Assembly: GCA_049682755.1 (NCBI GenBank)
Contig: JBAUIH010000209.1
Span: 208 to 64,207 of the forward strand
DNA from: Candidatus Aminicenantales bacterium
GTDB taxonomy: Bacteria; Acidobacteriota; Aminicenantia; Aminicenantales; UBA8522
Length of the DNA: 64,000 nt
Direction of reading: 5' to 3'
Part shown: piece after piece, positions 1 to 64,000 of the stretch
Layout of the letters: every line of letters starts with the position of its first letter
Position numbering within the stretch: position 1 is the first letter of the stretch
Made by a program: the position numbers and the translations under genes
The notes under the pieces: model-generated
The model's database searches: none
The model's input: the letters and a program-made list of their open reading frames with translations, nothing else
Told to the model about the DNA's origin: nothing

Positions 1-1
1 G

Positions 2-400
2 GTAGTAGTGGACGTGGTGGCGGGGCGAATCCGGATTCATCCGGCGGACGGCTTTGGTGAGGATGGGCTTGCGGCCGTCGGTCGAATAGCCCCATCTCTC
101 GGGGATCCCGGCCAGGAAAAAAAGAAGGGCCGACCCGAAGGAATTGGTGAACAGAATGCCGGTCTCAAAACGCTCCTTTTTCAATCGACGGGCGGCGGCT
201 TGGAGGCTCTTGATATCTTTGACCGGAGGCAGGGGCAGAACGCCCGCGATCCCAGAATCGAAGGCAAAAAGGTCCTTGACCGGGTCCGCAGCACCCAGCC
301 AGACCTCTCCCCCCGAAAAATGGCCGGAGATCGCCTCGATGGCCGGGCGGGCCAGGACGCTGTCGCCGATCCAGTTAGGGACGCGGATGAGGACCTTCAT
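2..400 (-). CDS. Glycosyltransferase family 9 (LPS heptosyltransferase-like), 5' part; gene continues beyond window start
   Basis: Absent from the ORF track because there is no stop in the window. Minus-strand ATG at 400-398. Translation MKVLIRVPNWIGDSVLARPAIEAISGHF...FTNSFGSALLFFLAGIPERWGY shows the N-terminal PNWIGD / TNSF pattern of GT9 heptosyltransferases. Confidence 0.6.
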   Translation of the reverse strand, partial: MKVLIRVPNWIGDSVLARPAIEAISGHFSGGEVWLGAADPVKDLFAFDSGIAGVLPLPPVKDIKSLQAAARRLKKERFETGILFTNSFGSALLFFLAGIPERWGYSTDGRKPILTKAVRRMNPDSPRHHVHYY

Positions 401-499
401 TGTGGCTATTTTATGCCCCGCCAACGGATCTTGTCAAAAAAGGAGGCTCGGGCATATTGTCTCCAAACCACGCCTGTTTTCTCCCCGCGTGGAAAACGG

Positions 500-800
500 G
501 CTCGATTCGTCGTTCGCTCTTCTCTCCCTGCGGGAGAGAAACCGTGCCCGCTCACTCCTCATACGGGTTTCTCGGGCCACTGCCCCTCGCCTTGGTCAAG
601 ACACAGTGTGCCCGCTTCGCCCTCAAACGGGTTTGTCGCCAACATGCCCTCGCCTAGGGGAAAAGAAGGCCGGGGGGCATCGATGGACTTCCTCACCAAT
701 ACCCCTCGCCTCAGTCGCTACAGGTGGCTTCGTCAGCCCGCTCGCGCCCCCAGCGAGGAACCGGTCATTGCGAGGAACGAAGTGACAAAGCAATCCAGCC
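500..800. repeat. Composite intergenic repeat, copy A (same family as 25338-25600 and 32697-32875)
   Basis: Shares blocks with the other copies: gctcgattcg...; gcccgctcNNNNctcatacgg..ttctc..gcccctcgccttgg; cgatggacttcctcac (the terminus of copy B); ggtggcttcgtcagcccgctcgc (as in copy C). The cccctcgcc core occurs three times here. The copy ends in the palindromic gtcattgcgaggaacgaagtgacaaagcaatcc motif. Confidence 0.7.
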
Positions 801-853
801 CTTGGGCTGTCCCGAGCCGGGTGAGGGAATAGCGGGCTCAGTTGGAGGTTAAA

Positions 854-1162
854 TTATTTATCCGCCGACGGAGGGGAGGGTTTTTTTGCGGTCTTGGGTT
901 TGTCTTCTGAGGCGGCAGCGGGGGTGCAGGATTCCTTGGCTGGCGCTTTGTCTTTCCTCTTGGCTTCTTCCTGGGGCGATGATTTGTGGGGGTAATCGGT
1001 GATGTACCAGCCGCTCCCTTTGAACTGGATGGCCGACGAGGAAACCAGCTTCTTGAGCACGCCGCCGCACTTCCGGCATTTCCGGAGCGGCGGGTCGTTG
1101 ACCTTCTGGACGACCTCGACGCGGCACCCGCACTGGGTGCATTCATATTCATAAAGAGGCAT
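854..1162 (-). CDS. FmdB-family zinc-ribbon protein (CxxC...CxxC)
   Basis: N-terminus MPLYEYECTQCGCRVEVVQKVNDPPLRKCRKCGG is the FmdB/CxxC_CxxC_SSSS signature. The tail is Lys/Pro-rich and low in complexity. Confidence 0.85.
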   Translation of the reverse strand: MPLYEYECTQCGCRVEVVQKVNDPPLRKCRKCGGVLKKLVSSSAIQFKGSGWYITDYPHKSSPQEEAKRKDKAPAKESCTPAAASEDKPKTAKKPSPPSADK

Positions 1163-1464
1163 TTTTTATCTCGCTCCTCGAAGAAATACCATTATAGCAG
1201 AGTAGAGCTGAGATTCAACAATCGGTGCGCGTTTTCAGCGCTGTTCGAAAGGCTTTCCCGGTTAGTCCCTCGGGTAAGGGGTCAGGTCTCAACAATCAAC
1301 AAATTTATGAGATAGCGGGCGTATCGGCTTGGCTAAGAATACCCAATTCCGGGGCACCAACCATAATTTGCAGCCGCAATCAGGCAGTTCCGTAAATCAT
1401 GGTTGATGGCCCCTGAATTGAAAAACGGCGACCTCTGTGCCTCCCCGTTTTCCGTAAATAAACG

Positions 1465-1501
1465 TCCTCTCCCCTGGTGGGAGAGGATAGAGGAGAGGGG
1501 G
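1465..1501 (+). repeat. 37-bp REP-like hairpin repeat, copy 1
   Basis: tcctctcccctggtgggagaggatagaggagaggggg. The stem cctctccc/gggagagg encloses a 5-nt loop. A near-identical copy (2 mismatches) lies at 4789-4825 in the same orientation. Confidence 0.8.
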
Positions 1502-1506
1502 CACCA

Positions 1507-4500
1507 TCAAATGGCAGCTAGGCGGTTGCGGGCGTCGTCGACCTCGGGCCGGCCGGGATCGGCGGTTTTCCAGAGGTCGAGGAATTTCCGGTAATGCTCC
1601 GCGGCCTCGGCCGTTTTTTCCTGTTGTTCGCTGATCTTCCCGAGTTGGTAATAACCTCGGGCATAGATGTCGCCGTAATCCAGCCTGCCGGCCCCGAAAG
1701 AAACGATTTTCTCGTACTCCCGGCGGGCGCCGGCCAGATCCCCGAGATGATAAAACGCCGATCCCAAGGCGTCGGCGAACCGGAGATGGACGCCCGAATC
1801 CTCGAGTAACAGGGGCTGGCCAAGCCGGAACAATTCAACCGCCTTGGAATAGTTCCCTTTTTCCAGCGCGATCATCCCCGTCAGAAAGTGATGGTACCAG
1901 ACCAACTTTTTGTTGGGCGCCTGGTCGACCGCCGCCTTCAGCTGGACGGCGATATCCTGGGCCCCGGCGATCGAATTCATATCCAAATGCACAAGCCCCC
2001 GAGAGAGCAGGATCTCTCTTTGATCCCCGAAGCTTTCATCGGCAACCGCGCTGGCCCAAGCTTTGTCGAGCTCCTGCAGCGCCGCTTCCGGATGACCTGA
2101 TCTCTGCTCCGCATATGACAAGCCGCCGCGCAACATCCTGATCCAGCGGCTCTGCCCGAGCTTTCCGGCGATTTCGAGGAACACCCGGGTCTGCTTTTTC
2201 GCTTCTTCGTACCGGCCCTGGAGATTATACAGGGAGATAAGTCTTAGCAAGCCCCAGCCCCGGCTCAGCTGTTCCTCTCCTTGCAGAAGCTTCTTGTATT
2301 CTTCTTCGGCGCCGCTCAGGCCATCCATATAAAGGTACACATCTCCTCTGTCCCTTGTATTCTCCCAGGCGGCAGGAGCCAGGCGGGCCGCCTTGTCCAG
2401 CTCGGCCAGGGCGAGGTCGTATTGGCCAAGCTTGCGGTAGGTATCGGCCAGGTCACGGCGCATAAAGGCGCTGTCTCCGATTTCCTTAAGGTAGGACTCT
2501 TTGACCTCAATGGACTTGTCATAGGCGCCGATGTTCTCGTAAGCCCCGGACAAATTCTGATAGATGACAACGTCCTCGGTCCCGGCCTGAACGCAGACTC
2601 TCCACCGCTCGATGGCTCTTTCTATTTCTCCCATCCGGCTATAAAGGATAGCCAGGTTATTGCCGCCGGAAATATCATCGGGATATATCGCGATCAATTT
2701 CTCCAGAGCCATAAGCGCTTGGGTATAAGTCTTTTCCGATCCCATATAATAATTTCCCTGGATGTTGAGCTTCTCCCGGTCGGTCAGCCGCTCGCTCAGC
2801 GCCATGGCCTTTTCCTCGTACTTTCTCTGTTCGGCAAAGAAATAGAGATTGCCATAAGACCAGGCCATGGCCAAGTACGCGGAGGCAAAGTCGGGGTCGA
2901 TGGCCACGGCTTTTTCCATGGATTCGATGACTTGGCGGTATTCGCCCTTGACATCGTGCCGGATTCCCTCGACGTAATATTTGTAGGCTTCGGGCGAGCT
3001 CGTGGTGACGATCCCCGCGTCCTTGTCGATGTCGGAGGCAATGTCCTGGGGCGAAATCTTGAAATTCGCCTTGACCCGCCGGGTCAGCTCATCCACCATG
3101 GAGAAGATGCTCGCCTCCCCTTTCCCGGCCACCGACTCCGACCCGATGAGCTCGCCCGACCCGGCCGCCTGGAGCGTGACGTTGATCCGGAATTCCTCGC
3201 CGGCCCTGGCGTAGGCCCCCTGAAGGATGTGGTTGACTCCGCCCTCTTCGGCCACCTGGCGGAGGATATCGGCTGAGTATGTTTGGTTGTCCTCTTGATT
3301 GAGCCGGTCGAGGATCTGGAAAAGCTTGTCCTCGCTCAGGACCCGGATGTGCTTCGACTGGGTGAGGTCCGTCACGAGCAAGTTGGCCAGCATGGTCCGC
3401 CAGTGGTCAAGTCCGGCATCGCCCGTGTTGTTCTTGAAATACATGACGGCGACGGAGGGTTTGTCGGTGGGAGGCGGAGCCGCCTTCCTTTTCGGGAGAA
3501 CTCGCCAGAGAAGGACGGCAACAGCCGCGACCACGATCAGCGCAATTGCCGGAACGAAGAGCTTTTTCACTCCTACGGTTACTGTGATTTCTTTGGACGT
3601 GAAGGCCTTTTTCTTTGGAATCAGGTGCGCCGCGGTCGGCATCCCCTCCGCGATCCGGTCCAGATCCGAGCGCAGTTCCCCGGCGCTCTGATACCGCCTG
3701 CCCTTATCCTTTTCCAGACATTTCAGGATCACCCGGTTGAGGTCCTCCGGAATCTGGGCATTGAACTCTTTCGGCGGCCTGGGAACCTCGCTCTTGTGCT
3801 TGACTCCGACGGTGAAAGGCGTGTCGCCCGTGAACGGCACGCGGCTGGCCACCATCTCATAAAGGATGACGCCAAGAGAATAAATGTCCGACCGAGCGTC
3901 GACCTCCTTGCCCTCGACCTGCTCCGGAGACATGTATTCGGGAGTCCCGATCATCACTCCGGCCCCGGTGATGCCCTTGGCCTTGATCGAGCGGGCGATC
4001 CCGAAATCCATGATCCGGGCCTGGCCGTCCCGGTCGACCATGATGTTTCCGGGTTTAAGGTCCCGGTGAACGATGCCCAGCCTGTGCGCCTCTTCGAGTC
4101 CGGCGCAGACCTGCCCGGCGATGGACACCGCCGTTTCGACGGCCAGCCTTCCCGATTGGCGGATCAAGCCTTTCAGGTCCTGGCCCGATACGTACTCCAT
4201 GGTGATGTAATAGGTCCCCTCGCTGGTGTTCAAGTCGAACATCTGGCAGACGTTTTTGTGGCGGATCTTGCGGGCGAATTTGAGCTCATTGCGGAAGCGC
4301 TCGATCGTCTCCTTGTCGAGGGCGACCTCCGGCTTGATGAGCTTCAGGGCGACTTTTTCGCTCACCTCGGTGTCGAGCGCCTTATAAACCCGGCCCATGC
4401 CCCCCTTTCCCAGCTCCTCGATAATCTGATATTTGCCGGCGAATGTCGATCCGGTGGTCAGCTCCTCGCGCGGCGCGCGGAGGGTCTCGGTCAGGACGAA

Positions 4501-4599
4501 ATGGTCCTTGGCGGATGGCTTGAGCGGTGAAGCGCAATGCCCGCAGTAAATCGTGTCCTCGGGATTCTCCAACCCGCATTTGGCGCATTTATTGGACAT
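1507..4599 (-). CDS. Ser/Thr protein kinase with N-terminal zinc ribbon, one TM helix, TolB-like periplasmic module and long TPR array
   Basis: Zinc ribbon CAKCG...CGHC. Kinase motifs GKGGMGRVYKA, HRDLKPGNIMV and DFGIAR. TM helix LFVPAIALIVVAAVAVLLW, then SVAVMYFKNNTGD and many TPR-like repeats. I prefer the ATG at 4599 (GGGGAG upstream) over the TTG at 4638 used by the ORF track. Confidence 0.9.
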   Translation of the reverse strand: MSNKCAKCGLENPEDTIYCGHCASPLKPSAKDHFVLTETLRAPREELTTGSTFAGKYQIIEELGKGGMGRVYKALDTEVSEKVALKLIKPEVALDKETIERFRNELKFARKIRHKNVCQMFDLNTSEGTYYITMEYVSGQDLKGLIRQSGRLAVETAVSIAGQVCAGLEEAHRLGIVHRDLKPGNIMVDRDGQARIMDFGIARSIKAKGITGAGVMIGTPEYMSPEQVEGKEVDARSDIYSLGVILYEMVASRVPFTGDTPFTVGVKHKSEVPRPPKEFNAQIPEDLNRVILKCLEKDKGRRYQSAGELRSDLDRIAEGMPTAAHLIPKKKAFTSKEITVTVGVKKLFVPAIALIVVAAVAVLLWRVLPKRKAAPPPTDKPSVAVMYFKNNTGDAGLDHWRTMLANLLVTDLTQSKHIRVLSEDKLFQILDRLNQEDNQTYSADILRQVAEEGGVNHILQGAYARAGEEFRINVTLQAAGSGELIGSESVAGKGEASIFSMVDELTRRVKANFKISPQDIASDIDKDAGIVTTSSPEAYKYYVEGIRHDVKGEYRQVIESMEKAVAIDPDFASAYLAMAWSYGNLYFFAEQRKYEEKAMALSERLTDREKLNIQGNYYMGSEKTYTQALMALEKLIAIYPDDISGGNNLAILYSRMGEIERAIERWRVCVQAGTEDVVIYQNLSGAYENIGAYDKSIEVKESYLKEIGDSAFMRRDLADTYRKLGQYDLALAELDKAARLAPAAWENTRDRGDVYLYMDGLSGAEEEYKKLLQGEEQLSRGWGLLRLISLYNLQGRYEEAKKQTRVFLEIAGKLGQSRWIRMLRGGLSYAEQRSGHPEAALQELDKAWASAVADESFGDQREILLSRGLVHLDMNSIAGAQDIAVQLKAAVDQAPNKKLVWYHHFLTGMIALEKGNYSKAVELFRLGQPLLLEDSGVHLRFADALGSAFYHLGDLAGARREYEKIVSFGAGRLDYGDIYARGYYQLGKISEQQEKTAEAAEHYRKFLDLWKTADPGRPEVDDARNRLAAI

Positions 4600-4788
4600 G
4601 CCGTCTCCCCGACCCAAACGGTGACCGAAGAATATCAACTCGCGGGCGCTGAGTCAAATGAAAATCCCTGAAAAGATACTTCCTTTATAGAGGAATACGG
4701 GAAATTCTTAACGGAAATTGGGGAATCGCTGAGTGTCCGGTTCTGACCTATTATTCTGAATGATTAATGAAAAATGACGAAAAAGATA

Positions 4789-4825
4789 TCCTCTCCCCTG
4801 GCGGGAGAGGATGGAGGAGAGGGGG
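4789..4825 (+). repeat. 37-bp REP-like hairpin repeat, copy 2
   Basis: tcctctcccctggcgggagaggatggaggagaggggg. It is a direct repeat of 1465-1501, and the two copies bracket the kinase gene. Confidence 0.8.
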
Positions 4826-4863
4826 GAAGGGAGAAGGATTGAGGCTCTTGTAGGAGCGAGGTA

Positions 4864-7800
4864 TTAGGTTGCTTTCTTAATTGGCCCACCCGGTCCCGCT
4901 GGAAACCGGGTTCTGATGTATTCGGCGGCGCTTTCGGGGCTGAGCTTCACGCTCCCGGGCCCGCTCCGCACATAAAAATCGCCCTCCGGATTCTCCTCTG
5001 TTTGCTTCCATTTAAGAAAGACCGGCTCCGGGCTGCGCTGGCAGGTGACGAGGCAGACGGTCTTTCCCTGGACGACCTGCGTTTTGGGGTCGATACACGT
5101 GCTCGCCCGGTCCCCCAGTCCGTTCCGGACGACCTGAGCGAGGTGGCGCATGAACTCGTCGTCATTATCAAACTGGTCGGCCTCAACCCCTGTGACCTTT
5201 CCGCTATCGCTCACTCCGATCAGGAGGTCGCCGCCCGCAGTGTTCAGGAACGCGGCGATCGTTTTGAGCACGGCATGGGTGATGACTTTGTCGTCCTTAC
5301 GGTTTTCCTTGAGATTCCAGCGCAGAGTCGACTTAAACTCCAGAGTTTTCGATTCTCCGCGTTTGATCAGCTCTTCCGCCTGCCGATGGGCCCGCAAATA
5401 ATGATCGAACAGGAAGTCCTTGAGCGCTTCCCCGAAGGCCCGGTCGTCGGTGATCCGTTTGTAGAGGTCGAAGTTCGAATCCACGATCTCCTGGATGACA
5501 TCCTCGACTTTATGATCGAAAGTCAGGCGGATATTCTCGCGGGTATTGACCCGGGCGCTGGCGTCGAGCGCCGCATCGCCGTCGAGTTTGGCCAGGATCT
5601 GCCCGAGTGTCACCCGGTGCTCCGGTCCGAGGTTCAATCCGAAACGCTCGTTCAGCTCGGCAATGATCAAGGAAAGCGGCTCGAGATCCTCAGGCGCCTC
5701 CCCGTAATGCTCCTTCGTCATCACCGGCTGAAGCTGTTCTCCTTTCCGCTCAAGAGTTATAGCGCCGCTTCCGGTCTGCTGGATGCGGTAAGACTCCATG
5801 TCGATATTCTGCTGGACCTCGCGAGGCAATGTATCCGGGTCGGCGGGGACGAGCCGCCGCAGATGGCGGGCGAAGACATAAAGCTTCTCGAGGTCCGCAT
5901 CGGAGAAAGTCAGAACCTGGGCCAGAAAAGCATAGAGCCGCACATAATCGGTGAGCTGGCCACGGAAATCATGCTGCTCCTCGTCCGAGATTCCGGCAAA
6001 GCGTGTGCTCACGGGAGCCAGAACAGCGTAAAGCTGATCCTGTGTGGTCTTCTTATCAAAATAGGCTTTCGCGAACAAAGCGACGTCGGCGTCGGTGAAA
6101 ACCGGGAAGGCCAGCAGCCGGCTCTGAATTTCGTAAAGCAGGTGCGGGTCGGTCGCTTCGGACAGGAGAGTGGTCTCATAATAGGGCTGGAAGGCCGCCT
6201 GAATGTCATCCGCCTCGTTGGCGAAGTCCAGCACCAGAGTGCCGCTTTTCTCCGGATAAATCCGGTTCAGCCGGGACAGGGTTTGGACCGCATTCACCCC
6301 GCCGAGCTTCTTGTCGACGTACATCGTATGCAGAAGGGGCTGGTCGAACCCTGTCTGAAACTTGTTGGCGCAGATAAGAAAACGATACTCGGGCTTCCCG
6401 AATTCCTTGGCGGTCTGCCGCTCTCCGATCGTCCGTTCTTTCCCGGCGGAGTTCATCCCCGATTCAGTGTAGGCCCGTCCCCCGTCCGGCACACTTCCGG
6501 AGAAAGCCACCAAGGCCTTGAAAGGGTAGCCTTTCTCCCGTAGATACCTGTCCGCGGCCAGCTTGTAGCGCACGGCATGCAGGCGTGACCGGGTCACGAT
6601 CATCGCCTTGGCTCTTCCGCCGATCTCGTTCTGGACCTGGGCGGCGAAGTGCTCCACCATGATCCTCACTTTCTCGTTGATGGCGTGCGGATGGAGCTCG
6701 ACGAACGACTTGAGCAGGTATTCCGCTTTGCTTTTATCGTAACGGGGATCGTCTTCGATCTTCTTGAGAAGCCGCCAGTAGGCCTTGTATGTCGTGTAGT
6801 TCCTGAGGACATCGAGAATGAAGCCTTCCTCGATCGCCTGGCGCATGCTGTAAAGATGGAACGGCTCGAACTTTCCGTCCGTCCTCTTGATGCCGAAGAT
6901 TTCGAGCGTCTTCGCCTTCGGAGTCGCCGTGAAAGCGAACATCGAGAGGTTGGGCAGGCGGCCGCGCTTCTCCATCTCGGCCAGGATAGTGTTCTCGAGC
7001 TCCTCCTCGGGGGTTTGGGCGCCCGCTTCTTCCTTCTCCGCCTCTTCGAGGTTTCCTGAGGCCAGAACGGCCTTGAGGCTCTTCGAGCTTTCGCCCGACT
7101 GCGACGAGTGCGCTTCGTCCACGATGACGGCGAAGCGATGGCCGGGGAGCTCGCCGATCTCGCTCACGATAACGGGGAACTTTTGCAGGGTGGTCACGAT
7201 GATCGTCTTTCCCGACTCGAGGGCTTGTTTGAGTTGGCGGGAGGTCGTATCGATATTCTCCACAACACCCAGCGTCTGCTCGAACTGGCGCATGGTCGTC
7301 TGGAGCTGCCGGTCGAGGATGCGGCGGTCGGTGACGACGACGATCGAGTCGAAAACCCGCTTATCCTCGTTGTCATGAAGCGTCGAGAGCCGGTGGGCGA
7401 GCCAGGCGATGGTGAAACTCTTGCCGGAGCCGGCCGAATGCTGGATAAGGTAGCTCTCACCGGCCCCGTATTGGCGGGCGTGGGCGACCAGCCTCCGCAC
7501 GGCATCGAGCTGCTGATACCGGGGGAAGATCAGGGAGCGCTTTCCGGTCTTGCGGCCCCGCTCGTCCTCTTCTTCGATTTCGTGGACAAACTGGCGGATG
7601 AGGTCGAGGACACTGTCTCTGGACCAGATTTTCTCCCATAGATAGGCAGTAGGATAGCCTTTCTGCGTCGGCGGAACCGGCGGGTTTCCCGCCCCACCGA
7701 ACTTGCCCTGGTTGAAGGGCAGGAATCGCGTCCTCGGTCCGGCAAGTTCCGTCGCCACATAGACAAGGTCCGGGTCCACGGCGAAATGAGCCAGGCAGCG

Positions 7801-8421
7801 CCCGTAGGCGAGGAGCGGCTCCCGGGGATCCCGGTCGGACTTGTATTGCCTGATGGCGTCCTCGACGGTCTGACCGGTAAGCGGATTCTTGAGCTCGGCG
7901 GTGAAAATCGGGATGCCGTTCAGGAAAAGGACCATGTCGAGAGTCTGAATGCTCTTTTCACTGTACCGGAGCTGACGGATTACGGAAAAGAGATTCGCCG
8001 CGTGAAGCCGCCTGATCTCCTCGTTTAGCCCGCTCGCCGGCCGGAAGAAGGCCAGCTTGAATTTGCAGCCCGAATCCTTGATCCCGTTCCGCAGCACATC
8101 CAGCGCGCCGCGCCGCCCGATCTCCCGCGATAGGCGTTTGAGGAATTGTTCTTTAGCCGAGGCGCCGTAAGGCTGCTTGAGCCTTTCCCATTCCTTCGGC
8201 TGCGTCGCGATGATAAAGTCGATGACGTCGCGCGGAATGAGGCATAGCGACTGGTCGTATTCTTCAGGCGGCCGCTTTCGATATCCTCCGGGAGGGGATT
8301 CTCCGTAAGGCGGCGCCGTCTCGCGCACACCGACCATCTCTCCAGCGCAGGCATCCGGCCCGTGCCGAAGCAGCCCGCATTCAATGGTTTTTTCAAAACT
8401 TCGCTCGGAGACTTCCGGCAT
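4864..8421 (-). CDS. hsdR: Type I restriction enzyme R subunit with extra C-terminal AlbA_2 (Schlafen-type) domain
   Basis: N-terminal PD-(D/E)xK nuclease (DMVLFLNGIPIFTAELK). SF2 helicase motifs (HSAGSGKS, VIVDEAHSSQSG, QTGFD). The last ~166 aa (KRGESKTLEFKS...AAFLNTAGGDLLIGVSD...YVRSGPGS) match the AlbA_2 pattern. Confidence 0.9.
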   Translation of the reverse strand: MPEVSERSFEKTIECGLLRHGPDACAGEMVGVRETAPPYGESPPGGYRKRPPEEYDQSLCLIPRDVIDFIIATQPKEWERLKQPYGASAKEQFLKRLSREIGRRGALDVLRNGIKDSGCKFKLAFFRPASGLNEEIRRLHAANLFSVIRQLRYSEKSIQTLDMVLFLNGIPIFTAELKNPLTGQTVEDAIRQYKSDRDPREPLLAYGRCLAHFAVDPDLVYVATELAGPRTRFLPFNQGKFGGAGNPPVPPTQKGYPTAYLWEKIWSRDSVLDLIRQFVHEIEEEDERGRKTGKRSLIFPRYQQLDAVRRLVAHARQYGAGESYLIQHSAGSGKSFTIAWLAHRLSTLHDNEDKRVFDSIVVVTDRRILDRQLQTTMRQFEQTLGVVENIDTTSRQLKQALESGKTIIVTTLQKFPVIVSEIGELPGHRFAVIVDEAHSSQSGESSKSLKAVLASGNLEEAEKEEAGAQTPEEELENTILAEMEKRGRLPNLSMFAFTATPKAKTLEIFGIKRTDGKFEPFHLYSMRQAIEEGFILDVLRNYTTYKAYWRLLKKIEDDPRYDKSKAEYLLKSFVELHPHAINEKVRIMVEHFAAQVQNEIGGRAKAMIVTRSRLHAVRYKLAADRYLREKGYPFKALVAFSGSVPDGGRAYTESGMNSAGKERTIGERQTAKEFGKPEYRFLICANKFQTGFDQPLLHTMYVDKKLGGVNAVQTLSRLNRIYPEKSGTLVLDFANEADDIQAAFQPYYETTLLSEATDPHLLYEIQSRLLAFPVFTDADVALFAKAYFDKKTTQDQLYAVLAPVSTRFAGISDEEQHDFRGQLTDYVRLYAFLAQVLTFSDADLEKLYVFARHLRRLVPADPDTLPREVQQNIDMESYRIQQTGSGAITLERKGEQLQPVMTKEHYGEAPEDLEPLSLIIAELNERFGLNLGPEHRVTLGQILAKLDGDAALDASARVNTRENIRLTFDHKVEDVIQEIVDSNFDLYKRITDDRAFGEALKDFLFDHYLRAHRQAEELIKRGESKTLEFKSTLRWNLKENRKDDKVITHAVLKTIAAFLNTAGGDLLIGVSDSGKVTGVEADQFDNDDEFMRHLAQVVRNGLGDRASTCIDPKTQVVQGKTVCLVTCQRSPEPVFLKWKQTEENPEGDFYVRSGPGSVKLSPESAAEYIRTRFPAGPGGPIKKAT

Positions 8422-9582
8422 TCAAATCTCCGTCCCTTGCCTGAGAATATCCAGGCATTTTTCATACGCGTACAATCTGTTTCTCTTCCGTCCCGTGACC
8501 TCCTTCACGATTCCGATTTTTTGAAGCGAATCAAGGACGCTGGTCACGGTAGGCGGTGAGATCTTCGTTTTGTCTGACAGGAATGGAATATTCGCGATGG
8601 GCCGGCCTTGAAGGACCTCGTGTATCCGAAGAGCGGAGCTGGCCTTTCGTCCAAGGTCGCCGATCTTTTTCCGGTCCTCCTCAGCGACTTCGTTCAAACG
8701 CCTGGCTGTCGTCACCGCTCCTTCGGCCATCTCCCGGACTCCGTCGACGAAAAAACGCAGCCACGTTTCCCAGTCCCCTTCCTGACGGACTTTCATCAGG
8801 AGATCGAAATATTGCGACCTGTTCTGTTTGAAATAAAGACTGAGATAAAGAAGCGGGTGCCGAAGGACCCCCTCATGGCAAAGGAGCAACGTAATCAGCA
8901 GGCGGCCTATCCGGCCGTTGCCATCGCTGAAGGGATGGATTGTCTCGAATTGCACATGGGATAGGGCAGCCTTGATCAGGATTGGGATTCTTTCGGGAAT
9001 ATCATGAAGGAATTTCTCAAGCGCGCTCATGCATTCGGCCACGCGGCCGGGTGGAGATGGGACATAAATGGCGTTGCCCGGCCGGGTTCCTCCGATCCAG
9101 TTCTGATCGCGGCGAAACTCGCCGGGATTCTTGTCGCTCCCGCGGCCTTTCGCCAGCAGAACTCCATGAACCTCACGAATCAGGCGGTTGGATAGGGGGA
9201 ATCCTTCCCTGAGCCTTTTTAAGCCATGGTTCATTGCCGAGACATAGTTTGAAACTTCCACGACATCGTCGAGCGGGACTCCAGGGGCCTCTTTTAGTTC
9301 GAAGAGCAAGAGATCGGACAGCGATGTCTGTGTCCCCTCGATTTGAGATGAAAGCACCGCCTCTTTGCGTATATACATGTATAGGAAAAGATCGATATCG
9401 GGCAGAAGAGTGGCAACGCTGTCGAGCCGCCCGAGAGAGAGAAGAGCCTGATCGATGGCATCCCGAAGCGAGAAATCGATAACGAGAGGAGGAATCGGCG
9501 GTAGGGGGCGGGGAACAAAGGCTCGGACGGTTTCCTCACCGGTTTGCCTGACGATGTATTCCCCTGTTAATCCTCGATTCAT
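8422..9582 (-). CDS. Fic/DOC family protein, class II (Fic_N + Fic + C-terminal wHTH; SoFic-like layout)
   Basis: Active-site motif HPFSDGNGRIGRLL. Intramolecular inhibitory motif SSQIEG (S-x3-E-G). C-terminal wHTH-like ISPPTVTSVLDSLQKIGIVKE. The stop TGA directly abuts the hsdR ATG. Confidence 0.9.
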   Translation of the reverse strand: MNRGLTGEYIVRQTGEETVRAFVPRPLPPIPPLVIDFSLRDAIDQALLSLGRLDSVATLLPDIDLFLYMYIRKEAVLSSQIEGTQTSLSDLLLFELKEAPGVPLDDVVEVSNYVSAMNHGLKRLREGFPLSNRLIREVHGVLLAKGRGSDKNPGEFRRDQNWIGGTRPGNAIYVPSPPGRVAECMSALEKFLHDIPERIPILIKAALSHVQFETIHPFSDGNGRIGRLLITLLLCHEGVLRHPLLYLSLYFKQNRSQYFDLLMKVRQEGDWETWLRFFVDGVREMAEGAVTTARRLNEVAEEDRKKIGDLGRKASSALRIHEVLQGRPIANIPFLSDKTKISPPTVTSVLDSLQKIGIVKEVTGRKRNRLYAYEKCLDILRQGTEI

Positions 9583-9598
9583 GGCTAATCTTTGCAGG

Positions 9599-9669
9599 TC
9601 CGGTCTAATTAAAGTTTCTTTAATTAGACCGGAGCTACTTAAAGGATAACGCCTTTTCCTTTAATAAGC
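9599..9669. promoter_or_regulatory. Operator-like module: 35-nt perfect palindrome plus TTATTAAAG-type half sites, 16 nt upstream of the fic ATG
   Basis: tccggtctaattaaag-ttt-ctttaattagaccgga (9599-9633), then cttaaaggataa and cctttaataagc. The module is collinear with the first ~65 bp of the 415-bp elements at 10481 and 13521. Confidence 0.5.
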
Positions 9670-9704
9670 AAGGGGATTTTAAATTGGTCTTTACCTTCCT
9701 TTTT

Positions 9705-10322
9705 TCATACACTCCAGCTGTATAACAAAGCCTCCAGATATGGTCTCATGACGTTCCAAACCCGGCATATCTTGGCATATTGATAGACCTCGTCGGAGGT
9801 GGCCTTCTTCTCACGAAGACATTCCCTGGCGGCTTCGATGGCGGCCTCAAGGCCGATACGATTTCGGAACTTGAAGCAGTCAGCGACGGTTTTCGCTGGG
9901 CTGTAGATCTTGACTGCGACTCCCTCTATCTGATGTTCATCGATCCCTTCGGAAAAGGACGGTCCGGAGAATCGAACGATTGACACCGGAGGATAGGAAA
10001 GGTGCGGTTGAGCGCTCCCCCTTCTGAGTGCCAGCCAGACCTTCCGGGGAAGTTGGGTGCCGATGTTATGATAACGCAGGGCGGAGGTCAAGCAGATGAC
10101 GCCCTTCGGAATTCGCTTTCCGATGATCGCAAAATTATGAAACTCGGTGATTTCCGAATCAGCCAGGACGTAGAGACCCCTTTCTGGACGAACAAGGAGT
10201 CCCTTGGTCACCAGCCTGCGGGCATACTCTGGATGAATATTCCGTTCAAGAAGATCCTTAATGCGGATTGTCCCCAGTTGTTTGGCCAGCTCGATGATGA
10301 CCTGCTCCGTGGATTTTTCCAT
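9705..10322 (-). CDS. AbiEi-like (type IV TA antitoxin family) wHTH protein, copy 1; no AbiEii partner
   Basis: ~205 aa, with RGLYVLAD, VICLTSALRYH and TVADCFKFRNRIG motifs typical of AbiEi_4/COG5340 proteins. I prefer the ATG at 10322 (the ORF track starts at TTG 10331). Confidence 0.75.
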   Translation of the reverse strand: MEKSTEQVIIELAKQLGTIRIKDLLERNIHPEYARRLVTKGLLVRPERGLYVLADSEITEFHNFAIIGKRIPKGVICLTSALRYHNIGTQLPRKVWLALRRGSAQPHLSYPPVSIVRFSGPSFSEGIDEHQIEGVAVKIYSPAKTVADCFKFRNRIGLEAAIEAARECLREKKATSDEVYQYAKICRVWNVMRPYLEALLYSWSV

Positions 10323-10329
10323 GTGTAAC

Positions 10330-10357
10330 AATATATATATATATCAATAAATGTCAA
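10330..10357 (-). promoter_or_regulatory. Sigma70-like promoter of abiEi-like copy 1 (TTGACA-N16-TATATT), near-leaderless
   Basis: The minus strand reads TTGACAtttattgatatatatatatattgttacacATG. The -10 ends 7 nt before the ATG, there is no SD, and an (AT)7 tract occupies the spacer and -10 region. Confidence 0.5.
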
Positions 10358-10480
10358 TACTTTTACACGTGATCGAAGTTTGGAAGAGCGCAGGCGAATT
10401 TGACAAATCCTCGGTAATCATATGCATTTACCTGGGAAATGCAAGTGCTCCTTCAGGATAAGTCGGGGCTTTTACTGGCG

Positions 10481-10895
10481 TTATTAAAGATACTTTAATA
10501 AGCCCACTGCTTATTAAGGGATAAAGGCTTATCCTTTAATAACGATTCTGGATAGAACTGCCATCACTTGCGTACAACTGATGGCAGTTTTATCCGGAGG
10601 TGTCCAATTTGCCCTCTTAACTTTGCGCATGCTGAACCCTGCTTATCGCCGGGGCGGAAAGCATTCGGCTATCAGACGCTCAGGACAAGGTCCCACTGCG
10701 ACCATGAAAATCGAACACTCAGTGATGGATTTTCATGGTATGATTCGACAGTTTTATGTTTCGATTTTAGCGTCGACCGCGACTGAAACATGGCCCCACA
10801 TCCAGCTTTCTCCTCATAAGCATACTTCCTAGGCCCCAACTTGTTACTTGTCAGAAGGAATGCGTTAGCCTAAAATTAAACTGCAGTTTGAGGGC
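10481..10895. repeat. 415-bp conserved non-coding element, copy 1
   Basis: Gapless alignment to 13521-13935. Perfectly conserved blocks include tatcctttaataacgattctggatagaa and ctgcgaccatgaaaatcgaacactc. There is a 12-bp-stem hairpin at 10701-10739. No conserved ORF is present. Confidence 0.8.
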
Positions 10896-11046
10896 ATATC
10901 TTAATGAATTATGCAAAGGAGCAATCTCCCCCCTATTTTGATTTTTGCACGGAGATACGCGATGCCTAAGCGTACGAATGAGTTCCAGCAACTGGTCATG
11001 AGAATGTATAAACAGATGGCGGGTCCCGGCGACGTTGAACCCGGCC

Positions 11047-12099
11047 TTAGGTTTTTTTGCCTGATCCGAGCCAGCCTTGTTCGGCAAGTCGTGTCCACGC
11101 AATATGAATGTGCTCAGGTTTGAACATTTTCTGCTTCCTCTCGTTCCATTTATGAACTGCTCGAACGGCTTCATTAGGATTCGAAACCGTGGTTTCCCCA
11201 TGAACCGCTATCCAATGCACCGACGAGAGAAGCTCCAATCCGTACGGAGTTTCAAACCCTTCAATCACCGTCGCGACCCGTTTTAACCTGTCGGCAGAAG
11301 CTTCGTTACCCGAAAGGGATTTGTCTGACTCTTTAATCGCCCCCGGCAAAAGCTCGATCTCGACATCAGGTTTCTGGGTGTCCCCGTATCCTCTGATAAA
11401 GTGTCCTTCCATAATCTCGAGAACTTTGTTCAGGTTGTGGGCATAGGGTCCAAATAGTCCGGCTTCATATCTCAATCGAAGGGGCTCTCCCGCTTCCTGC
11501 AGGAAGTATGCCATTTTCTGAACTTCAAGGAGGGTTAGGCGATAGGCCAATTGGGCATATTGATGGATTAGCCTGATGAGCAGCGCCCTGGCGATTGTCA
11601 TCCTTGGCCGCTTAGTGCGAACGGGCATAGCCCTGGCATCAGGCGTGCCAATGGGCTCAAATAGCATTACACGTGTGTTTGGCAAAGCAGCAAATGCTCC
11701 CTCTATAAGGGGCTTCACGTCTTTCCAGTTTAGCCCTCCAAGCCCGCATCCTAACGGAGGTAGAGCAACAGAAGAAATGCCGAGCTTTCTAATCTCTTCG
11801 ATAAGAGATCTTAATCCAATTCGAACATCTTCGATTTGTGACTTTGCCCTCCAATCGCGCTTAGTCGGGAAATTGACAATATATTTTGGATTGACCAGCG
11901 AACCGGTAGAGAAGACAAATACCTTCCCCGGCCTTATTCCGTTCGCCCGGCAGGCTCGTTCGTAAGCTTTAAAGTTATCGGGGAAGGCTTTCTTAAATTG
12001 AAGGGCTATGCCCTTGCCCATATATCCGACGCAATTGACTGTGTTTACTAATGCCTCCGCATCGGTTTCAATCAGATTCCCCCGAGTGATCTCGATCAT
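11047..12099 (-). CDS. darG: DarG antitoxin (macrodomain ADP-ribosyl hydrolase + C-terminal DarT-binding region)
   Basis: The N-terminal macro domain MIEITRGNLIETDAEALVNTVNCVGYMGKGIALQFKKAFP...PPLGCGLGG is followed by a ~190-aa C-terminal domain. The gene starts 13 nt after darT. Confidence 0.85.
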   Translation of the reverse strand: MIEITRGNLIETDAEALVNTVNCVGYMGKGIALQFKKAFPDNFKAYERACRANGIRPGKVFVFSTGSLVNPKYIVNFPTKRDWRAKSQIEDVRIGLRSLIEEIRKLGISSVALPPLGCGLGGLNWKDVKPLIEGAFAALPNTRVMLFEPIGTPDARAMPVRTKRPRMTIARALLIRLIHQYAQLAYRLTLLEVQKMAYFLQEAGEPLRLRYEAGLFGPYAHNLNKVLEIMEGHFIRGYGDTQKPDVEIELLPGAIKESDKSLSGNEASADRLKRVATVIEGFETPYGLELLSSVHWIAVHGETTVSNPNEAVRAVHKWNERKQKMFKPEHIHIAWTRLAEQGWLGSGKKT

Positions 12100-12112
12100 T
12101 TTGTTGCCCCGA

Positions 12113-12757
12113 CTAATAATACCATTCCGGTTTGATAATTACCATTGGGCGGAGCGATAAAGGGAAACTTCCCAGGATTCGCTCCACCGAGGATTTTATC
12201 CTTGTATTAATAACGGCAATTTTCTTGATAAATTGAAAATCGCATCGCCGATGTACCAAAAACTCAGCCTGTTTTCGGCGCTGCCGATCCATATCGTCTA
12301 CTGTATCATTCCAAGCAGTGGCATAAATTGTATTCCAATCTAATCTTCCAAGATCGGCAAGGTCGTCATACCAACTTGTATAGAAAGCGATGCCGTGCCC
12401 ATCAGAAAAAACAAAGGGGGTGCCGCCTTGATGAATGCTTTGGGCTGTAGAAATTAGATAGATCAAAGGCTCCTGGCCTCCCTGATAATCGGCAATCCTG
12501 CCCGTATGGAGTTGATATAGCATCGGAGATCGTGGGCCGAAATAAAATGAAACGTAATCATGGATTACGCCCCCTGACCCACACGGAATTGTTGTTACCT
12601 GCCTGAGTTGCTGTATTTCTATGTTATGGATTGCCCTATAGAGTAGTCTATTTTTTGGCATGTAGTTGGGCGCATGGAGCGCTCTTCTACGTAAGCATAC
12701 GGACAGATTGTCAACGTGTATGAAACGGAAAATTGGGGTCGGGATAGGAACAGTCAC
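12113..12757 (-). CDS. darT: DarT (DUF4433) ssDNA thymidine ADP-ribosyltransferase toxin
   Basis: IFRFIHVDNL..., YVSFYFGPRSPMLY and RRKQAEFLVH motifs are characteristic of DUF4433/DarT. GTG start with GAGG upstream. Confidence 0.85.
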   Translation of the reverse strand: MTVPIPTPIFRFIHVDNLSVCLRRRALHAPNYMPKNRLLYRAIHNIEIQQLRQVTTIPCGSGGVIHDYVSFYFGPRSPMLYQLHTGRIADYQGGQEPLIYLISTAQSIHQGGTPFVFSDGHGIAFYTSWYDDLADLGRLDWNTIYATAWNDTVDDMDRQRRKQAEFLVHRRCDFQFIKKIAVINTRIKSSVERILGSFPLSLRPMVIIKPEWYY

Positions 12758-12849
12758 TTCATTGCCTCATGTCCTATGTTGATTCAGCCTGTGCAGGGAG
12801 CAGAAATCAAACCGGACAGAATGGGCCATGTTCGTCGGATTCCGAACGC

Positions 12850-13458
12850 TCATTGAATGGCCTCAAGGTAAGGGAGCATGACCTGTTTCATCCGCAGGAG
12901 CGCGGCATAGTCCAGGATCTCGGAAATCGTGCAGACGCCTCGACGCTGACTAAGCCGCAGGGCTTCGACAGCGATATCGATTCCGATCCTGTTGCGGAAC
13001 TTGAAACAATCCACGATGGTTCGGGCTGGAGCGTAGATACGGACCTTGAATCCATCGACATCGTGAATTTCGATCCCAAGCTTATGAATTTCGCGAGAAA
13101 ATCTGTATATCCTCATAGGAGGAAAATCCAGGCGTGGGGTTTTTGTCCCGCGAGGAAGGGCCATGTCGACCCAATGGGGAACTTGAGTTGTTATTCCGTG
13201 AAAAGACAGTGAAGAAATAAGACAAATAACCGCGCCCGGAACTCGGGCGGCTACCACTGAGAGGTCGGGATTCCCCAGGTCAGGTAAGTCGGCCAGCCGA
13301 TACAGGCCGCGGCTCAGAGGAACGATCCGGCCGCTTGCGCGCAGCGAGTAGAGACTTCTCGGGTGTATGCCCTCGGCAATGGCCTGGGATGTCCGGAGAG
13401 TACCCCCTTGCTCTCGGAACATCTTTTCTGCCTCTTCTTCACGTGTCCGGTATCGCAT
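12850..13458 (-). CDS. AbiEi-like wHTH protein, copy 2; no AbiEii partner
   Basis: Same family as 9705-10322 (RGLYRLAD, VICLISSLSFH, TIVDCFKFRNRIG). About 43% aa identity to copy 1 by hand alignment (76/175). Confidence 0.75.
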   Translation of the reverse strand: MRYRTREEEAEKMFREQGGTLRTSQAIAEGIHPRSLYSLRASGRIVPLSRGLYRLADLPDLGNPDLSVVAARVPGAVICLISSLSFHGITTQVPHWVDMALPRGTKTPRLDFPPMRIYRFSREIHKLGIEIHDVDGFKVRIYAPARTIVDCFKFRNRIGIDIAVEALRLSQRRGVCTISEILDYAALLRMKQVMLPYLEAIQ

Positions 13459-13466
13459 AATGGATA

Positions 13467-13496
13467 ATTATGCCATCACATATATATAATTGTCAA
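13467..13496 (-). promoter_or_regulatory. Sigma70-like promoter of abiEi-like copy 2 (TTGACA-N18-CATAAT), near-leaderless
   Basis: The minus strand reads TTGACAattatatatatgtgatggCATAATtatccattATG. The -10 ends 8 nt before the ATG, and the spacer again contains a TA-repeat tract. Confidence 0.45.
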
Positions 13497-13520
13497 CCTT
13501 TTTATCCATTTCAAATTAAC

Positions 13521-13935
13521 CAATTAAAGAAACTTTAATAAGCCAGCTGCTTATTAAAGGATGCCGACCTATCCTTTAATAACGATTCTGGATAGAAATG
13601 CCATCACTTATGCATAAGTGTAGCCATTCTTATCCGGAAGCGTCGGAGTTGGGCTTTTAGCTTTGCTAATGCTGCACCCGGGTTACCGCCAGAAGGGCGA
13701 GTATTTGGCCATCGGACGCTCAGGATAATGTCTCTCTGCGACCATGAAAATCGAACACTCCGCGATGGATTTTCATGGTATTGACCAAATATCTTAGGTG
13801 TCGATTTTAGCGCTAGCCGCGACTGAAACGTGGCCGAGCATACACCTTTCTCTTCTCAATTGGATATTCAGGCCGGCGACTTGTTACTTGCCATATAACC
13901 TGGGTCATCCTAAAATGATACTGCAGTATGAGGGC
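13521..13935. repeat. 415-bp conserved non-coding element, copy 2
   Basis: See 10481-10895. The hairpin lies at 13741-13779, at the identical offset (+220). The operator-like module 13521-13583 lies only ~27 bp from the abiEi-2 -35 box. Confidence 0.8.
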
Positions 13936-14125
13936 CTACCGGATGGAATCGTCCGAAATATAGAGCCCCCAAGGATAGGAAAACCGGACCGGCAATGAAT
14001 TCCCTCCTATTAACGAGCGGTACGGAAGTGGCCTTGGCGCGGATAATATGGATAACAAATTATTAGGGCTCCATTATCTCGGTATTACTGACTGCTGCAA
14101 TCAGCTGTGATAGGATTAATTCAAA

Positions 14126-14815
14126 ATGAGCAGGCAGCTTACAGCAGAAGAGGCCAAACGAAGCTTTATCGAATCCATGGGCGATCCTCTGGGAAGGCTA
14201 TTTTATGCATTATGGCAGGAATTGGCAGGGCTTTATGCGAAGTGGGAGGAATACCTCGTGCTTTACGGAACAAAAGAATCACGAATAAATCTTCTGAACA
14301 AAGCCGCTCCCCTCTTCTTTCGAATAATCCAAGATGTTCTTTGGGAGGACATAATTCTCCACATTGCGCGGTTAACTGATCCTCCAAAATCCTCTGGAAA
14401 GGCCACCCTCACAATTAGAAGGCTTCCCGATTTGGTAAAGGATGGCAATACAGCTCAGGCTTTAAGGGGACTTATCAATATCGCGATACAGTCATCAGAA
14501 TTTTGTCGCGATTGCCGGAATCGGTATATCGCGCATAGAGACCTCAACCTTGCTCTTGAGAAAGAGATTGTTCCCTTGAAGCCCGCTAGTAGAAAAAAAA
14601 TCAAAGAAGCTCTCAATTCCATTGCCGAAGTGCTTAACGCGGTTTCGCAACATTATACAGATTCGGAGATGACATTTGATATTGGTGAAGATCCCGAAGG
14701 AGCGGTTTCGCTCCTATATGTAATCGATGATGGATTGAAAGCAGGAGAAGAACGTAAAGAACGTATAAGTAGCGGTAAATATCGGAAGGACGATTTTAGT
14801 CCTCGCGATTTGTAG
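14126..14815 (+). CDS. HEPN-domain protein, AbiU2-like (putative abortive-infection RNase)
   Basis: LLNKAAPLFFRIIQDVLWEDIILHIARLTDP, then CRNRYIAHRD (R-x5-H, the HEPN Rx4-6H motif). This pattern matches what I recall for the HEPN_AbiU2 family. Confidence 0.55.
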   Translation: MSRQLTAEEAKRSFIESMGDPLGRLFYALWQELAGLYAKWEEYLVLYGTKESRINLLNKAAPLFFRIIQDVLWEDIILHIARLTDPPKSSGKATLTIRRLPDLVKDGNTAQALRGLINIAIQSSEFCRDCRNRYIAHRDLNLALEKEIVPLKPASRKKIKEALNSIAEVLNAVSQHYTDSEMTFDIGEDPEGAVSLLYVIDDGLKAGEERKERISSGKYRKDDFSPRDL

Positions 14816-14995
14816 CTATCACCTTAATAATTAAATTAGCAGACCAGCCGCAGATTTCGTTTTGAAGCCAAGTTTCGAAGATTGAAACGGGGCGTCATTA
14901 AGGAGAAGCGCACGACACCTGCGCGCATTCCGAGCGCGCAGGTGGCTAGGGAGTTCAGTGCGTACGTCGCTTGGAGTTTATAAAGGGAGACTTAG

Positions 14996-15850
14996 ATGGG
15001 GCATCATTATGTACCTCGAAAATATCTGAGAGGTTTTGCGGATCCGAACAATCCTGGAAAGATTTGGATGTATGATAAGCATTCCCATCGGTTCACGCAT
15101 GCTAGCATTATATCCGTTGCTCAAGAGGCGAGTTACTATAGCGAGGATGCAGAGAGGCAGCTCAGCGAGTTTGTCGAGGGTCCTGCCCATAAGGTTCTTA
15201 AGAAGCTTCGATGCGGGGATTCTATCAATGATAACGAGCGTATGAGGCTTGCGCTATATGTAGCGACAATGTTGATGAGGGTGCCGCGGCGACGCAGAAA
15301 AGCTTTCGAGATGCTTCCCAGCGTGCGCGAGGATGTAATCAACCGAGCTACTCTTATTATTACTCAATGGGCTAAAACCAGCATGGTCGCCCCCGCACTT
15401 AAGCTTAAGAGATTTGCTGAACTAGAGCGAGCACGCGAAAAGCTGCGAGCCCAGCCACCGGAAGAGGTTGTAAAGAAGATTCGGGCTCCTTGGCCAAGTG
15501 AGAAAGTATTAGCGTGCGTTATCGGTATGACTTGGCGGATCGCGTCGGCCGGTGACGCCGGGTTTTTTCTCACCTCGGATAATCCAGCATTTTTTTTCGA
15601 AGCCTATGGACTCGGCAGGCCCGAATCAGAGCTGACATTTCCTCTTGCATCTGAACTGGCACTGCTAGGTAGTTGGCAGGGAGCGCCTAATGAAACAATT
15701 TTTGTCAAAGCGAAGCCATCGCTCATGAAGGAAGTCAATCGTCGAATCGCAAGCGGCGCTGAGCGCTTTGTTTTCTATCGCGGCCGTGAAGACTGGGTGG
15801 CTCAGCTTGCGGAAAGGCGGAACCTCCGCCTTAATCGCATTATTTGGTAA
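14996..15850 (+). CDS. DUF4238 family protein
   Basis: The N-terminal HHYVPRKYLRGF is the DUF4238 signature, and FFLTSDNP occurs later. Coordinates are taken from the ORF track. Confidence 0.65.
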   Translation: MGHHYVPRKYLRGFADPNNPGKIWMYDKHSHRFTHASIISVAQEASYYSEDAERQLSEFVEGPAHKVLKKLRCGDSINDNERMRLALYVATMLMRVPRRRRKAFEMLPSVREDVINRATLIITQWAKTSMVAPALKLKRFAELERAREKLRAQPPEEVVKKIRAPWPSEKVLACVIGMTWRIASAGDAGFFLTSDNPAFFFEAYGLGRPESELTFPLASELALLGSWQGAPNETIFVKAKPSLMKEVNRRIASGAERFVFYRGREDWVAQLAERRNLRLNRIIW

Positions 15851-16254
15851 ATGGAGTGCTGGCTAATATTATCCGCTTCTCGCCCACCACGCGTTAAAAG
15901 AAAAGCCAAGTTTCTTAGAAAAGAGGATAAATTATCTCCTCAAGGAAGTGAGCGCCCCAATTTATCAAGATAACTAGCGTTGCTGGTACTTCTAACGGGG
16001 GAGGCGAAAAGCTGCGGTAATTTATCCCAAATCAGGGCGATTATAAAAAGTAAAATTCTAGAGCCCTCTACACGAGAGTTTGCGTTCTGACATATATAGT
16101 TCTAAGATAGTATGGAAGAGGAGGGTTATTATAACAATGCAGTTTTATGAAAAACGGTTTTCCAACTTAGGGGTCAGTCCATTGGACTAAAAAGCGTCCC
16201 GGCTATTTCTATTAGTGCAGGACGCAAGCATCCCATAGACCGGAGGCATATACA

Positions 16255-16449
16255 ATGACAGCAGCACCCAAAATACAAGGATTACCTGACGTACCCACCC
16301 TGGTGTTCGAGACGTTTCTTGAGGCACTTCAGCAGGCGGGGGCGTCAGATGAGTTGATCATTCGGCTTCGCAAGACTCTTACGGAGGAAAAGAAATTCAC
16401 CGAGCGCGCCTTAAAGGATACTGTCCTCCCGGAGGAGTCACTAACATGA
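16255..16449 (+). CDS. Small hypothetical protein (64 aa), translationally coupled to the downstream ATPase
   Basis: GGAGG lies 8 nt upstream of the ATG. The stop overlaps the ATPase start (ATGA at 16446-16449). Helical, acidic composition; I recognise no family. Confidence 0.5.
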   Translation: MTAAPKIQGLPDVPTLVFETFLEALQQAGASDELIIRLRKTLTEEKKFTERALKDTVLPEESLT

Positions 16450-18902
16450 TTAGGGTCGAATCTATCACAATCAGTGAGTTTCGCGGAATCCGAAACTTGA
16501 CGCTGGATCTTAACGAAAAGAGCTTTGCTGTTTGTGGCCCAAACGGCACGGGAAAGAGCGGGGTGGTTGACGCCTTGGAGTTCGCGCTGACCGGAAATGT
16601 ATCCCGGCTCTCTGGAGAGGGCAGAGGTGAAGTTTCCCTGAAACAGCACGGACCCCACGTGGACAGACGGAATGATCCTGACAGGGCCCGCGTGAGATTA
16701 AAGATCACAATCCCAAGCCTGAATAAGTCCGTCACTATCGAGCGCAGCTTAAAGAATCCGGGGGCTGCCCAAGTGGCGCCGGCCGAGCCCTTAGTATTTG
16801 ACGTACTTCGTCAGGTTGAGGCGCATCCCGAGATTGTGCTTTCGCGCAGGGAGTTGATACGCTACGTTCTTGCTACGCCCGGCAAACGCGCCGAGGAAGT
16901 TCAGGCGCTGCTCCACCTTGACCAAGTCGAACAGGTCAGAGGTGTTCTGCAGAAAATCGCGAATGCCTGCGAGAAGCAACTAGGTCCTCTGAGCGCAGCG
17001 GCCAAAGAAGCCGGCGATAATTTGTTGCGTGCACTGGGGATTTCCGAATTGGTAAAGGAAAAGGTGCTGGCCGCGACAAACACCCAGCGGGCGAGTCTTG
17101 GTCTCCCTCCACTGACAGACCTGACTGAAACAACATCCCTCAAGGACGGGATGGCGACACCGGCACCGGCTCAGCCTCGCCGCATCTCCAAGGTCCAAGC
17201 CCTCACTGATATTCGAGCCACCCGTGAGGTTCTCTCAGAAATTGCCAGCGAGGAAACAAGAAACCTTGTTACTGAAGTGATATCTGATCTCAATACGCTT
17301 GCTGCGGATCCAGCAATTGTTGCAGGCTTGAAACGAGAAGCTTTCTTTGCCACCGGGATGGAACTGGCTGAGACAGGAGCCTGTCCTCTTTGCGATACAC
17401 CATGGGACCTTATTGAACTAAAGAAATACATTCAGGCCAAGATCGATTATATGAAAGAGCTATCGCGTAAGCGCGGAGCGGCAGAAAAAAAGATTGCTCC
17501 GCTTATCGTAACACTGCGCAAGGTGAAGGCTGGAATGGAAACACTGATCGGTTACGGCGAGTTCGCAACTCCGACGTTGGTTATGAAAACTGCCCGAGCC
17601 TATACTAGCGATTGCGCAAATGCGGTCGATAGGCTAACGGCCTTACTTCCACTTGATGAAGCGACCAAGGTGCTCAGGAATGTGCCGATCATCCAGCAAA
17701 CTGTTCTAGACTCCATAAGAGAGCTTGAACAAGTGGTTGTTGCGCTCCCTGAGCCAACAAAGCTGGACGCAGCAAGGGATTGGCTTGCCGTCGCGCAAGA
17801 GAGACTTGAGAAATGGCGCGATGTCATGCGGAAAAATAAGACCGCCAGGGAACAAGCCCAGAGAACACGACAAGTATCTGATATTTATGCTGCCTCCAGC
17901 GATAAAGTTCTCGCAGGGATCTATGCAAGTGTGGAAAAGGACTTTTCTTTGCTTTACAGCTTCCTTAACCGCGAGGACGAAGAAAAGTTTAATGCTAAAC
18001 TAATTCCGTCATTAGGAAAGCTCGGCTTCGATGTTGACTTTTACGGACGTGGCTTTTTCCCGCCCGGTGCTTATCACAGTGAAGGCCATCAAGATAGCAT
18101 GGGCGTATGTTTATACCTAGCATTGATGAAACACCTCCAAGGCGAGAACTTTACTTTGGCTGTGCTTGACGACGTCCTTATGTCGGTGGACACGGGCCAT
18201 CGGCGGGAGGTCTGTTCCCTATTAAAGAAGGAATTTCCGAACACTCAATTCGTAATTACCACACATGACCCCATCTGGCTGCGTCACCTGAAAACCGAAG
18301 GTATTATTGGAGGAAAATCATCGGTGCATTTCAGAAAGTGGAGCATTAACCAGGGGCCGACACGATGGGATATGCGGGATGTATGGAGTGAGATCGAGGA
18401 ATCCATAGAGGAAAACGACATACGTGCAGCCGCCTCACTCCTCAGGTATTACCTTGAGTATGAGTCGGCTGAACTATGTCAGAGGTTGCGCGCCCTAGTT
18501 GAGTTTCGTGGCGATGCACAATATCAACTTGGCGATCTTCTTCCCCCAGCGATCATTCGGATGCGCAATCTTTTTCGTCAAGGGAAGGCTGCTGCCAATT
18601 CCTGGAACCAGAAGGAGATAATCGAACAGCTTGCCACACGCGAGGCCGAATTCGCTAAGGTGGCGACGGCCTCAAGAGTTGAGCAATGGCAAATGAACGC
18701 ATCGATACACTATAACTCCTGGGACAACCTATGCAAAGAGGACTTTGTACCTGTAGCGAAAGCGTTCCGGGACCTCCTCCAAGGATATATGTGCCGGGAT
18801 TGTGGAGAGTATCTCCGTGTCTCCCCAGAACGTAATGCAGGCGAGTCGATCCGTTGCGAATGCGGGAAAACTACGTTTAACCTCCTTGGAAAAAGCGGGT
18901 AG
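16446..18902 (+). CDS. SMC/Rad50-like ABC ATPase with CxxC zinc hook and C-terminal R-x3-E...H + 4-Cys ribbon tail (RloC-like)
   Basis: Walker A GPNGTGKS (aa 31-38). Signature-like YHSEGHQDS (543-551). Walker B LAVLDDVLMSVD (571-582). ITTHD (604-608). CPLC at aa 313-316, midway through the helical insert. Tail motifs LLRYYLEYE, NASIHYNSW and CRDC-x17-CEC. Confidence 0.85.
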   Translation: MIRVESITISEFRGIRNLTLDLNEKSFAVCGPNGTGKSGVVDALEFALTGNVSRLSGEGRGEVSLKQHGPHVDRRNDPDRARVRLKITIPSLNKSVTIERSLKNPGAAQVAPAEPLVFDVLRQVEAHPEIVLSRRELIRYVLATPGKRAEEVQALLHLDQVEQVRGVLQKIANACEKQLGPLSAAAKEAGDNLLRALGISELVKEKVLAATNTQRASLGLPPLTDLTETTSLKDGMATPAPAQPRRISKVQALTDIRATREVLSEIASEETRNLVTEVISDLNTLAADPAIVAGLKREAFFATGMELAETGACPLCDTPWDLIELKKYIQAKIDYMKELSRKRGAAEKKIAPLIVTLRKVKAGMETLIGYGEFATPTLVMKTARAYTSDCANAVDRLTALLPLDEATKVLRNVPIIQQTVLDSIRELEQVVVALPEPTKLDAARDWLAVAQERLEKWRDVMRKNKTAREQAQRTRQVSDIYAASSDKVLAGIYASVEKDFSLLYSFLNREDEEKFNAKLIPSLGKLGFDVDFYGRGFFPPGAYHSEGHQDSMGVCLYLALMKHLQGENFTLAVLDDVLMSVDTGHRREVCSLLKKEFPNTQFVITTHDPIWLRHLKTEGIIGGKSSVHFRKWSINQGPTRWDMRDVWSEIEESIEENDIRAAASLLRYYLEYESAELCQRLRALVEFRGDAQYQLGDLLPPAIIRMRNLFRQGKAAANSWNQKEIIEQLATREAEFAKVATASRVEQWQMNASIHYNSWDNLCKEDFVPVAKAFRDLLQGYMCRDCGEYLRVSPERNAGESIRCECGKTTFNLLGKSG

Positions 18903-19048
18903 TCGAGGAAAGTCGGCGACCTAAAAATCTTGCTGGCTGACGGGACGCCCCCTATGGGCTATATGGCTTATCCATGTGATGAAGCCGGAACTATTATTCC
19001 CTATTAATAACTCAGTTAGCAGGGCAAATCATCCCAATACGAAAACTT

Positions 19049-19705
19049 TTATTCCTGCTCTACGAGTTCGCAATAATCCGCTGCCATTTCAGGTATAATC
19101 TCCTCAAGAATGTCGCAAAATAATCCTGATAATTCGGTTAGCTTTTTCGCTAGGATCTTAAATTTATCTACATATGATAAATCCTCACCTTTTACTAAGC
19201 CCACAATAAATCGAAGATTCAGGCTATCGGCCAACAGAAATCGCATATCCTTTACTTGTTCAGTATTCCCTGCCAAGAAGATCATGTCTTCATTCTCACG
19301 AATGCAATCATCAATAAACTCAGCCAATTCATGAGTGATGACTTGCTTGTCGAAATGAAAAGCAACTTTCCTGCGAATATTGTGTAATATTTCATTAATA
19401 AATGAATTATCTCTATCTGCGAGCTTTTCAATTTTCTCAATGTTTTTTTTGTACGATTCCAAATATTTCAGGCTCTCCCCTAAGGTATTAAACTTTTTTA
19501 TTCCTTCATAGAGCACGGCGGCATGATTTATAACCAGATTAAGCTGAAGATTTGTGTCGAAATCTCCCCTTTCACTTAGCAGTGCATAAATTACTTTGTT
19601 ATACTGGATTGCGCTTAATATCCTACATAGTTGGATCGATTCAAGAAAACGTGGCTCCGTTTTTAATAATGGCAAGGATTCTTTTTTTGCTCGCAGCCGT
19701 ATCAT
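19049..19705 (-). CDS. Hypothetical protein with HEPN-like Rx4-6H motif (possible divergent AbiU2-like)
   Basis: Strong SD (GGGAGGAcaaaATG). This is the most AT-rich gene in the window. IRRKVAFHFD (R-x4/5-H) and LNLVINHAAVLYEGI parallel INLLNKAAPLFFRII / RNRYIAHRD in 14126-14815. Confidence 0.55.
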   Translation of the reverse strand: MIRLRAKKESLPLLKTEPRFLESIQLCRILSAIQYNKVIYALLSERGDFDTNLQLNLVINHAAVLYEGIKKFNTLGESLKYLESYKKNIEKIEKLADRDNSFINEILHNIRRKVAFHFDKQVITHELAEFIDDCIRENEDMIFLAGNTEQVKDMRFLLADSLNLRFIVGLVKGEDLSYVDKFKILAKKLTELSGLFCDILEEIIPEMAADYCELVEQE

Positions 19706-19781
19706 TTTGTCCTCCCGGAGATTGACCAGAATGCACTTATTTTTTGATGCGCAATATTTAATTTATTAAAATCCTTTTGGT

Positions 19782-21146
19782 CTAGGAAAGATCACGGACG
19801 TCGATCTTTCCCGTCACAGCTGCAGAAACGATTGCCGTGCGGTATTCCTTGAGGCGGTCGATTGCTTCCCGAATCGTTGACACGAGTATAGCGATCCTTG
19901 TCGTTTCTCTATTAAGAAAAGATATTATTGTCCCTTGTTGTGCGGCTGACGGCAGAGGTATTAAGGTATCGGCGATCAACTCGATTTCTAAGCTCTCGAC
20001 TGTTGCGCCCTCTTTTCTCCAGGCGATTAAGAGAGGAGATTGCATGCCTGAAATAAAGTAAGCCAAGTATTCCGGGACAACTGCGGCATCAGCTTGCAAA
20101 GCCTTAAGGTCTTGATTTAGCGTGATCTCAGAACCCGATAATCCGACGGGAATACTATGATTAAGGATTCCAGAGCGAACCACGATTAGCACGGTGCCAG
20201 CGGCAATAATCCTTGTCGCACTCCTGGCGACAGCTTCTTCAGTAATCTTATCGATAGTATCCGAGACGATCCATCTCTTCATGTCCTTCGGTGAAACCCA
20301 TGGAATTTCACCTTGCCAATAGTCTAAATTATCTTTGCTCGGAGTACCACCTCCCAAGAAACGAACGATATGTTTCAGCCTTATCATCCGCCAGCCAGCA
20401 GGGATCTTCCCCAGCCATTCGATGCCGGAGTCTTTCATGGGGACGTTTGGGTCGAGGCCTTTGGTGACGGCTTGGGTGATGAGGGCAGTGCGCTTTTCCT
20501 GATGGAGTTCGATCAATCGCTCCTTTTTCGCTATGAGCGCATCGATCTTCGCCGCCTGGCCATTAAGGAAGAATACGATGGCCTTTTGTTCTTCTATTGG
20601 GGGTAGCAGTACAGGGAGGGATTCTACCTTTTCAGCGGTAAAATGACTGATCGTGGCTCTACTGCAGAGCATATCTATGTAGCCTGAGTGTTTGAGTGCA
20701 TAGAGCCAATAGTATAGGTAATCTGTAAGGTCTATTCCTTTTGCGCGGACCCGATTGATTGCATTTTGATAGTAGCATGGCATAATTTCGCCGCGCCAGA
20801 TTGCCGATCGACCTACGTCTCCACCTTCGCTTATAAGAAGATCTCCGGCGCAGAGCGCTAACCCGTCCTTTTCGCTTGAAGAGATCCACATGTGCTTCAC
20901 ATCTTCTATGCTTACTCCATTCCAGGCAAGATTCGCAGCACGGAGGTAGGGCTCTAGCGAGTCATCGGACCTTAGAGGTTCATTTTGAAGCATTTTTCCT
21001 AAGTTGACGTCAAAACTCCTTTTTAAAGGAGCCATGGTCCAGCCGCTCGGGATCTCTGTTAACCACTCGGCGCCGGAATCTTTGTATTCTGGGTACGGTT
21101 TAAACCTTCGGCCGGTAATTTTGGGAAAAGATGGTGCTCCCCCCAT
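19782..21146 (-). CDS. hsdS: Type I R-M specificity subunit
   Basis: Two TRD-like halves are separated by the conserved helical spacer LPPIEEQKAIVFFLNGQAAKIDALIAKKERLIELHQEKRTALITQAVTKG. A second copy of the spacer lies at the C-terminus (LPLPSAAQQGTIISFLNRETTRI...AAVTGKIDV). Confidence 0.9.
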   Translation of the reverse strand: MGGAPSFPKITGRRFKPYPEYKDSGAEWLTEIPSGWTMAPLKRSFDVNLGKMLQNEPLRSDDSLEPYLRAANLAWNGVSIEDVKHMWISSSEKDGLALCAGDLLISEGGDVGRSAIWRGEIMPCYYQNAINRVRAKGIDLTDYLYYWLYALKHSGYIDMLCSRATISHFTAEKVESLPVLLPPIEEQKAIVFFLNGQAAKIDALIAKKERLIELHQEKRTALITQAVTKGLDPNVPMKDSGIEWLGKIPAGWRMIRLKHIVRFLGGGTPSKDNLDYWQGEIPWVSPKDMKRWIVSDTIDKITEEAVARSATRIIAAGTVLIVVRSGILNHSIPVGLSGSEITLNQDLKALQADAAVVPEYLAYFISGMQSPLLIAWRKEGATVESLEIELIADTLIPLPSAAQQGTIISFLNRETTRIAILVSTIREAIDRLKEYRTAIVSAAVTGKIDVRDLS

Positions 21147-21147
21147 G

Positions 21148-21519
21148 CTATATGAGTATCCTCTTAATTGAACCTTCGCCCATGTCTATGACGATTGAGC
21201 AGAAACGCACGTTGAAAAATTGCTTGAATGTCTTAAACGAGAGGTCCTTCGGCCATAGACTGGAATCGATACACCAGTCGTTAAGTTCAATCTCAAATAT
21301 TTTCCTGAAGTTTTTTTCGAGCCAAGGATCCGGATTGCTATCGATTTCGGGTATCAGGTATGCAGACGAGTCTTCCAGGAGCTCGTCCAACGTCAGTGTT
21401 GGGTATTCGTCGGGGAATTTCCTCGCCCATTCCAGAAAAGCGGTCGTCGGTTCAATTAGGAGGACAAACCTGTTTATCGTTGGCAGGTCATGGATGGACG
21501 TTTCAAGCTGAGAATTCAT
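21148..21519 (-). CDS. Hypothetical 123-aa protein wedged between hsdM and hsdS
   Basis: The ATG at 21519 lies 35 nt after the hsdM stop. Its TAG stop ends 1 nt before the hsdS ATG. Sequence MNSQLETSIHDLPTINRFVLLIEP...WPKDLSFKTFKQFFNV; I recognise no family. The longer ORF-track version (to 21822) overlaps hsdM and is rejected. Confidence 0.6.
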   Translation of the reverse strand: MNSQLETSIHDLPTINRFVLLIEPTTAFLEWARKFPDEYPTLTLDELLEDSSAYLIPEIDSNPDPWLEKNFRKIFEIELNDWCIDSSLWPKDLSFKTFKQFFNVRFCSIVIDMGEGSIKRILI

Positions 21520-21554
21520 GGCGTCAATCCCTGGGGCACCTTTAGCCTTTCTGT

Positions 21555-23657
21555 TCAATTCTTCATTTCCTCGAGCATTCGCATTATGTCCTGTTCGATG
21601 GCACGGATATCCGCCTCGATTTCTTCGAGTGGACGCGGCGGCGTGTACTTGTAGAAGTATCGGTTGAAGTTGATCTCGTAGCCGATGATACCCACCAGGC
21701 CGTCCTTGGCGTCGCGCCTGGAGGTGTCGATCCAGGCGTCGGGGACGTGAGGCTTTACTTCGCGCTCGAAGAAGGCGTGAACGCTGGACGGGACGCCTCG
21801 TTCGTCTGCCGGGTCGGCCCAATCCAAGAGCGAAACGCTCTCGGTATCGCGCAGATCAGGGTCGGGTTCCGGATTCCCGTCTTTGTCCAGGCAGGTCGAG
21901 GCGGTTTCATCCCGCTCGGACAGGGCCGAGAGGACTGCCTTCAGAATCGGCGTCGGGAGCTTAAGGCCGGCTTTTCTTGCCGCGCCTTGGAGAAAAGCCA
22001 GAAATGCTTCCCTGTCCTTATAAAGCGTGGCCGGAAGAGAACGGAGGAGGACGAGGATTGCTTTCTGAAATTTCCTGCCGTCCTCCTCCTCCCTGGCGGC
22101 GGCTTCGCCTTTCTTTTTGGACTGCGCCAGGCCCTGGAAGGCCTTTTCCTCCTCGAGCCGCGCGATTCGCTCTGCGCTTGCCTGGAAATTGAGCTTAAGC
22201 GGTCGCTCGACCGTGATCTTCCGGAAACCGAAGTGCGTCGTCGGATAAATCTTGACGAACTCGCCTTCTTCAAACGAGCGCAAGAGCCGCAGGATCTCTC
22301 CTGCCTTTTCGGGGGGAACTTCACGTCTCTTGTCGCCGAGACTCTTCCTCATCGGTGACCAGAAGGAGGTGGCATCGATGAGTTGGACTTTGCCCTTTCG
22401 CTCCGGAGCTTTGCGGTTGGTGAGCACCCAGACATAGGTGGCGATACCCGTGTTGTAAAAAAGCTGCTCCGGAAGGGCGACCAGGGCCTCGAGCCAATCG
22501 TTCTCTAGGATGAAGCGGCGGATCTCGCTCTCGCCGCTCCCGGCGTCGCCGGTGAAGAGGGGTGACCCGTTCATGATGATGGCCAGGCGCGAGCCGCCGT
22601 CCTTCTGTTCCTTCATGTGGGCCAGCATGTGGAGGAGGAACAGAAGCTGGCCGTCGCTGATCCGCGGCAAGCCCGGGCCGAACCGGCCGGATAGACCGCG
22701 CTCGTGCTCGGTGACCACGGCTTCCTCGTCGCGCTTCCAATCCTTTCCGTAGGGAGGGTTGGTGATCAGGTAATCGAAGTTGCGGCCGGCATGACGGTCG
22801 TTCGAGAGTGTTGTTCCGAAGACGATGTTCTCGGCATCCCGGCCGTCGGTCGATTTCATGAACAGGTCGGACTTGCAGAGGGCGAATGTCTCGGGGTTCA
22901 CTTCCTGGCCGAAGAGGTGGATATCCGCCTCCGGGTTGATCGGCTCGCGGATGAGGGTATCGTTTTTGCGCCTGCCGGACAGGATATGACCTTTCGATAT
23001 CGTGAGCATGCCGCCCGAACCGCAGCATGGATCATACACGGTGACGACAACGCCCTGGCGCCGGATTCTATCCTCATCGCCCGCAAGGAGCAGGTCGACC
23101 ATGAGGTGGACGACATCGCGGGGGGTGAAGTGCTCGCCGGGATTCTCGTTTAGCGCTTCGTTGAACTTCCGGATCAGCTCTTCAAAAATCGTCCCCATGG
23201 TGGGATTGTCGACTTTATCGGGGTGGAGGTCGACATTCTTGAACCGTTCTAGAACCTGGAAAAGCAGCCCCGCCTCATCGAGCTTGGAGATGGTGTTGTC
23301 GAAATCGAATTTCTCGAGGACTTCGCGCATGTTCGGGCTGAAGCCGGCGATGTAATTGCGGAGGTTTGAGGCCAGGTGGGGGGCGTCGGCCAGGAGCTTG
23401 TCGAAATCGTATCGAGAGGTATTGTAAAAGGCAAACCCTGCGGCCTTGCGAAGCTGCGGGTCGAGGTTCTCGAGTTTTTTATCTTTGAGCTTGGCCTGAG
23501 TCTCGAGAACGTGCTCCTTGGTCGGCGCGAGGACACAGTCGAGTCGGCGGAGAACCGTCAACGGCAGGATCACATCCTGGTATTTGCCGCGTTTGAACGT
23601 GTCCCGGATGAGGTCGGCGACGCCCCAGAGGAAGCTGACGATTTCGCTATGATTCAA
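21555..23657 (-). CDS. hsdM: Type I R-M DNA methyltransferase subunit (N6-adenine)
   Basis: HsdM_N-type N-terminus (FLWGVADLIRD...). SAM-binding VYDPCCGSGGML. Catalytic ITNPPYG. Long C-terminal extension. TTG start with GGAG upstream. Confidence 0.95.
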   Translation of the reverse strand: MNHSEIVSFLWGVADLIRDTFKRGKYQDVILPLTVLRRLDCVLAPTKEHVLETQAKLKDKKLENLDPQLRKAAGFAFYNTSRYDFDKLLADAPHLASNLRNYIAGFSPNMREVLEKFDFDNTISKLDEAGLLFQVLERFKNVDLHPDKVDNPTMGTIFEELIRKFNEALNENPGEHFTPRDVVHLMVDLLLAGDEDRIRRQGVVVTVYDPCCGSGGMLTISKGHILSGRRKNDTLIREPINPEADIHLFGQEVNPETFALCKSDLFMKSTDGRDAENIVFGTTLSNDRHAGRNFDYLITNPPYGKDWKRDEEAVVTEHERGLSGRFGPGLPRISDGQLLFLLHMLAHMKEQKDGGSRLAIIMNGSPLFTGDAGSGESEIRRFILENDWLEALVALPEQLFYNTGIATYVWVLTNRKAPERKGKVQLIDATSFWSPMRKSLGDKRREVPPEKAGEILRLLRSFEEGEFVKIYPTTHFGFRKITVERPLKLNFQASAERIARLEEEKAFQGLAQSKKKGEAAAREEEDGRKFQKAILVLLRSLPATLYKDREAFLAFLQGAARKAGLKLPTPILKAVLSALSERDETASTCLDKDGNPEPDPDLRDTESVSLLDWADPADERGVPSSVHAFFEREVKPHVPDAWIDTSRRDAKDGLVGIIGYEINFNRYFYKYTPPRPLEEIEADIRAIEQDIMRMLEEMKN

Positions 23658-23688
23658 GATTCAAGCTCCGTTGGCCGGAATTCTATGA

Positions 23689-25128
23689 TCAATGGAAGAC
23701 GATGGCTTCGAAGACGGAGATCTCCGCGCCCTTTTTCCAGGCGTCGGGCGGGAGCCCGGCCTTGACACAGGCCTGGCCGAGAAAGGTCTCCCGGTCCCAG
23801 TTGTTCTCGACGGGAACCTGGGGAAGCAGAAGGCCGCGGTTTTTTCCCATTGAGATGACGAGGCCGTGCTTTCCCACCTGGACGATGCGGGGATTGTCGA
23901 TCTTTTGGAGCGGCGTCAACACCGAAACTTCATATTCCAAATCTTTGAGCTCTTCCTCAGTCACGGGAGTGAAGCGGTTGTCCTCGGTGGCGGCATAAAT
24001 GGCCGTTTGGATGACCGTTTCGCAGAGCGAAGCCACCGGCTCGATGAAGCCGATGCAGCCGCGGAGCTCTCCCTTCTTCCTGAGTGTCACGAACGCTCCC
24101 CTCTCGGCCAGCAAGTTCGGGTCTTCGGTCCGGAAGTCGACGATCCTTTTTTCGGTGACGAAGGTCCAGACGGCTTGCCGGGCCAGATCGAGGAGCTCCT
24201 TTTTCTCCGCGGAAGAGAGCAAGAATTCCTTGGGCGGACCCGCTTTCAGGGTGACCGCGGCGGCCAGATAGCCGACCACCCTGTCTTCGTCTCCCGAAGC
24301 ATCGGAAGAATCGGAGTAGCGCAGGACTTCGACTCGCGGCTCCCCGCTTTTTTTCAGGGCGAGGAGCGTCGCCGCCACCCCTCCTCCGCCGCACATGATG
24401 TTTTCTCCCCGGGCGCACTTGCTGAGAAGCGTGTTCGCGTTGAGGCTCTGGACGAGCGAGATGGTTCCGGCGTCCACCTTATTGGCTTCTTTTTTGGAGA
24501 GATAATGGGAGAGGTCGGTGGAGGCGACGATCAGCACTCTGTTATCACCACCGACTACCGCTAACCCCTCGGCTAACGCATTCATGTCCCGCCTGTTCGG
24601 GTAGCCCATTAAGATGGGGACGATCTTTGCCCCGGGGAGCGCTCTCTGGATGAAGGGAATCTGGACCTCGACAGAATGCTCTTCGGCATGGGCCTCGGCG
24701 ACATAGGAAAAGCCGGAAGCTTTGGCGATGCGGGCGGCAGTTTCCTCGTCCACCCGGGCGATGCCAAGCGGCGTCTCGAACCCGCCCTTGAGGTAGATCG
24801 ATCCGCCGTCGAGAGGATGACGGTGAGAGACGCCGATGATGATCACCGTCTCGTATGGTTTGCCCCGGACAAGGCGGTAGGCATAGGCCGCCGTCTGACC
24901 GGAGTAAACATATCCGGCGTGAGGGCAGATTAATGCTTTTATTTCATCGGTTATAGCCGGGAGATCTTTGACATTTTCAAGGTAGGCATCGACCTGGGCG
25001 GACAACCTGGCCTTTTCATCGTCATAAAAGGACCCCGCCCACACGGGTGCCCGCACGTCCTGCGCCCGCGCCGCCCCGGCGGTAAAACCGATGGCTATGA
25101 GAAGATAGAGACAAATCTTTTTGTTCAT
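23689..25128 (-). CDS. AmmeMemoRadiSam system protein B (Memo-like) fused to protein A (AMMECR1), with N-terminal signal peptide
   Basis: Signal-like MNKKICLYLLIAIGFTAGAARAQD. Memo motifs CPHAGYVYSG and DLSH. C-terminal AMMECR1 with LRGCIGF. Confidence 0.85.
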   Translation of the reverse strand: MNKKICLYLLIAIGFTAGAARAQDVRAPVWAGSFYDDEKARLSAQVDAYLENVKDLPAITDEIKALICPHAGYVYSGQTAAYAYRLVRGKPYETVIIIGVSHRHPLDGGSIYLKGGFETPLGIARVDEETAARIAKASGFSYVAEAHAEEHSVEVQIPFIQRALPGAKIVPILMGYPNRRDMNALAEGLAVVGGDNRVLIVASTDLSHYLSKKEANKVDAGTISLVQSLNANTLLSKCARGENIMCGGGGVAATLLALKKSGEPRVEVLRYSDSSDASGDEDRVVGYLAAAVTLKAGPPKEFLLSSAEKKELLDLARQAVWTFVTEKRIVDFRTEDPNLLAERGAFVTLRKKGELRGCIGFIEPVASLCETVIQTAIYAATEDNRFTPVTEEELKDLEYEVSVLTPLQKIDNPRIVQVGKHGLVISMGKNRGLLLPQVPVENNWDRETFLGQACVKAGLPPDAWKKGAEISVFEAIVFH

Positions 25129-25337
25129 CGTTCCCTCAAAAAAACTATATCGCGCTGCCCTCCAAAAATCAACTCACAGATTAGAGTGCTTATATTCGGC
25201 GGTCGAAGGGGAATGCGGGAATGTCTCTTGATTCTTTTCCCGGAGACACCTTTATGACTTCATTCTTATTTTATTAAACCCCCTTGCCCCCTTGAGCAAT
25301 CAAGGGGGAAAACGGTTGGTGTCTCCGGAAAGGCCGG

Positions 25338-25600
25338 TGAGGAAGTCCGTCGACGGCCGCCCGCTCTTTTTCCCAAGGCTCGGGATGTATGCTGAGAAGT
25401 CCGTAGGAGCGACGAGCGGGCAGGGTTCCGCGAAGCGGAGAGCGAGGAGCGAATCGAGCCAGATTTCCTCGCTGGGGAAATCTGAGCGTGACTTCGAGGC
25501 ATATATCCCGAGCCTTCCGCTCACTCCTCATCCGGGTTTCTCGTGCCACTGCCCCTCGCCTTGGGAAAAGAGAAGACGCAGGGTCGACGGACTTCCTCAC
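25338..25600. repeat. Composite intergenic repeat, copy B: 263-bp MITE-like unit with perfect 18-bp terminal inverted repeats
   Basis: Terminal inverted repeats are GTGAGGAAGTCCGTCGAC (25338-25355) and GTCGACGGACTTCCTCAC (25583-25600). The interior is about 90% identical (by eye), in reverse complement, to 32697-32875. Nested inverted repeats are present (ccaaggctcgggatgtatgc / gcatatatcccgagccttcc). Confidence 0.8.
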
Positions 25601-25661
25601 AAATATCCATTATTGATATCCATTCCAGATGGCGTTACAATGGCGGTAAGGGAATAGTGAA

Positions 25662-26465
25662 TTGACGAGAACATCCGTTGTTGTGCTCGCCGGGCTGATG
25701 CTTTTATCGACCGCCTGTGTCATTGCGGTCGTCGAAAGGTCGAGCGAGGGACGGTCTTGGCCTATCCAGAGCGAATACCGAGAGACCATGGACCTCAAGT
25801 CCGGCGGGGTGATCATCCTGGAAAACAGCGAGGGGGACATCGCGATCTCCGGCTGGGACGAGGAACTGGTCGATATCACCGCATCCAGAAGACGAGAGCT
25901 TCCCCCCTCGGCAGGCCTATATTTTTTGGGCAAGCGTTTTTCACCGCCCCATATCCAGACGCAAAGGACGGGCGAATCCATCAAAATCAGGACTGATGTC
26001 GAGGACAGCAAAGATGGGAATATCGTCCATTACATCCTCAAAGTCCCCAGGTCCGTTCGGCTCGACAGAGTCAGCAACGGCGGGGGAGATATCCTCATCT
26101 CCAACCTTTACGGGGATGCCGTTGTGGCCGCCCAGGAAGGCCGCGTGGCCATCGAAAACTTCTCCGGCTCCTTGGATATCCAGTTGGAGAGCGGCAACGT
26201 CGAGGCAGAGCTTCTGGACCTTCGACCGGGGGATAAAATCCGAATCAGGGTTGAACAGGGAGATATCGTTGTCTTCCTAGAACCGGGAATCGCTGGTCGG
26301 TTCTCCCTCGAGTCGCCCGCAGGAGGTATCTCCAGCGAGATCGACCTCAACCAGCCGTTGCCGGCCCGTGAGGTCTCCTCGACAACCGGGGATGGAGGGG
26401 TTTCCCTGGAGCTGACCGCGCTTCGAGGAGACATCAAAATCCGAAAAGTGGAGGGATTGCCATGA
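25662..26465 (+). CDS. DUF4097-like beta-repeat lipoprotein
   Basis: Lipobox LLSTAC after a signal peptide. Repeated G-(D/N)-I-x-I strand motifs (EGDIAISG, GGDILISN, GSLDIQLESGNV, RGDIKIRK). TTG start. Confidence 0.6.
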   Translation: MTRTSVVVLAGLMLLSTACVIAVVERSSEGRSWPIQSEYRETMDLKSGGVIILENSEGDIAISGWDEELVDITASRRRELPPSAGLYFLGKRFSPPHIQTQRTGESIKIRTDVEDSKDGNIVHYILKVPRSVRLDRVSNGGGDILISNLYGDAVVAAQEGRVAIENFSGSLDIQLESGNVEAELLDLRPGDKIRIRVEQGDIVVFLEPGIAGRFSLESPAGGISSEIDLNQPLPAREVSSTTGDGGVSLELTALRGDIKIRKVEGLP

Positions 26466-27367
26466 CCGAAAACGAAAAGGATCAGAACCGAGAAAATATT
26501 GAAGAAAAAGAGATCGCCGGCGAGACCTTCGAAGAAGAAGAGGTTGAAGTCAGAAAACGTCCCTTTCCCAGGGTCCTGTTGATCATTGTGATCCTGGCCG
26601 TGGCAGCGGCGCTCTATTATTTTCTCATTCATAGAAGGGGGGCGAAGACAGAACGTCTGGTCGACATACCTTCCGCGGCCGTCCTCGAAAAAGAGCTTCC
26701 TCCCGCCCCCTTGGAAGGACCCGACAAGCCCCCCGTCAATCTGGACGAAAGCGATGACCTCGTCCGCAGCCTGGCCAAAGAGATCTCGACCCATCCGCGC
26801 CTGGCCGACTGGCTGAACAGCAAGGGTTTGATCCGGCGGTTCGTAGCGGCGGTCGACAACATTGCCAACGGGCTGAGTCCCCGGGCGCACGTCGACTTCT
26901 TTGAACCACCGGGCGAATTCGGGACTGCAGAAAGAGGAGGCCTCACCGTGGCCGATCCGGATGGATACGGCCGGTACCATACTGTAGTGGATGTTTTCGT
27001 ATCCCTGGAGAGCAATCAGTGCGTCTCGCTTTTCCGGTCGATGAAACCCCTCTGCCAGGAAGCGTACAGGGATCTGGGATATCCCGACCAGGATTTCGAG
27101 CAGACGATCCTCCGGGCGATCGTTGAGCTCATGGGCACGCCGGTCGTAGAGGGAAGCATCTATCTGGAGAAAGCCGTCCTCAACTACGTTATTCTCGATC
27201 CCGCCCTGGAGAACCTGAGCGACGCTCAGAAACACCTGCTCCGGATGGGACTGGAAAACGTCGGGGCGATCCAGGCGAAGTTGCGGGAGATGGCCTTGGC
27301 TTTGGGATTTGCCGAGGATCGTCTGCCCAAAACCCGGTATTATACTCCGAGGATCCCGGACCGCTGA
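26462..27367 (+). CDS. DUF3014 domain membrane-anchored protein
   Basis: ATGA overlap with the upstream gene. Acidic N-terminus, one TM helix, then LDESDDLVRSLAKEI...LIRRFVAAVDNIANG, typical of DUF3014. Confidence 0.65.
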   Translation: MTENEKDQNRENIEEKEIAGETFEEEEVEVRKRPFPRVLLIIVILAVAAALYYFLIHRRGAKTERLVDIPSAAVLEKELPPAPLEGPDKPPVNLDESDDLVRSLAKEISTHPRLADWLNSKGLIRRFVAAVDNIANGLSPRAHVDFFEPPGEFGTAERGGLTVADPDGYGRYHTVVDVFVSLESNQCVSLFRSMKPLCQEAYRDLGYPDQDFEQTILRAIVELMGTPVVEGSIYLEKAVLNYVILDPALENLSDAQKHLLRMGLENVGAIQAKLREMALALGFAEDRLPKTRYYTPRIPDR

Positions 27368-27382
27368 AGCGGTTGAAACAAA

Positions 27383-28399
27383 TCAGTTTTTAGGCCGTTT
27401 TCCTCGCCATTGGAAAGGCTCGGCGCGGTCGAAGTCCGGGACGAGATGATCATCGGGAGCGAAGCAGTCCGGCTGGGTGAACAGGCATTGGAACCCTAAC
27501 TTTTCAGCGACTGACAACGCCTGCCTATATTCCTCCTTTGCAAGTGGCCTATTCATAACTTCCGGCGGCCTGAAGCAAGGCTGATACTGGCTCATTAAGC
27601 TGACCGCCACTGAGGTGCCGAGCTCTGTGGCCAGCCATTCCAATATGGCCCGGGTATCCTTGGTCTGGCCGGGAAGAACAAGATGACGAACGATCAAGCC
27701 GCGTTGAGCGATGCCTTGATCGTCCAGGACAAGAACGGGCTGCTGGTAAGCCATTTCCTTGATGGCTTCGCTTGCCACGGTGAAGTAATCCTCCGCAGCC
27801 GAAATCCGGAGGGAAAGCAGGGAGGAAAAAAACTTGAGGTCGGGCAGATAGATGTCGATGATTCCCTCGAGATGGGCTAGAAGAGAGGCCTTCTCATAGC
27901 CGTTGGAGTTGGAAACGAGCGATATCTCCAGGCCCTCTGAACAGGCGATCCGCAGGGCTCTGAGGATGGGCAGGAGGAAATGGGTCGGGGAGACCAGGTT
28001 GATGTTCAAGGCGCCCCTGTCCTGAAGGTCAAGCATCAGCCTGGCCAACTCCTCATCGTTGGCCGGCCGGCCCTGGCCGAGCCAGCTCAATTGATAATTC
28101 TGGCAGAAGCGGCATTTGAGGTTGCAGCCGGCAAAGAATATCGTCCCCGATCCGGCCCGCTCGGCTCCCGTTTTGTTCCGGTCATCCGGGCCGCCTCGGG
28201 CGCCGCTCAAGTCCGGCTCCTCACCGAAATGGAGAAGGGCGTGTGAAACGACGGCTGCCCCGCCGCTATCGCAATACCCCCGCTCGCCGGCGGCCCGGTT
28301 GACTCCGCACTCGCGTGGACACAGATGGCAGTCCCTTTCATGGGACTGAAGTCGGGCCAGTGCAGCCTCGATCTTATCGATTTTTCTTAGGGTGGTCAT
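27383..28399 (-). CDS. AmmeMemoRadiSam system radical SAM enzyme (PflA-like)
   Basis: N-terminal CHLCPRECG...GYC cluster and radical-SAM motif CNLKCRFCQN. It lies 2.3 kb from the Memo-AMMECR1 fusion. Confidence 0.85.
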   Translation of the reverse strand: MTTLRKIDKIEAALARLQSHERDCHLCPRECGVNRAAGERGYCDSGGAAVVSHALLHFGEEPDLSGARGGPDDRNKTGAERAGSGTIFFAGCNLKCRFCQNYQLSWLGQGRPANDEELARLMLDLQDRGALNINLVSPTHFLLPILRALRIACSEGLEISLVSNSNGYEKASLLAHLEGIIDIYLPDLKFFSSLLSLRISAAEDYFTVASEAIKEMAYQQPVLVLDDQGIAQRGLIVRHLVLPGQTKDTRAILEWLATELGTSVAVSLMSQYQPCFRPPEVMNRPLAKEEYRQALSVAEKLGFQCLFTQPDCFAPDDHLVPDFDRAEPFQWRGKRPKN

Positions 28400-28548
28400 G
28401 GAACCGGGCCTGCCTGGATCATTCTACCAGAACCCGTCTTTCCTTTGAAAGCGGGTCTCAGCCGATTTGACTTTGGCCGGGATGTATATTAATAAAGGCC
28501 TTTCCCACCCCGTGGCCGGGGAGCCGGGGATTTTTATTCTGAGGAGTT

Positions 28549-29217
28549 TTGGTGGAATTTCTCTCGAGATTGATCGATTTTATCCTCCATCTGGACAAGC
28601 ACTTGAGCTCGGTCATCCAGAGCTTCGGCCTCTGGACGTATCTCATCCTCTTCCTCGTCATTTTCCTGGAAACGGGCTTTGTGGTGACGCCTTTTCTGCC
28701 CGGCGATTCGCTCCTTTTCGCTGCCGGAACGTTCGCCGCCGCCAAAGTCCTGAACGTCGTCTGGCTATTCGTTCTCCTCAGCGCGGCGGCCATCATCGGG
28801 GACACGGCCAACTACTGGATCGGCCATTTCATCGGACCCAAGGTTTTCCGTCAGGAAAAATCGCGGTTCTTCAAAAAAGAATACCTGGATCGGACCCATC
28901 GCTTTTACGAAAAATACGGCCCCGAAACGATCATCATCGCCCGTTTCGTGCCGATCGTCCGGACATTTGCTCCCTTCGTGGCCGGGGTCGGACGGATGAG
29001 CTATTGGAAATTCATCAGTTACAACGTCATCGGGGGGGTCGGCTGGGTGGCCATTTTTGTCTTCGGCGGCTACTTCTTCGGCAATATCCCGTTCGTCAAA
29101 AAGAATTTCAGCCTGGTCATTATCCTCATCATCATCATTTCGATGGTCCCGGCGGCCGTCGAGTTCATCCGCCACCGGGCGGGCGCCCGCAGGGAAAACC
29201 CTGAAATATCTTCCTGA
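28549..29217 (+). CDS. DedA family inner-membrane protein
   Basis: FLETGFVVTPFLPGDSLLFAAG and RFVPIVRTFAPFVAG motifs. GAGGAG RBS. TTG at 28549 or GTG at 28552. Confidence 0.85.
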   Translation: MVEFLSRLIDFILHLDKHLSSVIQSFGLWTYLILFLVIFLETGFVVTPFLPGDSLLFAAGTFAAAKVLNVVWLFVLLSAAAIIGDTANYWIGHFIGPKVFRQEKSRFFKKEYLDRTHRFYEKYGPETIIIARFVPIVRTFAPFVAGVGRMSYWKFISYNVIGGVGWVAIFVFGGYFFGNIPFVKKNFSLVIILIIIISMVPAAVEFIRHRAGARRENPEISS

Positions 29218-29950
29218 GAAAGGGGCGATCGAGTGCTTGGTAGTCGGTCAGGTCTCGATGAAGAGGTGTGACCGAAATGAAGCCGCGGTGGACGGCTGAG
29301 ACATCGCTTCTTTGGCCCCCGATGGGAGTGGGAGTCCCCGAGCCGATCCAATAATAAATGTTTTCCCGGGGGTCCCTTTTCTGAACGATCTCGGGGTTGT
29401 AACGCTTTTCGCCGAGGTGGGTGATCCGGATGCCCTTGACGGGAGGAGGAGGAATGTTGATGTTGAGCGTCAGGCCGGCGGGGAGACGCCGGACAAGGAT
29501 CCTGGAGGCGAGGTCTCGGACGAAGCGGGCCGGGAAATCGAAATCGTAGCGGCCTCGCTCATCCGGCAGCACCGATACGGCGACCGAGGATACCTGCAGA
29601 AACGAGCCCTGGAGAGCGGCCGCGACCGTTCCCGAATAGGAGATGTCCTGTTGTCCCAGGTTGGGGCCGCGGTTGGGACCGGAGATGATCAAATCCGGGT
29701 TTCTCGGGAGGAGCATTTTAAGCGCCAGGTAGATGCAGTCGGCCGGCGTTCCATCCACGGCGAAAACGTTTTTCCGGATCTTTTCCACCCGCAGGGGGCG
29801 GCGGAGCGTCAAGGAGAGGGACGTGGCGCTCTTTTCCCGGTCGGGCGCAACGATGAAAATATCCGCCAAGTCCTTGAGGCGGCGGGCCAAGATCTGGATG
29901 GCCTCGGCGAAGAACCCGTCATCGTTGGCCAGGAGGATCAGTGGTTTCAT
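29165..29950 (-). CDS. surE: 5'/3'-nucleotidase SurE
   Basis: MKPLILLANDDGFFAEAIQIL...SGPNRGPNLG...YSGTVAAA. Its 3' end overlaps the convergent DedA gene by 53 nt. Confidence 0.9.
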   Translation of the reverse strand: MKPLILLANDDGFFAEAIQILARRLKDLADIFIVAPDREKSATSLSLTLRRPLRVEKIRKNVFAVDGTPADCIYLALKMLLPRNPDLIISGPNRGPNLGQQDISYSGTVAAALQGSFLQVSSVAVSVLPDERGRYDFDFPARFVRDLASRILVRRLPAGLTLNINIPPPPVKGIRITHLGEKRYNPEIVQKRDPRENIYYWIGSGTPTPIGGQRSDVSAVHRGFISVTPLHRDLTDYQALDRPFLRKIFQGFPCGRPPGGG

Positions 29951-29957
29951 GCAGGCC

Positions 29958-30305
29958 CTAGGAGCGGATCATAATCAGCATCATCTTGAACGGTTTTACG
30001 GCCTTGAGGGCGTGGGGTTCGTCGGCCGGCATGATGATCATCTGGCCACGGGTCAGGGGGTGGCTCCTTCCGGATATAGTGACTTCGGTCTCCCCGTCGA
30101 TAACATAAACCAGGGCGTCAAAGGGCGTTGTGTGCTCACTGAGGCCCTGGCCTTCAGCGAAGGCGAAGACGGTGACGGTCCCCGTCTTCTGACTGATGAT
30201 CTCCCGGCTGACGACCGAGCCGGGCTGATAGTCCGCCAGGTCTGTCAAAGAGAGGGCCTGCGCCTTGAGTCCGGCGGCCGGGGCCTGCTTTTTAATCGCA
30301 TTCAT
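29958..30305 (-). CDS. Cupin domain protein
   Basis: ATG at 30305 with AAGGAGA upstream. HTTPFDALVYVIDGE...MPADEPHAL cupin motifs. The ORF-track N-terminal extension runs into the tRNA and is rejected. Confidence 0.75.
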   Translation of the reverse strand: MNAIKKQAPAAGLKAQALSLTDLADYQPGSVVSREIISQKTGTVTVFAFAEGQGLSEHTTPFDALVYVIDGETEVTISGRSHPLTRGQMIIMPADEPHALKAVKPFKMMLIMIRS

Positions 30306-30362
30306 AAGTGTTCTCCTTGTTCGCCCAGGCTGAATTGCGGCCTTAACGTCAAGAGGAAAGAA

Positions 30363-30439
30363 TGGTCGGGACGGGCGGATTTGAACCGCCGACCCCATGC
30401 ACCCCAAGCATGTGCGCTACCAGGCTGCGCCACGTCCCG
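30363..30439 (-). tRNA. tRNA-Pro (anticodon GGG), CCA encoded
   Basis: The reverse complement CGGGACGTGGCGCAGCCTGGTAGCGCACATGCTTGGGGTGCATGGGGTCGGCGGTTCAAATCCGCCCGTCCCGACCA folds by hand into a perfect cloverleaf. It has a 7-bp acceptor stem, GCGC D stem, CATGC/GCATG anticodon stem, loop TTGGGGT and GGCGG/CCGCC T stem. Confidence 0.9.
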
Positions 30440-30478
30440 AATCGAGAAGCGATATTATAGCAAAAACGCCGCGTTGAT

Positions 30479-30844
30479 TTATAGTTTCCTCGGTTTTTTT
30501 CCGAGCAGACTGGCGATATCTTGAAGGTTGGCCCGGACCTCGACCAGGGTTTTTTTCAGCCGGTCGGGATGAAGGGGTTCGGCCGGCCGGCGCTCGTATT
30601 CCGCTTCGATCTTGCGCTTCGCCCCGGCCAGAGTCAGGCCTTCTTCGACAACGAGTTCCTTGAGTTTGAGAATGATGTCCAGGTCCCGCTGGCGGAAAAT
30701 CTTCTGCCCGCTCCCTGTTTGGCCGGCATGGAGAAAGGGAAATTCCCTCTCCCACCTCTCAATGACCTCGCGCTCGAGCTGGGCCAGACGGCTGACTTCA
30801 TCGAGTCGGTAGAAAAGCTTGGATTCGTCCTTAGGGCGCTTCAT
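30479..30844 (-). CDS. MerR-family HTH transcriptional regulator
   Basis: From ATG 30844: MKRPKDESKLFYRLDEVSRLAQLEREVIERWEREFPFL...IFRQRDLDIILKLKELV. This is a MerR-type HTH followed by a coiled coil. Confidence 0.7.
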   Translation of the reverse strand: MKRPKDESKLFYRLDEVSRLAQLEREVIERWEREFPFLHAGQTGSGQKIFRQRDLDIILKLKELVVEEGLTLAGAKRKIEAEYERRPAEPLHPDRLKKTLVEVRANLQDIASLLGKKPRKL

Positions 30845-31108
30845 CTGAAGTCGTCCCTCACGATAGCATGACTCATCAGGTCCGTCAAGAAGCGGGTTGG
30901 CACAGGAAACCGCCCTTGGCCGCCGCACCCCGGGGAACCAGTCCCGTCGGATCCTCCCGTCAGAAAACTGACGGGTCCTCCTTCCGCTACGGGGGCTTCA
31001 GGGCGGCTTCCTCTGCCTATCATAAAGATTAACAATGTTGGATACTTTGGTTGGCAGGCACTGCCCCTTGTAATATCTGTCCGCTGATTCTGTTATAATC
31101 AGTCCGCC

Positions 31109-32473
31109 ATGCCAAAGGATCAGGACGAGACATTGACCCCATTGGCCGAACGGATGAGGCCCCGTTCTTTTGACCGGTTCTACGGCCAGGAGCATCTCCT
31201 CGGTCCGGGCAAGATCCTTTCCGAGCTCGTTGAATCCGGCCGCCTGGTCTCGCTCATCTTCTGGGGACCCCCCGGCTCGGGCAAAACCACCCTGGGGACC
31301 ATGATCGCCCGGCATTTCGATCTGCCGTGCCTGTTTTTTTCGGCTGTGCTCTCAGGAATTAAAGAGGTCAAGGAGGTCATGGCCAGGGCGGAGAGCCATA
31401 AGAAGATGTACGGGAAGCCGAGCATTATTTTTATCGACGAAATCCACCGCTTCAATAAAGCGCAGCAGGGAGCGTTCCTTCCATACGTCGAGCGGGGAGA
31501 TGTTATTCTCTTCGGGTCGACCACCGAAAATCCGTCCTTCGAGGTGATCGCGCCCCTGCTCTCGCGCACAAAAGTTCTGGTGCTCGAGCCGCTCTCCGAA
31601 GAGGCCCTCTCCCGGATTTTGGAGGAAGCCGTGGCGGATGCCGAGCACGGGCTGGGCGGAAGTAGACTCCGCCTTGACGAGGGCGCCCGCAAGCTGATGA
31701 TCGACTCCGCCAACGGCGATGCGAGGCGGGCGCTCAACACCCTCGAGATCGCCGCCAGCCTGGCCCGCGGCCCCCGAATCGGTCCGGAAGAGGTCCAAGA
31801 AGCCCTCCAAAAGCGAATTTTGCTATACGACAAGAGCGGGGAGGAGCATTTCAACCTGATCTCCGCCCTGCATAAGAGCCTGCGCAATAGTGACGTGGAC
31901 GCGTCCCTCTACTGGCTGGCCAGGATGGTCTATTCCGGAGAAGATCCGCTCTATATCGCCCGACGACTGGTCAGGTTCGCCTCCGAGGACATCGGCCTGG
32001 CCGATCCTCAGGCACTTTCCATCTCTCTTCGGGCCAAGGAAGCTTATGATTTTCTCGGTTCGCCGGAGGGAGAGCTGGCCCTGGCGGAAGCCGTGATTTA
32101 TTTGGCGTCAGCTCCCAAGAGCAACCGGGCCTATGTCGCTTTTTCAAAAGCGATGAAGGACGTAGAATCCAGACCTCAGGAGCCCGTCCCCCTGCAGATC
32201 CGCAATCCCGTTACGGGGCTGATGAAAGACATCGGCTACGGCAAGAATTATGAGTACGCCCACGATTTCACCTTTTCGACAACCGGCATGGAGACCTTGC
32301 CCGAGAGGCTGAGGGGAAGACAGTACTACATGCCTGGAGAAATGGGGCTCGAGAAGGAGATCAAAAAGAGGATCGACTGGTGGCTCAAGATCAAGGAGAG
32401 AATGAGGGCCGAAAAAGCGGGGCCCGCTCCCGCCGCTAGTGAATCTTCCCCGAAAAAGAGGTCCGGCGGCTGA
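31109..32473 (+). CDS. rarA: Replication-associated recombination protein A (AAA+ ATPase)
   Basis: LAERMRPRSFDRFYGQEHLLGPGK, Walker A GPPGSGKTT, IFIDEIHRFNK, and the C-terminal MgsA_C-type SALHKSLRNSD...YWLARM. TATAAT at 31094-31099 lies only 9 nt from the ATG and there is no SD. Confidence 0.9.
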   Translation: MPKDQDETLTPLAERMRPRSFDRFYGQEHLLGPGKILSELVESGRLVSLIFWGPPGSGKTTLGTMIARHFDLPCLFFSAVLSGIKEVKEVMARAESHKKMYGKPSIIFIDEIHRFNKAQQGAFLPYVERGDVILFGSTTENPSFEVIAPLLSRTKVLVLEPLSEEALSRILEEAVADAEHGLGGSRLRLDEGARKLMIDSANGDARRALNTLEIAASLARGPRIGPEEVQEALQKRILLYDKSGEEHFNLISALHKSLRNSDVDASLYWLARMVYSGEDPLYIARRLVRFASEDIGLADPQALSISLRAKEAYDFLGSPEGELALAEAVIYLASAPKSNRAYVAFSKAMKDVESRPQEPVPLQIRNPVTGLMKDIGYGKNYEYAHDFTFSTTGMETLPERLRGRQYYMPGEMGLEKEIKKRIDWWLKIKERMRAEKAGPAPAASESSPKKRSGG

Positions 32474-32696
32474 GGATCTATTCTCCCTCTTCTCTCTCTC
32501 TCAGCAAGTAATAGATTTCCCAGCTAATGTCGTCGGCCAAGCACCCCAGACAAGAAGTTTTGGTCGTGGCCAGTTCTCCGTCGGTGATTTTGTCTTTAAG
32601 GATTTTCTTCACTCTTTTACGGATCTTATAGAGAAGGATGTAATTGACCATCGGCCCGTCTTCAAAAATAATATCAACTTCGTTTTCGTAAGTAAA

Positions 32697-32875
32697 GGAG
32701 GCTCGGGGCATATGACTCGAAGTCACGCTGCGATTTCCCCAGCGAGGAAATCTTGCTCGATTCGCTCCTCGCTCTCCGCTGCGCGGAACCCTGCCCGCTC
32801 GTCGCTCATACGGACTTCTCCTCATATGCCCCTCGCCTTGGTCGAAGCAGGTGGTTCGTCAGCCCACTCGCTTCC
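32697..32875. repeat. Composite intergenic repeat, copy C
   Basis: Reverse-complement match to the interior of copy B (gtcacgctNNgatttccccagcgaggaaatc..gctcgattcgctcctcgctctccgc...). It shares cccctcgccttggtcg..ggtgg(c)ttcgtcagccc with copy A. Confidence 0.75.
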
Positions 32876-32930
32876 ATTCCTTGAGAGGAGGGAGACAAAA
32901 TGCTATGATTGTCCGCTGGAAAGGAGAGGC

Positions 32931-34286
32931 GTGAGAAGAGCCCTCGTTTTTGGCCTTGTTTCGCTTGCCCTCTCCTGCTCTCTCTTCAGGGCGAGGACGG
33001 GTCCCTACCCGTCGGGAGTGATGTTTCCCCTAAAGGAGGTCGGCCGAGTCGAATTCGAAGGCAAGATCGTCGGCGGATTGGTAAAAGACGAGGCCGGCCG
33101 GATCTATTTCGCGACGGATAAGGGATATCTGTGCTGTTTGGACAGCGCTACTCGAGAGATTTCATGGACATTCACAAGTCCCGTTCCTTTCGGCTGTCCG
33201 CCGGCGCTCGGCGTGGAACGCTTGTTCGTCTGGGACCAGGAGAACTCCGTTTTTTGTCTGGATACAAAAGGCGCCCTCCTGTGGCAGATGAAGGTTTCCG
33301 AGAGGATTTCCAGCCCGGTCTCCCTGGACGGGGATCATGTCTATTTCGGAACCGAAACAGGTTATCTCCTGGCCCTGAGTCAGGCATCGGGTGAACTTCT
33401 CTGGGGGTTTGAAACCGGAGGAACTGTCAGCGCCGCCGCCGTTTTCTTCGGCAATCAGCTCTGCCTGGGCAGTGGAGACGGCTGGGTTTATATGATCAGT
33501 TCGAAGGGTCGCCTGCGAGGGACGATCGAAGTCGGAAGTCCCATCCTGGTGACGCCGTTGGTCGATGGCCACCGCCTCTATATCGGGTCCGAGGATCGCG
33601 CAATTCACTGTTATGATCTCAGGAATATGGAAAGGAAGTGGGTGATCACCGCCGGGGGACGTCTCCTCGCCACTCCGCGGACCGATCAGAAAAGGATTTA
33701 TTTCCCCGCTTCCAACGGTGTCCTTTACGCCTTGAACAAAGAGAACGGCCACATCCTCTGGTGGTGGATCTCTCCTTCGAAAAGCCGGTACGGCCTCGAA
33801 TTCGATGGACAAAATATCCTGACCACCTCCGCCTCTCCTTACCTCCATTCTTTGAACATCAAATCGGGAAAGGCACTCGGACGATTCGATGCGGGTGAGG
33901 AGATTCGGTCAAATCCCGTCTGGGAGGAGCCGCATCTTTTGCTCGCTCTGTTTGATCCTTCGGTCAACAAGGGGAGGATTGTCTTCCTTCGCAAACAGGT
34001 GGGTGTCAAACTCTCTGCGTCTCCGGCCTCGCCCCAACTGCTGCGCACAGAGATCAGCTTCACGGCCTCGGCGACGGGCTTCCACCGGCCGCAGTTCGAA
34101 TTCTCCATGGTCAGGGGAGAGGAGAAGACCGTCGTCCAGGCGGCATCCGAGCGGGCGACGTGGGTCTGGTACGCCGACAAGGAGGGTACGTGCCAGGTCA
34201 GAGTGAGGGTGGTCGACGAGAAACAATCCGAGGAGGCGGACATCGTCTATGAAATCACCAAGAATGATCGGCCGACCGTTGACTGA
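32931..34286 (+). CDS. PQQ-like beta-propeller repeat lipoprotein (BamB-like fold)
   Basis: GTG at 32931 after GGAAAGGAGAGG. Lipobox LALSC. Repeated Y.a...G.l.ald...G...W blades (IYFATDKGYLCCLDSATREISW, VYFGTETGYLLALSQASGELLW, and others). The ORF-track start at 32439 lies in the repeat and is rejected. Confidence 0.75.
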   Translation: MRRALVFGLVSLALSCSLFRARTGPYPSGVMFPLKEVGRVEFEGKIVGGLVKDEAGRIYFATDKGYLCCLDSATREISWTFTSPVPFGCPPALGVERLFVWDQENSVFCLDTKGALLWQMKVSERISSPVSLDGDHVYFGTETGYLLALSQASGELLWGFETGGTVSAAAVFFGNQLCLGSGDGWVYMISSKGRLRGTIEVGSPILVTPLVDGHRLYIGSEDRAIHCYDLRNMERKWVITAGGRLLATPRTDQKRIYFPASNGVLYALNKENGHILWWWISPSKSRYGLEFDGQNILTTSASPYLHSLNIKSGKALGRFDAGEEIRSNPVWEEPHLLLALFDPSVNKGRIVFLRKQVGVKLSASPASPQLLRTEISFTASATGFHRPQFEFSMVRGEEKTVVQAASERATWVWYADKEGTCQVRVRVVDEKQSEEADIVYEITKNDRPTVD

Positions 34287-34310
34287 AAACGCTCGGCAGG
34301 GAGGTAACGA

Positions 34311-34856
34311 ATGAACCGTGAAGAGGCTCTCGCGCTTCTCAAAAAGCATCTCCAGAATAGGAATCTGGTCAAGCACTGCTTGGCCGTCGAAGCATGCATG
34401 AGGGACGTGGCGGTCAGGCTCGGACAGAACCCGGAGCCGTGGGGGCTGGCCGGGATCCTTCATGACCTTGACTACGAATTGACGGAGAAGAGCCCCGAGC
34501 TCCACACCACCGAGACGGTCAAAATGCTTGAAGGGAGGGGCATCTCTCCAGAGGTCATCCACGCCATCCAGGCCCATGCGGGCAAAGTGGCCTGCGGAAG
34601 CCCATTCGACTGGGCGATTTTTTCCATCGACCCGCTGACCGGGTTGATCATCGCCGCGACCCTGATGCATCCCACGAAGAAAATCAAGGCGATCGACCTC
34701 GATTTCGTCAAGAGGCGGTACAAGGAGAAGAGCTTTGCCCGCGGGGCCAGGAGAGAAGAGATCGAAGAGTGCCGCAACCTCGGCCTGGAGCTGGACGAGT
34801 TCATCTCCATCTGCATTGGGGCAATGCAGGGAATCGACGCCGAGTTGGGCCTCTGA
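34311..34856 (+). CDS. HD-domain phosphohydrolase
   Basis: VKHCLAVEACM...GILHDLDYE (H...HD). GGGAGG RBS. Confidence 0.75.
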   Translation: MNREEALALLKKHLQNRNLVKHCLAVEACMRDVAVRLGQNPEPWGLAGILHDLDYELTEKSPELHTTETVKMLEGRGISPEVIHAIQAHAGKVACGSPFDWAIFSIDPLTGLIIAATLMHPTKKIKAIDLDFVKRRYKEKSFARGARREEIEECRNLGLELDEFISICIGAMQGIDAELGL

Positions 34857-35106
34857 TGGCGCCGGGACGATTCTAGATACACATCACTATACTCTTGAGT
34901 GGACGGATATACCGACACTGGACCTTTTTCGCTTCCGCGGAAAAGGCGTCACCCTAAAGGACGGTCTCAAGATCCAGGAGCTGAGGCTGGCTAATGTCGG
35001 ACCGGATCGCCTCTTGCGGAGGAGGGCATCATCTCGGCAAGATTTTGAGTGAGTCAATGCGCAATTTTGACATGCTGATGTTCCTGTGCTATAGGTTTCT
35101 TCAGCC

Positions 35107-36234
35107 ATGAAAATCGTGGCCGTCGTCGGCCCCTCCGGGAGTGGAAAAACATCATTGATCGAGCAGCTGGTCACAGAATTGAAGAGACGTGGGCTTTCTG
35201 TAGCTGTTATCAAGCACTGTTCCCGAGGGTTCAGCCTTGACCAGCAAGGCAAGGATAGCTGGAGATTTAAAGACGCCGGCGCGGACGGCGTAGGACTGGT
35301 TTCTCCTGAGGAGGTAGCCATCGTTCAAAAGCAATCCCGCAAGGCGGAGGATCCTCTGCTGGCGTCTGCTTATTTTAATAACATGGATATCGTCTTCATT
35401 GAAGGCCGCCACGTGGCCAAACATGTCCCCAAGCTTGAGCTCCTTCGGAAAGGGGTGGCCGAAAGGGTGGCCACCCCCCTCGAAGAGCTGGCCGCTGTTG
35501 TTTCTGACTTTGATGTCCATGTCCCCCGGCCGGTTTTTCATTACAGCCAGATTCATGAGATCGCCAATTTTCTGGAGAAAGAGGCACCGGTCGAAATGGA
35601 CAGGCAACAATTTGAAAGAAAGTTTTTCTCCAAGCGCGACCTCAATATTCTATCCCTTCTCCAAAGCAGCACAGTGGGCATTGCCGGCGCAGGGGGATTG
35701 GGTTCCAATGCCGCGGTCTCTCTCGCCAGGGCTGGTCTCGGAACGCTGATCATCGCCGATTGCGATCGCGTCGAACCGTCTGATCTCAATCGACAATACT
35801 ATTTCATGGAGCAGGTCGGAAAACCCAAAGTTGAAGCCCTGCTCGAGAACCTGAAAAGAATTAGCGCTTATTCTCGATATCAGGTCCATGTGATCAAAAT
35901 CGAGCCCGGAAATGTGGCGACAATTTTTGGGACTGCCGATATCTTGGTCGAAGCCTTCGACAAGGCCGAAATGAAACAGATGCTCGTCAATACCTGGCTT
36001 TCGCTTTTTCCTCAAAAGCCGATCATCGTCGCCTCGGGGCTCGCGGGCATTGGGAAGAACAAGAGGATCCACACCAGAAAAATAGGAAATCTCTATATTT
36101 GCGGTGATGAAGAGACGGAAAGCGAAGAATGGATATCCCCGCTGGCGCCGCGAGTGGGCATCGTTGCCAACATGCAGGCCAACCTGGCCTTGGAGTTGTT
36201 GGTCAAAATGAAGAGCAAAAAATCAAAGATATGA
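35107..36234 (+). CDS. MobB (molybdopterin-guanine dinucleotide biosynthesis adaptor) fused to a ThiF/MoeB-type adenylyltransferase
   Basis: N-terminal half: MKIVAVVGPSGSGKTSLIEQLV...AVIKHCSRGFSLDQQGKDSWRF (MobB). C-terminal half: VGIAGAGGLGSNAAVSLARAGLGTLIIADCDRVEPSDLNRQ (E1-like Rossmann fold). Confidence 0.8.
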   Translation: MKIVAVVGPSGSGKTSLIEQLVTELKRRGLSVAVIKHCSRGFSLDQQGKDSWRFKDAGADGVGLVSPEEVAIVQKQSRKAEDPLLASAYFNNMDIVFIEGRHVAKHVPKLELLRKGVAERVATPLEELAAVVSDFDVHVPRPVFHYSQIHEIANFLEKEAPVEMDRQQFERKFFSKRDLNILSLLQSSTVGIAGAGGLGSNAAVSLARAGLGTLIIADCDRVEPSDLNRQYYFMEQVGKPKVEALLENLKRISAYSRYQVHVIKIEPGNVATIFGTADILVEAFDKAEMKQMLVNTWLSLFPQKPIIVASGLAGIGKNKRIHTRKIGNLYICGDEETESEEWISPLAPRVGIVANMQANLALELLVKMKSKKSKI

Positions 36235-36256
36235 TCAAGACTGAATGGAGAATGAC

Positions 36257-36538
36257 ATGTTCAAAGTGAATGAGTATTTTGACGGAAAAGTAAAGTCTTT
36301 AGCCTTCCAGGCGGCGGAAGGGCCGGCGACAATAGGAGTCATGGCCAAAGGCGAGTATGAGTTTGGGACTTCGACAAAAGAAATCATGACTGTGATCACC
36401 GGAAAGCTGACCGTAAGACTCCCCGGGAGCGAAGAATGGAAAGAATACAAGCCTAACGATTCCTTTGTTGTCAAGGCGAATAAAAAATTCAATCTCAAGG
36501 TTGCTCAGGATACCTCCTACCTCTGTCTGTACAGGTAA
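36257..36538 (+). CDS. ppnP: Pyrimidine/purine nucleoside phosphorylase PpnP (DUF1255)
   Basis: [24 protein letters not shown]...E.M.V..G matches the PpnP/YaiE pattern. I prefer the ATG at 36257 (GGAG 6 nt upstream). Confidence 0.8.
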
Positions 36539-36541
36539 AAA

Positions 36542-38125
36542 CTAAAGATCGCGCTGCGTCCATTCTCCATCGATGAAGCGCCACATTCTGCCGGTGGGAT
36601 TTTTGTCTTGGAGCTCTTCAGGAAGGCGGTGCGGGCGGACGTTATCGTAACAGTTAAGCGCGGTAAAACGGAGTAGGGATACGGGGATCCCGACGGATGT
36701 GAAGCCGGGATGGCCTGTCGCCGGATAAGGTCCGCCGTGGTTCATGGCCGGGGAGACCGCGACGCCCGTCGGCATCTTATCGTTAATGAGACGCCCGACC
36801 TTCAGGCGGAGTATCGGTTCGATCCTTTTATAGGGAGCATCATCTTTGTTATGGCTCTCGCTGTAGATGGTGCCGGTGAGATTCCCTTCAAAAGATTCGA
36901 CAATCTTCAACATTTGCTCGTCGTCTTTGGCAAAGACAACGAGAGAGACGCCTCCAAAGGCCTCGATCTGCAGCTCTCGGGGATGGTTCAAAAACCTTTC
37001 TCCAGAAATGCGGAGGAGGGTATTTTCCAGGCGGTATCCGGGACCATCCGGCACTTTATTTCCCGTGACGATTTCGGCCCCGAAGAGGGCCATTCCGGCA
37101 ACGGTCTCGCGCAGCCTATCGAGGGTGTTTTGGCTCAGCAGAAGACCTGCCGGAGCCTGTCTGAAAAGGTCGAGGGTGCAACGGAAAAATGCTTCGCTTT
37201 GTGGATTCTGTCTCAAAATCACGAGGCCGGGCTTGGTACAAAACTGGCCTGAGCCCATGGTGCAGGAGGTGAAAAGCTCTTGGGCAATCTGCTCAGAGCG
37301 CTCTTCAAGGGAACCCGGGAGGAGAATGACCGGGTTCAAACTCGACATCTCAAGATAGACGGGCTTTCCCGCTTCATCAGCGGCTTTTTTGAGCCGCAAC
37401 CCCGATAAACGGCTTCCCGTGAAAGCCGTCGCCCCAGTTAGGGGGTGGGCGGCCAGCTTAAATCCGTCTTCGGGCTCAAAGTGATAAAGCAGCTGAACGA
37501 TTCCTCGAGGCAGGTTGTTTTCTATGAGGATTTCTATGGCCATTTCAGCGAAGATTCGCGCTGTCCCGGGATGTCCTGGATGAGCTTTGGCGATGACCGG
37601 GTTTCCAGAAGCTACCGCCGCAGCAAAATCCCCCCCGGCCACTGGATTGAACGCAAACGGAAAATTGCTGGGGCCGAAAATGACGACCGGGCCGCCAAGG
37701 GGTGCATGCTTGGAGCGGATGTTTTTCTTTGTATCAATCGTTGTCCGGCACCAAGAACGGTCGCGGCAGGCGGCCGCAGCCTGGCGCAGCTGATCGGTCG
37801 TCCTGGGTAGCTCGACGGATCGGAGTCTGGGTTCCCCAGGCAGGGCTGTTTCGAGAGAGGCCATTTTGATCAAGGCTTCTCTGCGCTTTTCGATCCGGTT
37901 GGCATAGGAATCTAAGAAAGCAGCGATCTCTTTGAGAGGGATGGAGCGGAGCTCGGAAGCCGCTCTGCGCGAAGCCTGGAGAGCGCGACCGATATCGTTG
38001 AAACTCGAGACAGGATAATTTTCTTTGAGGCTTTTTTGGGTCGCTGGATTCGTTGCCGAAAAAGAGCCAAGGGGAGCCTGCGCTTTTTGCCAGACGCCCC
38101 CAATGAGCACGGGTTGGATTTCCAT
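36542..38125 (-). CDS. Aldehyde dehydrogenase family protein (ketoglutarate-semialdehyde dehydrogenase-like)
   Basis: ALDH superfamily length and motifs (FTGS, the catalytic region SGQFCTKPG, and EAFGGV in the E..GP position). ATG at 38125 has a GGAGA RBS. Confidence 0.85.
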   Translation of the reverse strand: MEIQPVLIGGVWQKAQAPLGSFSATNPATQKSLKENYPVSSFNDIGRALQASRRAASELRSIPLKEIAAFLDSYANRIEKRREALIKMASLETALPGEPRLRSVELPRTTDQLRQAAAACRDRSWCRTTIDTKKNIRSKHAPLGGPVVIFGPSNFPFAFNPVAGGDFAAAVASGNPVIAKAHPGHPGTARIFAEMAIEILIENNLPRGIVQLLYHFEPEDGFKLAAHPLTGATAFTGSRLSGLRLKKAADEAGKPVYLEMSSLNPVILLPGSLEERSEQIAQELFTSCTMGSGQFCTKPGLVILRQNPQSEAFFRCTLDLFRQAPAGLLLSQNTLDRLRETVAGMALFGAEIVTGNKVPDGPGYRLENTLLRISGERFLNHPRELQIEAFGGVSLVVFAKDDEQMLKIVESFEGNLTGTIYSESHNKDDAPYKRIEPILRLKVGRLINDKMPTGVAVSPAMNHGGPYPATGHPGFTSVGIPVSLLRFTALNCYDNVRPHRLPEELQDKNPTGRMWRFIDGEWTQRDL

Positions 38126-38234
38126 AGAATTTCTCCGTTTGCTTTTCTTGTGAATTATAGTCAGGCTCATCTCGTCTTGTCAATGAAAAGGCAAATATGA
38201 ATAATAGAGTCTATCGTTCATTCAAGGAGTCCCG

Positions 38235-39397
38235 ATGAATCATTTCCTTGTTCTGGGTGCTGGAAAGATGGGGCTCGTCCTGGCCAAAGACTTGATTGAT
38301 AGCAGCCCCCAAAATAGAGTGACGCTGGTCGATATCCGTTCGCCTCAACTGGAAAAAGCCGGAAGTCCATTGCGAGCTCCAGGCTTGAAGTCTTAGAGAG
38401 GGATATGGAAAATGAAGAGCAGAGACAAAATGTCTGTCAGGGCAAAGATGTCGTTCTCAATGCCCTTCTTCACAGGCACAGCTTGCCCACTTTGGAGACG
38501 GCGATCCGCAGCACCGTTCATTTTGTTGATCTGGCGGGCGAGGCCCCTTTGGCCCGGATGTTGTATGATCAAGAAGCCAAGGACAAATGTGTCACTGTCA
38601 TCTCGGGAATGGGTGTATCGCCCGGGATCACCAATGTCCTCGTCGGCAGGGCCGTGCATCTTCTTGATGAAACGGAAAGAGCGCTCATTTTTTGTGGAGG
38701 GAACCCGGTCCGACCGCGGCCCCCTCTTCGTTATAAGATTGTCTATGCCATTGACAGCCTTATCAATTTCTATCAGAGGCCGGCCCTGATTATCAGACAC
38801 GGCCAGGTCGAAGAAGTGGCTCCGCTGACAGGCCTTGAACCCATCGGTTTCGCCCCGGATTTCCCCGACATGGAATGCTTTTTCACCGATGGCTTGAGTT
38901 CATTGCTCCATACCATGAAAGGGAAAATCCACGGAGACCTCTATGAGAAAACAGTCCGGCATCGAGGCCATGTCCAAGGATTCAGGACGCTCCAAGAGTG
39001 CGGCTTTTTCTCCACCGAGCCAGTCCGAGTTGGAGACCAGCATGTTATCCCCAGGCAGGTTCTCGAGACACTCCTCGAAGAGAGGATGAAACTTGGGGAA
39101 GAAAAAGATGTGACCTTGTTGCGAATTCTCGTTTCCGGCAAAAAATCAGGAGCTGCTCAAACGCATCTTTTTGAAATGGTTGATTATAACGATTCAGAAA
39201 AAAAATACAGCTCTATGGCCAGGACGACGAGTTTTCCCGCATCGATTGTTTCCCAGATGATCGTTTCAGGCCAGATCTCAGTCAGGGGAGTTGTCTTTCC
39301 AGAAAGCGTTTTTGATCAGGACCTGTTTCCTCTTTTTATGGAGGGCTTAAGAAAGAGGGGAGTCACCATCTCGCATGAAATAACTCCTGGAAAATAA
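38235..39397 (+). pseudogene. Saccharopine dehydrogenase-family gene interrupted by a frameshift at an A5 run
   Basis: The N-terminal Rossmann segment MNHFLVLGAGKMGLVLAKDL...VDIRSPQLEKAGS ends at TAG 38394-38396. The rest (..SISSSRLEVLERDMENEEQ...DVVLNAL...GMGVSPGITN...) continues in another frame that is open from 38318. One extra A in aaaaa (38353-38357) would join the two. Confidence 0.7.
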
Positions 39398-39408
39398 AAA
39401 GGGGACGA

Positions 39409-39639
39409 TTAGCCGCCCGAATAGATGGGGCAGATGGCAATTCTATCCCCGTCTTCGAGCTCCTCCTGTGGAGATATGGCTCTTCCGTTGCGGGTCATGA
39501 TTTTCGGCCTATTTTCTTGGATGTTGACCAGAGAGAGGATTTGGCCGGCCGTGATTGGTTTTTCCAACTCAAGCTCTTTTTCACTGAACCCCGCCTCATA
39601 GATAAAGGGGCCAATAATTTTGAGCTTGATTTTCATCAC
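39409..39639 (-). CDS. MoaD/ThiS-family ubiquitin-like sulfur carrier (C-terminal GG)
   Basis: 76 aa ending ...DRIAICPIYSGG. It lies immediately downstream of AOR on the same strand. Confidence 0.75.
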   Translation of the reverse strand: MMKIKLKIIGPFIYEAGFSEKELELEKPITAGQILSLVNIQENRPKIMTRNGRAISPQEELEDGDRIAICPIYSGG

Positions 39640-39675
39640 TTCAATTTTGCCTCAAAAACAAGGTCTGCCCGAAGA

Positions 39676-41511
39676 CTATTCGAGCGTAGCGTATTTTTCG
39701 ACTTCCGCGGCTTCTTTGGTCAGACCCAATCCCAGGGCTGTTTTCTTGGTGGGGATCCCCCGCTTATCCCACCCCCGGATATCATAGAAAGAATCGAGCA
39801 ACTTCTCGTACTTGTCCCATTCCAGGATCTTACCCGCGATCGGGCCTTCCTGGTCAGCATTGGAGGGATCGAACCAAGCTTTCGGAGGATAGTCTTTTGT
39901 CCTGTCCCAATTGGGGAATTCCCGCAGCCAGAAGAATTTCATCAGGGCATAGATCCTGTCGCTGACTTTGAAAAAGTCGCCGAGAGTCCAGTTCATACCG
40001 GTGATTTTATTGAAATAGTCGGCATAATGTTGAAGATCCCAGCCCAGCTCAATCCAGGGGAAGCGGCAGGCGACGAGGAATTCAAAAAGACCGCCGCGGA
40101 TTCTCTGCAGTTCGATAACCTTTTGGGCCTTTTCCGGTCCGTAGGATTCCCGCGAGGTTTGGGTGATCTCAAACATGATCACCCAGGATTCTTTGTGATG
40201 AGCCCCGATCGGGCTGGTGGCGAAAGCCAGGGCCATACCGGGTATGAACTTGCAGTTGTAAGCCGAACATTCAAGCCCTTTGACCTGCATGGCGTAGTCC
40301 ATCGCATCCTGGCCGATTTTTTGAGCCATTCTCATTGTCCCCTCGGCCAAAAAGTCACCCACTCCTTCCCGGTAGGCAGTCAACCTTAAGAGCTCTTTGG
40401 CTCGTTCTGCGTCCCCGAATTTGAAGCTTCCTTCGAGGGAGCCGCGGTCGATAGCATCGGCATAAAAGCCTAAAACAGCTCCGCTCGATATCGTGTCCAG
40501 ACCATAATCATCGCAGAGATAGTTCAGGGAGGCGACCTGGGGCAAATCAAAAATTTCGAGGTTGCTACCCAGCATGCCGATGTTTTCATAATCCAGCTCG
40601 GATTCGCGCCCTTCATGATCATGAATGGTTATGCCGCAGCGCATCGTGCAATTCGGACAACCATAGGTTGCGACGCGGGCGTTGTTGAGCCGTTCACCGT
40701 CGATCTTCCAGGCATCCTGGTGAAAGGTTTTTCTCATGTTTCTCACAGGCAGAGCGGCGACTTCATTGCACCAGGAAAGCACTCCCGTTGTTCCCTGAAT
40801 TGACCACCCGGTTTTTTTATTTATCTCTCCTACTTTTCTTAAGTCTTCCGCGCCCAGCTTTTTCATTCCCGCGGGGTCGGCCATCGGGATGGCGTTTGTC
40901 CCTTTGACGACGATGGCTTTGAGGTTCTTTGAACCCATTACGGCGCCGATTCCCGGACGACCTCCCGCCCGGCCTTCCAGGCTGCGGATCATCGCATAGA
41001 GCACCTTGTTTTCACCGCCCTGTCCGATGGTGAGAATTCCCGCCGCCTTCCCGTATTTTTTATAAAGCCAATTCATCGTCTCATAGGTGCCTTTTCCCCA
41101 AATTTCTCCAGCCGGCAATATCTCCACCCGGTCGTTGACGATATTGAGATAGACGGGTGAGCGGGCTTGTCCCTCTATAATCAAGCCATCATAACCCGCC
41201 TTGTGGAGCTCGATCGCGACTCTTGTCCCCAGGTTTCCGTCTCCGTAGCCGCCGGTGAGCGGCGATTTGGCAGCCACAACGGCTTTGCCGGTATTCGGGG
41301 CGGGAATTCCGGCGATCGGCCCCAGCGCGACGATCAATTTGTTCTCCGGACCCAAGGCATCGATTCCGGGTTTGAGTTCGTCCCAGAGGATTTTGACGGC
41401 AAATCCCCGCCCTCCGACCCATGTTTTGGCAAATTCTTCGGTAAAGGATTCTTTTTTTACGGATTCTGTGGTTAAGTTTATTCTGAGGAAATTGCCGGTC
41501 CAACCGTTCAT
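39676..41511 (-). CDS. Aldehyde:ferredoxin oxidoreductase (tungstopterin AOR family)
   Basis: MNGWTGNFLRINLTT...WVGGRGFAVKILWDE N-terminus, 611 aa, and AOR_N/AOR_C organisation. Confidence 0.9.
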   Translation of the reverse strand: MNGWTGNFLRINLTTESVKKESFTEEFAKTWVGGRGFAVKILWDELKPGIDALGPENKLIVALGPIAGIPAPNTGKAVVAAKSPLTGGYGDGNLGTRVAIELHKAGYDGLIIEGQARSPVYLNIVNDRVEILPAGEIWGKGTYETMNWLYKKYGKAAGILTIGQGGENKVLYAMIRSLEGRAGGRPGIGAVMGSKNLKAIVVKGTNAIPMADPAGMKKLGAEDLRKVGEINKKTGWSIQGTTGVLSWCNEVAALPVRNMRKTFHQDAWKIDGERLNNARVATYGCPNCTMRCGITIHDHEGRESELDYENIGMLGSNLEIFDLPQVASLNYLCDDYGLDTISSGAVLGFYADAIDRGSLEGSFKFGDAERAKELLRLTAYREGVGDFLAEGTMRMAQKIGQDAMDYAMQVKGLECSAYNCKFIPGMALAFATSPIGAHHKESWVIMFEITQTSRESYGPEKAQKVIELQRIRGGLFEFLVACRFPWIELGWDLQHYADYFNKITGMNWTLGDFFKVSDRIYALMKFFWLREFPNWDRTKDYPPKAWFDPSNADQEGPIAGKILEWDKYEKLLDSFYDIRGWDKRGIPTKKTALGLGLTKEAAEVEKYATLE

Positions 41512-41825
41512 TGGTGAAACCTCTCCTGATTAATTTTCGTGCGGATCAAACGCATTTATCGGATAACATAATGAGGTTTCTTAGTCAAGAAAAAAACCTT
41601 GCAGAATCGTCTCAATATTGGCTCGTCTCGATGATTTTCTGTAGATCCCACAAGAAGAGAACAGCTGAACGAAAATTGAGGCCCAATTTTGGCGTCAGTC
41701 CTGCATGTGTTTGCTTGAACTCTGCTATTGTTGTGTGCTATAAAGACGTGAATAGTTCTCCTCAACCTCTGGAGGAGCTAAATAATTTCCAGGCAGAAGC
41801 GTAGAAATAAAAAAGGAGGACGGTC

Positions 41826-42032
41826 ATGGAAAAGAAACTTTACCGCTCACAAGCGCGAAAGATGCTCGGAGGGGTCTGCGCGGGATTGGGGGACTATTTT
41901 GATATCGACGTCACCCTTGTCCGGCTGATCTTCGTAGCCCTAGCCCTTGTGACAGCGATCATTCCGATGATGATCTTTTACCTGATTGCCTGGATTATCA
42001 TCCCGGTCGAGGAGCCGAAGAAAGCGGGGTGA
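41826..42032 (+). CDS. PspC domain membrane protein
   Basis: KLYRSQARKMLGGVCAGLGDYFDIDVTLVRLIFV, followed by a TM helix. Confidence 0.8.
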   Translation: MEKKLYRSQARKMLGGVCAGLGDYFDIDVTLVRLIFVALALVTAIIPMMIFYLIAWIIIPVEEPKKAG

Positions 42033-42090
42033 TTGATTCACCGGCCGTCATTGGATATTGATTAGTCTGCCGGTTGGATCGCGGCTCCCT

Positions 42091-42762
42091 ATGATGATCA
42101 AGGCCGACCTTCCCTTCCAGCATCTCGCGATAGAAGGTCCTCCGAAATCTCAGAAAACAAAACTGGCCCAGATCCTGGGCTCGCTTATCGGCGGCCGGGT
42201 CGTCCTCGACCGGGCCGAGAACCCTTACCTCAAGGATTTTTACGACGAAAAGGAGGGGGCCTCCTTTCTGGCCCAGCTTGTCTTCCTGATCAATCGCTAC
42301 CACCAGCAACTCCGGCTGTCCCAGAGGGACCTGTTCGAAGAGAGAGTTATCTGCGATTACCTCTTTGAGAAAGACAAGATATTTGGCTATCAGACGCTCG
42401 GCGATGATGAATTGGTCGTCTACGAGCGGATCTACAGCATCCTGGCGGAGAGAATCCCCCGCCCGGATCTGGTCATTTATCTGCAGATTTCCCTCCCGAC
42501 TCTTCTCCAGCGGATCGCCAAGGACGGGAGCCCGATGGAAAAGAATATCTCCGAGAAATACCTAGGAGACCTGGTCGAAGCGTTCGATTATTTCTTTTTC
42601 AACTATCAGGCGACACCCTTGTTGGTGGTTAAAGCGGACGAAATCGACCTGACCAGGGAAGAAGAGATCACCGACATCGTAGCTAAGCTCGCCCAAGTCA
42701 AAAAGGGACCCCTGTTTTATGTGCCTCAGAGCTATGCTCAAAGGGACCTGCGGAAGAAATAG
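42091..42762 (+). CDS. Deoxynucleoside kinase family protein
   Basis: dNK layout with AIEGPPKSQKTKLAQ (P-loop with Q in place of the second G), ERVICDYLFEKDKIF (ERS-like) and the lid region LQRIAKDG. The start is uncertain (ATG 42091 versus TTG 42058). Confidence 0.7.
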   Translation: MMIKADLPFQHLAIEGPPKSQKTKLAQILGSLIGGRVVLDRAENPYLKDFYDEKEGASFLAQLVFLINRYHQQLRLSQRDLFEERVICDYLFEKDKIFGYQTLGDDELVVYERIYSILAERIPRPDLVIYLQISLPTLLQRIAKDGSPMEKNISEKYLGDLVEAFDYFFFNYQATPLLVVKADEIDLTREEEITDIVAKLAQVKKGPLFYVPQSYAQRDLRKK

Positions 42763-42837
42763 AAACGGGAAAGCTTTCAGGAAATAGACTTTACCTCAAT
42801 CCCGTGATCGAGGCGGGATGGGGAGAAAGGAGTGAAC

Positions 42838-43677
42838 ATGGCTGAGAAAACCGAAGCGGGAGTCACCATACCGTATCTTCGGGCCAAAAAAGTGAGCGGC
42901 GAAAAGATTGTCGCCCTGACGGCCTACGATTTTCCCTCCGCTCTGATCCTCGACCGGGCCGGAGTCGATATCGTCCTGGTGGGCGACTCCCTGGGAATGG
43001 TGGTCCTGGGTTATGAGAACACCATCCCTGTGACCATGGACGAGATGATCCATCACACCAAGGCGGTGAGCCGGGCGGTGAAGCGGGCGCTGGTGATCGG
43101 CGACATGCCCTATTTTTCCTTCCATCAAACCGAGGAGTTGACCATTGCCAATGCCTCCCGGTTCCTCAAGGAAGCGGGAGCCAGGGCGGTCAAGGTCGAG
43201 GGCGCTTCGGGAAAAAGGCTGGGGCTCATCGCCGCTCTGGTCGAGGCCGAGATTCCGGTCATGGGACATGTCGGGCTGACGCCTCAATCCATTCATCATC
43301 TGGGGCAGTTCCGGGTCAGGGGAGGAGATGAAAAGGAGGCCCGGAAGATTATCGACGATGCCCGCAACCTGGAGCAGGCCGGCGTCTTCGCCGTCATTCT
43401 GGAATGCATCCCCGAAGACGTGGCCGGAGAGATCACGGAAACTCTCCGAGTGCCGACCATCGGCATTGGCGCGGGACCGCTCTGTGACGGTCAGGTCCTT
43501 GTCTTTCATGATCTGGTGGGATACTTGACCGGCGACAATCCGAAGTTCGTGAAAAAATACGCCGATGTGCAGTCGGTCATCGATGGGGCCGTCAGGCAGT
43601 ATGCCGACGAGGTCAGGCGGGGGATTTTTCCGGACGAAGCCCATACCTACCGCCCGAAAAAAAAGGCCTCATCATGA
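42838..43677 (+). CDS. panB: 3-methyl-2-oxobutanoate hydroxymethyltransferase
   Basis: KIVALTAYDFPSALILDRAGVDIVLVGDSLGMVVLGY...VKVEG. ATG at 42838 lies 5 nt after AAGGAG. Confidence 0.9.
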   Translation: MAEKTEAGVTIPYLRAKKVSGEKIVALTAYDFPSALILDRAGVDIVLVGDSLGMVVLGYENTIPVTMDEMIHHTKAVSRAVKRALVIGDMPYFSFHQTEELTIANASRFLKEAGARAVKVEGASGKRLGLIAALVEAEIPVMGHVGLTPQSIHHLGQFRVRGGDEKEARKIIDDARNLEQAGVFAVILECIPEDVAGEITETLRVPTIGIGAGPLCDGQVLVFHDLVGYLTGDNPKFVKKYADVQSVIDGAVRQYADEVRRGIFPDEAHTYRPKKKASS

Positions 43678-44522
43678 GAAAAATAACGGCGGTCGAAGGG
43701 ATGAAGGCGGCCGCCGGAGAAATCAAAGCGCAGGGCCGAGCCCTCGGCTTTGTGCCGACAATGGGCTACCTCCATGAGGGCCACCTCAGCCTGGTGAGGG
43801 AAAGTCTGAAGAGAGCGGCGGCGACCGTCGTCAGCATTTTCGTCAATCCGCTTCAGTTCGGCCCGCAGGAGGATTTGCGGAGGTACCCGAGGGACCCGGC
43901 CCGCGACGAGGCGTTGCTGGAAGAAGCGGGAGTCGATATCCTGTTTCACCCGGGGGATCTCGAAATGTATCCGGACGGATTCAGGACCACGGTGGAGGTC
44001 TCAGGACTCCAGGACAAGCTCTGCGGCCGGTCTCGACCCGGCCATTTCAAGGGCGTCACGACGGTCGTCCTTAAGCTTTTCAATATTGTCCGGCCTGATT
44101 ATGCGTTTTTCGGTCAGAAGGATGCCCAACAGGCGACCATCCTCCGCCGGATGGTCGATGACCTGAACCTGGATGTGAGGGTTGAAGTCCTGCCGATTGT
44201 CCGCGAGCCGGATGGGCTGGCGATGAGCTCACGCAACATCTATCTCAATCCTGAGGAACGGCGGGCCGCCCTCGTCCTCTTCAGGAGTCTTGAGAAAGCC
44301 CGTGCGATGTCTGCCGGCGGGGAGAAGGCGGCGGGTCCCATCCGCGAGGAGATAGTGCGCCTGATCGGAAGCGAAACCCTGGCCAGGATGGATTATGTGG
44401 AGATCGTCGATCCCCCTTCTCTCGAACCGGTCGAAAGGATCGAGGGCGATACTCTCGTCGCCGTGGCCGTCTTTATCGGGAAAACGAGATTGATTGACAA
44501 TACAATTTTGGAATGGAAGTGA
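43674..44522 (+). CDS. panC: Pantoate--beta-alanine ligase
   Basis: GFVPTMGYLHEGHLSLV...VSIFVNPLQFGP. ATGA overlap with panB. Confidence 0.9.
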   Translation: MRKITAVEGMKAAAGEIKAQGRALGFVPTMGYLHEGHLSLVRESLKRAAATVVSIFVNPLQFGPQEDLRRYPRDPARDEALLEEAGVDILFHPGDLEMYPDGFRTTVEVSGLQDKLCGRSRPGHFKGVTTVVLKLFNIVRPDYAFFGQKDAQQATILRRMVDDLNLDVRVEVLPIVREPDGLAMSSRNIYLNPEERRAALVLFRSLEKARAMSAGGEKAAGPIREEIVRLIGSETLARMDYVEIVDPPSLEPVERIEGDTLVAVAVFIGKTRLIDNTILEWK

Positions 44523-44530
44523 GAACACCC

Positions 44531-44887
44531 ATGAAAAGAATCATGCTCAAAGCCAAGCTTCACCAGGCCCGGGTGACCGAGACCAATGTCGATTACGAGG
44601 GCAGCCTGGCGCTCGACGAGGAACTGATGCAGGCCGCCGATTTGCGGGCCTTCGAAAAGGTGGATATCTATAATATCTCGAACGGGGAGAGGTTCTCGAC
44701 CTATCTCATCAAGGCGGAGAGAGGCTCGCAAAAGGTTGCCGTCTACGGCGCCGCCGCCCACAAGGCCACGGCCGGGGACAGGCTCATCGTAGCATCCTAT
44801 GTTGTCCTCGATGAGGAAGAAATCGACTTTTTCATACCCAAGATCCTGGTCCTGGACGGCGAAAACAGAATAGCCGAGATCAAATGA
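44531..44887 (+). CDS. panD: Aspartate 1-decarboxylase
   Basis: MKRIMLKAKLHQARVTETNVDYEGSLALD, which includes the self-cleavage G-S site. Confidence 0.9.
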   Translation: MKRIMLKAKLHQARVTETNVDYEGSLALDEELMQAADLRAFEKVDIYNISNGERFSTYLIKAERGSQKVAVYGAAAHKATAGDRLIVASYVVLDEEEIDFFIPKILVLDGENRIAEIK

Positions 44888-45031
44888 CGGGAACGCCGTC
44901 GCTCCGAGATCCTCGATCATGCCGGGCAAGGTCAATCCGTTCTTGCATCAAGGGAATTGAGCTTGAATTTCCTGGCCATAGGTTATAGTTTAGGTGTTGG
45001 CGTCCATCATAAAACAAAGGAGGGCTTCGCC

Positions 45032-46675
45032 ATGAAAAGAACGTACGTTTTACCCGCCATCCTCTTATTCTTGGGTGTGTCGGTTATGCATCAATGGGCC
45101 GAGGATGACTGCTCGAGCTTCCTGGTGACGAAAGGAGCGTCCAAAGACGGCTCCGTCATGATCACTTACACCTGCGATGGGGAATTCCTTCCCCATCTCG
45201 AACGGCTTGCCGCTCAGGACAACGAGCCCGGCTCGACCATCCCCATAATGGGAAGGGACGGAAAGCTGCGCGGTGAGGTCAGCCAGGTGCCGCACACCTA
45301 TGCGGTTGTCGGTCTGATGAACGAATTCCAGTTGGCCATCGGCGAAACCACCTTCGGCGGCCGCAGCGAGCTCCGGAATCCGGACGGCCTCCTTCACTAT
45401 TTCATGTTGATGAACCTGGCCTTGCAGCGGGCCAAAACGGCCCGGGAAGCGATCCAGGTGATGACAGGACTGGTCGAAGAATACGGATATGCCAGCACCG
45501 GAGAATCCTTTTCCATCGCCGACCCCAAGGAGGCCTGGATCATGGAGATGATCGGTCCCGGGCCGGGAGGGAAGGGAGCTCACTGGGTGGCGCTCCGGAT
45601 CCCGGATGGCTATGTTTCCGGCCACGCCAACATGTCCCGCATCGGGGAATTTTCTTTGGATGATCCCGAGAATTGTCTTTATTCTGCCGATGTGATCTCC
45701 TTCGCGGAAGAAAAGGGGTATTGCAGCAAAAAATCCGGAAAGCCCTTCAGTTTCCGCTTCGCCTATGATCCTCCCCAGCCGTCCTCTCTCAGAACGTGTG
45801 CCGCCCGTGTCTGGAGCATGTTTCACCGGAGCGCACCATCACAAAATCTGTCCCCGGATTTCCAGCGCGGTGTTCCAGACGCCAAGCCATACCCGCTCTG
45901 GATCAAGCCCGACCAGAAGCTCTCTCTGCAAGACGTGATGAAGATCATGCGGGACCACTACGAGGGGACGGAGTTCGATATGACTGAGGGAATCGACGCT
46001 GGGCCCTTCGGCTGCCCGGTCCGCTGTCGGGACCTCACCTGGGAGGTGGACGGCGTCAAGTACAGCTGGGAGCGTCCGATATCCACGCAGCAGACCGGTT
46101 TTTCGTTCATCTCCCAGTCTCGGGACTGGCTTCCCGACGCCATCGGAGGGGTTTACTGGTACGGTGTGGACGATACGTACACGACCTGTTATGTTCCTCT
46201 CTACTGCTGCATCCGGGATTTGCCTGAGCCGTTCACGGTCGGAGACCTGCAAAAATTTTCCTGGGATTCGGCCTGGTGGGTTTTCAATTTTGCGGCCAAT
46301 TATGCCAACCTGAAATATTCGCACATGATCAAGGACATCCAGGAGGTGCAGTCGGCCCTGGAAGGGCAAGCGCTCTCTCTCCAACCGGTCGTCGAACAAA
46401 CAGCGCTCGAGCTTAAGAAGACAGATCCGGAGCTTCTGGTTCAGTATCTGACAAGCTATTCGGTCGGCCAGGGGGAGCAGGTAGTCAAGCGCTGGAGAGA
46501 ACTCGGCGAAGACCTCCTGACAAAATACAACGATGGCTATGTCAAGGACGAGAAAGGGCGTCCCCGCGGCGTGGGGTATCCTTCCGAATGGTTCAAGGAA
46601 GTTTTGAAATCCAAACCCGAACAATTCAAACTGCCAACCTGGGGTGAGGATAAAAAGCAAGGCCGGCTGCAATGA
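45032..46675 (+). CDS. Peptidase C69 family dipeptidase, secreted
   Basis: A signal peptide is followed by the catalytic N-terminal Cys context DDCSSFLVTKGASKDGSVM. ATG at 45032 after AAGGAGG. Confidence 0.8.
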   Translation: MKRTYVLPAILLFLGVSVMHQWAEDDCSSFLVTKGASKDGSVMITYTCDGEFLPHLERLAAQDNEPGSTIPIMGRDGKLRGEVSQVPHTYAVVGLMNEFQLAIGETTFGGRSELRNPDGLLHYFMLMNLALQRAKTAREAIQVMTGLVEEYGYASTGESFSIADPKEAWIMEMIGPGPGGKGAHWVALRIPDGYVSGHANMSRIGEFSLDDPENCLYSADVISFAEEKGYCSKKSGKPFSFRFAYDPPQPSSLRTCAARVWSMFHRSAPSQNLSPDFQRGVPDAKPYPLWIKPDQKLSLQDVMKIMRDHYEGTEFDMTEGIDAGPFGCPVRCRDLTWEVDGVKYSWERPISTQQTGFSFISQSRDWLPDAIGGVYWYGVDDTYTTCYVPLYCCIRDLPEPFTVGDLQKFSWDSAWWVFNFAANYANLKYSHMIKDIQEVQSALEGQALSLQPVVEQTALELKKTDPELLVQYLTSYSVGQGEQVVKRWRELGEDLLTKYNDGYVKDEKGRPRGVGYPSEWFKEVLKSKPEQFKLPTWGEDKKQGRLQ

Positions 46676-46708
46676 AGACCTCATGGTCGCCGGAGAAAGG
46701 CCGCAGGA

Positions 46709-47959
46709 CTATTCTTTTTCAGCTGCCGAGTCAACGAGGAAATCCGCATCCTCCAGTTTGGCCACAAGGTCGTTCATGAACCGGGCCGCCTCGGCGCCGT
46801 CGATCACCCGGTGATCAAAGGAGAGGCAGAGGGGCAGGGTTTTGATCGCCTTGACCTCACCGTTTTTTACCCGCGCCCGGTCTTTGATTTTCAGGGTGGC
46901 CAGGATAGCGACCTCGGGATAGTTGATGATCGGGGTGGCCGCCTCGCCGCCGATCATGCCGACGTTCGTGATCGAGAACGTCCCGCCCTTGAGGTCGGCT
47001 AGGTCCAGGGTCCGCTTCTTGGCGGCCTCGGCCAAGACCTGGATTTCGCCGGCTAGGTCGAAAATTGACTTCTGGTCGACTCCCTTCACCACGGGAACGA
47101 TCAACCCATCGGGCACGTCCACGGCTATTCCGAAATTGTAGTATTTCTTGACGACGATTTCCTCGTCCTCGTCGGACAGGGTAGCGTTGAGAAGGGGATG
47201 GGCTTTGAAGGCGGCCAGGACGGCCTTGACGATGAAGGGCAGGAAGGTCAGCTTGACGCCTTTCTCCACCGCAGTGGACTTGAGGCTCTCCCGGACCTTC
47301 ACCAGTTCTGAGACGTCGGCCTCGTCAAAGTGGGTGACATGGGCTGCCGTGGAGATAGATTCTCTCATTCGCCTGGCGGTGGCGCGGCGCACGCCCCGGA
47401 GCGGGATTCTTTCGAGCTCCCCGTAGAAATCGAATTTCTCCTTGATCTTGAGAGCCGGCTTCTTTTCCACCAGGGGCGCCGCGGGTGCAGCCTTGGCCAC
47501 CCCGATGTCGTTCTCAGTGATCCGGCCTTTAGGGCCAGTCCCCTTGACGGCCTTGATATCAACACCCAGATCCAGGGCCAGTTTCCTGACCTTGGGCGTG
47601 GCCAGGACTTCCCGGATTTCCTCTTTGCTTTCAGTGACGACTCCGACGACGGAAGGGCCTGAAGCAGGGGCTGCCTTTTCCTCCGCCTTTATCTCCAGCG
47701 CCGCTTCGCCGACCGCTTCTCCCTTCTCGCCGATCGTCACCAGGACCTGCCCGACCTTGATGATGTCTTTTTCCGAGGCGTGGATCTTGAGGATCGTCCC
47801 CACGTAGGGGGAGGGCATTTCGACGACGGCCTTGTCGGTTTCGACCTCGGCGAGCGTTTGGTCTTCCTTGACGTCGTCGCCCTCCTTGACAAGCCAGCGG
47901 ACGATCTCACCTTCGGTGATGCCTTCCCCGACATCGGGGAACTTGAATTGTTTTGGCAT
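46709..47959 (-). CDS. 2-oxoacid dehydrogenase E2 (dihydrolipoamide acyltransferase)
   Basis: Lipoyl domain (VETDKAVVEMPSP), peripheral subunit-binding domain (ATPKVRKLALDLGVD), and catalytic DHRVIDGA. Confidence 0.9.
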   Translation of the reverse strand: MPKQFKFPDVGEGITEGEIVRWLVKEGDDVKEDQTLAEVETDKAVVEMPSPYVGTILKIHASEKDIIKVGQVLVTIGEKGEAVGEAALEIKAEEKAAPASGPSVVGVVTESKEEIREVLATPKVRKLALDLGVDIKAVKGTGPKGRITENDIGVAKAAPAAPLVEKKPALKIKEKFDFYGELERIPLRGVRRATARRMRESISTAAHVTHFDEADVSELVKVRESLKSTAVEKGVKLTFLPFIVKAVLAAFKAHPLLNATLSDEDEEIVVKKYYNFGIAVDVPDGLIVPVVKGVDQKSIFDLAGEIQVLAEAAKKRTLDLADLKGGTFSITNVGMIGGEAATPIINYPEVAILATLKIKDRARVKNGEVKAIKTLPLCLSFDHRVIDGAEAARFMNDLVAKLEDADFLVDSAAEKE

Positions 47960-47961
47960 GA

Positions 47962-48936
47962 TCACGACTCCATGATTTTTTTGATCCCGGCCGCAACCCT
48001 CTCCGGCCTGGGGTAATAATAATCCTCGCCCTTTGCCAGGGGGACCGTGATATCTTGCCCCGTGATGCGGAGGATGGGAGCTTCGAGTTGGAAAATGGCC
48101 TTCTCGGCTGCGAAGGCGGCGATTTCGGCGCCCAGGCCGCAGGTCTTCGGCGCTTCATGGACAACCACCAGCCGTCCCGTTCTCTGAATTGATTCGAGGA
48201 CAGTGGCCCGGTCGAACGGCGCCAGGGTTCTCAGGTCGATGAGCTCGGGGAAAAGGCCGTCCTTTTCGACCATCTCGGCCGCTACCTGGGCGACCGGAAT
48301 CATCGCCCCCCAGGCTACGATGGTTACGCCTTCGCCCTCGCGCACGATCTTCGCTTTTCCCAGCGGAACTTCGTAGAGCTCGTCCGGCACTTCCTGGCGC
48401 CCCGCCCGGTAGAGCTTTGTCGGCTCGAGGAAGATGACCGGGTCGTCGTCTCTTATGGAGGCAAGGAGAAGCCCTTTAGCATCGTAGGGTGTTGAGGGGA
48501 CCGCGACCTTCAATCCGGGGATTTGGCAGAACAGCGCCTCGGTGCTTTCCGAATGATGCTCGAGCGCCCGGACTCCGGCTCCGTACGGAGTCCGGATGAC
48601 AACCGGCACGGAGAAGCGGCCGCGCGAACGGTTTCTCAGGCGGGCGGCATGGGAGATGAGTTGATTCATGGCCGGGTAGATGAAGCCCATGAACTGGATC
48701 TCGGCGATGGGGCGCAGCCCGGCGACGGCCAGACCGATCGAAGCGCCGATGATCGCCGATTCGGCCAGGGGCGTGTCGATGACGCGCTCAGGGCCGAACG
48801 TCTCGAGCAAACCCTCGGTCAGGCGGAACACACCGCCGTCGGCGGCCACATCCTCACCCAGGACGACGACCCGCAGATCTTTCTCCATCTCCTGGCGCAT
48901 CGCCTGATTGAGCGCCTGGACCATGTTGATCATCAT
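47962..48936 (-). CDS. 2-oxoacid dehydrogenase E1 component beta subunit
   Basis: Transketolase-like pyrimidine-binding domain; VVVLGEDV...DTPLAESAIIG. Confidence 0.9.
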   Translation of the reverse strand: MMINMVQALNQAMRQEMEKDLRVVVLGEDVAADGGVFRLTEGLLETFGPERVIDTPLAESAIIGASIGLAVAGLRPIAEIQFMGFIYPAMNQLISHAARLRNRSRGRFSVPVVIRTPYGAGVRALEHHSESTEALFCQIPGLKVAVPSTPYDAKGLLLASIRDDDPVIFLEPTKLYRAGRQEVPDELYEVPLGKAKIVREGEGVTIVAWGAMIPVAQVAAEMVEKDGLFPELIDLRTLAPFDRATVLESIQRTGRLVVVHEAPKTCGLGAEIAAFAAEKAIFQLEAPILRITGQDITVPLAKGEDYYYPRPERVAAGIKKIMES

Positions 48937-50012
48937 CTTCGCTCCTCCTTGAGGGATTCGCGGAGCTCGGACAGTTGCTCTTCGAGGTCGGGCGGCATCT
49001 CCTTGTAGGTGTGGATGAAGAGGTCGTCGGGGTTGGGAGGGGGGGTCTCCTCCGCTTCAGCGACGGCCTTGTTGATCCATTCATCGGCTTTTTTCTGGAT
49101 TCGGCTTTCGAAAGATTCATCCCAAAGACTTTTAGCTTTCAAATAGAGCTTGAACCGATCGATCGGATCCCGTTGGGCCCATTCGTTGATCTCGTCCTCC
49201 GTTCGATAACGCGAAGCGTCGTCGGAGGTGGTGTGATTCCCCATCCGGTAGGTGAATGCTTCGATGAGCGTTGGCCCCCCTCCTGAGCGGGCCTTGACGA
49301 GCGCTTCTTTCGTGGCCGCGTACATGGCCAGGACGTCGTTTCCATCGACCTGAATACCCTCGAATCCGAAGGCGGTGGCCTTCTGGGCGATCGTCTTGGC
49401 GGCGGTCTGGCGGCGGACGGGCGTCGAGATAGCGTACTGGTTGTTGAAACAGATAAAGACATTTGGTGTCTGAAAAACCCCGGCCAAGTTCAAGGCCTCA
49501 CCGAAATCACCTTCCGAGGTGGCTCCGTCGCCGAAATAAGCGACCACAGCGGCTGCTTCCTTCCTGAGCTTCATGGCCAGGGCGAAGCCGACGGCGTGGG
49601 GAAGCTGGGAGCCGACGGGAATCGAGATGGTGAAGATGTTCAGGTCCGCGGGGATGTGCATCCCTTCTTCGTTTCCCATCCAGTAGAGATAGTAGTATTT
49701 CAAGGGCAGGCCGAGCGTTACGTAAGTCCCCAGATCGCGGAAATAGGGGAAGACCCAGTCCTTGGTCTGAACGGCGAAGGCCGACCCGATCTGGCAGGCT
49801 TCGTGGCCGAGGCTCGGCGCGAACGTCCCCATGCGGCCCTGGCGTTGCAGCTTCAGGGCCTTGAGGTCGGCGGCGCGGGTCGTCGCCATCAAACCGTAGA
49901 TCTTCTGCAGGTCTGACCCGGACAGCTTTGGCTCCCATTCAGGATTCGCCTGTCCGTCCTCCGCCAGGACCTGGAATCGTTTCCCTTTGAGAGGATCGAA
50001 CTGACCGATCAT
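48933..50012 (-). CDS. 2-oxoacid dehydrogenase E1 component alpha subunit (TPP-binding)
   Basis: TPP motif YFGDGATSEGDFGEALNLA...NNQYAIS. ATGA overlap with the beta subunit. Confidence 0.9.
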   Translation of the reverse strand: MIGQFDPLKGKRFQVLAEDGQANPEWEPKLSGSDLQKIYGLMATTRAADLKALKLQRQGRMGTFAPSLGHEACQIGSAFAVQTKDWVFPYFRDLGTYVTLGLPLKYYYLYWMGNEEGMHIPADLNIFTISIPVGSQLPHAVGFALAMKLRKEAAAVVAYFGDGATSEGDFGEALNLAGVFQTPNVFICFNNQYAISTPVRRQTAAKTIAQKATAFGFEGIQVDGNDVLAMYAATKEALVKARSGGGPTLIEAFTYRMGNHTTSDDASRYRTEDEINEWAQRDPIDRFKLYLKAKSLWDESFESRIQKKADEWINKAVAEAEETPPPNPDDLFIHTYKEMPPDLEEQLSELRESLKEERR

Positions 50013-50093
50013 CTGACGTCCTCCTCACTCGGAAAAAAAGATTCCTGAAAACGACCGCTATTTCGCGGCTCGTTAAGCCAAGAGTCGATTTGA

Positions 50094-50378
50094 TCAGCCC
50101 GCGTTGAGAGCCCACTCTTTGAGTTTTTCGTACGGCACCTCGCCGCAGAGGACGGCGCTCGTGTCGGGATTGAAGAATGTCGGCGTCCGCAGCTGGCCGC
50201 CGCACTTGGGGGCGATGACGGGGCGATAGGACCGCATCAGGTCGGCGTTTTTCTCGTCGTGCCAGACTTCGAGCTTCTCAAGGCTGATTCCTTCCTCTTT
50301 TTCCAGCTTGTCGACGAGAGGCATCATGGCCTTGCAGTGGGGACACTCCCGGGCATGGAACATGATCAGTCGGCTCAT
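50094..50378 (-). CDS. Thioredoxin/glutaredoxin-like protein (CPHC)
   Basis: MSRLIMFHARECPHCKAM... from ATG 50378. ATGA overlap with the upstream FTR-like gene. Confidence 0.75.
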   Translation of the reverse strand: MSRLIMFHARECPHCKAMMPLVDKLEKEEGISLEKLEVWHDEKNADLMRSYRPVIAPKCGGQLRTPTFFNPDTSAVLCGEVPYEKLKEWALNAG

Positions 50379-50803
50379 TTTTTTCTCCTCACAAACAGGC
50401 CGCACCAGCATTCTCCATCTGTTTTCCCTTTATAGGTTTCGTGGACGATGAAGTTGCAGGGGCAGACGAGCTTCAGGTCTTCGTTGAAATCCTTGGTCCG
50501 CAACCGGCAGGGGCAGTACTTGAAACCGTGGTTCTGCTCATTGGCGAAAATGCCGTCGAGGAGCGTTTCGACTTTGGCCGTATCCGGATTGACTTCGAAC
50601 TCGTTTCTCTCGGTGAACCGCTCGATGGCCCGCCGGAATTCATCCCTCGTCATGGTTGTCTTGACGGGTTGCATGGTTCTTTCGGCCTCAGCGGAGGAGA
50701 TCTCCACATAGGCGTTCTTGACGAGGCAGGTGGGACAGACCTCCGGCGGTTTGACTCCGTAATGGATGTCGCCGCAGACAAAGCAACGCCAATATTTTTT
50801 CAT
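50375..50803 (-). CDS. Rubredoxin-like domain fused to ferredoxin:thioredoxin reductase catalytic-subunit-like domain
   Basis: N-terminal CFVCG...CPTC. C-terminal CPC-x14-CPC-x15-CWC, resembling the FTR CPC/CPC/CHC cluster motif but with W in place of H. Confidence 0.75.
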   Translation of the reverse strand: MKKYWRCFVCGDIHYGVKPPEVCPTCLVKNAYVEISSAEAERTMQPVKTTMTRDEFRRAIERFTERNEFEVNPDTAKVETLLDGIFANEQNHGFKYCPCRLRTKDFNEDLKLVCPCNFIVHETYKGKTDGECWCGLFVRRKK

Positions 50804-50928
50804 AGCATCAATACCGGGTTAACAGGATGGATGACGAAATCCCTGCTCTCCATGATGCCTCCTTTCAAAAAAGCACCTGAGTATTTTACTATTCTTATCG
50901 GAATATGTCTATCTGGCGGGCCTTTGTT

Positions 50929-51672
50929 TTAGAGTTTTTCCAGATAGGCTATCAAGTCGGCCATCTCCTGTTCGTTCAAACCGGAAAAAGAGGGCATGCT
51001 CTGGGCCGGACGAACGAGCTGCCGTCGAATATTTTCCTCGGTCACCGGTTTGCCGCTATACGGCAGCGCGGGCATTTCAAATAATCCTTTGAGGCCGGGT
51101 CCCAGTTTGCCTTCATTTCTATCGGGAAAATGGCAGGAAGCGCACAGCCCGGCATACAGAGAAGCTCCTTTTTCGACGCTTCCTTCGACCGCTGGGGGGG
51201 GATTCTGGGTCGACAGGGGGGCGGTCGAGGAAACGATCTCACCGGGAAAGGGCGCGGAAGCCGCCGCCCTGAGGAAAAAGTACCCCGCCATCGAGGACAT
51301 GACGAGGGCAAGGACAAAGACGATCATCCCCAAAGCCGGCATCATCCGGAGGAACTGCCGGTAGAAGCGGGCGATCAGCCATTTCAAAAAGAATACGGCC
51401 AGGAGAAAAAGCCCGATGAATCCGTGGACGACGGCCCGGAGCGAGAGCGAATCCCCCGCCCGCACGACAATAGAGATTCCAAGAGCGCTTAAGGCGATCA
51501 AAAGCAGGGCGAAGAGATATCCGGCCAAGCGATGGAGTCGCCGCCACCTTTCGGGATTCGCCTTTTTCTCCAGCCGTCCCATCAGGGCCAGCATGGAAAA
51601 CCCGGCGGACAGTGCGCTAGCAACAAAGAAAACGGCGATGATGGATTTGAGGAGATAGACCGTCATAATCAT
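50929..51672 (-). CDS. Membrane-anchored c-type cytochrome
   Basis: 4-5 predicted TM helices, then the C-terminal haem motif CASCH and the MPSF..L region. Confidence 0.7.
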   Translation of the reverse strand: MIMTVYLLKSIIAVFFVASALSAGFSMLALMGRLEKKANPERWRRLHRLAGYLFALLLIALSALGISIVVRAGDSLSLRAVVHGFIGLFLLAVFFLKWLIARFYRQFLRMMPALGMIVFVLALVMSSMAGYFFLRAAASAPFPGEIVSSTAPLSTQNPPPAVEGSVEKGASLYAGLCASCHFPDRNEGKLGPGLKGLFEMPALPYSGKPVTEENIRRQLVRPAQSMPSFSGLNEQEMADLIAYLEKL

Positions 51673-51731
51673 TCATGCCTTTCTTCTAGATTCCGGCATC
51701 GCTTTGTCTCCGGGCGACACCTTAAATGCGC

Positions 51732-53195
51732 TCAATCGAGGTGGTAGTTGGGGGCTTCCTTGGTGATCATGACGTCATGGACGTGACTTTCGCGCAAGCT
51801 GGCCGGAGTGATCTTGATGAATTTCGCTTTCTTCTGGAGCTCTTCGATGCTGGAGCAGCCGGCGTACCCCATGCCGGCCTTGAGGCCGCCCACCATCATC
51901 TGGATGACCCGGGCGGCGCTCCCCTTGAAGGGGACCCGTCCTTCGATGCCTTCGGGCACCAGCTTGCTCTCGCTCAGCGGCGAATCCTGGAAGTAGCGGT
52001 CGCGGCTCCCTTCCTTCATCGCCTCAATGGACCCCATGCCGCGATAGGTCTTGTAGGAACGGCCTTGATAGATCACCGTTTCGCCGGGCGATTCATCGGT
52101 GGCGGCGAGCAGGTTCCCCAGCATAACCGAGCTGGCACCGGCGGCGATGGCCTTGGTGACGTCGCCGGAAAACTTGATGCCGCCGTCGGCGACGACTGGG
52201 ATCCCCTGGGGGTTGGCCACTTTATAAACGTCGGCCACCGCGGTGATCTGGGGGATGCCTGCTCCGGTGACGACCCGAGTGGTGCAGATCGATCCCGGCC
52301 CGACTCCGACCTTGACGGCGTTAACCCCCAGGGCGATCAAGTCTGCGGCCGCCTCGGCGGTCCCGATATTGCCGGCGATGAGCTCCTGGGCGGGATACTT
52401 CGCCCGCAGACTCTTGACTGTATTCAGGACCCGCTGGGAATGGCCGTGGGCCGTGTCCACGACCAGAACATCGACCTTGGCCTGGATGAGGGCCGCGGCT
52501 CTTTCCATCGTGTCCACGCCGATGCCGACGGCCGCGCCGACCCGCAGGCGGCCGAGGTCATCCTTGGCGGCGTTGGGATACTGAATGCGTTTGAGGATAT
52601 CCTTGTAGGTGATCAGCCCTTTGAGATGAAAAGCTTCATCGATCATCAGGATCTTCTCGATTTTGTGCTTGTGGAAGAGCTTCTCGGCCTCTTCGAGCGA
52701 GGTGCCGAGGGGGACGGTGACCAGATCTTTGGTCATCACTTTCTCGACCGGCAAATTGAGGCGGGTTTCGAAGCGGATGTCCCGGTTGGTGATGATCCCC
52801 AGCAGAGTATTGTTCTCATCGGTGATGGGGAGGCCGGAGATTTTGTACTTGTGCATCAGCTCGATCGCCCTATAGATCTTTTCCTGAGGCCTGACCGTGA
52901 TCGGGTCGACGACCATGCCGCTCTCGTGGCGCTTCACTTTGTCGACCTCCTCGGCCTGAATGCCGATCGGCAGGTTCCGGTGGATGATCCCGATGCCTCC
53001 TTGCTGGGCGAGCGAAATCGCCATCCGGGATTCGGTGACCGTGTCCATAGCGGCACTGACGAGGGGAATCTTGAGCCCGATGTTCTGACTCAACCGCGTG
53101 GTCACGTCGGCTTCGGCCGGGATAACGGTCGATTTGGCGGGAAGGATCAAAACATCATCGAAGGTCAAGCCTTCCTTGATCTTGGCCTCCAGCAT
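51732..53195 (-). CDS. guaB: IMP dehydrogenase
   Basis: [11 protein letters not shown], a CBS pair, GPGSICTTR catalytic loop, and GGIKFSGD. Confidence 0.95.
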
Positions 53196-53205
53196 GGTTC
53201 CTCCT

Positions 53206-55815
<2,610 letters not shown>

Positions 55816-55849
55816 TTTCTATTTATTATCAGAAACTTCCCCCAAAGTC

Positions 55850-56340
55850 AATTTGGGGACGTCCCCCGAGGAGACACCCCAGGGGGGTGCGCAGGGCGAC
55901 CCGGGATTCCTCCGGTCCTTTCTTGCCGTACCCGACGAGCAGGGCCCGGCGCCGACTGTTGGTGCCGATCATAAACGGGTAGCTGAGGTCGCGCAGCGGA
56001 GAAAGTGAGCTGTCCAGAGGGGCTGGTCGTTCTCATAGACCCGGAAGAAGGCGACGTCGAGGTCGTAGCGGGGGGAGGTGAAATTGTCAGTATCGCCGGT
56101 CTCTTCAGCGGCTCGGACCCGCTCGGTGACATCCTCGATTCCCTGGAGGGCCAGGAATTCCATCCCGGGGCACTTGAGTTCTTCCGCCCGGGTCCGGGCA
56201 TAGAAACCCGTTTGCATCAGGTCCCTCTCCCTGGTGCTGAGGTTCTGGATCGCTCCCGCGCCGACGTGGTGGTTGGTCAGGACGGGGCCGTCTTCCGAAA
56301 CAAAGGATGCCGCCGCGCCACTAGGGGGAGAGGAAGCGGA
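55850..56340 (-). pseudogene. Decayed remnant of an S46-family (DPP7/DPP11-like) serine peptidase
   Basis: AASFVSEDGPVLTNHHVGAGAIQ...GFYARTRAEELKCPGMEF...DVTERV, then directly SPRYDLDVAFFRVYENDQPL. S46 blocks that are normally ~100 aa apart are juxtaposed here. The frame then breaks, and ALLVGYGKKG continues in another frame. Only ~140 of the ~700 expected aa remain. Confidence 0.45.
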
Positions 56341-56373
56341 GTTGATTTTCCCGGTGATTTCGGCTAGCATGAT

Positions 56374-56392
56374 ATTGAGAATCATTCTCAAT
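56374..56392. promoter_or_regulatory. Fur box upstream of feoAB
   Basis: Perfect 19-bp palindrome ATTGAGAATCATTCTCAAT, 25 nt upstream of the feoA ATG. Compare the Fur consensus GATAATGATAATCATTATC. Confidence 0.65.
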
Positions 56393-56417
56393 TACGAAAG
56401 AGACAAGGGACCGATAG

Positions 56418-56663
56418 ATGATCAGTTTAGCGCTGGCCCCGCGGGGCCGAAGGCTGAGGATTGCGGCCATCGAGGGCGGTGAGGGCATCCGCCGCCGTTT
56501 GTTTGCCTTGGGCTTCCATAAAAACGACCTGGTCGAGGTGAACGCCCAGGGGATTCTCCGGGGACCGTTCTTGGTCAGGAACCTGACCGCCGATACGAAT
56601 GTCGCTTTGGGCAGAGGCATCGTCAGCCGGATCCTGGTGGATATCGTCCGCGATGAAGAATGA
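56418..56663 (+). CDS. feoA: Ferrous iron transport protein A
   Basis: 81-aa FeoA SH3-like domain (LRIAAIEGGEGIRRRLFALGF..D.VEV). Confidence 0.85.
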   Translation: MISLALAPRGRRLRIAAIEGGEGIRRRLFALGFHKNDLVEVNAQGILRGPFLVRNLTADTNVALGRGIVSRILVDIVRDEE

Positions 56664-58581
56664 TGCGCCGACCGTTATTTTCCTGGGACAGCCGAACAGC
56701 GGCAAGAGCACGATGTTCAACGCCATCGCCGGTCCCAAGGCGCTGACCTCGAACTTTCCCGGCACAAGCTATAAACATACCCACAGCTTGGTCAATGCCG
56801 AAGGGCGTCTGCTCAACGTCGTCGACCTGCCGGGGACCTATTCGCTCAACCCCTCGGAGCCGGCCGAGAAGGTCATCCTCAGCCATCTCTTCCAGGAAAA
56901 GCCCGACCTCGTGGTCAACATCGTCGACGGTTCGACGCTGGGGAGGAGCCTGGAGCTGACCTTGGAACTCCTGGAGCTTGGCTTCCCCATCGTCATCGCC
57001 CTGAACATGGTCGACCTGGCGGAAAAAAAGGGCATCCATATCGACGCCGGGAAGCTGGAAAAAATCCTCAAGGTGCGGGTCATCCCGACCGTGGCCTCTC
57101 ACGGCCGGGGGATCAAAGAGCTTCTGGAGGCGGTCTTTTCATGTCTGGATAAGCCCGTTCCGGTGGTCTCTCCTACCTGGTCCGGAGACGTCGAGGAAGA
57201 GGTCGACCGGCTGGCCGCAATGATTCCGGCCGGGATGGTCGCCGTCGGCAATCCCCGATTCACGGCGATCAAACTGCTCGAGGCCCATGAATTGTTCTGC
57301 CTTGAGATCCTGGCCGAGGCCGAATCGGGACTTCACAAGGAACTCGACCGGGCCAAGGCCGCGATCGAAAGCAAACGGCAGGCCCCGGCCTATGAGGTCA
57401 TCGCCGCCGAGCGTCATCACCTGGCGTTCAAGATCTTTGAAGAGACCAGTCGGGTATCCCGGGGAAGGCAATTGAGCTGGGAACAGAGGATCGATGACGT
57501 GATCATGCATCCCATTCTCGGTTATCCCATTCTGGTGGTCATCTTCCTGGCCTTTTTCTTTCTCATCTTCAAGATCGGCAGCCCCTTGGAAGGATTTCTC
57601 CTTGGTCCGCTAGGACGTCTGAGGGAGGCGCTCTCAGGCCTTCTGGGATCGGGCCTGGTCTTCCATCTTGCCGATGGCCTGATCCAAGGGGTCGGAGGCG
57701 GCGCGGCGATTGTCCTGCCCTATTTCATCCCGCTTCTCTTCTTCATGGCCTTTCTTGAGGACCTGGGATATCTCTCCAGGGCCGGGTTCCTCCTGGACAC
57801 GTTCATGCACCGGATCGGCCTCCATGGAAAATCGGTCTCTCCGTTCGTCCTGGGCTTCGGCTGCAACGTCCCGGCCGTTCTCTCCACCCGGATCCTCGAG
57901 TCCCGGAGGGACCGTGAGATCACTTCGCTGCTCATCCCCTTTATCCCTTGCTCCGCCAGGACGACCATCATTCTGGCTCTCGTCGCCTTCTTCCTGGGCC
58001 CCGTCTATGCGCTCGGCTTCTATATCTTCAACATCCTCATCGTGGCCGTGATCGGCCGACTGCTATCCTTTTTTTTCAAGGATCCCTCACCCGGGCTCAT
58101 CCTGGAGATTCCCTCGCTCAAAGCGCCCTCCGTGGCGAACATGGTCCGGAAAACCTATCTCGAACTCAAATCCTTCGTCATCTTCGCCTGGCCGCTGCTC
58201 ATCGGAGGCAGCATCGTTCTGAGCCTGCTTCATTACCTGAATTTGGATAAGTTCTTGAACATCGCCTTCTCTCCGCTCATCGTCCACGGGCTGGGGCTTC
58301 CCCAAGAATTGGGAATCACCCTCATTTTCGGCTTTCTGCGCAAGGAGCTCTCGCTGATCATGATGCTCCAGGCGCTGGGTGTCGACTACAAGAATCTCCT
58401 GAGCGTCATTTCGCGGGAGCAGATTCTTGTCTTCACGGTCTTCGTCAGCTTCTTTATCCCCTGTCTGTCCACGTTCGCCATCCTGTGGAAAGAAACCGGC
58501 AAAAAAATCGCTCTCATCTCAGTCGGACTGAGCGTTGCCGTGGCTCTGGCGGTCAGCTTTCTGGTGAGGCTATTTTTCTAA
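56653..58581 (+). CDS. feoB: Ferrous iron transporter FeoB
   Basis: From ATG 56653: MKNDAPTVIFLGQPNSGKSTMFNAI (G1), DLPGTYS, NMVD, then a polytopic membrane domain. Overlaps the feoA end by 11 nt. Confidence 0.9.
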   Translation: MKNDAPTVIFLGQPNSGKSTMFNAIAGPKALTSNFPGTSYKHTHSLVNAEGRLLNVVDLPGTYSLNPSEPAEKVILSHLFQEKPDLVVNIVDGSTLGRSLELTLELLELGFPIVIALNMVDLAEKKGIHIDAGKLEKILKVRVIPTVASHGRGIKELLEAVFSCLDKPVPVVSPTWSGDVEEEVDRLAAMIPAGMVAVGNPRFTAIKLLEAHELFCLEILAEAESGLHKELDRAKAAIESKRQAPAYEVIAAERHHLAFKIFEETSRVSRGRQLSWEQRIDDVIMHPILGYPILVVIFLAFFFLIFKIGSPLEGFLLGPLGRLREALSGLLGSGLVFHLADGLIQGVGGGAAIVLPYFIPLLFFMAFLEDLGYLSRAGFLLDTFMHRIGLHGKSVSPFVLGFGCNVPAVLSTRILESRRDREITSLLIPFIPCSARTTIILALVAFFLGPVYALGFYIFNILIVAVIGRLLSFFFKDPSPGLILEIPSLKAPSVANMVRKTYLELKSFVIFAWPLLIGGSIVLSLLHYLNLDKFLNIAFSPLIVHGLGLPQELGITLIFGFLRKELSLIMMLQALGVDYKNLLSVISREQILVFTVFVSFFIPCLSTFAILWKETGKKIALISVGLSVAVALAVSFLVRLFF

Positions 58582-58917
58582 GATAACGACGGCGACCGCA
58601 TACGCCGCCAGGTGAGAAACGGAGACGTGCACCCGGTCGAACGACCCCCGCGCCTGGCCTTCAATCACCAGGTCGGGTTGGCCGGACGGCCGGTTGACGA
58701 GTTCGACATCCTTCCAGCCGATCCGCCTTCCCAGTGCCTTGAAGAAAGCCTCTTTGGCGGCGAACCGGGCGGCATAATTCTGATGCCTGTTCCTTTTTTG
58801 CGAACAGTATTGGATCTCGCGGGGCGTGAAGGTCCTTCCCAGGAACCTCGGGCTCTGCCCGGCCAGACGGGCGATCCTGTCCACTTCGATGATGTCAATC
58901 CCGATGCCAACGATCAT
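58570..58917 (-). CDS. acpS: Holo-[acyl-carrier-protein] synthase
   Basis: MIVGIGIDIIEVDRI...FAAKEAFFKALG...SVSH. Confidence 0.9.
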   Translation of the reverse strand: MIVGIGIDIIEVDRIARLAGQSPRFLGRTFTPREIQYCSQKRNRHQNYAARFAAKEAFFKALGRRIGWKDVELVNRPSGQPDLVIEGQARGSFDRVHVSVSHLAAYAVAVVILEK

Positions 58918-60685
58918 GCCCTTTCTCCTTCAGGAGCCTGGCCATTTTGGGGCCGACGACGGCCGTTAGCTCTTTCTCCGGAGCCCTGGCGATCTCCTCC
59001 AGGGTCTGATAGCGCGCGAGCAAGGCCATTTTCCTTTTACTGCCTAGGCCCGGGATGCCGTCGAGGGCGGACGCGAAACTCTTTTTTTCCCGCCGCTGTC
59101 GGTGAAAAGAGACGGCGAAACGGTGGGCTTCATCACGGATGTGCTGGAGCAGTCTTAGGGCCAGAGATGTCCGGTCGATCCGCAGGCCGGATTTCGTCTT
59201 CGGAGTAAAGACGATCTCTTCCTTTTTGGCCAGTGAGACCACGGCAATGTCAGGCCGATCCAGCTCCCGGAGCGCCGTTTCGGCGGCCCGGAGCTGTCCC
59301 TTGCCGCCATCGACCAGGATGAGGTCGGGAAAAACCCGGCCCTCCGCCAGAACCCGGGCGTAGCGGCGCCGGACGACTTCACGCAGGGCGGCGACATCGT
59401 TCGGACCGGCGACTCCCTTGACTTTGTACTTCCTGTACTCGTTCTTGTTCGGCTTTCCTCCCTCAAAGACGACTAGGGAGCCTACCGCTTCGTCCCCGCC
59501 GGTATTCGAGATGTCGAAGCCCTCGATCCGCTCGGGGGGTGATTTCAGCCCAAGAACCTCAGCCAACTCTCTCAGCGCAAGACCATCCCTGGTCCTTTTT
59601 TTCAACAAGCTGGCGGCATTCTGATTGGCTAGGTCGACAAGCTTTCTGGCCCGGCCTTTTTGAGGGGCCAGAATTCGGATGGCCTTACCTTTCCGGGTCG
59701 AGAGCCGGGCGGCGAAATCGGCCGACGCTGCCGGGGAGGAGGGCAACACTATTTTTGCGGGGAGGTCCAGGCTGTTTCGGTAGAAATCCTCCAGGACCCG
59801 GCCCAGAAGCCCATCGACCGGAGTGCCTTCCGGCTCGCGCCGCACGATCTCCTCCGCCTGCCGGACTTTGCCCCGGCGCATGATGAAGATGTAGATGGCC
59901 AACTGATCCGCCTCCCTGGCCAGGCCGAAGATATCGACATCCTCGAGGGAGACGGAGATCAGGCTCGGCCTCTCTTTGACCTCCTCGATTGTCCGGATGA
60001 GGTCGCGCCAATGAGCCGCCTGCTCATAGTCCAAGCGTTGGGATGCCCCGTTCATTTTTTCCCTGAGGATCGGGAGCAATTGTTCGGTTCGTCCCTCCAA
60101 GAAGAGACGGGCATTGGCGACGTTTTCCCTGTAATCCGCTTCTCCGATAAAGCCCACGCAGGGGGCCGAGCAGAGCTTGAGATCGTATTCCAGACAAGGC
60201 CTTCGGCGTCTTCCCGGAATGCTCTCCGCGCATCCCCTGATGCCGAAGTACCGGTTGAGCAGGTGGATCGTCTTGCGTGCCTGGGAGGCCGGGCTGAAGG
60301 GGCCGAAGTAGCCGGCTCCGTCGTCCTCGACCTTGCGGGTGAGGTAAACGCCGGGATATCTTTCCGACGTCGTCAGCTTGAGATAGGGAAAGCTCTTGTC
60401 GTCTTTGAGACGCAAGTTAAACTTGGGCTGGTATCTTTGGACGAAGTTGTTCTCCAGGAAGGCCGCTTCCTTTTCCGAACCGGTGAGAATGAAGTCAAGG
60501 TCGGTTGTCTCGGCGATGATCTGGGTGACCTTGAGATCGGACGTCGGCAGGAAGTAGGACCTGACGCGATCCTTGAGAGAGCGCGCTTTGCCGACATAAA
60601 TGATCTCTCCCGTCCGGTTCTTGAAAAAATAGATGCCCGCTTTATCGGGGATTTCAGCCAGCCTCTGTTTGAATTCTTGCTCCAT
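58895..60685 (-). CDS. uvrC: Excinuclease ABC subunit C
   Basis: GIY-YIG (AGIYFFKNRTGEIIYVGKA), a UVR domain, the RNase H-like endonuclease domain, and a C-terminal HhH. Confidence 0.95.
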   Translation of the reverse strand: MEQEFKQRLAEIPDKAGIYFFKNRTGEIIYVGKARSLKDRVRSYFLPTSDLKVTQIIAETTDLDFILTGSEKEAAFLENNFVQRYQPKFNLRLKDDKSFPYLKLTTSERYPGVYLTRKVEDDGAGYFGPFSPASQARKTIHLLNRYFGIRGCAESIPGRRRRPCLEYDLKLCSAPCVGFIGEADYRENVANARLFLEGRTEQLLPILREKMNGASQRLDYEQAAHWRDLIRTIEEVKERPSLISVSLEDVDIFGLAREADQLAIYIFIMRRGKVRQAEEIVRREPEGTPVDGLLGRVLEDFYRNSLDLPAKIVLPSSPAASADFAARLSTRKGKAIRILAPQKGRARKLVDLANQNAASLLKKRTRDGLALRELAEVLGLKSPPERIEGFDISNTGGDEAVGSLVVFEGGKPNKNEYRKYKVKGVAGPNDVAALREVVRRRYARVLAEGRVFPDLILVDGGKGQLRAAETALRELDRPDIAVVSLAKKEEIVFTPKTKSGLRIDRTSLALRLLQHIRDEAHRFAVSFHRQRREKKSFASALDGIPGLGSKRKMALLARYQTLEEIARAPEKELTAVVGPKMARLLKEKGHDRWHRD

Positions 60686-60688
60686 GGT

Positions 60689-62695
<2,007 letters not shown>

Positions 62696-62764
62696 TATAT
62701 CAATAATTCGAAGGGAGGTTGAGGGCAGGAGACTGGGAGAAGGGGAGCGGCTCCGTCCGGAAGA

Positions 62765-63130
62765 TCAGGGCTGGCTCAGAACCTTGACCGAGCCCTTGAA
62801 CTGGGCACCTTCCTCGATCGAGATAACGGCTGCGGAAAGATCGCCCTTGACTCGCCCCGTTCTCTCGATGATGATTTTTCCCGAGGCGGCGATATTCCCG
62901 TTGACTTCTCCTTTTACGGTGATGCTCCTGACCTTGACCTCGGCCTCGACCAAACCGCCCTCGGCGACCATGAGGTCATTGCCGGGGAAGTTGATTTTCC
63001 CGCGGAACTGACCGCGGAGGATCAGGTCTTCCTGGCCGCTGAAATCGCCTTGGAGAACGAGGGTGGCGCCCAGTACGGAGACTCTGGCCTGATGTTCCAA
63101 GGACGATTCCCTTCCGTTTGGGGATGTCAT
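62765..63130 (-). CDS. Bactofilin (polymer-forming cytoskeletal protein)
   Basis: Repetitive beta-helix pattern: G.F.G.I...G.L.V...G.V.A.V....I.V.G.V.G.I. Confidence 0.8.
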   Translation of the reverse strand: MTSPNGRESSLEHQARVSVLGATLVLQGDFSGQEDLILRGQFRGKINFPGNDLMVAEGGLVEAEVKVRSITVKGEVNGNIAASGKIIIERTGRVKGDLSAAVISIEEGAQFKGSVKVLSQP

Positions 63131-63229
63131 GGGCCTTCTCTCGAGCCGATAATTTCTCTCTGATTATAAAGACGGGCCATCGGGTTGTCAAACGAGTGTG
63201 GATTTTCTAGAATGGAGAGGGAGGCCGCC

Positions 63230-64000
63230 ATGAACAAAATCTATTCATATATCCTGATGAGTGCAGCCTGTATGTGCTTGTTATTGCTGTCGCTTCCGGC
63301 GGGGGAACTGAACGGCGGGATGCAAGTCATCAAAATCTTCCAGGCCGAGAAGGGATTCACTATCGACGGGGACCTGACGGACTGGACGGGAGTCCCTGAG
63401 GTTCCCCTTCAGCTCACGCCGGATGGCCAGGTTCTTTCACCATCTTCCGACCTGACAGTCACGGCCCGGTTCAGTTTCGACGCCAGGTCTTTTTACGCAG
63501 CGGTCTCGGTCCTGGACGACCGCATCGAGTTTCCGGGTCGGGGACGGCAAGAAGGTGACGGGTTTTACCTGACTCTTATCCACTCGGGCGCGGAAGGTGA
63601 TGGCGGCCGTCCCCAGATCTTCGGCTTCTCCCGTTTCGACAACGAACCTCTGGCGGTCGTCGCCCGGAGGGGAGATGAGACCGTCTCCTCCGTCCGGGAT
63701 ATCCAGCTCCAAATCAGAGGTGATGAGAACAAGCAGGAACTGACCTATGAGCTGGCCATCCCCTGGAAATACTTTTCCGGTCTCCGTCCTTTTTTGCAGC
63801 AGAAAGCGGCCATCAACCTCTCTTACGACGATCTCGACGCGGGGCAGAAAAAAGTCGTCCAACTCGTCCCCGACCCCGACTATGAGCCGGAAAATCCGGC
63901 TCCGAAAAAATCTCTTCCTTGTGAATTTATCGTCGGCCCTCCGCAATCCCTGGAATTCCAGTCTTTGTTGAACGCCAATCACTTCTACCCGGAGGATGAA
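63230..64000 (+). CDS. Secreted protein with CBM9/DOMON-like N-terminal domain, 5' part; continues beyond window end
   Basis: Absent from the ORF track because there is no stop in the window. GGAGAGGGAGG RBS. Signal peptide MNKIYSYILMSAACMCLLLLSLPAG, then FTIDGDLTDWTGVPEV...FYAAVSVLDD, reminiscent of carbohydrate-binding family 9-like modules. Confidence 0.5.
   Translation, partial: MNKIYSYILMSAACMCLLLLSLPAGELNGGMQVIKIFQAEKGFTIDGDLTDWTGVPEVPLQLTPDGQVLSPSSDLTVTARFSFDARSFYAAVSVLDDRIEFPGRGRQEGDGFYLTLIHSGAEGDGGRPQIFGFSRFDNEPLAVVARRGDETVSSVRDIQLQIRGDENKQELTYELAIPWKYFSGLRPFLQQKAAINLSYDDLDAGQKKVVQLVPDPDYEPENPAPKKSLPCEFIVGPPQSLEFQSLLNANHFYPEDE

Follow-up and report, generated by a model that had tools for sequence, protein, structure and literature searches.

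The genes of a type I restriction-modification (R-M) operon lie intact on the minus strand of the window, a 64-kb stretch of DNA from Candidatus Aminicenantales bacterium. hsdM (positions 21555-23657; 700 aa) matches HsdM_N, N6_Mtase, and the PADLOC model MTase_I (1.6e-274). It is followed by orf123 (21148-21519; 136 aa, 21148-21558, in the NCBI annotation) and by hsdS (19782-21146; 454 aa; Methylase_S 8e-24; PADLOC Specificity_I 1.5e-110). hsdR (4864-8421; 1185 aa) contains the Pfam domains HSDR_N, ResIII, SWI2_SNF2, and T1R_D3, matches PADLOC REase_I (2e-38), and has a C-terminal Schlafen/AlbA_2 domain at residues 1023-1160 (Pfam SLFN_AlbA_2). The hsdS stop codon is separated from the hsdR start by 11,361 bp, in agreement with the 11.4 kb given in the initial annotation of this DNA. 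The interior holds genes for Fic, two AbiEi proteins, DarT-DarG, an AbiU2-type HEPN protein, a DUF4238 protein, orf64 with an ATPase, and orf218. The identities proposed earlier for Fic, AbiEi, DarTG, AbiU2, and DUF4238 agree with the Pfam and PADLOC searches, which return defense or toxin families and not housekeeping ones.

The Fic gene (8422-9582, minus strand; 386 aa) is predicted to encode a class II, SoFic-like AMP-transferase, and its stop codon directly abuts the hsdR start. Fic_N and Fic domains were detected with Pfam (2e-26 and 1e-19), and the motifs HPFSDGNGRIGR and SSQIEG are visible in the translation. The PADLOC SoFic model is matched at full length (1.5e-121); the score for the NCBIfam SoFic equivalog is 153 bits, below the cut-off of 550. 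Two wHTH proteins of the AbiEi type are encoded on the same strand: AbiEi#1 (9705-10331; 208 aa) upstream of Fic-hsdR, and AbiEi#2 (12850-13458; 202 aa) 92 nt upstream of DarT. Both match PADLOC AbiEi models end to end (5.8e-80 for residues 7-202 of AbiEi#1 against a 198-position model, and 2e-67 for AbiEi#2); AbiEi#1 also matches Pfam AbiEi_4 (1.7e-12), and the two proteins are only 43% identical to one another. For neither gene is an AbiEii partner toxin present anywhere in the segment. The ssDNA ADP-ribosyltransferase toxin DarT (12113-12757, minus strand; 214 aa; Pfam DarT 7.5e-55; PADLOC DarT 3e-60) is followed by the antitoxin DarG (11047-12099, minus strand; 350 aa; Macro 2.8e-26; PADLOC DarG 1.5e-131). 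The order AbiEi-DarT-DarG recurs in the related locus L039.

Across the region, promoter matches score best at the two AbiEi genes, with a sigma70-like promoter for AbiEi#1 at 10357-10330 and one for AbiEi#2 at 13496-13467 (11/12 match each). Two conserved, non-coding control regions were identified. Copy 1 (10480-10909) is a direct repeat of 13523-13949 with 78% identity and a spacing of 3,040 nt. Copy 2 (13520-13949) lies between the divergent AbiEi#2 gene and AbiU2-DUF4238-orf64-ATPase block. Copy 1 contains a 32-bp palindrome, TTATTAAGGGATAA-N4-TTATCCTTTAATAA; it also has a hairpin that spans 10701-10739 and a promoter-like site that faces outward and spans 10848-10876. The six reading frames of copy 1 are all similarly poorly conserved, and an Rfam search of it gave no match. 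A third copy of the operator-like nested palindromes is found at 9605-9667, where it separates the AbiEi#1 stop codon from the start of Fic. The palindrome precedes Fic and each AbiEi gene; three sites in the window account for six strand-wise matches, against none expected from 100 shuffles. It is kept without covariation across 11 copies when the 9605-9667 block is aligned with 10 others, and the control element is also found in L007, L008, L001, L013, L094, and L098. The AbiE system of S. agalactiae is autoregulated and has a promoter and inverted repeats upstream; each AbiEi gene here is similarly preceded by a strong predicted promoter and inverted repeats. Relative to type IV toxin-antitoxin AbiE, AbiEi occurs here without AbiEii, and Fic or DarT-DarG is found downstream instead. 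The two AbiEi proteins are most likely repressors that would bind the 32-bp palindrome ahead of their own genes and of Fic-hsdR.

Four interior genes run counter to the hsd operon, on the plus strand. The HEPN_AbiU2 gene (14126-14815; 229 aa; Pfam PF18734, 2.1e-33) has no match in PADLOC, NCBIfam, or PHROG, and it adjoins the ATPase pair in L001-3, L007, and L098. The DUF4238 gene (14996-15850; 284 aa) matches Pfam PF14022 (2.9e-30; 106 bits, cut-off 27), and a single DUF4238 protein shielded E. coli from T7 (PMC9122126). The small acidic orf64 (16255-16449) overlaps by 4 nt the start of the gene for an SMC/Rad50-like ABC ATPase (16446-18902; 818 aa). No family match was obtained for orf64 in Pfam, PADLOC, NCBIfam, or other libraries. 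A same-strand small ORF ending 25 nt or less from the ATPase start is present at 65 of 69 metagenome loci, and these ORFs share the motif VFEKFL...RLRKTLLED...ALK.AV. Residues 4-609 of the ATPase align with positions 2-199 of the 220-position SMC_N model, and AAA_23 also matches. An insert of about 400 aa bears an invariant CPxC motif (C313-P-x-C316); the zinc hook named in the initial annotation stands as this motif, not as a demonstrated fold. Among 99 diverse homologues, the residues with 97% conservation or more include the Walker A motif, C313/P314/C316, the HSEGHQD signature, DD575-576, TTHD605-608, R667, E671, N751, H755, and C783/786/804/806. The C-terminal domain is modeled by AF2 as a helical bundle with a zinc ribbon (pLDDT 77), and a PDB search with this model gave no match.

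In layout the 818-aa ATPase resembles RloC (PMC2610378): each has the head of an ABC ATPase, a CX2C hook carried on a coiled-coil insert, and at the C-terminus a helical domain in which R-x3-E...H is nearly invariant. The Glu-to-His spacing is 83 residues in the ATPase versus 36-52 in RloC, and the ATPase differs further in its C-terminal zinc ribbon and obligatory 64-aa partner ORF. A PrrC/RloC HMM search gave no match for the ATPase. The orf64-ATPase combination was found at 80 metagenome loci, only about 5 of them within the present hsd family; elsewhere integrases, T4SS genes, and RepC are often adjacent. It is a widespread, unnamed pair with a predicted RloC-like architecture and is a lead for further work.

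The gene orf218 (19049-19705, minus strand) is the most AT-rich of the locus (GC 0.364), as had been noted earlier. Its product is predicted to be all-alpha, with invariant residues R111-x5-H117 and D119. The HEPN motif proposed previously stands as an invariant sequence motif, not as a demonstrated fold. The family comprises 30 clusters and has no Pfam match, and the AF2 model (pLDDT 88) gave nothing with E below 0.5 against the PDB and BFVD. Copies of orf218 lacking the ATPase follow hsdS in L094 and lie in a separate R-M/TIR island in L093. The acidic orf123 product (pI 4.5) is encoded between hsdM and hsdS, where the longer start overlaps the hsdM stop. No family was found for it in any profile library searched, all members of its 36 clusters are hypothetical, and its position is identical in L001-3, L007, L011, L013, and L097. 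The PDC/HEC models of PADLOC-DB 2.0.0 gave no match for orf64, the ATPase C-terminal domain, orf218, orf123, AbiU2, or DUF4238. On profile searches, orf64-ATPase, orf218, and orf123 are three candidate units unmatched to any described system, in line with the earlier count of at least three.

The GC content is 0.478 in 9583-21519 and 0.572 in the remainder of the window, and the minimum among all 12-kb windows of the 64 kb starts at 9.5 kb. The AT-rich block described originally is confirmed, with the correction that hsdS (GC3 0.51) and orf123 fall inside it and that Fic is intermediate (GC 0.54, GC3 0.605). GC3 is host-like (0.73-0.76) in the kinase, hsdR (0.755), hsdM (0.759), and Memo genes and is 0.36-0.61 in each embedded gene. 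DNA identity to L011, a Ca. Aminicenantes MAG, is 82-93% in hsdR up to base 8421 and random beyond; it falls abruptly again at about 21.55 kb, the hsdM end. hsdR and hsdM are thus the two frame edges of the island. These breakpoints at gene ends are among the reasons why a discrete mobile element (a transposon, integrative island, or integron-like array), put in by site-specific recombination, is highly improbable. At the cassette junctions of several loci, recurrent elements about 120 nt long and rich in palindromes are superficially attC-like, and the mobile genes near the ATPase pair elsewhere would also fit such an element. The palindrome, however, adjoins promoters in the manner of an operator, and no terminal inverted or direct repeats were found at 8422 or 19781/21519. 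Profile searches of the segment ORFs detected no integrase, transposase, or recombinase domains, and the sole tRNA is at position 30363; the initial annotation had likewise seen no integrase, transposase, or tRNA at the borders.

The same chromosomal site is occupied in L011 by Memo(82%)-hsdM(92%)-orf123(56%)-hsdS(52%)-[AAA_14/DUF4143 gene]-hsdR(93%)-kinase(81%), where the percentages are identities to the present locus (HsdM 92%, HsdR 93%). The hsdS-hsdR slot of L011 is 1.4 kb and contains one unrelated DUF4143 ATPase gene. Close relatives have unrelated target-recognition domains (TRDs) in hsdS; DNA identity to L011 is 36-41% in TRD1 and 76-78% in the central conserved region. L007 and L008 hold other subsets of the interior. 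In L008, HsdR is 95% identical (hsdR 89.5%), yet the filling is different. L007 matches the present locus over 13274-15938 (90.6% identity) and over 16038-19866 (94.2%), whereas its adjacent orf123/hsdM reaches only 80.6% and the TRDs of its hsdS show no relationship. The island of L001 lies elsewhere in the chromosome, beside queA/ruvB, and has DarTG, AbiU2, orf64-ATPase, Fic, and AbiEi reshuffled between hsdS and hsdR (ATPase 76%, HsdR 88% identical). The related loci are MAGs and metagenome contigs, in which mis-assembly at repeats is possible.

The hsdS-hsdR gap is 39 bp or less at 20 and one gene at 23 of 47 loci in the hsd family survey, in which flanks were limited to 10 kb and larger islands would be hidden. 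This occupancy of one gene or fewer at 43 of 47 loci, the different and scarless L011 slot, the strong GC3 discontinuity that has not been ameliorated, and the L007 identities, which are the opposite of vertical co-descent, make an ancestral full island here, later deleted in relatives such as L011, very improbable. The comparably large, similar island in the distant lineage of L001 indicates that such assemblies can persist, and deletions would be possible between the directly repeated control regions. The direction of change, gain here versus loss in L011, is judged from composition and the family survey.

AbiEi after hsdM (64 of 80 loci in the hsdM-hsdS slot) and Fic immediately before hsdR (18 of 47 related loci) are habitual residents in this hsd family and not unusual newcomers. 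Other slot fillings include AbiEii, GmrSD, Mrr, DUF4411+M78, and PIN. Such recurrence would fit functional integration as in the PrrC model, where embedded toxins are guarded by the R-M complex and become active once a phage anti-restriction protein has put it out of action; nesting would then be favored by selection for stoichiometric co-inheritance and for HsdR/HsdM cross-talk. The abutting Fic and hsdR genes, an order that recurs across phyla, the AbiEi(/AbiEii) genes between hsdM and hsdS, the translational wedging of orf123, and the operator-like palindrome ahead of Fic-hsdR favor this explanation. Furthermore, PrrC is almost confined to type I R-M loci (bioRxiv 10.1101/2024.01.29.577857), and RloC was proposed as a sensor of the R-M state (PMC2610378). 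It is nevertheless unlikely to account for the island: the ATPase pair, orf218, DarTG, and DUF4238 each also occur outside R-M loci, and near-identical hsd frames differ in slot content.

The segment is probably a mosaic defense island that fills the slot between hsdS and hsdR in a type I R-M operon that is itself intact. The island also includes the exchangeable hsdS and orf123, the gene of the hsdM-hsdS slot. The hsd frame is host-like in composition and conserved at the present chromosomal site; the interior is foreign in composition and variable among close relatives, and its cassettes are each independent elsewhere: AbiEi>Fic(>hsdR), AbiEi>DarT>DarG, AbiU2, DUF4238, orf64+ATPase, and orf218. 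The accretion of cassettes proposed initially is supported: composition and GC3 are not flat, gene content varies in L011, L008, and L007, and profile searches assign the genes to defense or toxin families. The data suggest that cassettes are turned over at a hotspot of recombination without involvement of an integrase or tRNA. Cassettes may enter and exit via homologous recombination, with homology arms supplied by hsdM and hsdR, which are highly conserved, and by the shared inter-cassette control element; a site-specific recombinase would then be unnecessary. Because the L001 island is very similar, part of the accretion amounts to a swap of pre-assembled blocks between hsd frames. The resulting immunity would be layered, with EcoKI-type restriction first and toxin/abortive-infection modules behind. 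DarT would ADP-ribosylate ssDNA, Fic would AMPylate a target, the HEPN proteins are presumably RNA cleavers, and the ATPase may be a Rad50/RloC-like nucleic-acid sensor with an effector at its C-terminal end. Both AbiEi proteins would have lost their AbiEii partners, and with repression at the palindrome each cassette would have a promoter of its own, a requirement given that four genes oppose the operon direction.

The arrangement itself is not new, since nesting of defense genes in type I R-M operons, between hsdS and hsdR in particular, is already published (PMC12255303, PMC11411939, bioRxiv 10.1101/2024.01.29.577857). With PrrC/EcoprrI and C. jejuni rloA-H, for which type I hsd loci are known landing pads, toxins likewise sit inside hsd operons and add a second line of defense, and TgvAB is nested in the Vibrio cholerae VPI-2 T1RM (PMC11411939). 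The RptR-T1RM-DarTG2-M48 island of EPEC E2348/69 has DarTG2 between hsdS and hsdR, a slot termed a potential recombination hotspot (PMC12255303). That island holds one cassette and uses a small repressor on short promoter palindromes. The present locus, known from sequence alone, holds six or more in 11.4 kb, four of its genes are on the opposite strand, its putative repressors are wHTH proteins of the AbiEi type, whose 32-bp palindrome is a different one, and it lacks the RptR and M48 genes. An unknown pair of a small protein and an AAA-like ATPase was noted in the EPEC-type slot of four genomes (PMC12255303) and may be comparable to orf64-ATPase. Payne et al. 2024 found embedding in type I R-M to be common, more than half of the embedded genes to be of unknown function, and 96.7% of them to be co-oriented with the host system (bioRxiv 10.1101/2024.01.29.577857). 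The nesting is the same as in that guilt-by-embedding survey and its PDC candidates, and the present island differs in being multi-cassette and partly antisense; simple co-regulation with the operon does not apply to its four counter-oriented genes. The leads that it provides are the pair of orf64 and the putative zinc-hook ATPase, orf218 and orf123 as genes without a family or fold match, and the conserved 32-bp palindrome.

The ORF map and profile searches confirmed every gene named in the initial annotation, and the hsdM-orf123-hsdS cluster and hsdR lie on the same strand and far apart, as it had described, with 11,361 bp between the hsdS stop and the hsdR start. On the minus strand the order of transcription is hsdM (23657-21555; N6-adenine methyltransferase, PADLOC MTase_I, 1.6e-274), the small ORF orf123 (21519-21148; 136 aa in the NCBI version, with a start overlapping the hsdM stop), hsdS (21146-19782; PADLOC Specificity_I, 1.5e-110) and the family-less orf218 (19705-19049). 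A plus-strand block follows, composed of an AbiU2-type HEPN gene (14126-14815), a DUF4238 gene (14996-15850), the small orf64 (16255-16449) and the gene for an 818-aa SMC-like ATPase with ABC motifs (16446-18902). The minus strand is used again for AbiEi#2 (13458-12850), DarT (12757-12113), DarG (12099-11047), AbiEi#1 (10331-9705), Fic (9582-8422) and hsdR (8421-4864; PADLOC REase_I, 2e-38); both AbiEi genes match the PADLOC AbiEi model. The three defining subunits, the helicase/nuclease HsdR, HsdM, and HsdS with its two target-recognition domains, are encoded by intact ORFs that cover full-length models in Pfam and PADLOC, and the frame is predicted to be a complete type I restriction–modification (R-M) system. 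The HsdR of this hsd family ends in a Schlafen/AlbA_2 domain (aa 1023-1160, 4864-5400 in the window; Pfam, 5.5e-20), and the fusion is kept in the HsdR of the distant loci L001 (2912-6547) and L094 (7832-11365).

The AT-richer block reported at ~9.6-21.5 kb was borne out by the composition profile. The GC content is 0.478 over 9583-21519 and 0.572 elsewhere in the window, and the lowest-GC 12-kb window of the whole 64 kb begins at 9.5 kb. GC3 is not flat: hsdR and hsdM have values of 0.73-0.76, as do the kinase and Memo-AMMECR1 genes of the flanks, and all genes between hsdR and hsdM are at 0.36-0.61. The low-GC block takes in hsdS (GC3 0.51) and orf123 (GC3 0.58), and the least deviant embedded genes are Fic (GC3 0.605) and AbiEi#1 (GC3 0.61). 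The borders without integrase, transposase or tRNA were likewise upheld, since domain searches of the segment ORFs returned no recombinase and the sole tRNA of the window is at 30.4 kb. With no recombinase and no tRNA or att-site border at the segment, it was not classed as an integrative mobile element or an integron. A second low-GC patch at 38000-42000 (GC 0.49-0.51) was considered as a defense region and rejected, because it carries metabolic genes (saccharopine dehydrogenase and aldehyde:ferredoxin oxidoreductase). The Ser/Thr kinase with TPR repeats at 1507-4638 has many matches to PADLOC PD-T4-6 (best 4e-101), which probably reflect a generic kinase domain rather than defense; it was rejected as an island member because it is a conserved flank gene in L011 as well (81%).

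Related loci were collected by an HsdM scan of one genome per GTDB species, which gave 80 loci from many phyla with HsdM 72-92% identical; with those of the other searches, 170 loci were collected. An exact look-up of the window's own HsdM sequence found no record. The best of these is L011, a Ca. Aminicenantes MAG locus with the same flanks as the window and identities of 82, 92, 56, 52, 93, and 81% for Memo, hsdM, orf123, hsdS, hsdR, and the kinase, respectively. Its hsdS-hsdR slot measures 1.4 kb and holds a single AAA_14/DUF4143 ATPase gene. DNA homology between the window and L011 spans hsdR, stops exactly at the hsdR start codon (8421), reappears weakly where hsdS is conserved and resumes at 81-96% precisely at the hsdM end, ~21.55 kb. 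These breakpoints define a variable tract of 8422-21550, which coincides with the compositional block. Within the homologous parts, similarity to L011 is higher in hsdM (0.81-0.96; 21600-23700) and hsdR (0.82-0.93; 4800-8400) than in the housekeeping Memo-AMMECR1 gene (0.73-0.81; 23800-24400), and this sequence comparison suggests that the hsd frame itself was exchanged or is unusually constrained.

Other relatives carry different subsets of the island. In L007, the segments corresponding to 13274-15938 and 16038-19866 (AbiU2, DUF4238, orf64, ATPase and orf218) are 90.6 and 94.2% identical to the window, respectively; orf123/hsdM is just 80.6% identical and the hsdS recognition domains are unrelated. 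L007 is the closest relative of the island interior, and its ATPase (3074-5529; 95% identical protein) is broken into 724-aa and 113-aa ORFs, either by a frameshift (decay) or by an assembly error in the short-read contig. Locus L008, with an HsdR protein 95% identical to that of the window, contains AbiEii-AbiEi, a second AbiEi (90% to AbiEi#1), orf64-ATPase (80%) and orf218 (83%) in its slot, which is without Fic, DarTG, AbiU2 and DUF4238. L001, from another metagenome, adjoins queA/ruvAB and has nearly the inventory of the window in another order and another chromosomal context: hsdM-orf126-hsdS-DarT-DarG-HEPN-[AbiU2, ATPase, orf64]-Fic-AbiEi-AbiEii-hsdR. The hsdR of that nested island stands back to back with a further and distinct type I R-M module (hsdM, DUF6036, an unassigned gene and a short hsdS; 1-2832). 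The interior is more similar than the frame in some loci and the frame more similar than the interior in others, which, as judged from these alignments, is a signature of exchange by recombination and not of vertical descent. The proposal that the filling was accreted rather than ancestral is thus supported by the single unrelated gene at the same site in L011 and by the differing subsets in L007 and L008.

The gaps of this hsd family were surveyed in the 47 loci for which both hsdS and hsdR were visible, within the bounds of a 10-kb flank. The hsdS-hsdR gap is at most 39 bp in 20 loci; another 23 have a gap of 0.85-1.7 kb, and none of the remainder exceeds 3.8 kb. The slot is therefore usually empty or occupied by one gene, and the window presents an unusually large filling. 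Single-gene fillings are mostly Fic, which is found directly before hsdR in 18 of the 47. The hsdM-hsdS gap is typically 1.6-1.8 kb, with AbiEi inside it in 64 of 80 loci; from the survey, Fic and AbiEi are regular lodgers of the scaffold. The commonest Pfam family among the pooled slot ORFs (n = 120) is AbiEii (41), followed by GmrSD, DUF4411 with M78 peptidase, Mrr, AAA_21/AAA_15 ATPases and PIN.

Several cassettes were assigned to described families. DarTG is defined by DarT beside a DarG with an N-terminal macrodomain and a C-terminal DarT-binding region. The pair in the island is complete, with the two genes 13 nt apart on the same strand; DarT matches PF14487 at 7.5e-55, and DarG matches its PADLOC model at 1.5e-131 over residues 1-341 and Macro at 2.8e-26. 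SoFic is recognized by a full-length model match, the catalytic motif HxFx(D/E)GNGRxxR and an N-terminal inhibitory (S/T)xxxE(G/N) motif. The Fic translation contains catalytic HPFSDGNGRIGR and inhibitory SSQIEG motifs, by which it is predicted to be a class II enzyme, and it is SoFic in the PADLOC/DefenseFinder sense (1.5e-121; residues 18-381 aligned to positions 5-359 of the 361-position model). The score of 153.5 bits against the NCBIfam SoFic equivalog NF046030 falls below the cut-off of 550. From these profile scores, the protein is assigned as a SoFic family member and not as an orthologue of the Shewanella enzyme. Rst_DUF4238 is a single-gene anti-phage protein of P2 hotspots that consists of a DUF4238 domain, and the DUF4238 protein of the island falls under this definition by its domain match (PF14022, 106 bits with the cut-off at 27; residues 3-262 of the 284). 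A DUF4238 protein acting on its own is a validated anti-T7 defense (PMC9122126). The AbiU2-type gene is a member of Pfam HEPN_AbiU2 and has no PADLOC match.

The AbiE type IV toxin–antitoxin system consists of an AbiEi antitoxin and, immediately downstream, an AbiEii (DUF1814) nucleotidyltransferase toxin. Two AbiEi genes are present here and an AbiEii domain was found in no ORF of the segment, so neither gene was assigned to an AbiE system; L001 and L008, which are related loci, do have AbiEii. Downstream of AbiEi#1 is Fic-hsdR (gap to Fic 122 nt), and downstream of AbiEi#2 is DarT-DarG (gap to DarT 92 nt). The arrangement AbiEi-DarT-DarG appears again in L039, and AbiEi-Fic-hsdR again in L015.

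The orf64-ATPase pair, with its translationally coupled genes, belongs to a very large family. A word-index search with the ATPase gave 1,402 matches, nearly all of 814-822 aa, and a profile of the C-terminal domain identified at least 868 clusters at 50% identity in many phyla. All 868 profile matches share one architecture of ~818 aa, and no informative fusion of the C-terminal domain was detected among them. In 65 of 69 loci the ATPase gene is accompanied by a small ORF on its strand, the end of which is no more than 25 nt from the ATPase start and the product of which has a conserved helical motif. About 5 of 80 metagenome loci of the pair are in the hsd family of the window; elsewhere the neighbors are integrases, DNA methyltransferases, restriction enzymes, TrwB, RepC and RecT. 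Cultured Rhizobium, Mesorhizobium, Sphingomonas and Phaeobacter have the pair on plasmids, among them pRetNXC12e of Rhizobium etli (NZ_CP020911.1, 119665-122327), and no homologue of the ATPase was found in the phage genomes searched.

Conservation was evaluated with 99 ATPase homologues (29-62% identity) at a threshold of at least 97%. The residues retained are those of the ABC motifs (Walker A, signature, Walker B and H-loop), C313-P-x-C316 in a long insert, R667-x3-E671, W748, N751, H755, W759 and four zinc-ribbon cysteines. RloC has an ABC head, a coiled-coil insert with a CX2C zinc hook and a C-terminal R-x3-E-x36-52-H catalytic triad (PMC2610378). The ATPase has the same layout, with C313-P-x-C316 as a predicted hook within a ~400-aa insert between the head halves and a C-terminal R-x3-E...H; unlike in RloC, the histidine, H755, is 83 residues after E671. 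The best 25 of 89 PADLOC families for the whole ATPase include neither RloC nor PrrC, and no model of either matches the C-terminal domain at E up to 10. Membership in RloC was rejected because RloC/PrrC HMM matches are absent within these bounds and the distance to the histidine exceeds the range given for RloC. The AF2 model of the C-terminal domain (helical bundle, pLDDT 77) gave no PDB match with E below 0.5. Lamassu, defined by an LmuB SMC-like ATPase, an LmuA effector and LmuC, was also weighed. LmuB is matched in part (2.1e-16 for the whole protein, with residues 2-107 as the best stretch; 7.7e-7 for the middle region alone), no gene resembles LmuA, and the ATPase is partnered by a family-less 64-aa ORF, so the pair was not classed as Lamassu. 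By analogy, the orf64-ATPase pair may work like RloC, and identity with RloC is not claimed. The hook-linked ATPase heads would sense foreign or broken DNA, and sensing would unleash the C-terminal R-x3-E...N-x3-H helical domain and the zinc ribbon as a nuclease.

The products of orf218 and orf123 are identical in sequence to the NCBI hypothetical proteins WBC70_08975 and WBC70_08985, respectively, of a Candidatus Aminicenantales MAG. The orf218 family comprises 30 clusters, and R111-x5-H117 is invariant in 29 sequences. The AF2 model is all-alpha (pLDDT 88), and no fold match was obtained in PDB or BFVD. A HEPN domain is defined by a four-helix up-down bundle and a conserved Rx4-6H. No HEPN match was returned by Pfam or PADLOC, and hhalign gave no link to the AbiU2 protein or to the ATPase C-terminal domain; only the Rx4-6H-type motif favors reading orf218 as HEPN. 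The idea that the ATPase module has orf218 for its third member was rejected, because L091, L093 and L094 have orf218 but not the ATPase, and most loci of the ATPase do not have orf218. In L094 orf218 stands alone after hsdS and in L093 it is inside an R-M/TIR island, so it is an independent single-gene cassette. One homologue, P0146, shares 46% identity and is assigned by its annotation to the MAG of an Asgard archaeon (Candidatus Hodarchaeota), and the small family therefore crosses domains. The acidic protein orf123/136 is confined to the hsdM-hsdS junction of some hsd-family members. At least three of the cassettes had been said to match no described system, and three units, orf64-ATPase, orf218 and orf123, are still unmatched.

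A shared noncoding element accompanies the AbiEi genes. The ~430-nt regions upstream of AbiEi#1 and AbiEi#2 (copies at 10480-10909 and 13520-13949) are 78% identical over 10483-10909 and 13523-13949, and the AbiEi proteins are merely 43% identical. Each region opens with a nested-palindrome block, a third copy of which is located at 9605-9667 between AbiEi#1 and Fic. The core motif occurs in the window at those three sites only, with 0 expected from 100 shuffles. Copies were also located in L001 (8075-8193), L007 (240-683), L008 (4808-5059 and 6107-6224), L013 (15514-15635), L094 (5951-6072 and 6984-7098) and L098 (185-253). The 32-bp perfect palindrome TTATTAAAGGATAA-N4-TTATCCTTTAATAA is kept in 11 copies from 7 loci without compensatory substitutions. 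The ~430-nt repeats were rejected as small genes because all six frames are equally poorly conserved, and as structured RNA because no Rfam match was found and the palindrome lacks compensatory changes; such conservation has the look of a protein-binding operator and not of an RNA helix. Of the sigma70-like sequences in the region, the two with the highest score (11/12) directly precede AbiEi#1 and AbiEi#2, and a conserved outward-facing promoter-like site is at the far end of each long element. The ~430-nt regions are read as a putative DNA operator with a divergent promoter region. The element recurs at cassette junctions of several hsd islands and may also be a recombination substrate. Past the outward promoter-like site of copy 1 (10911-11123 and 10851-11201), nothing but short ORFs without conservation leads into the DarG 3' end. 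Insertion or duplication of the AbiEi#2-DarTG unit seems to have displaced the cargo that this copy formerly drove.

The layout may be a divergent regulator-cargo arrangement, in which orphan AbiEi-type proteins were recruited as island-wide repressors acting through the 32-bp palindrome, with several cassettes and hsdR under their control. The AbiEi orphans would repress themselves, DarTG and Fic-hsdR, and probably the plus-strand block too. In the survey of Payne et al., 96.7% of embedded genes are co-oriented with the host system (bioRxiv 10.1101/2024.01.29.577857), and the four island genes of opposite orientation are unusual in comparison. With these four genes in the way, transcription that starts at the hsdM promoter cannot reach hsdR, which fits expression of hsdR from the Fic/AbiEi#1 region. 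The combined proposal, that orf64-ATPase is a new, widespread RloC/Rad50-like anti-phage/anti-plasmid system and that the AbiEi orphans regulate the island including hsdR, is a tentative one and rather unlikely to hold in full.

Nesting in type I R-M loci dates from PrrC and the rlo genes (PMC2610378) and was demonstrated for TgvAB (PMC11411939). In EPEC, DarTG2 is located between hsdS and hsdR, a slot termed a potential recombination hotspot, and a small-protein and ATPase pair of no known function was reported in the same slot (PMC12255303). Nesting was generalized as guilt-by-embedding, with more than half of the embedded genes unexplained (bioRxiv 10.1101/2024.01.29.577857). Given these precedents, the arrangement is already known in kind and the window is a new, large and well-documented member; the novelty is in the uncharacterized cassettes and the putative AbiEi-palindrome regulon.

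This locus illustrates clearly how the hsdS-hsdR slot acts in nature as a place where immunity genes are exchanged, and it is accompanied by a nearly empty allele at the identical site and by reshuffled versions in other lineages. These alleles support the logic of guilt-by-embedding in barely sampled phyla. The practical value is in the candidates provided, first the very large, sharply conserved and unnamed family of a small ORF with an RloC-like ATPase, which is immediately testable because homologues of the pair are on plasmids of culturable bacteria, and further the orf218 and orf123 families, which have no fold or family match. The AbiEi orphans on a 32-bp palindrome before Fic-hsdR offer a testable regulatory hypothesis. 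If the ATPase pair is a defense system, it would be a widespread addition to the ABC-ATPase immune superfamily.

Follow-up and report, generated by a model that had tools for sequence, protein, structure and literature searches.

A probable composite type I restriction–modification island in an Aminicenantales MAG, with AbiEi genes lacking AbiEii ahead of darTG and fic–hsdR

Bases 4864–23657 of the window, the whole 64-kb stretch of DNA analysed here, form a single type I restriction–modification (R-M) island of an Aminicenantales MAG, comprising hsdM, hsdS, cargo genes and hsdR. Two AbiEi-family genes lie in this island, and neither retains an AbiEii partner. We regard the island, with fair confidence, as a composite produced by the fusion of two loci, in which AbiEi would be an autorepressor heading the hsdR operon. 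We see in this arrangement an informative variation on the shuffling already known from defence islands and not a new kind of system. An earlier note on this DNA had described two independent toxin cassettes; its gene order, AbiEi-1 followed by darT–darG and AbiEi-2 by fic–hsdR, holds at every coordinate, but that framing misses the single type I R-M island, in which the constant downstream partner of AbiEi is hsdR and not a toxin.

All genes, gene relics and promoters for which coordinates are given lie on the reverse strand. Assignment to type I R-M follows from the presence of all three subunit genes within one locus: the methylase gene hsdM (21555–23657; Pfam HsdM_N 1.2e-24, N6_Mtase 4.3e-54), the specificity gene hsdS (19782–21146; Methylase_S 8e-24, in two stretches), whose C-terminus is intact by comparison with relatives (…VSAAVTGKIDVRDLS), and the restriction gene hsdR (4864–8421; HSDR_N, ResIII, SWI2_SNF2 and T1R_D3). 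HsdR has a C-terminal SLFN/AlbA_2 domain and is 84–87% identical to the HsdR proteins of loci L004, L008 and L012, with a score under the NCBIfam TIGR00348 cut-off (222 versus 285 bits). The hsdS–hsdR interval is a low-GC variable segment that holds DarTG, SoFic, AbiE, HEPN_AbiU2 and an ABC-type ATPase, and hsdM–hsdS appear to be transcribed apart from the AbiEi-headed, hsdR-proximal unit. The embedding of defence genes within type I R-M operons has been reported, for DarTG (PMC5179494) and as 'guilt by embedding' (bioRxiv 10.1101/2024.01.29.577857), and the hsdS–hsdR region has been flagged as a hotspot for embedded cargo (PMC12255303). The window shares with the two embedding papers the placement of defence cargo between hsdS and hsdR; those papers describe embedding itself, and neither an AbiEi-headed hsdR operon nor the loss of AbiEii.

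AbiEi-1 (12850–13458; 202 aa) and AbiEi-2 (9705–10322; 205 aa) are both full-length members of the AbiEi family of winged helix-turn-helix (wHTH) repressor/antitoxins. Profile searches, which had been named beforehand as a possible refutation of this assignment, confirm it for both proteins: Pfam AbiEi_4 (PF13338) matches with 2.6e-12 and 1.7e-12, in each case above the gathering score, and the PADLOC AbiEi model with 2e-67 (residues 6–201) and 5.8e-80 (residues 7–202). The family profile also matches the crystal structure of Streptococcus agalactiae AbiEi (6Y8Q; 1.7e-14, residues 10–182 of 195), and two-domain homology extends over the full length of both proteins, including the C-terminal antitoxicity/co-repression domain. 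The two are paralogues with 43% identity. Counterparts stand in other loci: AbiEi-1 is 88% identical to the AbiEi of L017, and AbiEi-2 is 85% identical to that of L004, both of which are followed by AbiEii and HsdR.

Downstream of AbiEi-1 lie darT (12113–12757), encoding a single-stranded DNA ADP-ribosyltransferase toxin (DUF4433; NCBIfam equivalog NF048013 1.2e-66, 224 bits against a cut-off of 150; PF14487 7.5e-55), and darG (11047–12099), encoding its macrodomain antitoxin (NF048014 5.6e-137, 456 bits against a cut-off of 250). The two genes are 13 nt apart and constitute a DarTG system. Downstream of AbiEi-2 lies fic (8422–9582), whose stop codon directly adjoins hsdR. Its product is a class II Fic protein of the SoFic type with a C-terminal wHTH (Pfam Fic_N, Fic and wHTH; PADLOC SoFic 1.5e-121, residues 18–381), containing the core motif HPFSDGNGR (HPFSDGNGRIGR) and the inhibitory-helix motif SSQIEG (S-x3-E-G); at 153 bits against a cut-off of 550 for the NCBIfam SoFic equivalog, it is SoFic-like and not an equivalog. 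An AbiE system has an abiEii (DUF1814 nucleotidyltransferase) gene immediately downstream of abiEi, mostly with an overlap; here neither abiEi has one, and at AbiEi-1 only a 41-nt 5' relic remains. The previous statement that the window has no nucleotidyltransferase or AbiEii reading frame is borne out for the AbiEii subfamily tested: a six-frame search of the whole window with a hidden Markov model built from 51 AbiEii proteins adjoining the AbiEi of relatives, which covers this subfamily, returned a best E-value of 0.43.

The junction between AbiEi-1 and darT preserves two gene remnants. The 5' end of an abiEii gene (12813–12853) overlaps the AbiEi-1 stop codon through ATGA and is identical to L017 at 39 of 41 nt and to L180 at 38 of 41. 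This relic opens a 28-codon reading frame ending at 12767; the 41 nt beyond the relic match relatives at only 9–11 positions. Directly upstream of darT follows the decayed 3' end of an hsdS gene (12758–12812; …ISAPCTG*), recognized by its similarity to the ends of the L179 and L182 hsdS genes. Anchored without gaps, 24–26 of its distal 50 nt agree with these, against 12.5 ± 3.1 for the null (maximum 24 in 9000 draws). The resident hsdS being intact, the relic derives from a second copy. All close DarT relatives (69–78% identical) are encoded immediately after hsdS, with overlapping start and stop codons, and none is preceded by an AbiEi. Because scars of both abiEii and hsdS mark the junction, we take the juxtaposition of AbiEi-1 and DarT to be a one-off fusion of two loci and not a recruited design, and AbiEi–DarTG does not stand as an evolved architecture.

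Two kinds of non-coding element flank the AbiEi genes. Element P is a 60-nt double palindrome present upstream of AbiEi-1 (13523–13582) and again at 10483–10542; a third copy (9596–9667), between AbiEi-2 and fic, has an extended hairpin with 19-bp arms (9596–9636). The three palindromic regions named in the earlier note are real and specific, in that TTATTAAAG occurs seven times in 64 kb, always within them, where 0.17 occurrences are expected. The RNA of the AbiEi-2/fic intergenic region has a predicted folding energy of −39.8 kcal/mol (z = −5.7), and L008 has a counterpart of the third copy at the same position, as L100 has one ahead of fic. Element X, a conserved sequence for which a codon periodicity test was negative, adjoins P at 13583–13955, upstream of AbiEi-1, and at 10543–10915. 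The X copies form an in-register direct repeat with 78% identity and no indels over the first 300 nt, element P included, and X is also found in L004, L186 and L188.

Each AbiEi gene begins at a promoter-like site enclosed by an inverted repeat. At AbiEi-1 (13460–13509), the predicted operator ATGGATAA-N34-TTATCCAT surrounds TTGACA (13496–13491) and CATAAT (13472–13467); at AbiEi-2 (10323–10368), GTGTAAAAG-N28-TTGTTACAC surrounds TTGACA (10357–10352) and TATATT. Both promoters score 11 of 12 in a sigma70-type consensus scan, whose rules may not hold for Aminicenantes. The AbiEi-1 ATG lies 8 nt past the −10 box and that of AbiEi-2 directly after the promoter element, so that both mRNAs are predicted to be leaderless. 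These type-specific repeats reach from −35 to +1: a 9-N28-9 form with consensus GTGTAATAG-N28-CTTTTACAC is conserved in ten loci, and an 8-N34-8 form in five, the AbiEi-1 repeat being kept in L011, L017 and L180 and differing at one position in L012. A comparable arrangement is established for AbiE systems, in which AbiEi represses its own gene by binding inverted repeats in the promoter and whose AbiEi proteins (S. agalactiae 6Y8Q and Mycobacterium tuberculosis Rv2827c) belong to the same full-length family: a pair of inverted half-sites encloses the gene's own promoter from −35 to +1 (PMC3985639), an operator defined experimentally in S. agalactiae as 11-N27-11 (PMC3985639, PMC7319586). Some 130 nt further upstream, AbiEi-1 has another operator-like repeat (13589–13635), for which the Rv2827c promoter offers a parallel (PMC7319586). 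The window departs from AbiE in the missing partner, in the apparently leaderless mRNAs and in what lies downstream, DarTG or Fic–HsdR, with the operon, hsdR included, inside a type I R-M system. The palindromes of element P had been proposed as the AbiEi operators; they are identical across loci whose AbiEi proteins differ in specificity type, and the type-specific repeats flanking the promoters are likelier candidates.

The same scan detected no further promoter-like site between either AbiEi and darT or fic. Given strong promoter-like sites at AbiEi and none other before darT or fic, AbiEi plausibly sets downstream expression, and the promoters that AbiEi would itself regulate probably now drive DarTG and Fic–HsdR. 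What we say of DNA binding by AbiEi, of co-transcription and of regulatory consequence is inferred by analogy. The double hairpin of the third P copy could terminate or attenuate transcription between AbiEi-2 and fic, in which case fic–hsdR might use a promoter of their own within P, where a weak TTGCTT-N17-TATCCT is visible.

Related loci place both AbiEi genes in an hsdR context. The ground state is an overlapping operon AbiEi–AbiEii–HsdR, with overlaps of 4 nt and 11–14 nt, in L004, L180, L186 and L188; L017, which is orthologous to the left half of the window (a 218-aa neighbour is near-identical), has the same order, but with abiEii called 48 nt past the AbiEi stop. The order AbiEi–P–Fic–HsdR recurs in L008 (AbiEi 69%, Fic 75% and HsdR 84% identical to those of the window), another genome, and is older than the DarTG junction. 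AbiEi stands straight before hsdR without AbiEii in L012, L179 and L182, and in L049 AAA_21 and DUF4276 genes intervene, again without AbiEii. Orphan AbiEi genes recur at the head of hsdR. The wider family nevertheless keeps its toxin: AbiEii follows AbiEi in 62 of 72 GTDB species representatives (86%) and in 70% of a metagenome sample, and orphans make up six of the twelve hsdR-linked loci, a set gathered through several different queries rather than at random, versus about 14% in the family at large.

The earlier note proposed that AbiEi was recruited as a portable, C-protein-like controller of diverse toxic cargo, DarTG included, in an evolved modular architecture. We consider this unlikely, although parts of it stand. 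The proteins are true AbiEi under purifying selection, and promoter and gene do move together as an exchangeable cassette. Upstream of AbiEi-2 persist the remains of a promoter/operator of a third AbiEi type (10399–10445; TTGCAT…TTCCCAGGTAA…TTACCGAGGAT…TTGTCAAAT), also found in L008 and L179. They align with L186, in which this sequence leads directly to the start codon (ATG) of an AbiEi of the third type. L186 moreover carries tandem X–P–AbiEi modules, a solo AbiEi followed by an X–P–AbiEi–AbiEii–HsdR unit. The genes behind AbiEi are varied across several genomes, and include DUF6088 followed by BREX genes besides Fic, AAA_21 with DUF4276, and hsdR itself. Against the proposal, the DarTG case is a scarred fusion that none of the close DarT relatives examined shares, it is hsdR that stays constant downstream, and unbiased samples show AbiEii retained in most instances.

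Both orphan genes are under purifying selection, with dN/dS of about 0.1. All between-locus AbiEi comparisons gave values of 0.09–0.18, including 0.12 for the pair of orphans, AbiEi-2 and its L008 counterpart, at which synonymous divergence is saturated (dS about 1.9). Among 25 sequences the C-terminal domain equals the wHTH in conservation, and D148, C149, F150, R153, N154 and G157 are invariant. AbiE is very abundant, which makes cognate AbiEii toxins elsewhere plausible. Selection and conservation of the antitoxicity domain would also suit an orphan AbiEi that neutralizes AbiEii from other parts of the genome or from mobile elements entering the cell, its position before DarTG or Fic being incidental. 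That explanation seems to us very unlikely: C-terminal conservation does not discriminate, since repression in S. agalactiae requires the full-length protein, C-terminal domain included (PMC7319586), and the concentration of orphans ahead of hsdR better fits a role in cis. It is highly improbable that recent rearrangements left both AbiEi genes without function and heading to decay. The AbiEi-1/DarT junction does look like a simple deletion scar, whose abiEii relic, 95% identical to relatives, fits a fairly recent event, and in L011 hsdR has decayed to a C-terminal fragment. Yet neither AbiEi reading frame is truncated or disrupted, and their promoters and repeats are intact as well; L008 has the same orphan state as AbiEi-2 at the divergence given above, and orphans stand straight before hsdR in at least three further loci.

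For the two-locus fusion with an AbiEi autorepressor ahead of hsdR, the following history can be proposed. The ground plan of the lineage would be a leaderless sigma70-type promoter bracketed by a type-specific inverted repeat, followed by abiEi, a slot normally filled by abiEii, and hsdR. A left locus resembling L017 would have contributed hsdM, hsdS, X, P and AbiEi-1 together with 14 codons from the start of abiEii. A right locus, resembling L179 between the hsdS tail and DarG and L008 between P and HsdR, would have supplied the last ~55 nt of an hsdS, DarT–DarG, X, P, AbiEi-2, P, Fic and HsdR. The fusion may have occurred by deletion within a tandem pair or by import of a partial foreign locus. 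AbiEi-1 would have lost its abiEii in that event, and AbiEi-2 earlier, in a lineage common to it and the solo AbiEi of L186: the two genes have the same 3' end, free of abiEii, but differ in what comes next. Most likely each AbiEi continues to bind its own promoter repeat and to repress from it, and the transcription level of darTG or fic–hsdR downstream would be a by-product of this autorepression; DarT would stay neutralized by DarG, and Fic by its intramolecular inhibitory helix.

The closest functional analogues of AbiEi are RptR and the C proteins of type II R-M systems, the likeness being positional and functional only. RptR, an all-alpha protein of 79 aa that dimerizes and recognizes TAGCTA repeats, heads an EPEC island of a type I R-M system and DarTG2 and represses its own promoter (PMC12255303). 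As predicted here for AbiEi, a small DNA-binding repressor comes first and controls its own promoter and thereby the island; AbiEi is, however, an unrelated two-domain wHTH protein of roughly 200 aa, and heads the hsdR-proximal unit only, not an entire island as RptR does. C proteins, dimers with an Xre-type HTH, first activate and then repress. They resemble AbiEi as small regulators immediately upstream of a restriction gene, co-transcribed with it (presumably so here) and acting on their own promoter; they differ in lacking homology to AbiEi, in serving type II systems and in activation, of which the window offers no evidence. Pfam, NCBIfam and PADLOC scans of the AbiEi proteins returned AbiEi-family models only, with no match to C proteins of the Xre type or to the RptR fold.

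The best reading of these loci is that the cargo slot between AbiEi and hsdR turns over. More tentatively, AbiEi may be a dedicated autorepressor of the hsdR operon in a type I R-M lineage of Aminicenantes and some other phyla, the type I counterpart of a C protein, with the abiEi–hsdR slot holding AbiEii, SoFic, AAA–DUF4276 or nothing, and with P and X marking module boundaries and supplying homology or signals for cassette exchange. If so, AbiEi would have a regulatory role that is independent of its toxin.

From its gene content, the whole of 4.86–23.66 kb constitutes one type I restriction–modification (R-M) island with embedded cargo. The minus-strand genes are transcribed in the order hsdM (21555–23657, HsdM_N and N6_Mtase domains), hsdS (19782–21146), a gene for a conserved 218-residue protein without a Pfam match (19049–19705, near-identical in the related locus L017; L-numbers denote loci from other genomes or metagenome contigs), AbiEi-1 (12850–13458), darT (12113–12757), darG (11047–12099), AbiEi-2 (9705–10322), a SoFic-type class II fic gene (8422–9582) and hsdR (4864–8421). 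An open reading frame (ORF) of ~121 residues between hsdM and hsdS (about 21148–21513), likewise without a Pfam match, is also present in L004, L180, L185 and L188; it and the 218-residue gene are members of the island backbone. The GC content is 0.44–0.50 over the segment at ~9–21 kb, compared with 0.58 in hsdM, hsdR and the flanks. The embedding of cargo in type I R-M loci is already known (PMC5179494; bioRxiv 10.1101/2024.01.29.577857; PMC12255303).

HsdR carries a C-terminal Schlafen (SLFN)/AlbA_2 domain (residues about 1023–1160, 5.5e-20), and this fusion is kept in L004, L008, L012, L180, L186 and L188; in L011, a C-terminal Schlafen/AlbA_2 fragment after AbiEii is the sole remnant of HsdR. 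The 218-residue gene and AbiEi-1 are separated by a plus-strand block (14126–18902) of candidate defence genes embedded in the island, comprising HEPN_AbiU2 (14126–14815), DUF4238 (14996–15850), a 64-residue ORF (16255–16449) and an 818-residue SMC/ABC-type ATPase (16446–18902) with weak similarity to PtuA, LmuB and MADS3. The pair formed by the last two is found again in L004 and L185, beside X, a non-coding repeat. The island adjoins a gene for a 1043-residue Ser/Thr kinase with an N-terminal zinc ribbon and TPR repeats (1507–4638); a similar 1035-residue kinase at the edge of L001 suggests synteny with a related organism. A 116-residue ORF (10851–11201) has no family match and overlaps X and the end of darG, and was treated as spurious.

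The earlier note had described two AbiEi-like genes, ahead of darT–darG and fic–hsdR, without the nucleotidyltransferase toxin AbiEii, and this observation is real. Both proteins match full-length AbiEi models (AbiEi-1, 2e-67; AbiEi-2, 5.8e-80), and their family profile matches the AbiEi structure of S. agalactiae (6Y8Q). The two are 43% identical as proteins and 48% identical as genes. The window has no AbiEii gene: a search of all six frames with an HMM trained on 51 cognate AbiEii sequences gave a best E of 0.43, and no hidden or decayed copy turned up outside the AbiEi-1/darT junction. Both proteins belong to the AbiEi family, yet without the defining toxin the loci do not qualify as AbiE systems.

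Judged by gene order, the ground state among relatives is AbiEi–AbiEii(–HsdR). AbiEii is the next gene in L001, L004, L188 and L191, whose AbiEi proteins are among the closest to AbiEi-2 (79–90% identical), and likewise in L017, L011 and L180, which encode the closest relatives of AbiEi-1 (85–89% identical). In L004 and L188, hsdM–hsdS lies upstream, and the gene after abiEii encodes the same SLFN-fused HsdR; the genes overlap by 4 nt and 11–14 nt. In two broader samples, one of 72 GTDB species representatives and one of 50 metagenome contigs, AbiEii comes directly after AbiEi in 62 and 35 cases, respectively; some of the GTDB exceptions have a DUF6088 gene inserted between the two (L042, L065). 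Also among the GTDB genomes, an Acidobacteriaceae MAG (L036, 6986–13830) has AbiEi, DUF6088, an uncharacterised gene and then BrxA–BrxB–BrxC, and an Anaerolineae MAG (L049, 898–6572) has AbiEi, an AAA_21 ATPase, DUF4276 and then HsdR, with no AbiEii.

The AbiEi-2–Fic–HsdR arrangement is recurrent and older than AbiEi–DarTG. L008, from a different organism, has the order P, AbiEi, P, Fic, HsdR, in which P is a 60-nt double palindrome. The intergenic P and the fic start of L008 align closely with those of the window; AbiEi, Fic and HsdR are 69%, 75% and 84% identical, respectively, and dS is saturated. In L185/L186, the protein nearest to AbiEi-2 (91% identical) is encoded by a solo gene that shares the altered 3′ end of the AbiEi-2 gene and precedes a further X–P–AbiEi–AbiEii–HsdR unit. 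AbiEii is also missing from L012, L179 and L182, where AbiEi lies 28–61 nt ahead of hsdR; the ATGAGC that opens abiEii still follows the AbiEi stop codon in L012 and L179. Six of the 12 distinct hsdR-linked AbiEi loci have AbiEii and six do not, a contrast with the general family, in which about 14% are without it, that is suggestive even though the hsdR-linked sample is non-random. As a sign of function, all between-locus AbiEi comparisons give a dN/dS of 0.09–0.18, with 0.12 for the orphan pair of AbiEi-2 and its L008 counterpart. What makes the region interesting is the recurrence of a probable hsdR operon that is headed by AbiEi and has a cargo slot of changing content.

An AbiEi gene in front of DarTG, by comparison with relatives, is not the usual state. 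The closest relatives of DarT (69–78% identical; L179, L180/181, L182 and also L012) are all encoded directly behind hsdS, the darT start overlapping the hsdS stop, and an AbiEi(–AbiEii)–HsdR unit lies some kilobases farther along. At the AbiEi-1/darT junction, the first 41 nt past the AbiEi-1 stop match the 5′ end of abiEii at 39/41 positions in L017 and 38/41 in L180, compared with just 9–11/41 for the next 41 nt. The ~55 nt left between the first 41 nt and the darT start can be laid gap-free on the 3′ end of hsdS from L179 and L182; their distal 50 nt have 24–26 matches, where the null gives 12.5 ± 3.1 (maximum of 24 in 9000 draws). This relic reads …ISAPCTG-stop, where the relatives have …ISAAVTGKID…. 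Because the resident hsdS C terminus is intact, the relic derives from a second hsdS. A 28-codon relic ORF stops 10 nt ahead of the darT GTG, over a GAGG, a placement that may allow translational coupling.

The left half of the arrangement (hsdS, the 218-residue gene, X, P and AbiEi-1) is orthologous to L017; in the right half, the order hsdS tail–DarT–DarG is as in L179, and the P–AbiEi-2–P–Fic–HsdR part is as in L008. In the simplest history, two type I R-M loci fused, one losing abiEii–hsdR and the other hsdM–hsdS; AbiEi–DarTG is thus a product of rearrangement. No second instance of AbiEi–DarTG was found among the loci examined. The abiEii and hsdS scars, and the position of DarT relatives behind hsdS, show the idea of AbiEi–DarTG as a recruited design to be wrong in spirit. 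The broader proposal of the earlier note, that AbiEi controls whatever cargo lies downstream, is partly right for Fic–HsdR, where the arrangement recurs, but not for DarTG, apparently a one-off fusion.

The promoter in front of abiEi is conserved within each AbiEi type and is bracketed by an inverted repeat particular to that type. For the AbiEi-2 type, GTGTAATAG-N28-CTTTTACAC encloses TTGACA and a −10 box (10 loci); the repeat of the AbiEi-1 type is ATGGATAA-N34-TTATCCAT (5 loci). The short distance of 0–3 nt from the repeat to the ATG, found in both types, implies that the mRNA is leaderless. These predicted operators share their layout of repeats around the promoter with the operator defined by experiment in S. 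agalactiae (11-N27-11 over −35, −10 and +1), which is bound by monomers and for which the full-length protein is needed (PMC3985639, PMC7319586). A repeat resembling the AbiEi-1 operator is present ~130 nt upstream, in both copies of X (13589–13635 and 10549–10595), an arrangement reminiscent of Rv2827c with its two pairs of repeats (PMC7319586). A promoter scan revealed no other promoter-like site ahead of darT or fic. The middle copy of P is separated from the AbiEi-2 promoter by a relic promoter/operator of a third AbiEi type (10399–10445; TTGCAT…TTCCCAGGTAA…TTACCGAGGAT…TTGTCAAAT) with no gene attached. The relic is kept in L008 and L179 and may therefore still be active as a second upstream promoter. 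In L186 the same sequence leads straight to a third-type abiEi; units made up of a promoter and its abiEi gene have therefore succeeded one another at one site, which supports in part the earlier suggestion of a portable AbiEi.

The three palindromic regions singled out earlier are real and contain the copies of P (P1, 13523–13582; P2, 10483–10542; P3, 9608–9667), composed of TTATTAAAGGAT-N8-ATCCTTTAATAA plus CTTATTAAAG-N3-CTTTAATAAG. The seven copies of TTATTAAAG in the window, against 0.17 expected, are all confined to them. P is also found in L008, L100, L179, L180, L182, L017, L011, L021, L022 and L001, and an alignment of 14 copies from 10 loci has 77% column identity, loops included. Its positions are always module boundaries: ahead of abiEi, ahead of fic (window, L008 and L100), directly after hsdS (L022) or after abiEii (L021). 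The fic-proximal hairpin is strong, with a folding energy of −39.8 kcal/mol (−50.5 in L008), its stem preserved by symmetric changes. P could be an attenuator or insulator, a site for an auxiliary protein or a source of recombination homology. That it is a specific AbiEi operator is less likely: hairpin 1 does contain the AbiEi-1 half-site hexamer (GGATAA…TTATCC), but the sequence of P is the same across loci of differing AbiEi type, whereas the promoter-flanking repeats vary with type. A canonical intrinsic terminator was not supported, the stems being AT-rich and P2 and P3 having no U-tract, and identity as an attC-like integron site or a phage att site was rejected, since the core motifs misfit and the P consensus has no match in viral contigs.

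Element X (10543–10915 and 13583–13955) is a direct repeat of ~370 nt upstream of both abiEi genes. The repeat begins, in register, in the adjoining P, and its first 300 nt are 78% identical without indels, far above the 48% of the adjoining abiEi genes. L004, L186 and L188 also have X, and L017 has part of it. Within X lie a conserved palindrome whose arms are 12 bp long (ACCATGAAAATC-N15-GATTTTCATGGT; 10701–10739 and 13741–13779) and a divergent promoter-like site (10848–10876 and 13888–13916). Mismatches between the copies have no codon periodicity (50/48/41), which speaks against a small gene, and Rfam gave no match at gathering or permissive thresholds. A structured RNA was likewise not supported: both strands fold with a z of about −4.2, but covariation across three sequences contributes an unfavourable term (+5.6).

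No literature was found on AbiEi heading hsdR or paired with non-AbiEii cargo. Little is understood of how defence islands are regulated; to our knowledge, RptR (2025) is the main example so far of type I R-M regulation. RptR, which represses the type I RMS and DarTG2 island of EPEC (PMC12255303), and the C-proteins of type II systems are the closest functional analogues of the window AbiEi proteins, with no homology to them. The junction scars offer an unusually clear record of R-M locus fusion and of the rewiring of embedded toxin modules to new promoters. If AbiEi controls hsdR and its embedded cargo, a very abundant 'antitoxin' family would double as a restriction controller, the persistence of orphan AbiEi genes would be explained, and annotation pipelines would be warned against treating a lone AbiEi as no more than a broken AbiE system.

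Follow-up and report, generated by a model that had tools for sequence, protein, structure and literature searches.

Two stretches of non-coding DNA, 10481-10895 and 13521-13935, lie upstream of two AbiEi-like genes in the 64-kb window (the whole stretch of DNA analysed, 64,000 nucleotides) and resemble each other more closely than the genes do. This raises the question whether the 415-bp repeat is a single selected unit, a cis-regulatory region or structured RNA that travels with its gene as an earlier note on this DNA proposed, or a composite of parts with different histories. The duplication itself is as described: in an ungapped comparison 312 of 415 positions are identical (75%), a MAFFT alignment places no indel inside the element, and the edges are sharp, as 50-nt windows outside it at the same offset drop to 7-18 matches, which is random. 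Similarity nevertheless runs about 45 nt beyond the original 3' end, across a Shine-Dalgarno site and an ATG, and the first 62 nt of the element are present a third time in the window, at 9605-9668. The distal 309 nt contain 83 mismatches, spread over the codon phases as 31/28/24, against an earlier count of about 84 (28/26/30). Phases over the whole 415 nt are 36/38/29, and in both copies every one of the six frames contains four or more stops, so the non-coding nature of the element is upheld. Three blocks quoted as fully conserved are perfect in the alignment, and both hairpins are likewise found as reported. The 12-bp hairpin accatgaaaatc...gattttcatggt at offset +220 is common to both copies with the loop as the sole difference, while the second, at about +65 to +120, differs in its apical sequence with compensating changes.

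Comparison with loci on related Aminicenantes contigs resolves the repeat into modules, which we name in order B, C, M1, D, M2 and E; a further module, A, precedes them in copy 1. Additional copies occur elsewhere, with the complete module string in L228 and parts of it in at least eight other loci. One set in L081 (L081a) has B-C and an E-like part and the other (L081b) has A-B-C-M1-D; L089 has half of C followed by M1-D-M2-E, L246 has M1-D-M2-E after a HEPN/MNT pair, and L308, L337 and L343 have only B-C of the module string, L308 with a half-copy of C between the abiEi stop and D. Breakpoints between loci coincide with module edges. These boundaries and the mosaic pattern of identities show, in comparisons of element parts that rest on only 6-10 distinct copies, that the repeat is a patchwork and not one unit; as a kind of feature it is ordinary, as a patchwork unusually legible. 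It is probably a divergent, intergenic control region belonging to a cassette headed by AbiEi, and its string of modules, each separable, would act as DNA between back-to-back defence genes.

The two genes concerned, AbiEi-1 (9705-10331) and AbiEi-2 (12850-13458), are both on the minus strand and belong to Pfam AbiEi_4. Their proteins are 41-43% identical (43% over 186 aa), in agreement with the earlier value. The similarity of the repeat does not extend evenly through the coding regions, which share only 50% of their nucleotides (39% at third codon positions) against 75% in the element. Predicted minus-strand promoters at 10357-10330 and 13496-13467, both scoring 11/12 in the promoter scan, place the element upstream of the abiEi promoters, as had been stated. 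Each promoter is embedded in a palindrome. That of AbiEi-1 (about 50 bp, 10321-10370, minus strand, -35 TTGACA and -10 TATATT) lies outside the reported element and abuts the likely ATG at 10322; that of AbiEi-2, ATGGATAAAAAGGTTGACA...GTGATGGCATAATTATCCAT (13461-13510, minus strand), was found by the promoter scan and a self/paralogue scan. Palindromes with 20-nt arms recur at the start codon of AbiEi homologues, with 18 of 77 loci reaching at least 16/20 arm matches and none among the shuffles. Module A, TTGACAAATCCTCGGTAAT-N7-ATTTACCTGGGAAATGCAA (10400-10444), is a second palindrome of the AbiEi type, present in copy 1 and missing from copy 2 and from L228. The operators of L039, L040 and L074 are similar to it, and in L081 it immediately adjoins the start of an AbiEi gene from another clade.

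The AbiEi operators described in the literature consist of inverted repeats of 23 bp (PMC3985639, PMC7319586). IR1/IR2 of Streptococcus agalactiae PabiE, TGTTGCTTTTA-N27-TAAAAGCAACA, is located upstream of an AbiEi_4 wHTH gene (PMC3985639), and Prv2827c of Mycobacterium tuberculosis has two tandem inverted-repeat pairs, IR1-IR4, within 131 bp (PMC7319586). The sites described here are similar imperfect inverted repeats of 20-23 nt, spanning about 50 bp with the outer 11 bp or so matching best, and the two proximal palindromes overlap the predicted -35 and -10 as AbiEi operators do. All promoter and operator assignments are predictions from consensus and position. Unlike in the known AbiEi systems, no AbiEii toxin follows either gene, and Fic and DarT-DarG stand in its place.

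Modules B and C extend this similarity into the repeat. Module B (10481-10542 and, by MAFFT alignment and module map, 13521-13582) consists of interlocking AT-rich palindromes on CTTTAATAAG and GGATAA, and its core GGATAA/TTATCC is shared with the palindromic promoter-operator of AbiEi-2. The third, partial copy (9605-9668), flanked by the stop of AbiEi-1 (9705) and the start of Fic (9582), is recovered by nhmmer (E=4.5e-7) and also by motif clustering: CTTTAATAAG with at most one mismatch occurs 12 times in the window (1.7 expected), ten of these in three clusters. Module C of copy 1 (10543-10605) contains CTGGATAGAA...TTATCCGG, an imperfect palindrome roughly 50 bp long that is recognised by its dyad symmetry. 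C of copy 2 (13583-13645) is identical to the AbiEi-2 operator, about 128 bp away, at 35 of 50 positions; this is the best non-self match on either strand of the window, where shuffled windows reach 25-29 and once 32, and copy 1 still matches at 31/50. The dyad symmetry of C is retained in ten loci (84.6% of cells paired, five pairs altered on both sides). These matches show C to be a paralogue of the predicted AbiEi-2 promoter-operator palindrome and a second one of the same size. B and C may serve as additional sites for AbiEi-type binding or as insulators, much like the second inverted-repeat pair in the Rv2827c promoter.

Against an operator role, B and C lie 60-220 bp from the abiEi start codon and overlap no predicted promoter, whereas characterised AbiEi operators do. 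Both putative sites are, unlike known AbiEi operators, kept upstream of genes from four divergent AbiEi clades, being 75-90% identical across clades that share just 35-50% of their amino acids, and about 80-85% in every comparison. As they are equally conserved beside clades with different proximal operators and recognition helices, AbiEi binding cannot be the sole reason for their conservation. In L004 and L003, B is also found behind the stop codons of hsdS and abiEii, respectively, in the orientation of the 9605-9668 copy, and in copy 2 one hairpin with a T-run scores terminator-like on the minus strand (13559-13533). Just after the stops of hsdS, abiEii and abiEi, B looks more like a terminator or junction element.

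REP and BIME elements of enterobacteria are imperfect palindromes of alternating orientation at gene ends, joined with other short motifs into mosaics and often terminator-like. B, C and D could similarly be recombination or junction elements, homology handles or recombinase sites by which defence cassettes are swapped at the hsdS-hsdR hotspot, with any regulation secondary. The placement of modules exactly at the edges of cassettes, on the 5' as well as the 3' side of genes, including B behind the three kinds of stop codon, the half-copy of C in L308, the breakpoints at module edges, the same B+C beside four clades and the homogenisation of the two copies in one genome agree with this, as do the ATPase-like starts on either side of D (see below), which suggest palindrome-mediated rearrangement. 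However, the ORFs annotated between 4.8 and 23.7 kb include no integrase, transposase or RAYT gene, and no attC-like R/L boxes were found. Unlike REP/BIME, B-type motifs are confined to the one defence island rather than dispersed over the 64-kb window, several units carry promoter hexamers, and the arrangement of D and the proximal palindromes is clearly that of promoters. We therefore consider a primary role in recombination unlikely.

The control-region reading gains a different kind of component in module D (10696-10742 and, by pattern, module map and identity, 13736-13782), whose palindrome, ACCATGAAAATCGAA-N9-atGGATTTTCATGGT, is the +220 hairpin. The exact pattern occurs on at least 120 metagenome contigs, and among the matches listed an ATPase ORF adjoins it in 79 of 120. 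These ORFs are of the MIERP..GPRQxGKT type (Pfam AAA_14 and DUF4143), and their proteins are 36-99% identical. Intact ATPase loci usually read CATGG, TAnnnT, 6 nt and ATG, so that the palindrome lies around the -35 and against the -10, 12 nt ahead of a leaderless ATG; in 19 of 30 cases the -10 directly follows the arm with the ATG 12 nt further on. Judged by this recurrent position, D is shown to be a palindromic operator embedded in the promoter of AAA_14-DUF4143 ATPase genes that are leaderless; our literature search found no description of this palindrome. The native layout, in which one arm precedes the -35, the second falls within the spacer, the -10 adjoins the arm and a leaderless ATG comes 12 nt later, is the classic one for repression through promoter occlusion and parallels that of autoregulated defence and toxin-antitoxin operators, but D is here orphaned, as no DUF4143 ATPase is encoded in the 64-kb window. 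The +220 hairpin had been taken for part of an RNA travelling with AbiEi; it belongs instead to the predicted operator-promoter of an unrelated gene family.

The spacers beside D appear to be remains of the same gene. M1 (10606-10695 and 13646-13735, minus strand) drifts fast, and its 3' part resembles a decayed 5' coding end of the ATPase. When ATPase 5' regions are made into a DNA profile, its reverse-strand alignment continues past the palindrome for about 66 coding nt in L246 (47.6 bits), L089 and L228, and profile alignment and identity assign M1 of copy 2 likewise; past the first seven codons or so the protein-level match is weak (E 0.2-1). M2 (10743-10835 and, by identity comparison, 13783-13875), which at 63% is less conserved than any other spacer, opens with ATGAT(T/C).., an ATPase-like start fused to the palindrome, so that ATPase-like starts flank D on both sides. 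M1, D and the start of M2 would then be the stump of a deleted ATPase gene, consisting of its operator and a few dozen decayed codons. The -10 beside D is degenerate in most copies, but the site is probably still bound, because its arms are kept intact.

This mosaic bears on the claim that the element is conserved better than the genes. Identity in M1 is 72% for the two window copies and about 50% when copy 2 is compared with L228; among L228, L089 and L246 it is 88-96%. The relic parts, presumably neutral, are 63-71% identical between copies 1 and 2 and only about 50% between copy 2 and L228, so that copy 2 is closer to copy 1 than to its L228 orthologue, whose AbiEi is 89% identical to AbiEi-2. 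The excess over the genes thus largely reflects mosaic ancestry and homogenisation within the genome; constraint on the palindromes, nearly invariant while the spacers drift, is real and that part of the claim holds. One might go further and regard the whole repeat as functionless debris, fragments left over from local duplication and conserved by recency and gene conversion. The free drift of M1 and M2 (47-54% between lineages), the decayed -10 beside D, the missing ATPase and a module E in copy 1 that leads to no recognisable gene would fit. We give this little credence, since the D arms are invariant in six of six copies and D is 94% identical between the window copies with flanks at 63-71%, B+C stay near 80-85% throughout while M1 ranges from 47% to 96%, and the signals of E are kept ahead of different cargo.

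Module E combines a predicted sigma-70 promoter, a Shine-Dalgarno site and a short leader ORF and is apparently portable among cargo, as its hexamers, Shine-Dalgarno and ATG are kept ahead of at least six cargo types in an alignment of eight E sites. In copy 1 (10836-10906, plus strand) the -35 is at 10848-10853, the -10 at 10871-10876 (promoter scan 10/12), the conserved ACTGCAGTTTGAGGG includes the Shine-Dalgarno GAGGG at 10890-10894, and the leader ATG is at 10904. In copy 2 (13876-13963, plus strand) the corresponding positions are 13888-13893, 13911-13916 and 13930-13934, with a 6-codon leader ORF at 13943-13963. A diverged third promoter of this type, TTGCGT-N17-TAAGAT (16080-16108, plus strand), precedes an operon of a 64-aa and an 818-aa SMC-like ATPase protein. 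The two predicted promoters (10848-10876 and 13888-13916) bear out the earlier suggestion that the element is aimed at plus-strand cargo. E would fire away from abiEi into AbiU2 (14126-14815) and DUF4238 (14996-15850) in copy 2, and towards nothing recognisable in copy 1; a truncated gene start proposed at 10962 finds no support, having no Pfam match and no homologue in any related locus compared. Only the first 125 nt or so (B+C) therefore fit a unit travelling with the AbiEi gene, as D does not and the last 60 nt or so are a portable promoter. A selected cis-regulatory region is likewise right for parts of the repeat, with its plus-strand promoters, and wrong as a description of a single unit.

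An RNA could still be made from the plus strand, either a structured ncRNA of about 415 nt or a long leader controlling the defence cargo that follows, perhaps by means of alternative pairings around +220. With about 400 nt, strong predicted hairpins and a position near mobile or defence genes, the element resembles large bacterial ncRNAs and leaders in Rfam. Plus-strand folding z-scores are low (-6.1 and -4.1), hairpin C has compensating changes, a weak plus-strand promoter-like site (13461-13490) lies upstream of copy 2, and the downstream TCGATTTT segment is retained in both window copies and L246. The B and C hairpins moreover contain 29 G-T cells versus 8 A-C cells, 14 of the 29 from two inherited columns, which hints weakly at possible folding of the plus strand as RNA or ssDNA. 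Yet the minus strand folds nearly as well (-4.8 and -3.5), as expected for DNA palindromes, and mismatches in the D palindrome are of every kind, showing no wobble preference. An Rfam search at E<=10 found no family, its sole match being a chance miRNA on a palindrome. RNAalifold on six copies retains two local palindromes and no long-range structure (-17.6 kcal/mol, where individual sequences give about -135), and its covariation term is unfavourable (+2.3). Modules are found separately and in other orders, the +220 hairpin is natively a promoter-operator situated before the transcription start, and no conserved plus-strand promoter precedes B, where copy 1 has an extra 90-bp module. The structured RNA of the earlier note is thus not borne out, and an RNA role of this kind seems very unlikely; we rejected a single structured ncRNA, as the modules recombine separately and the hairpins are strand-symmetric DNA palindromes.

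Taken as a DNA-level control region, the repeat belongs to a locus that is, by its gene content, a defence-gene hotspot inside a type I restriction-modification operon of an Aminicenantes-like genome. The order is hsdM (21555-23657, minus strand), hsdS (19782-21146, minus), island, Fic and hsdR (4864-8421, minus), and GC is 0.39-0.52 in the island versus 0.55-0.61 in the flanks. Other type I operons are known to harbour defence or toxin genes, e.g., prrC inside the EcoprrI hsd locus. Here Fic, AbiEi, DarTG, AbiU2, DUF4238 and the SMC-like ATPase lie similarly between hsdS and hsdR; the likeness concerns the surrounding locus, not the 415-bp element, and does not imply coupling to the restriction-modification enzyme. 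Relatives share an hsdS ... AbiEi-AbiEii-(ATPase)-hsdR backbone and differ in their divergent cargo. The likeness of the two copies would then stem from duplication or homogenisation of the intergenic string within the genome, while different AbiEi alleles with their own proximal operators were swapped in beside it.

The two copies of the element, at 10481-10895 (copy 1) and 13521-13935 (copy 2), are identical at 312 of 415 positions (75%) in an ungapped alignment, which bears out the gapless duplication described in the earlier note. The same alignment confirms the three blocks quoted there as perfectly conserved; the hairpin reported at +220 is present in both copies, and the second hairpin can be recognised in both as a longer structure at about +65 to +120. 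Directly outside the element, at the same offset, only 7-18 of 50 positions match per 50-nt window, which is the random level, so that the repeat ends abruptly on both sides and stops short of the genes. The 3' end originally given to the repeat needs correction, as conservation goes on about 45 nt further 3'. The first 62 nt of the element are present a third time at 9605-9668.

A coding function of the element can be rejected, in agreement with the earlier reading. In either copy, every one of the six reading frames is interrupted by four or more stops, the mismatches are distributed over the three phases as 36/38/29 without bias, and the short ORFs following module D are unconserved as peptides. 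The supposed truncated gene start at 10962 finds neither a Pfam match nor a homologue in any fetched locus and is dropped. The flanking minus-strand genes, AbiEi-1 (9705-10331) and AbiEi-2 (12850-13458), are both AbiEi_4 with 43% amino acid identity, as proposed; in a codon-aware comparison they share 50% of their nucleotides and 39% of third codon positions.

Profiles built from both window copies were used to search other contigs. Outside the window, the full string was found only in Ga0315289_10014827 (L228; element positions 6-414). Parts of it occur in Ga0307380_10012024 (L081; two partial copies, positions 7-268 and 7-143), in the contigs L089 (87-414) and L246 (185-412), and in L308, L086, L337, L341 and L343, where only the first ~125 nt are found, sometimes together with the last ~60 nt. 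Because the parts are scattered over loci in this way, we split the element into six modules by offset: B (1-62), C (63-125), M1 (126-215), D (216-262), M2 (263-355) and E (356-415). An nhmmer search of 80 genome loci that code for AbiEi homologues and span many phyla recovered the full element in none of them; it detected only B-like pieces in two loci of Aminicenantes and, in a locus of Nitrospiraceae, a single C-like palindrome. The element is thus not a general companion of the AbiEi family; it is a feature of the hotspot of one lineage. A blastn search with the element gave no match among PLSDB plasmids or INPHARED phages, the 14-mer CGATTCTGGATAGA had chance matches only in IMG/VR, and the D pattern was found there in one contig from which the rest of the element is absent. 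A further recurrent palindrome, TTGTCTT(T/C)(C/T)ATA..AAGTCAATAAT..CTTGTCTTATATG(A/G)AAGAC, lies beyond D in L081 (4600-4880); this TTGTCTT..AAGAC module also occurs between two C copies in L341 (100-160, minus strand) and enlarges the patchwork of short modules in such hotspots.

The hotspot in question is a defence island of ~11 kb between hsdS and hsdR of a minus-strand type I R-M operon (4864-23657), with a GC content of 0.39-0.52 versus 0.55-0.61 in the flanks. Read along the minus strand, hsdM (21555-23657, minus) and hsdS (19782-21146, minus) are followed by the first island gene, an SMC-like ATPase (16446-18902, plus), then by a 64-aa gene, DUF4238 and AbiU2 (all plus), copy 2, AbiEi-2, DarT and DarG (all minus), copy 1, AbiEi-1 (minus), Fic (8422-9582) and finally hsdR (4864-8421). 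The nearest AbiEi relatives are encoded in Candidatus Aminicenantes MAGs and in sediment or groundwater metagenomes, and their contigs have in common the backbone hsdS ... AbiEi-AbiEii-(DUF4143 ATPase)-hsdR. The cargo on the divergent side of AbiEi varies between these contigs and includes a 37-aa/64-aa/SMC-like ATPase operon, DarG-DarT, a TIR protein, an M78 peptidase with DUF4411, a MauJ-like protein with a ClpP-like protease, and HEPN/MNT.

In the window an AbiEii toxin follows neither AbiEi gene (8422-10331 and 11047-13458). AbiEi-1 is followed by the Fic/DOC gene, the stop of which abuts the hsdR start (8421/8422), and AbiEi-2 by DarT-DarG. As Fic or DarT-DarG occupy the slot that in the relatives holds AbiEii, or AbiEii and the DUF4143 ATPase, this suggests AbiEi-type regulators that are paired with exchangeable toxins. 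The hsdR product of the window bears a C-terminal Schlafen/AlbA_2 domain. Two other kinds of repeats were observed around the operon. A GC-rich repeat of ~48 nt (CCGCTCACTCCTCATACGGGTTTCTCGGGCCACTGCCCCTCGCCTTGG) occurs at 548-595, 612-659 and 25517-25564, and also at 680-704 / 25584-25608, with 96% identity between sites separated by 24.9 kb; the first site has a degenerate tandem copy at its side. The R-M/defence region lies between the two sites, together with some adjoining genes. A hairpin-containing 46-nt repeat (…CCTCTCCCCTGGTGGGAGAGGATAGAGGAGAGGGGG) at 1456-1501 and 4780-4825 (87% identical) has a terminator-like look and flanks a 1043-aa ORF just downstream of hsdR.

The palindromes of the region can be compared with operators of the AbiEi family. 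The best inverted repeat with 20-nt arms, placed no more than ~50 nt from the start codon, has at least 16 of 20 complementary arm positions in 18 of 77 distant AbiEi loci and in none of the shuffled controls, and motifs of the GTTACAA..TCGG type are common in the arms. Among the AbiEi_4 homologues from many phyla (L001-L080) we note an imperfect ~50-bp palindrome 0-50 nt from the start, with arm sequences that differ by clade. This arrangement implies that AbiEi_4 homologues are leaderless or near-leaderless and putatively autoregulated. In the window, strong abiEi promoters are predicted at 10357-10330 and 13496-13467 (11 of 12 matches), and ~50-bp palindromes, at 10321-10370 and 13461-13510, overlap both; since the proximal palindrome reaches the ATG, the window abiEi genes are probably leaderless as well. 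Streptococcus agalactiae AbiEi has an operator of two 23-bp inverted repeats, which are separated by 3 bp and overlap the promoter (PMC3985639), and Mycobacterium tuberculosis Rv2827c has two tandem inverted-repeat pairs (PMC7319586). The proximal palindromes, which overlap the predicted -35/-10 as AbiEi-type operators do and both lie outside the element, fit these published cases. Operator dimensions derived from the same studies (~20-23-nt inverted repeats; PMC3985639, PMC7319586), with a span of ~50 bp, are found in both proximal palindromes and in modules A and C.

Module A (10400-10444), an additional palindrome next to copy 1 only, corresponds to the proximal operator of another AbiEi clade (that of locus L081b). 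Module C is an imperfect 50-bp palindrome that matches the AbiEi-2 proximal palindrome at 35 of 50 positions in copy 2 and 31 of 50 in copy 1, and the C copies are the top non-self matches to this operator across the 64-kb window. The GGATAA/TTATCC core is present in B as well. As a general AbiEi operator C has to be rejected, with GGATA...TATCC present in 1 of the 77 distant loci; it is specific to the predicted operator type of the AbiEi-2 clade. No promoter is predicted over B or C, so that the overlap of operator and promoter is not seen inside the element. B+C are 75-90% identical beside four AbiEi clades that have only 35-50% protein identity. B alone is found in the same orientation right after the stops of hsdS (in L004), abiEii (in L003) and abiEi-1 (window 9605-9668), and on that strand one B hairpin is trailed by a T-run. 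We take B and C to be conserved palindromes of DNA, related to the predicted AbiEi operators; they may also be insulators, terminators or junction sequences.

The earlier note had offered a structured RNA as one of its two readings of the element; we regard a functional structured RNA as unlikely. Across ten loci, 84.6% of the cells of the B/C dyad are paired and five pairs have changed on both sides, which 9 of 500 shuffles also reached; symmetric operator half-sites and an RNA stem would give such a signal alike. The single hint of a plus-strand fold is that in B/C the G-T cells exceed the A-C cells 29 to 8, with about half of this excess arising from two inherited columns. Folds of the single plus-strand sequences are strong (z = -6.1 and -4.1), but so are those of the minus strand (z = -4.8 and -3.5). 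The six-copy consensus retains only the C and D palindromes and two short helices (-17.6 kcal/mol), and its covariation term is unfavourable at +2.3; these pairing tests cover 6-10 sequences. Ahead of B, the copies have no conserved promoter on the plus strand. A comparison with Rfam 15 likewise matched no relevant family: at the gathering threshold the whole window contains only a tRNA, elsewhere, and at E<=10 the 9.5-14.2 kb region yields only mir-8512 on the palindrome (E 0.77 and 3.4).

Several other classes of elements were considered and rejected. A DGR-like TR/VR pair is rejected as the mismatches read from the alignment are not adenine-specific and there is no reverse transcriptase; a retron, a type III toxin-antitoxin RNA and an omega-RNA are rejected because no reverse transcriptase, ToxN, TnpB or IscB is encoded nearby. 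A tyrosine-recombinase core site at the apex of hairpin C does not agree with the break in L089, which falls inside the left arm and not at the centre. REP/BIME repeats are dispersed over genomes, whereas across the 64-kb window the B motif is limited to three clusters, all inside the island, and C and D are confined to the two copies. An integron attC array would differ likewise: no integrase is found among the Pfam-annotated ORFs at 4.8-23.7 kb, inspection of the sequence shows no GTTRRRY-type boxes, and modules are placed 5' as well as 3' of genes, unlike attC sites at the 3' end of cassettes.

Module D is the palindrome ACCATGAAAATCGAA-N9-TTCGATTTTCATGGT, located at 10696-10742 and 13736-13782; it corresponds to the predicted operator-promoter of a different gene family, the AAA_14-DUF4143 ATPases. 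The exact pattern GAAAATCGAA-N12-GATTTTCATGG, which both window copies match, was found in at least 120 metagenome contigs from soil, sediment, groundwater and marine sources (L215-L334 are the matches listed). Among the matches listed, 50 loci match on both strands four bases apart and thus form a perfect palindrome with 14-bp arms. The right inner arm of the window copies has atGGA in place of TTCGA, which is also the case for many native copies. An ORF of the MI(E/D/K/Q)RP...GPRQxGKTT type adjoins D in 79 of the 120 loci among the matches listed, and these ORFs are AAA_14 + DUF4143 in Pfam; DUF4143 has been placed in the PD-(D/E)XK nuclease superfamily (PMC3424549). About one third of the D matches listed lack an ATPase ORF beside them; such sites may be orphans. 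The native arm ends in CATGG and is directly followed by a TAnnnT hexamer, the loop often contains a TTGACA-like sequence, and the ATG lies 12 nt past the arm in 19 of 30 non-redundant cases, which implies a leaderless mRNA. The ATPase proteins that share the site are 36-99% identical (median 66%). We found no earlier description of this palindrome in the literature.

No AAA_14-DUF4143 ATPase is encoded in the window, where decayed starts alone remain by D, and neither window copy has a -10 abutting the arm with an ATPase ATG ~12 nt downstream. With no ATPase gene on either side, the window D copies are orphan relics and not working members. In L246, L089 and L228 the profile of native ATPase 5' DNA aligns on the reverse strand through ~66 coding nt (in L246 at 47.6 bits, versus 31.7 bits forward); the -10/+6/start spacing is preserved there, ATG has become ATT, and stops have been acquired. 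On the forward side a ATGATCAAGCGTCC (MIKRP) start is fused straight onto the palindrome. Beyond the first codons, the relic is a weak match at the protein level. We read D with the adjoining M1 and M2 as the probable stump of a deleted ATPase gene.

Module E is a predicted portable promoter. A consensus scan places TTGTCA-17-TAAAAT at 10848-10876 in copy 1 and TTGCCA-17-TAAAAT at 13888-13916 in copy 2, both on the plus strand, and a third, diverged E lies at 16080-16108 ahead of the 64-aa/SMC-like operon. In an alignment of eight E sites, the conserved hexamers are followed by the Shine-Dalgarno site ACTGCAGTTTGAGGG and, 8-9 nt further, by the ATG(G)AATC start of a short leader ORF of variable length: 6 codons in copy 2 (13943-13963), 21 in copy 1 (10904-10969) and 37 in L089 (about 3489-3602). 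The start of this ORF, ATGGAATC (MES..), is conserved. The ORF may be what is left of the 37-aa gene that opens the SMC-like ATPase operon; alternatively, it may act as a regulatory uORF. E is found ahead of at least six unrelated cargo sets.

The pattern that the element is better conserved than the adjacent genes is confirmed (75% versus 50% nucleotide identity); selection on the whole element, as previously assumed, is not, and the constraint that the alignments indicate is limited to the palindromes and to the elements of the promoters. Identity between the window copies is 0.82 in B, 0.78 in C, 0.71 in M1, 0.94 in D, 0.63 in M2 and 0.75 in E. None of the six copies shows a change in the D arms, and between the window copies D is 94% identical versus 71% in M1 and 63% in M2, so that the D site itself seems to have been retained. 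Across loci, B+C identity levels off at about 81-84%. In M1, two lineages can be told apart, one with the window copies and L081b (67-72% identical mutually) and another with L228, L089 and L246 (88-96%), with only 47-54% identity between them, and the AbiEi of L228 is 89% identical to AbiEi-2 and 40% to AbiEi-1. Taken together, this indicates that the common history of the two window copies is more recent than the one that links them to the orthologous site, and that it would be independent of the adjacent genes. It points to within-genome duplication or gene conversion, combined with a probable allele replacement of abiEi along with its own proximal operator.

We interpret the element as a composite divergent control region, which would combine promoter-operator palindromes with a gene relic in a defence hotspot embedded in a type I R-M operon. 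The repeat is real but its explanation is ordinary. It is one more example of a type already known, not a novel class of RNA. This removes a candidate "new large ncRNA", and the case illustrates that a conserved, hairpin-rich non-coding repeat by defence genes can arise from stacked operators, gene stumps and within-genome homogenisation. The most interesting residues are the pattern of orphan operators and the widespread DUF4143-ATPase palindrome. The orphan operators C (AbiEi-2 type), A (other AbiEi type) and D (DUF4143-ATPase type) may be kept by selection and not be debris, a view which, with the roles outlined next, we rate as rather improbable. On one reading, they connect adjoining defence cassettes in a common regulatory circuit; if true, the portable cargo promoter E would be gated by repressors that are encoded in one cassette or by ATPase genes at other places of the genome. 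On a second reading, which is compatible with such a circuit, they serve as conserved homology handles for cassette exchange in the hsdS-hsdR hotspot.

As a by-product, AbiEi-family genes of many phyla are seen to carry a ~50-bp palindrome right at their probably leaderless start. The near-invariant palindrome in the putatively leaderless AAA_14-DUF4143 promoters of very diverse metagenomes likewise provides a handle for the regulation of that uncharacterised family. The region as a whole is a clear case of a type I R-M operon that acts as a slot for interchangeable defence cargo, with one portable promoter predicted to drive each.
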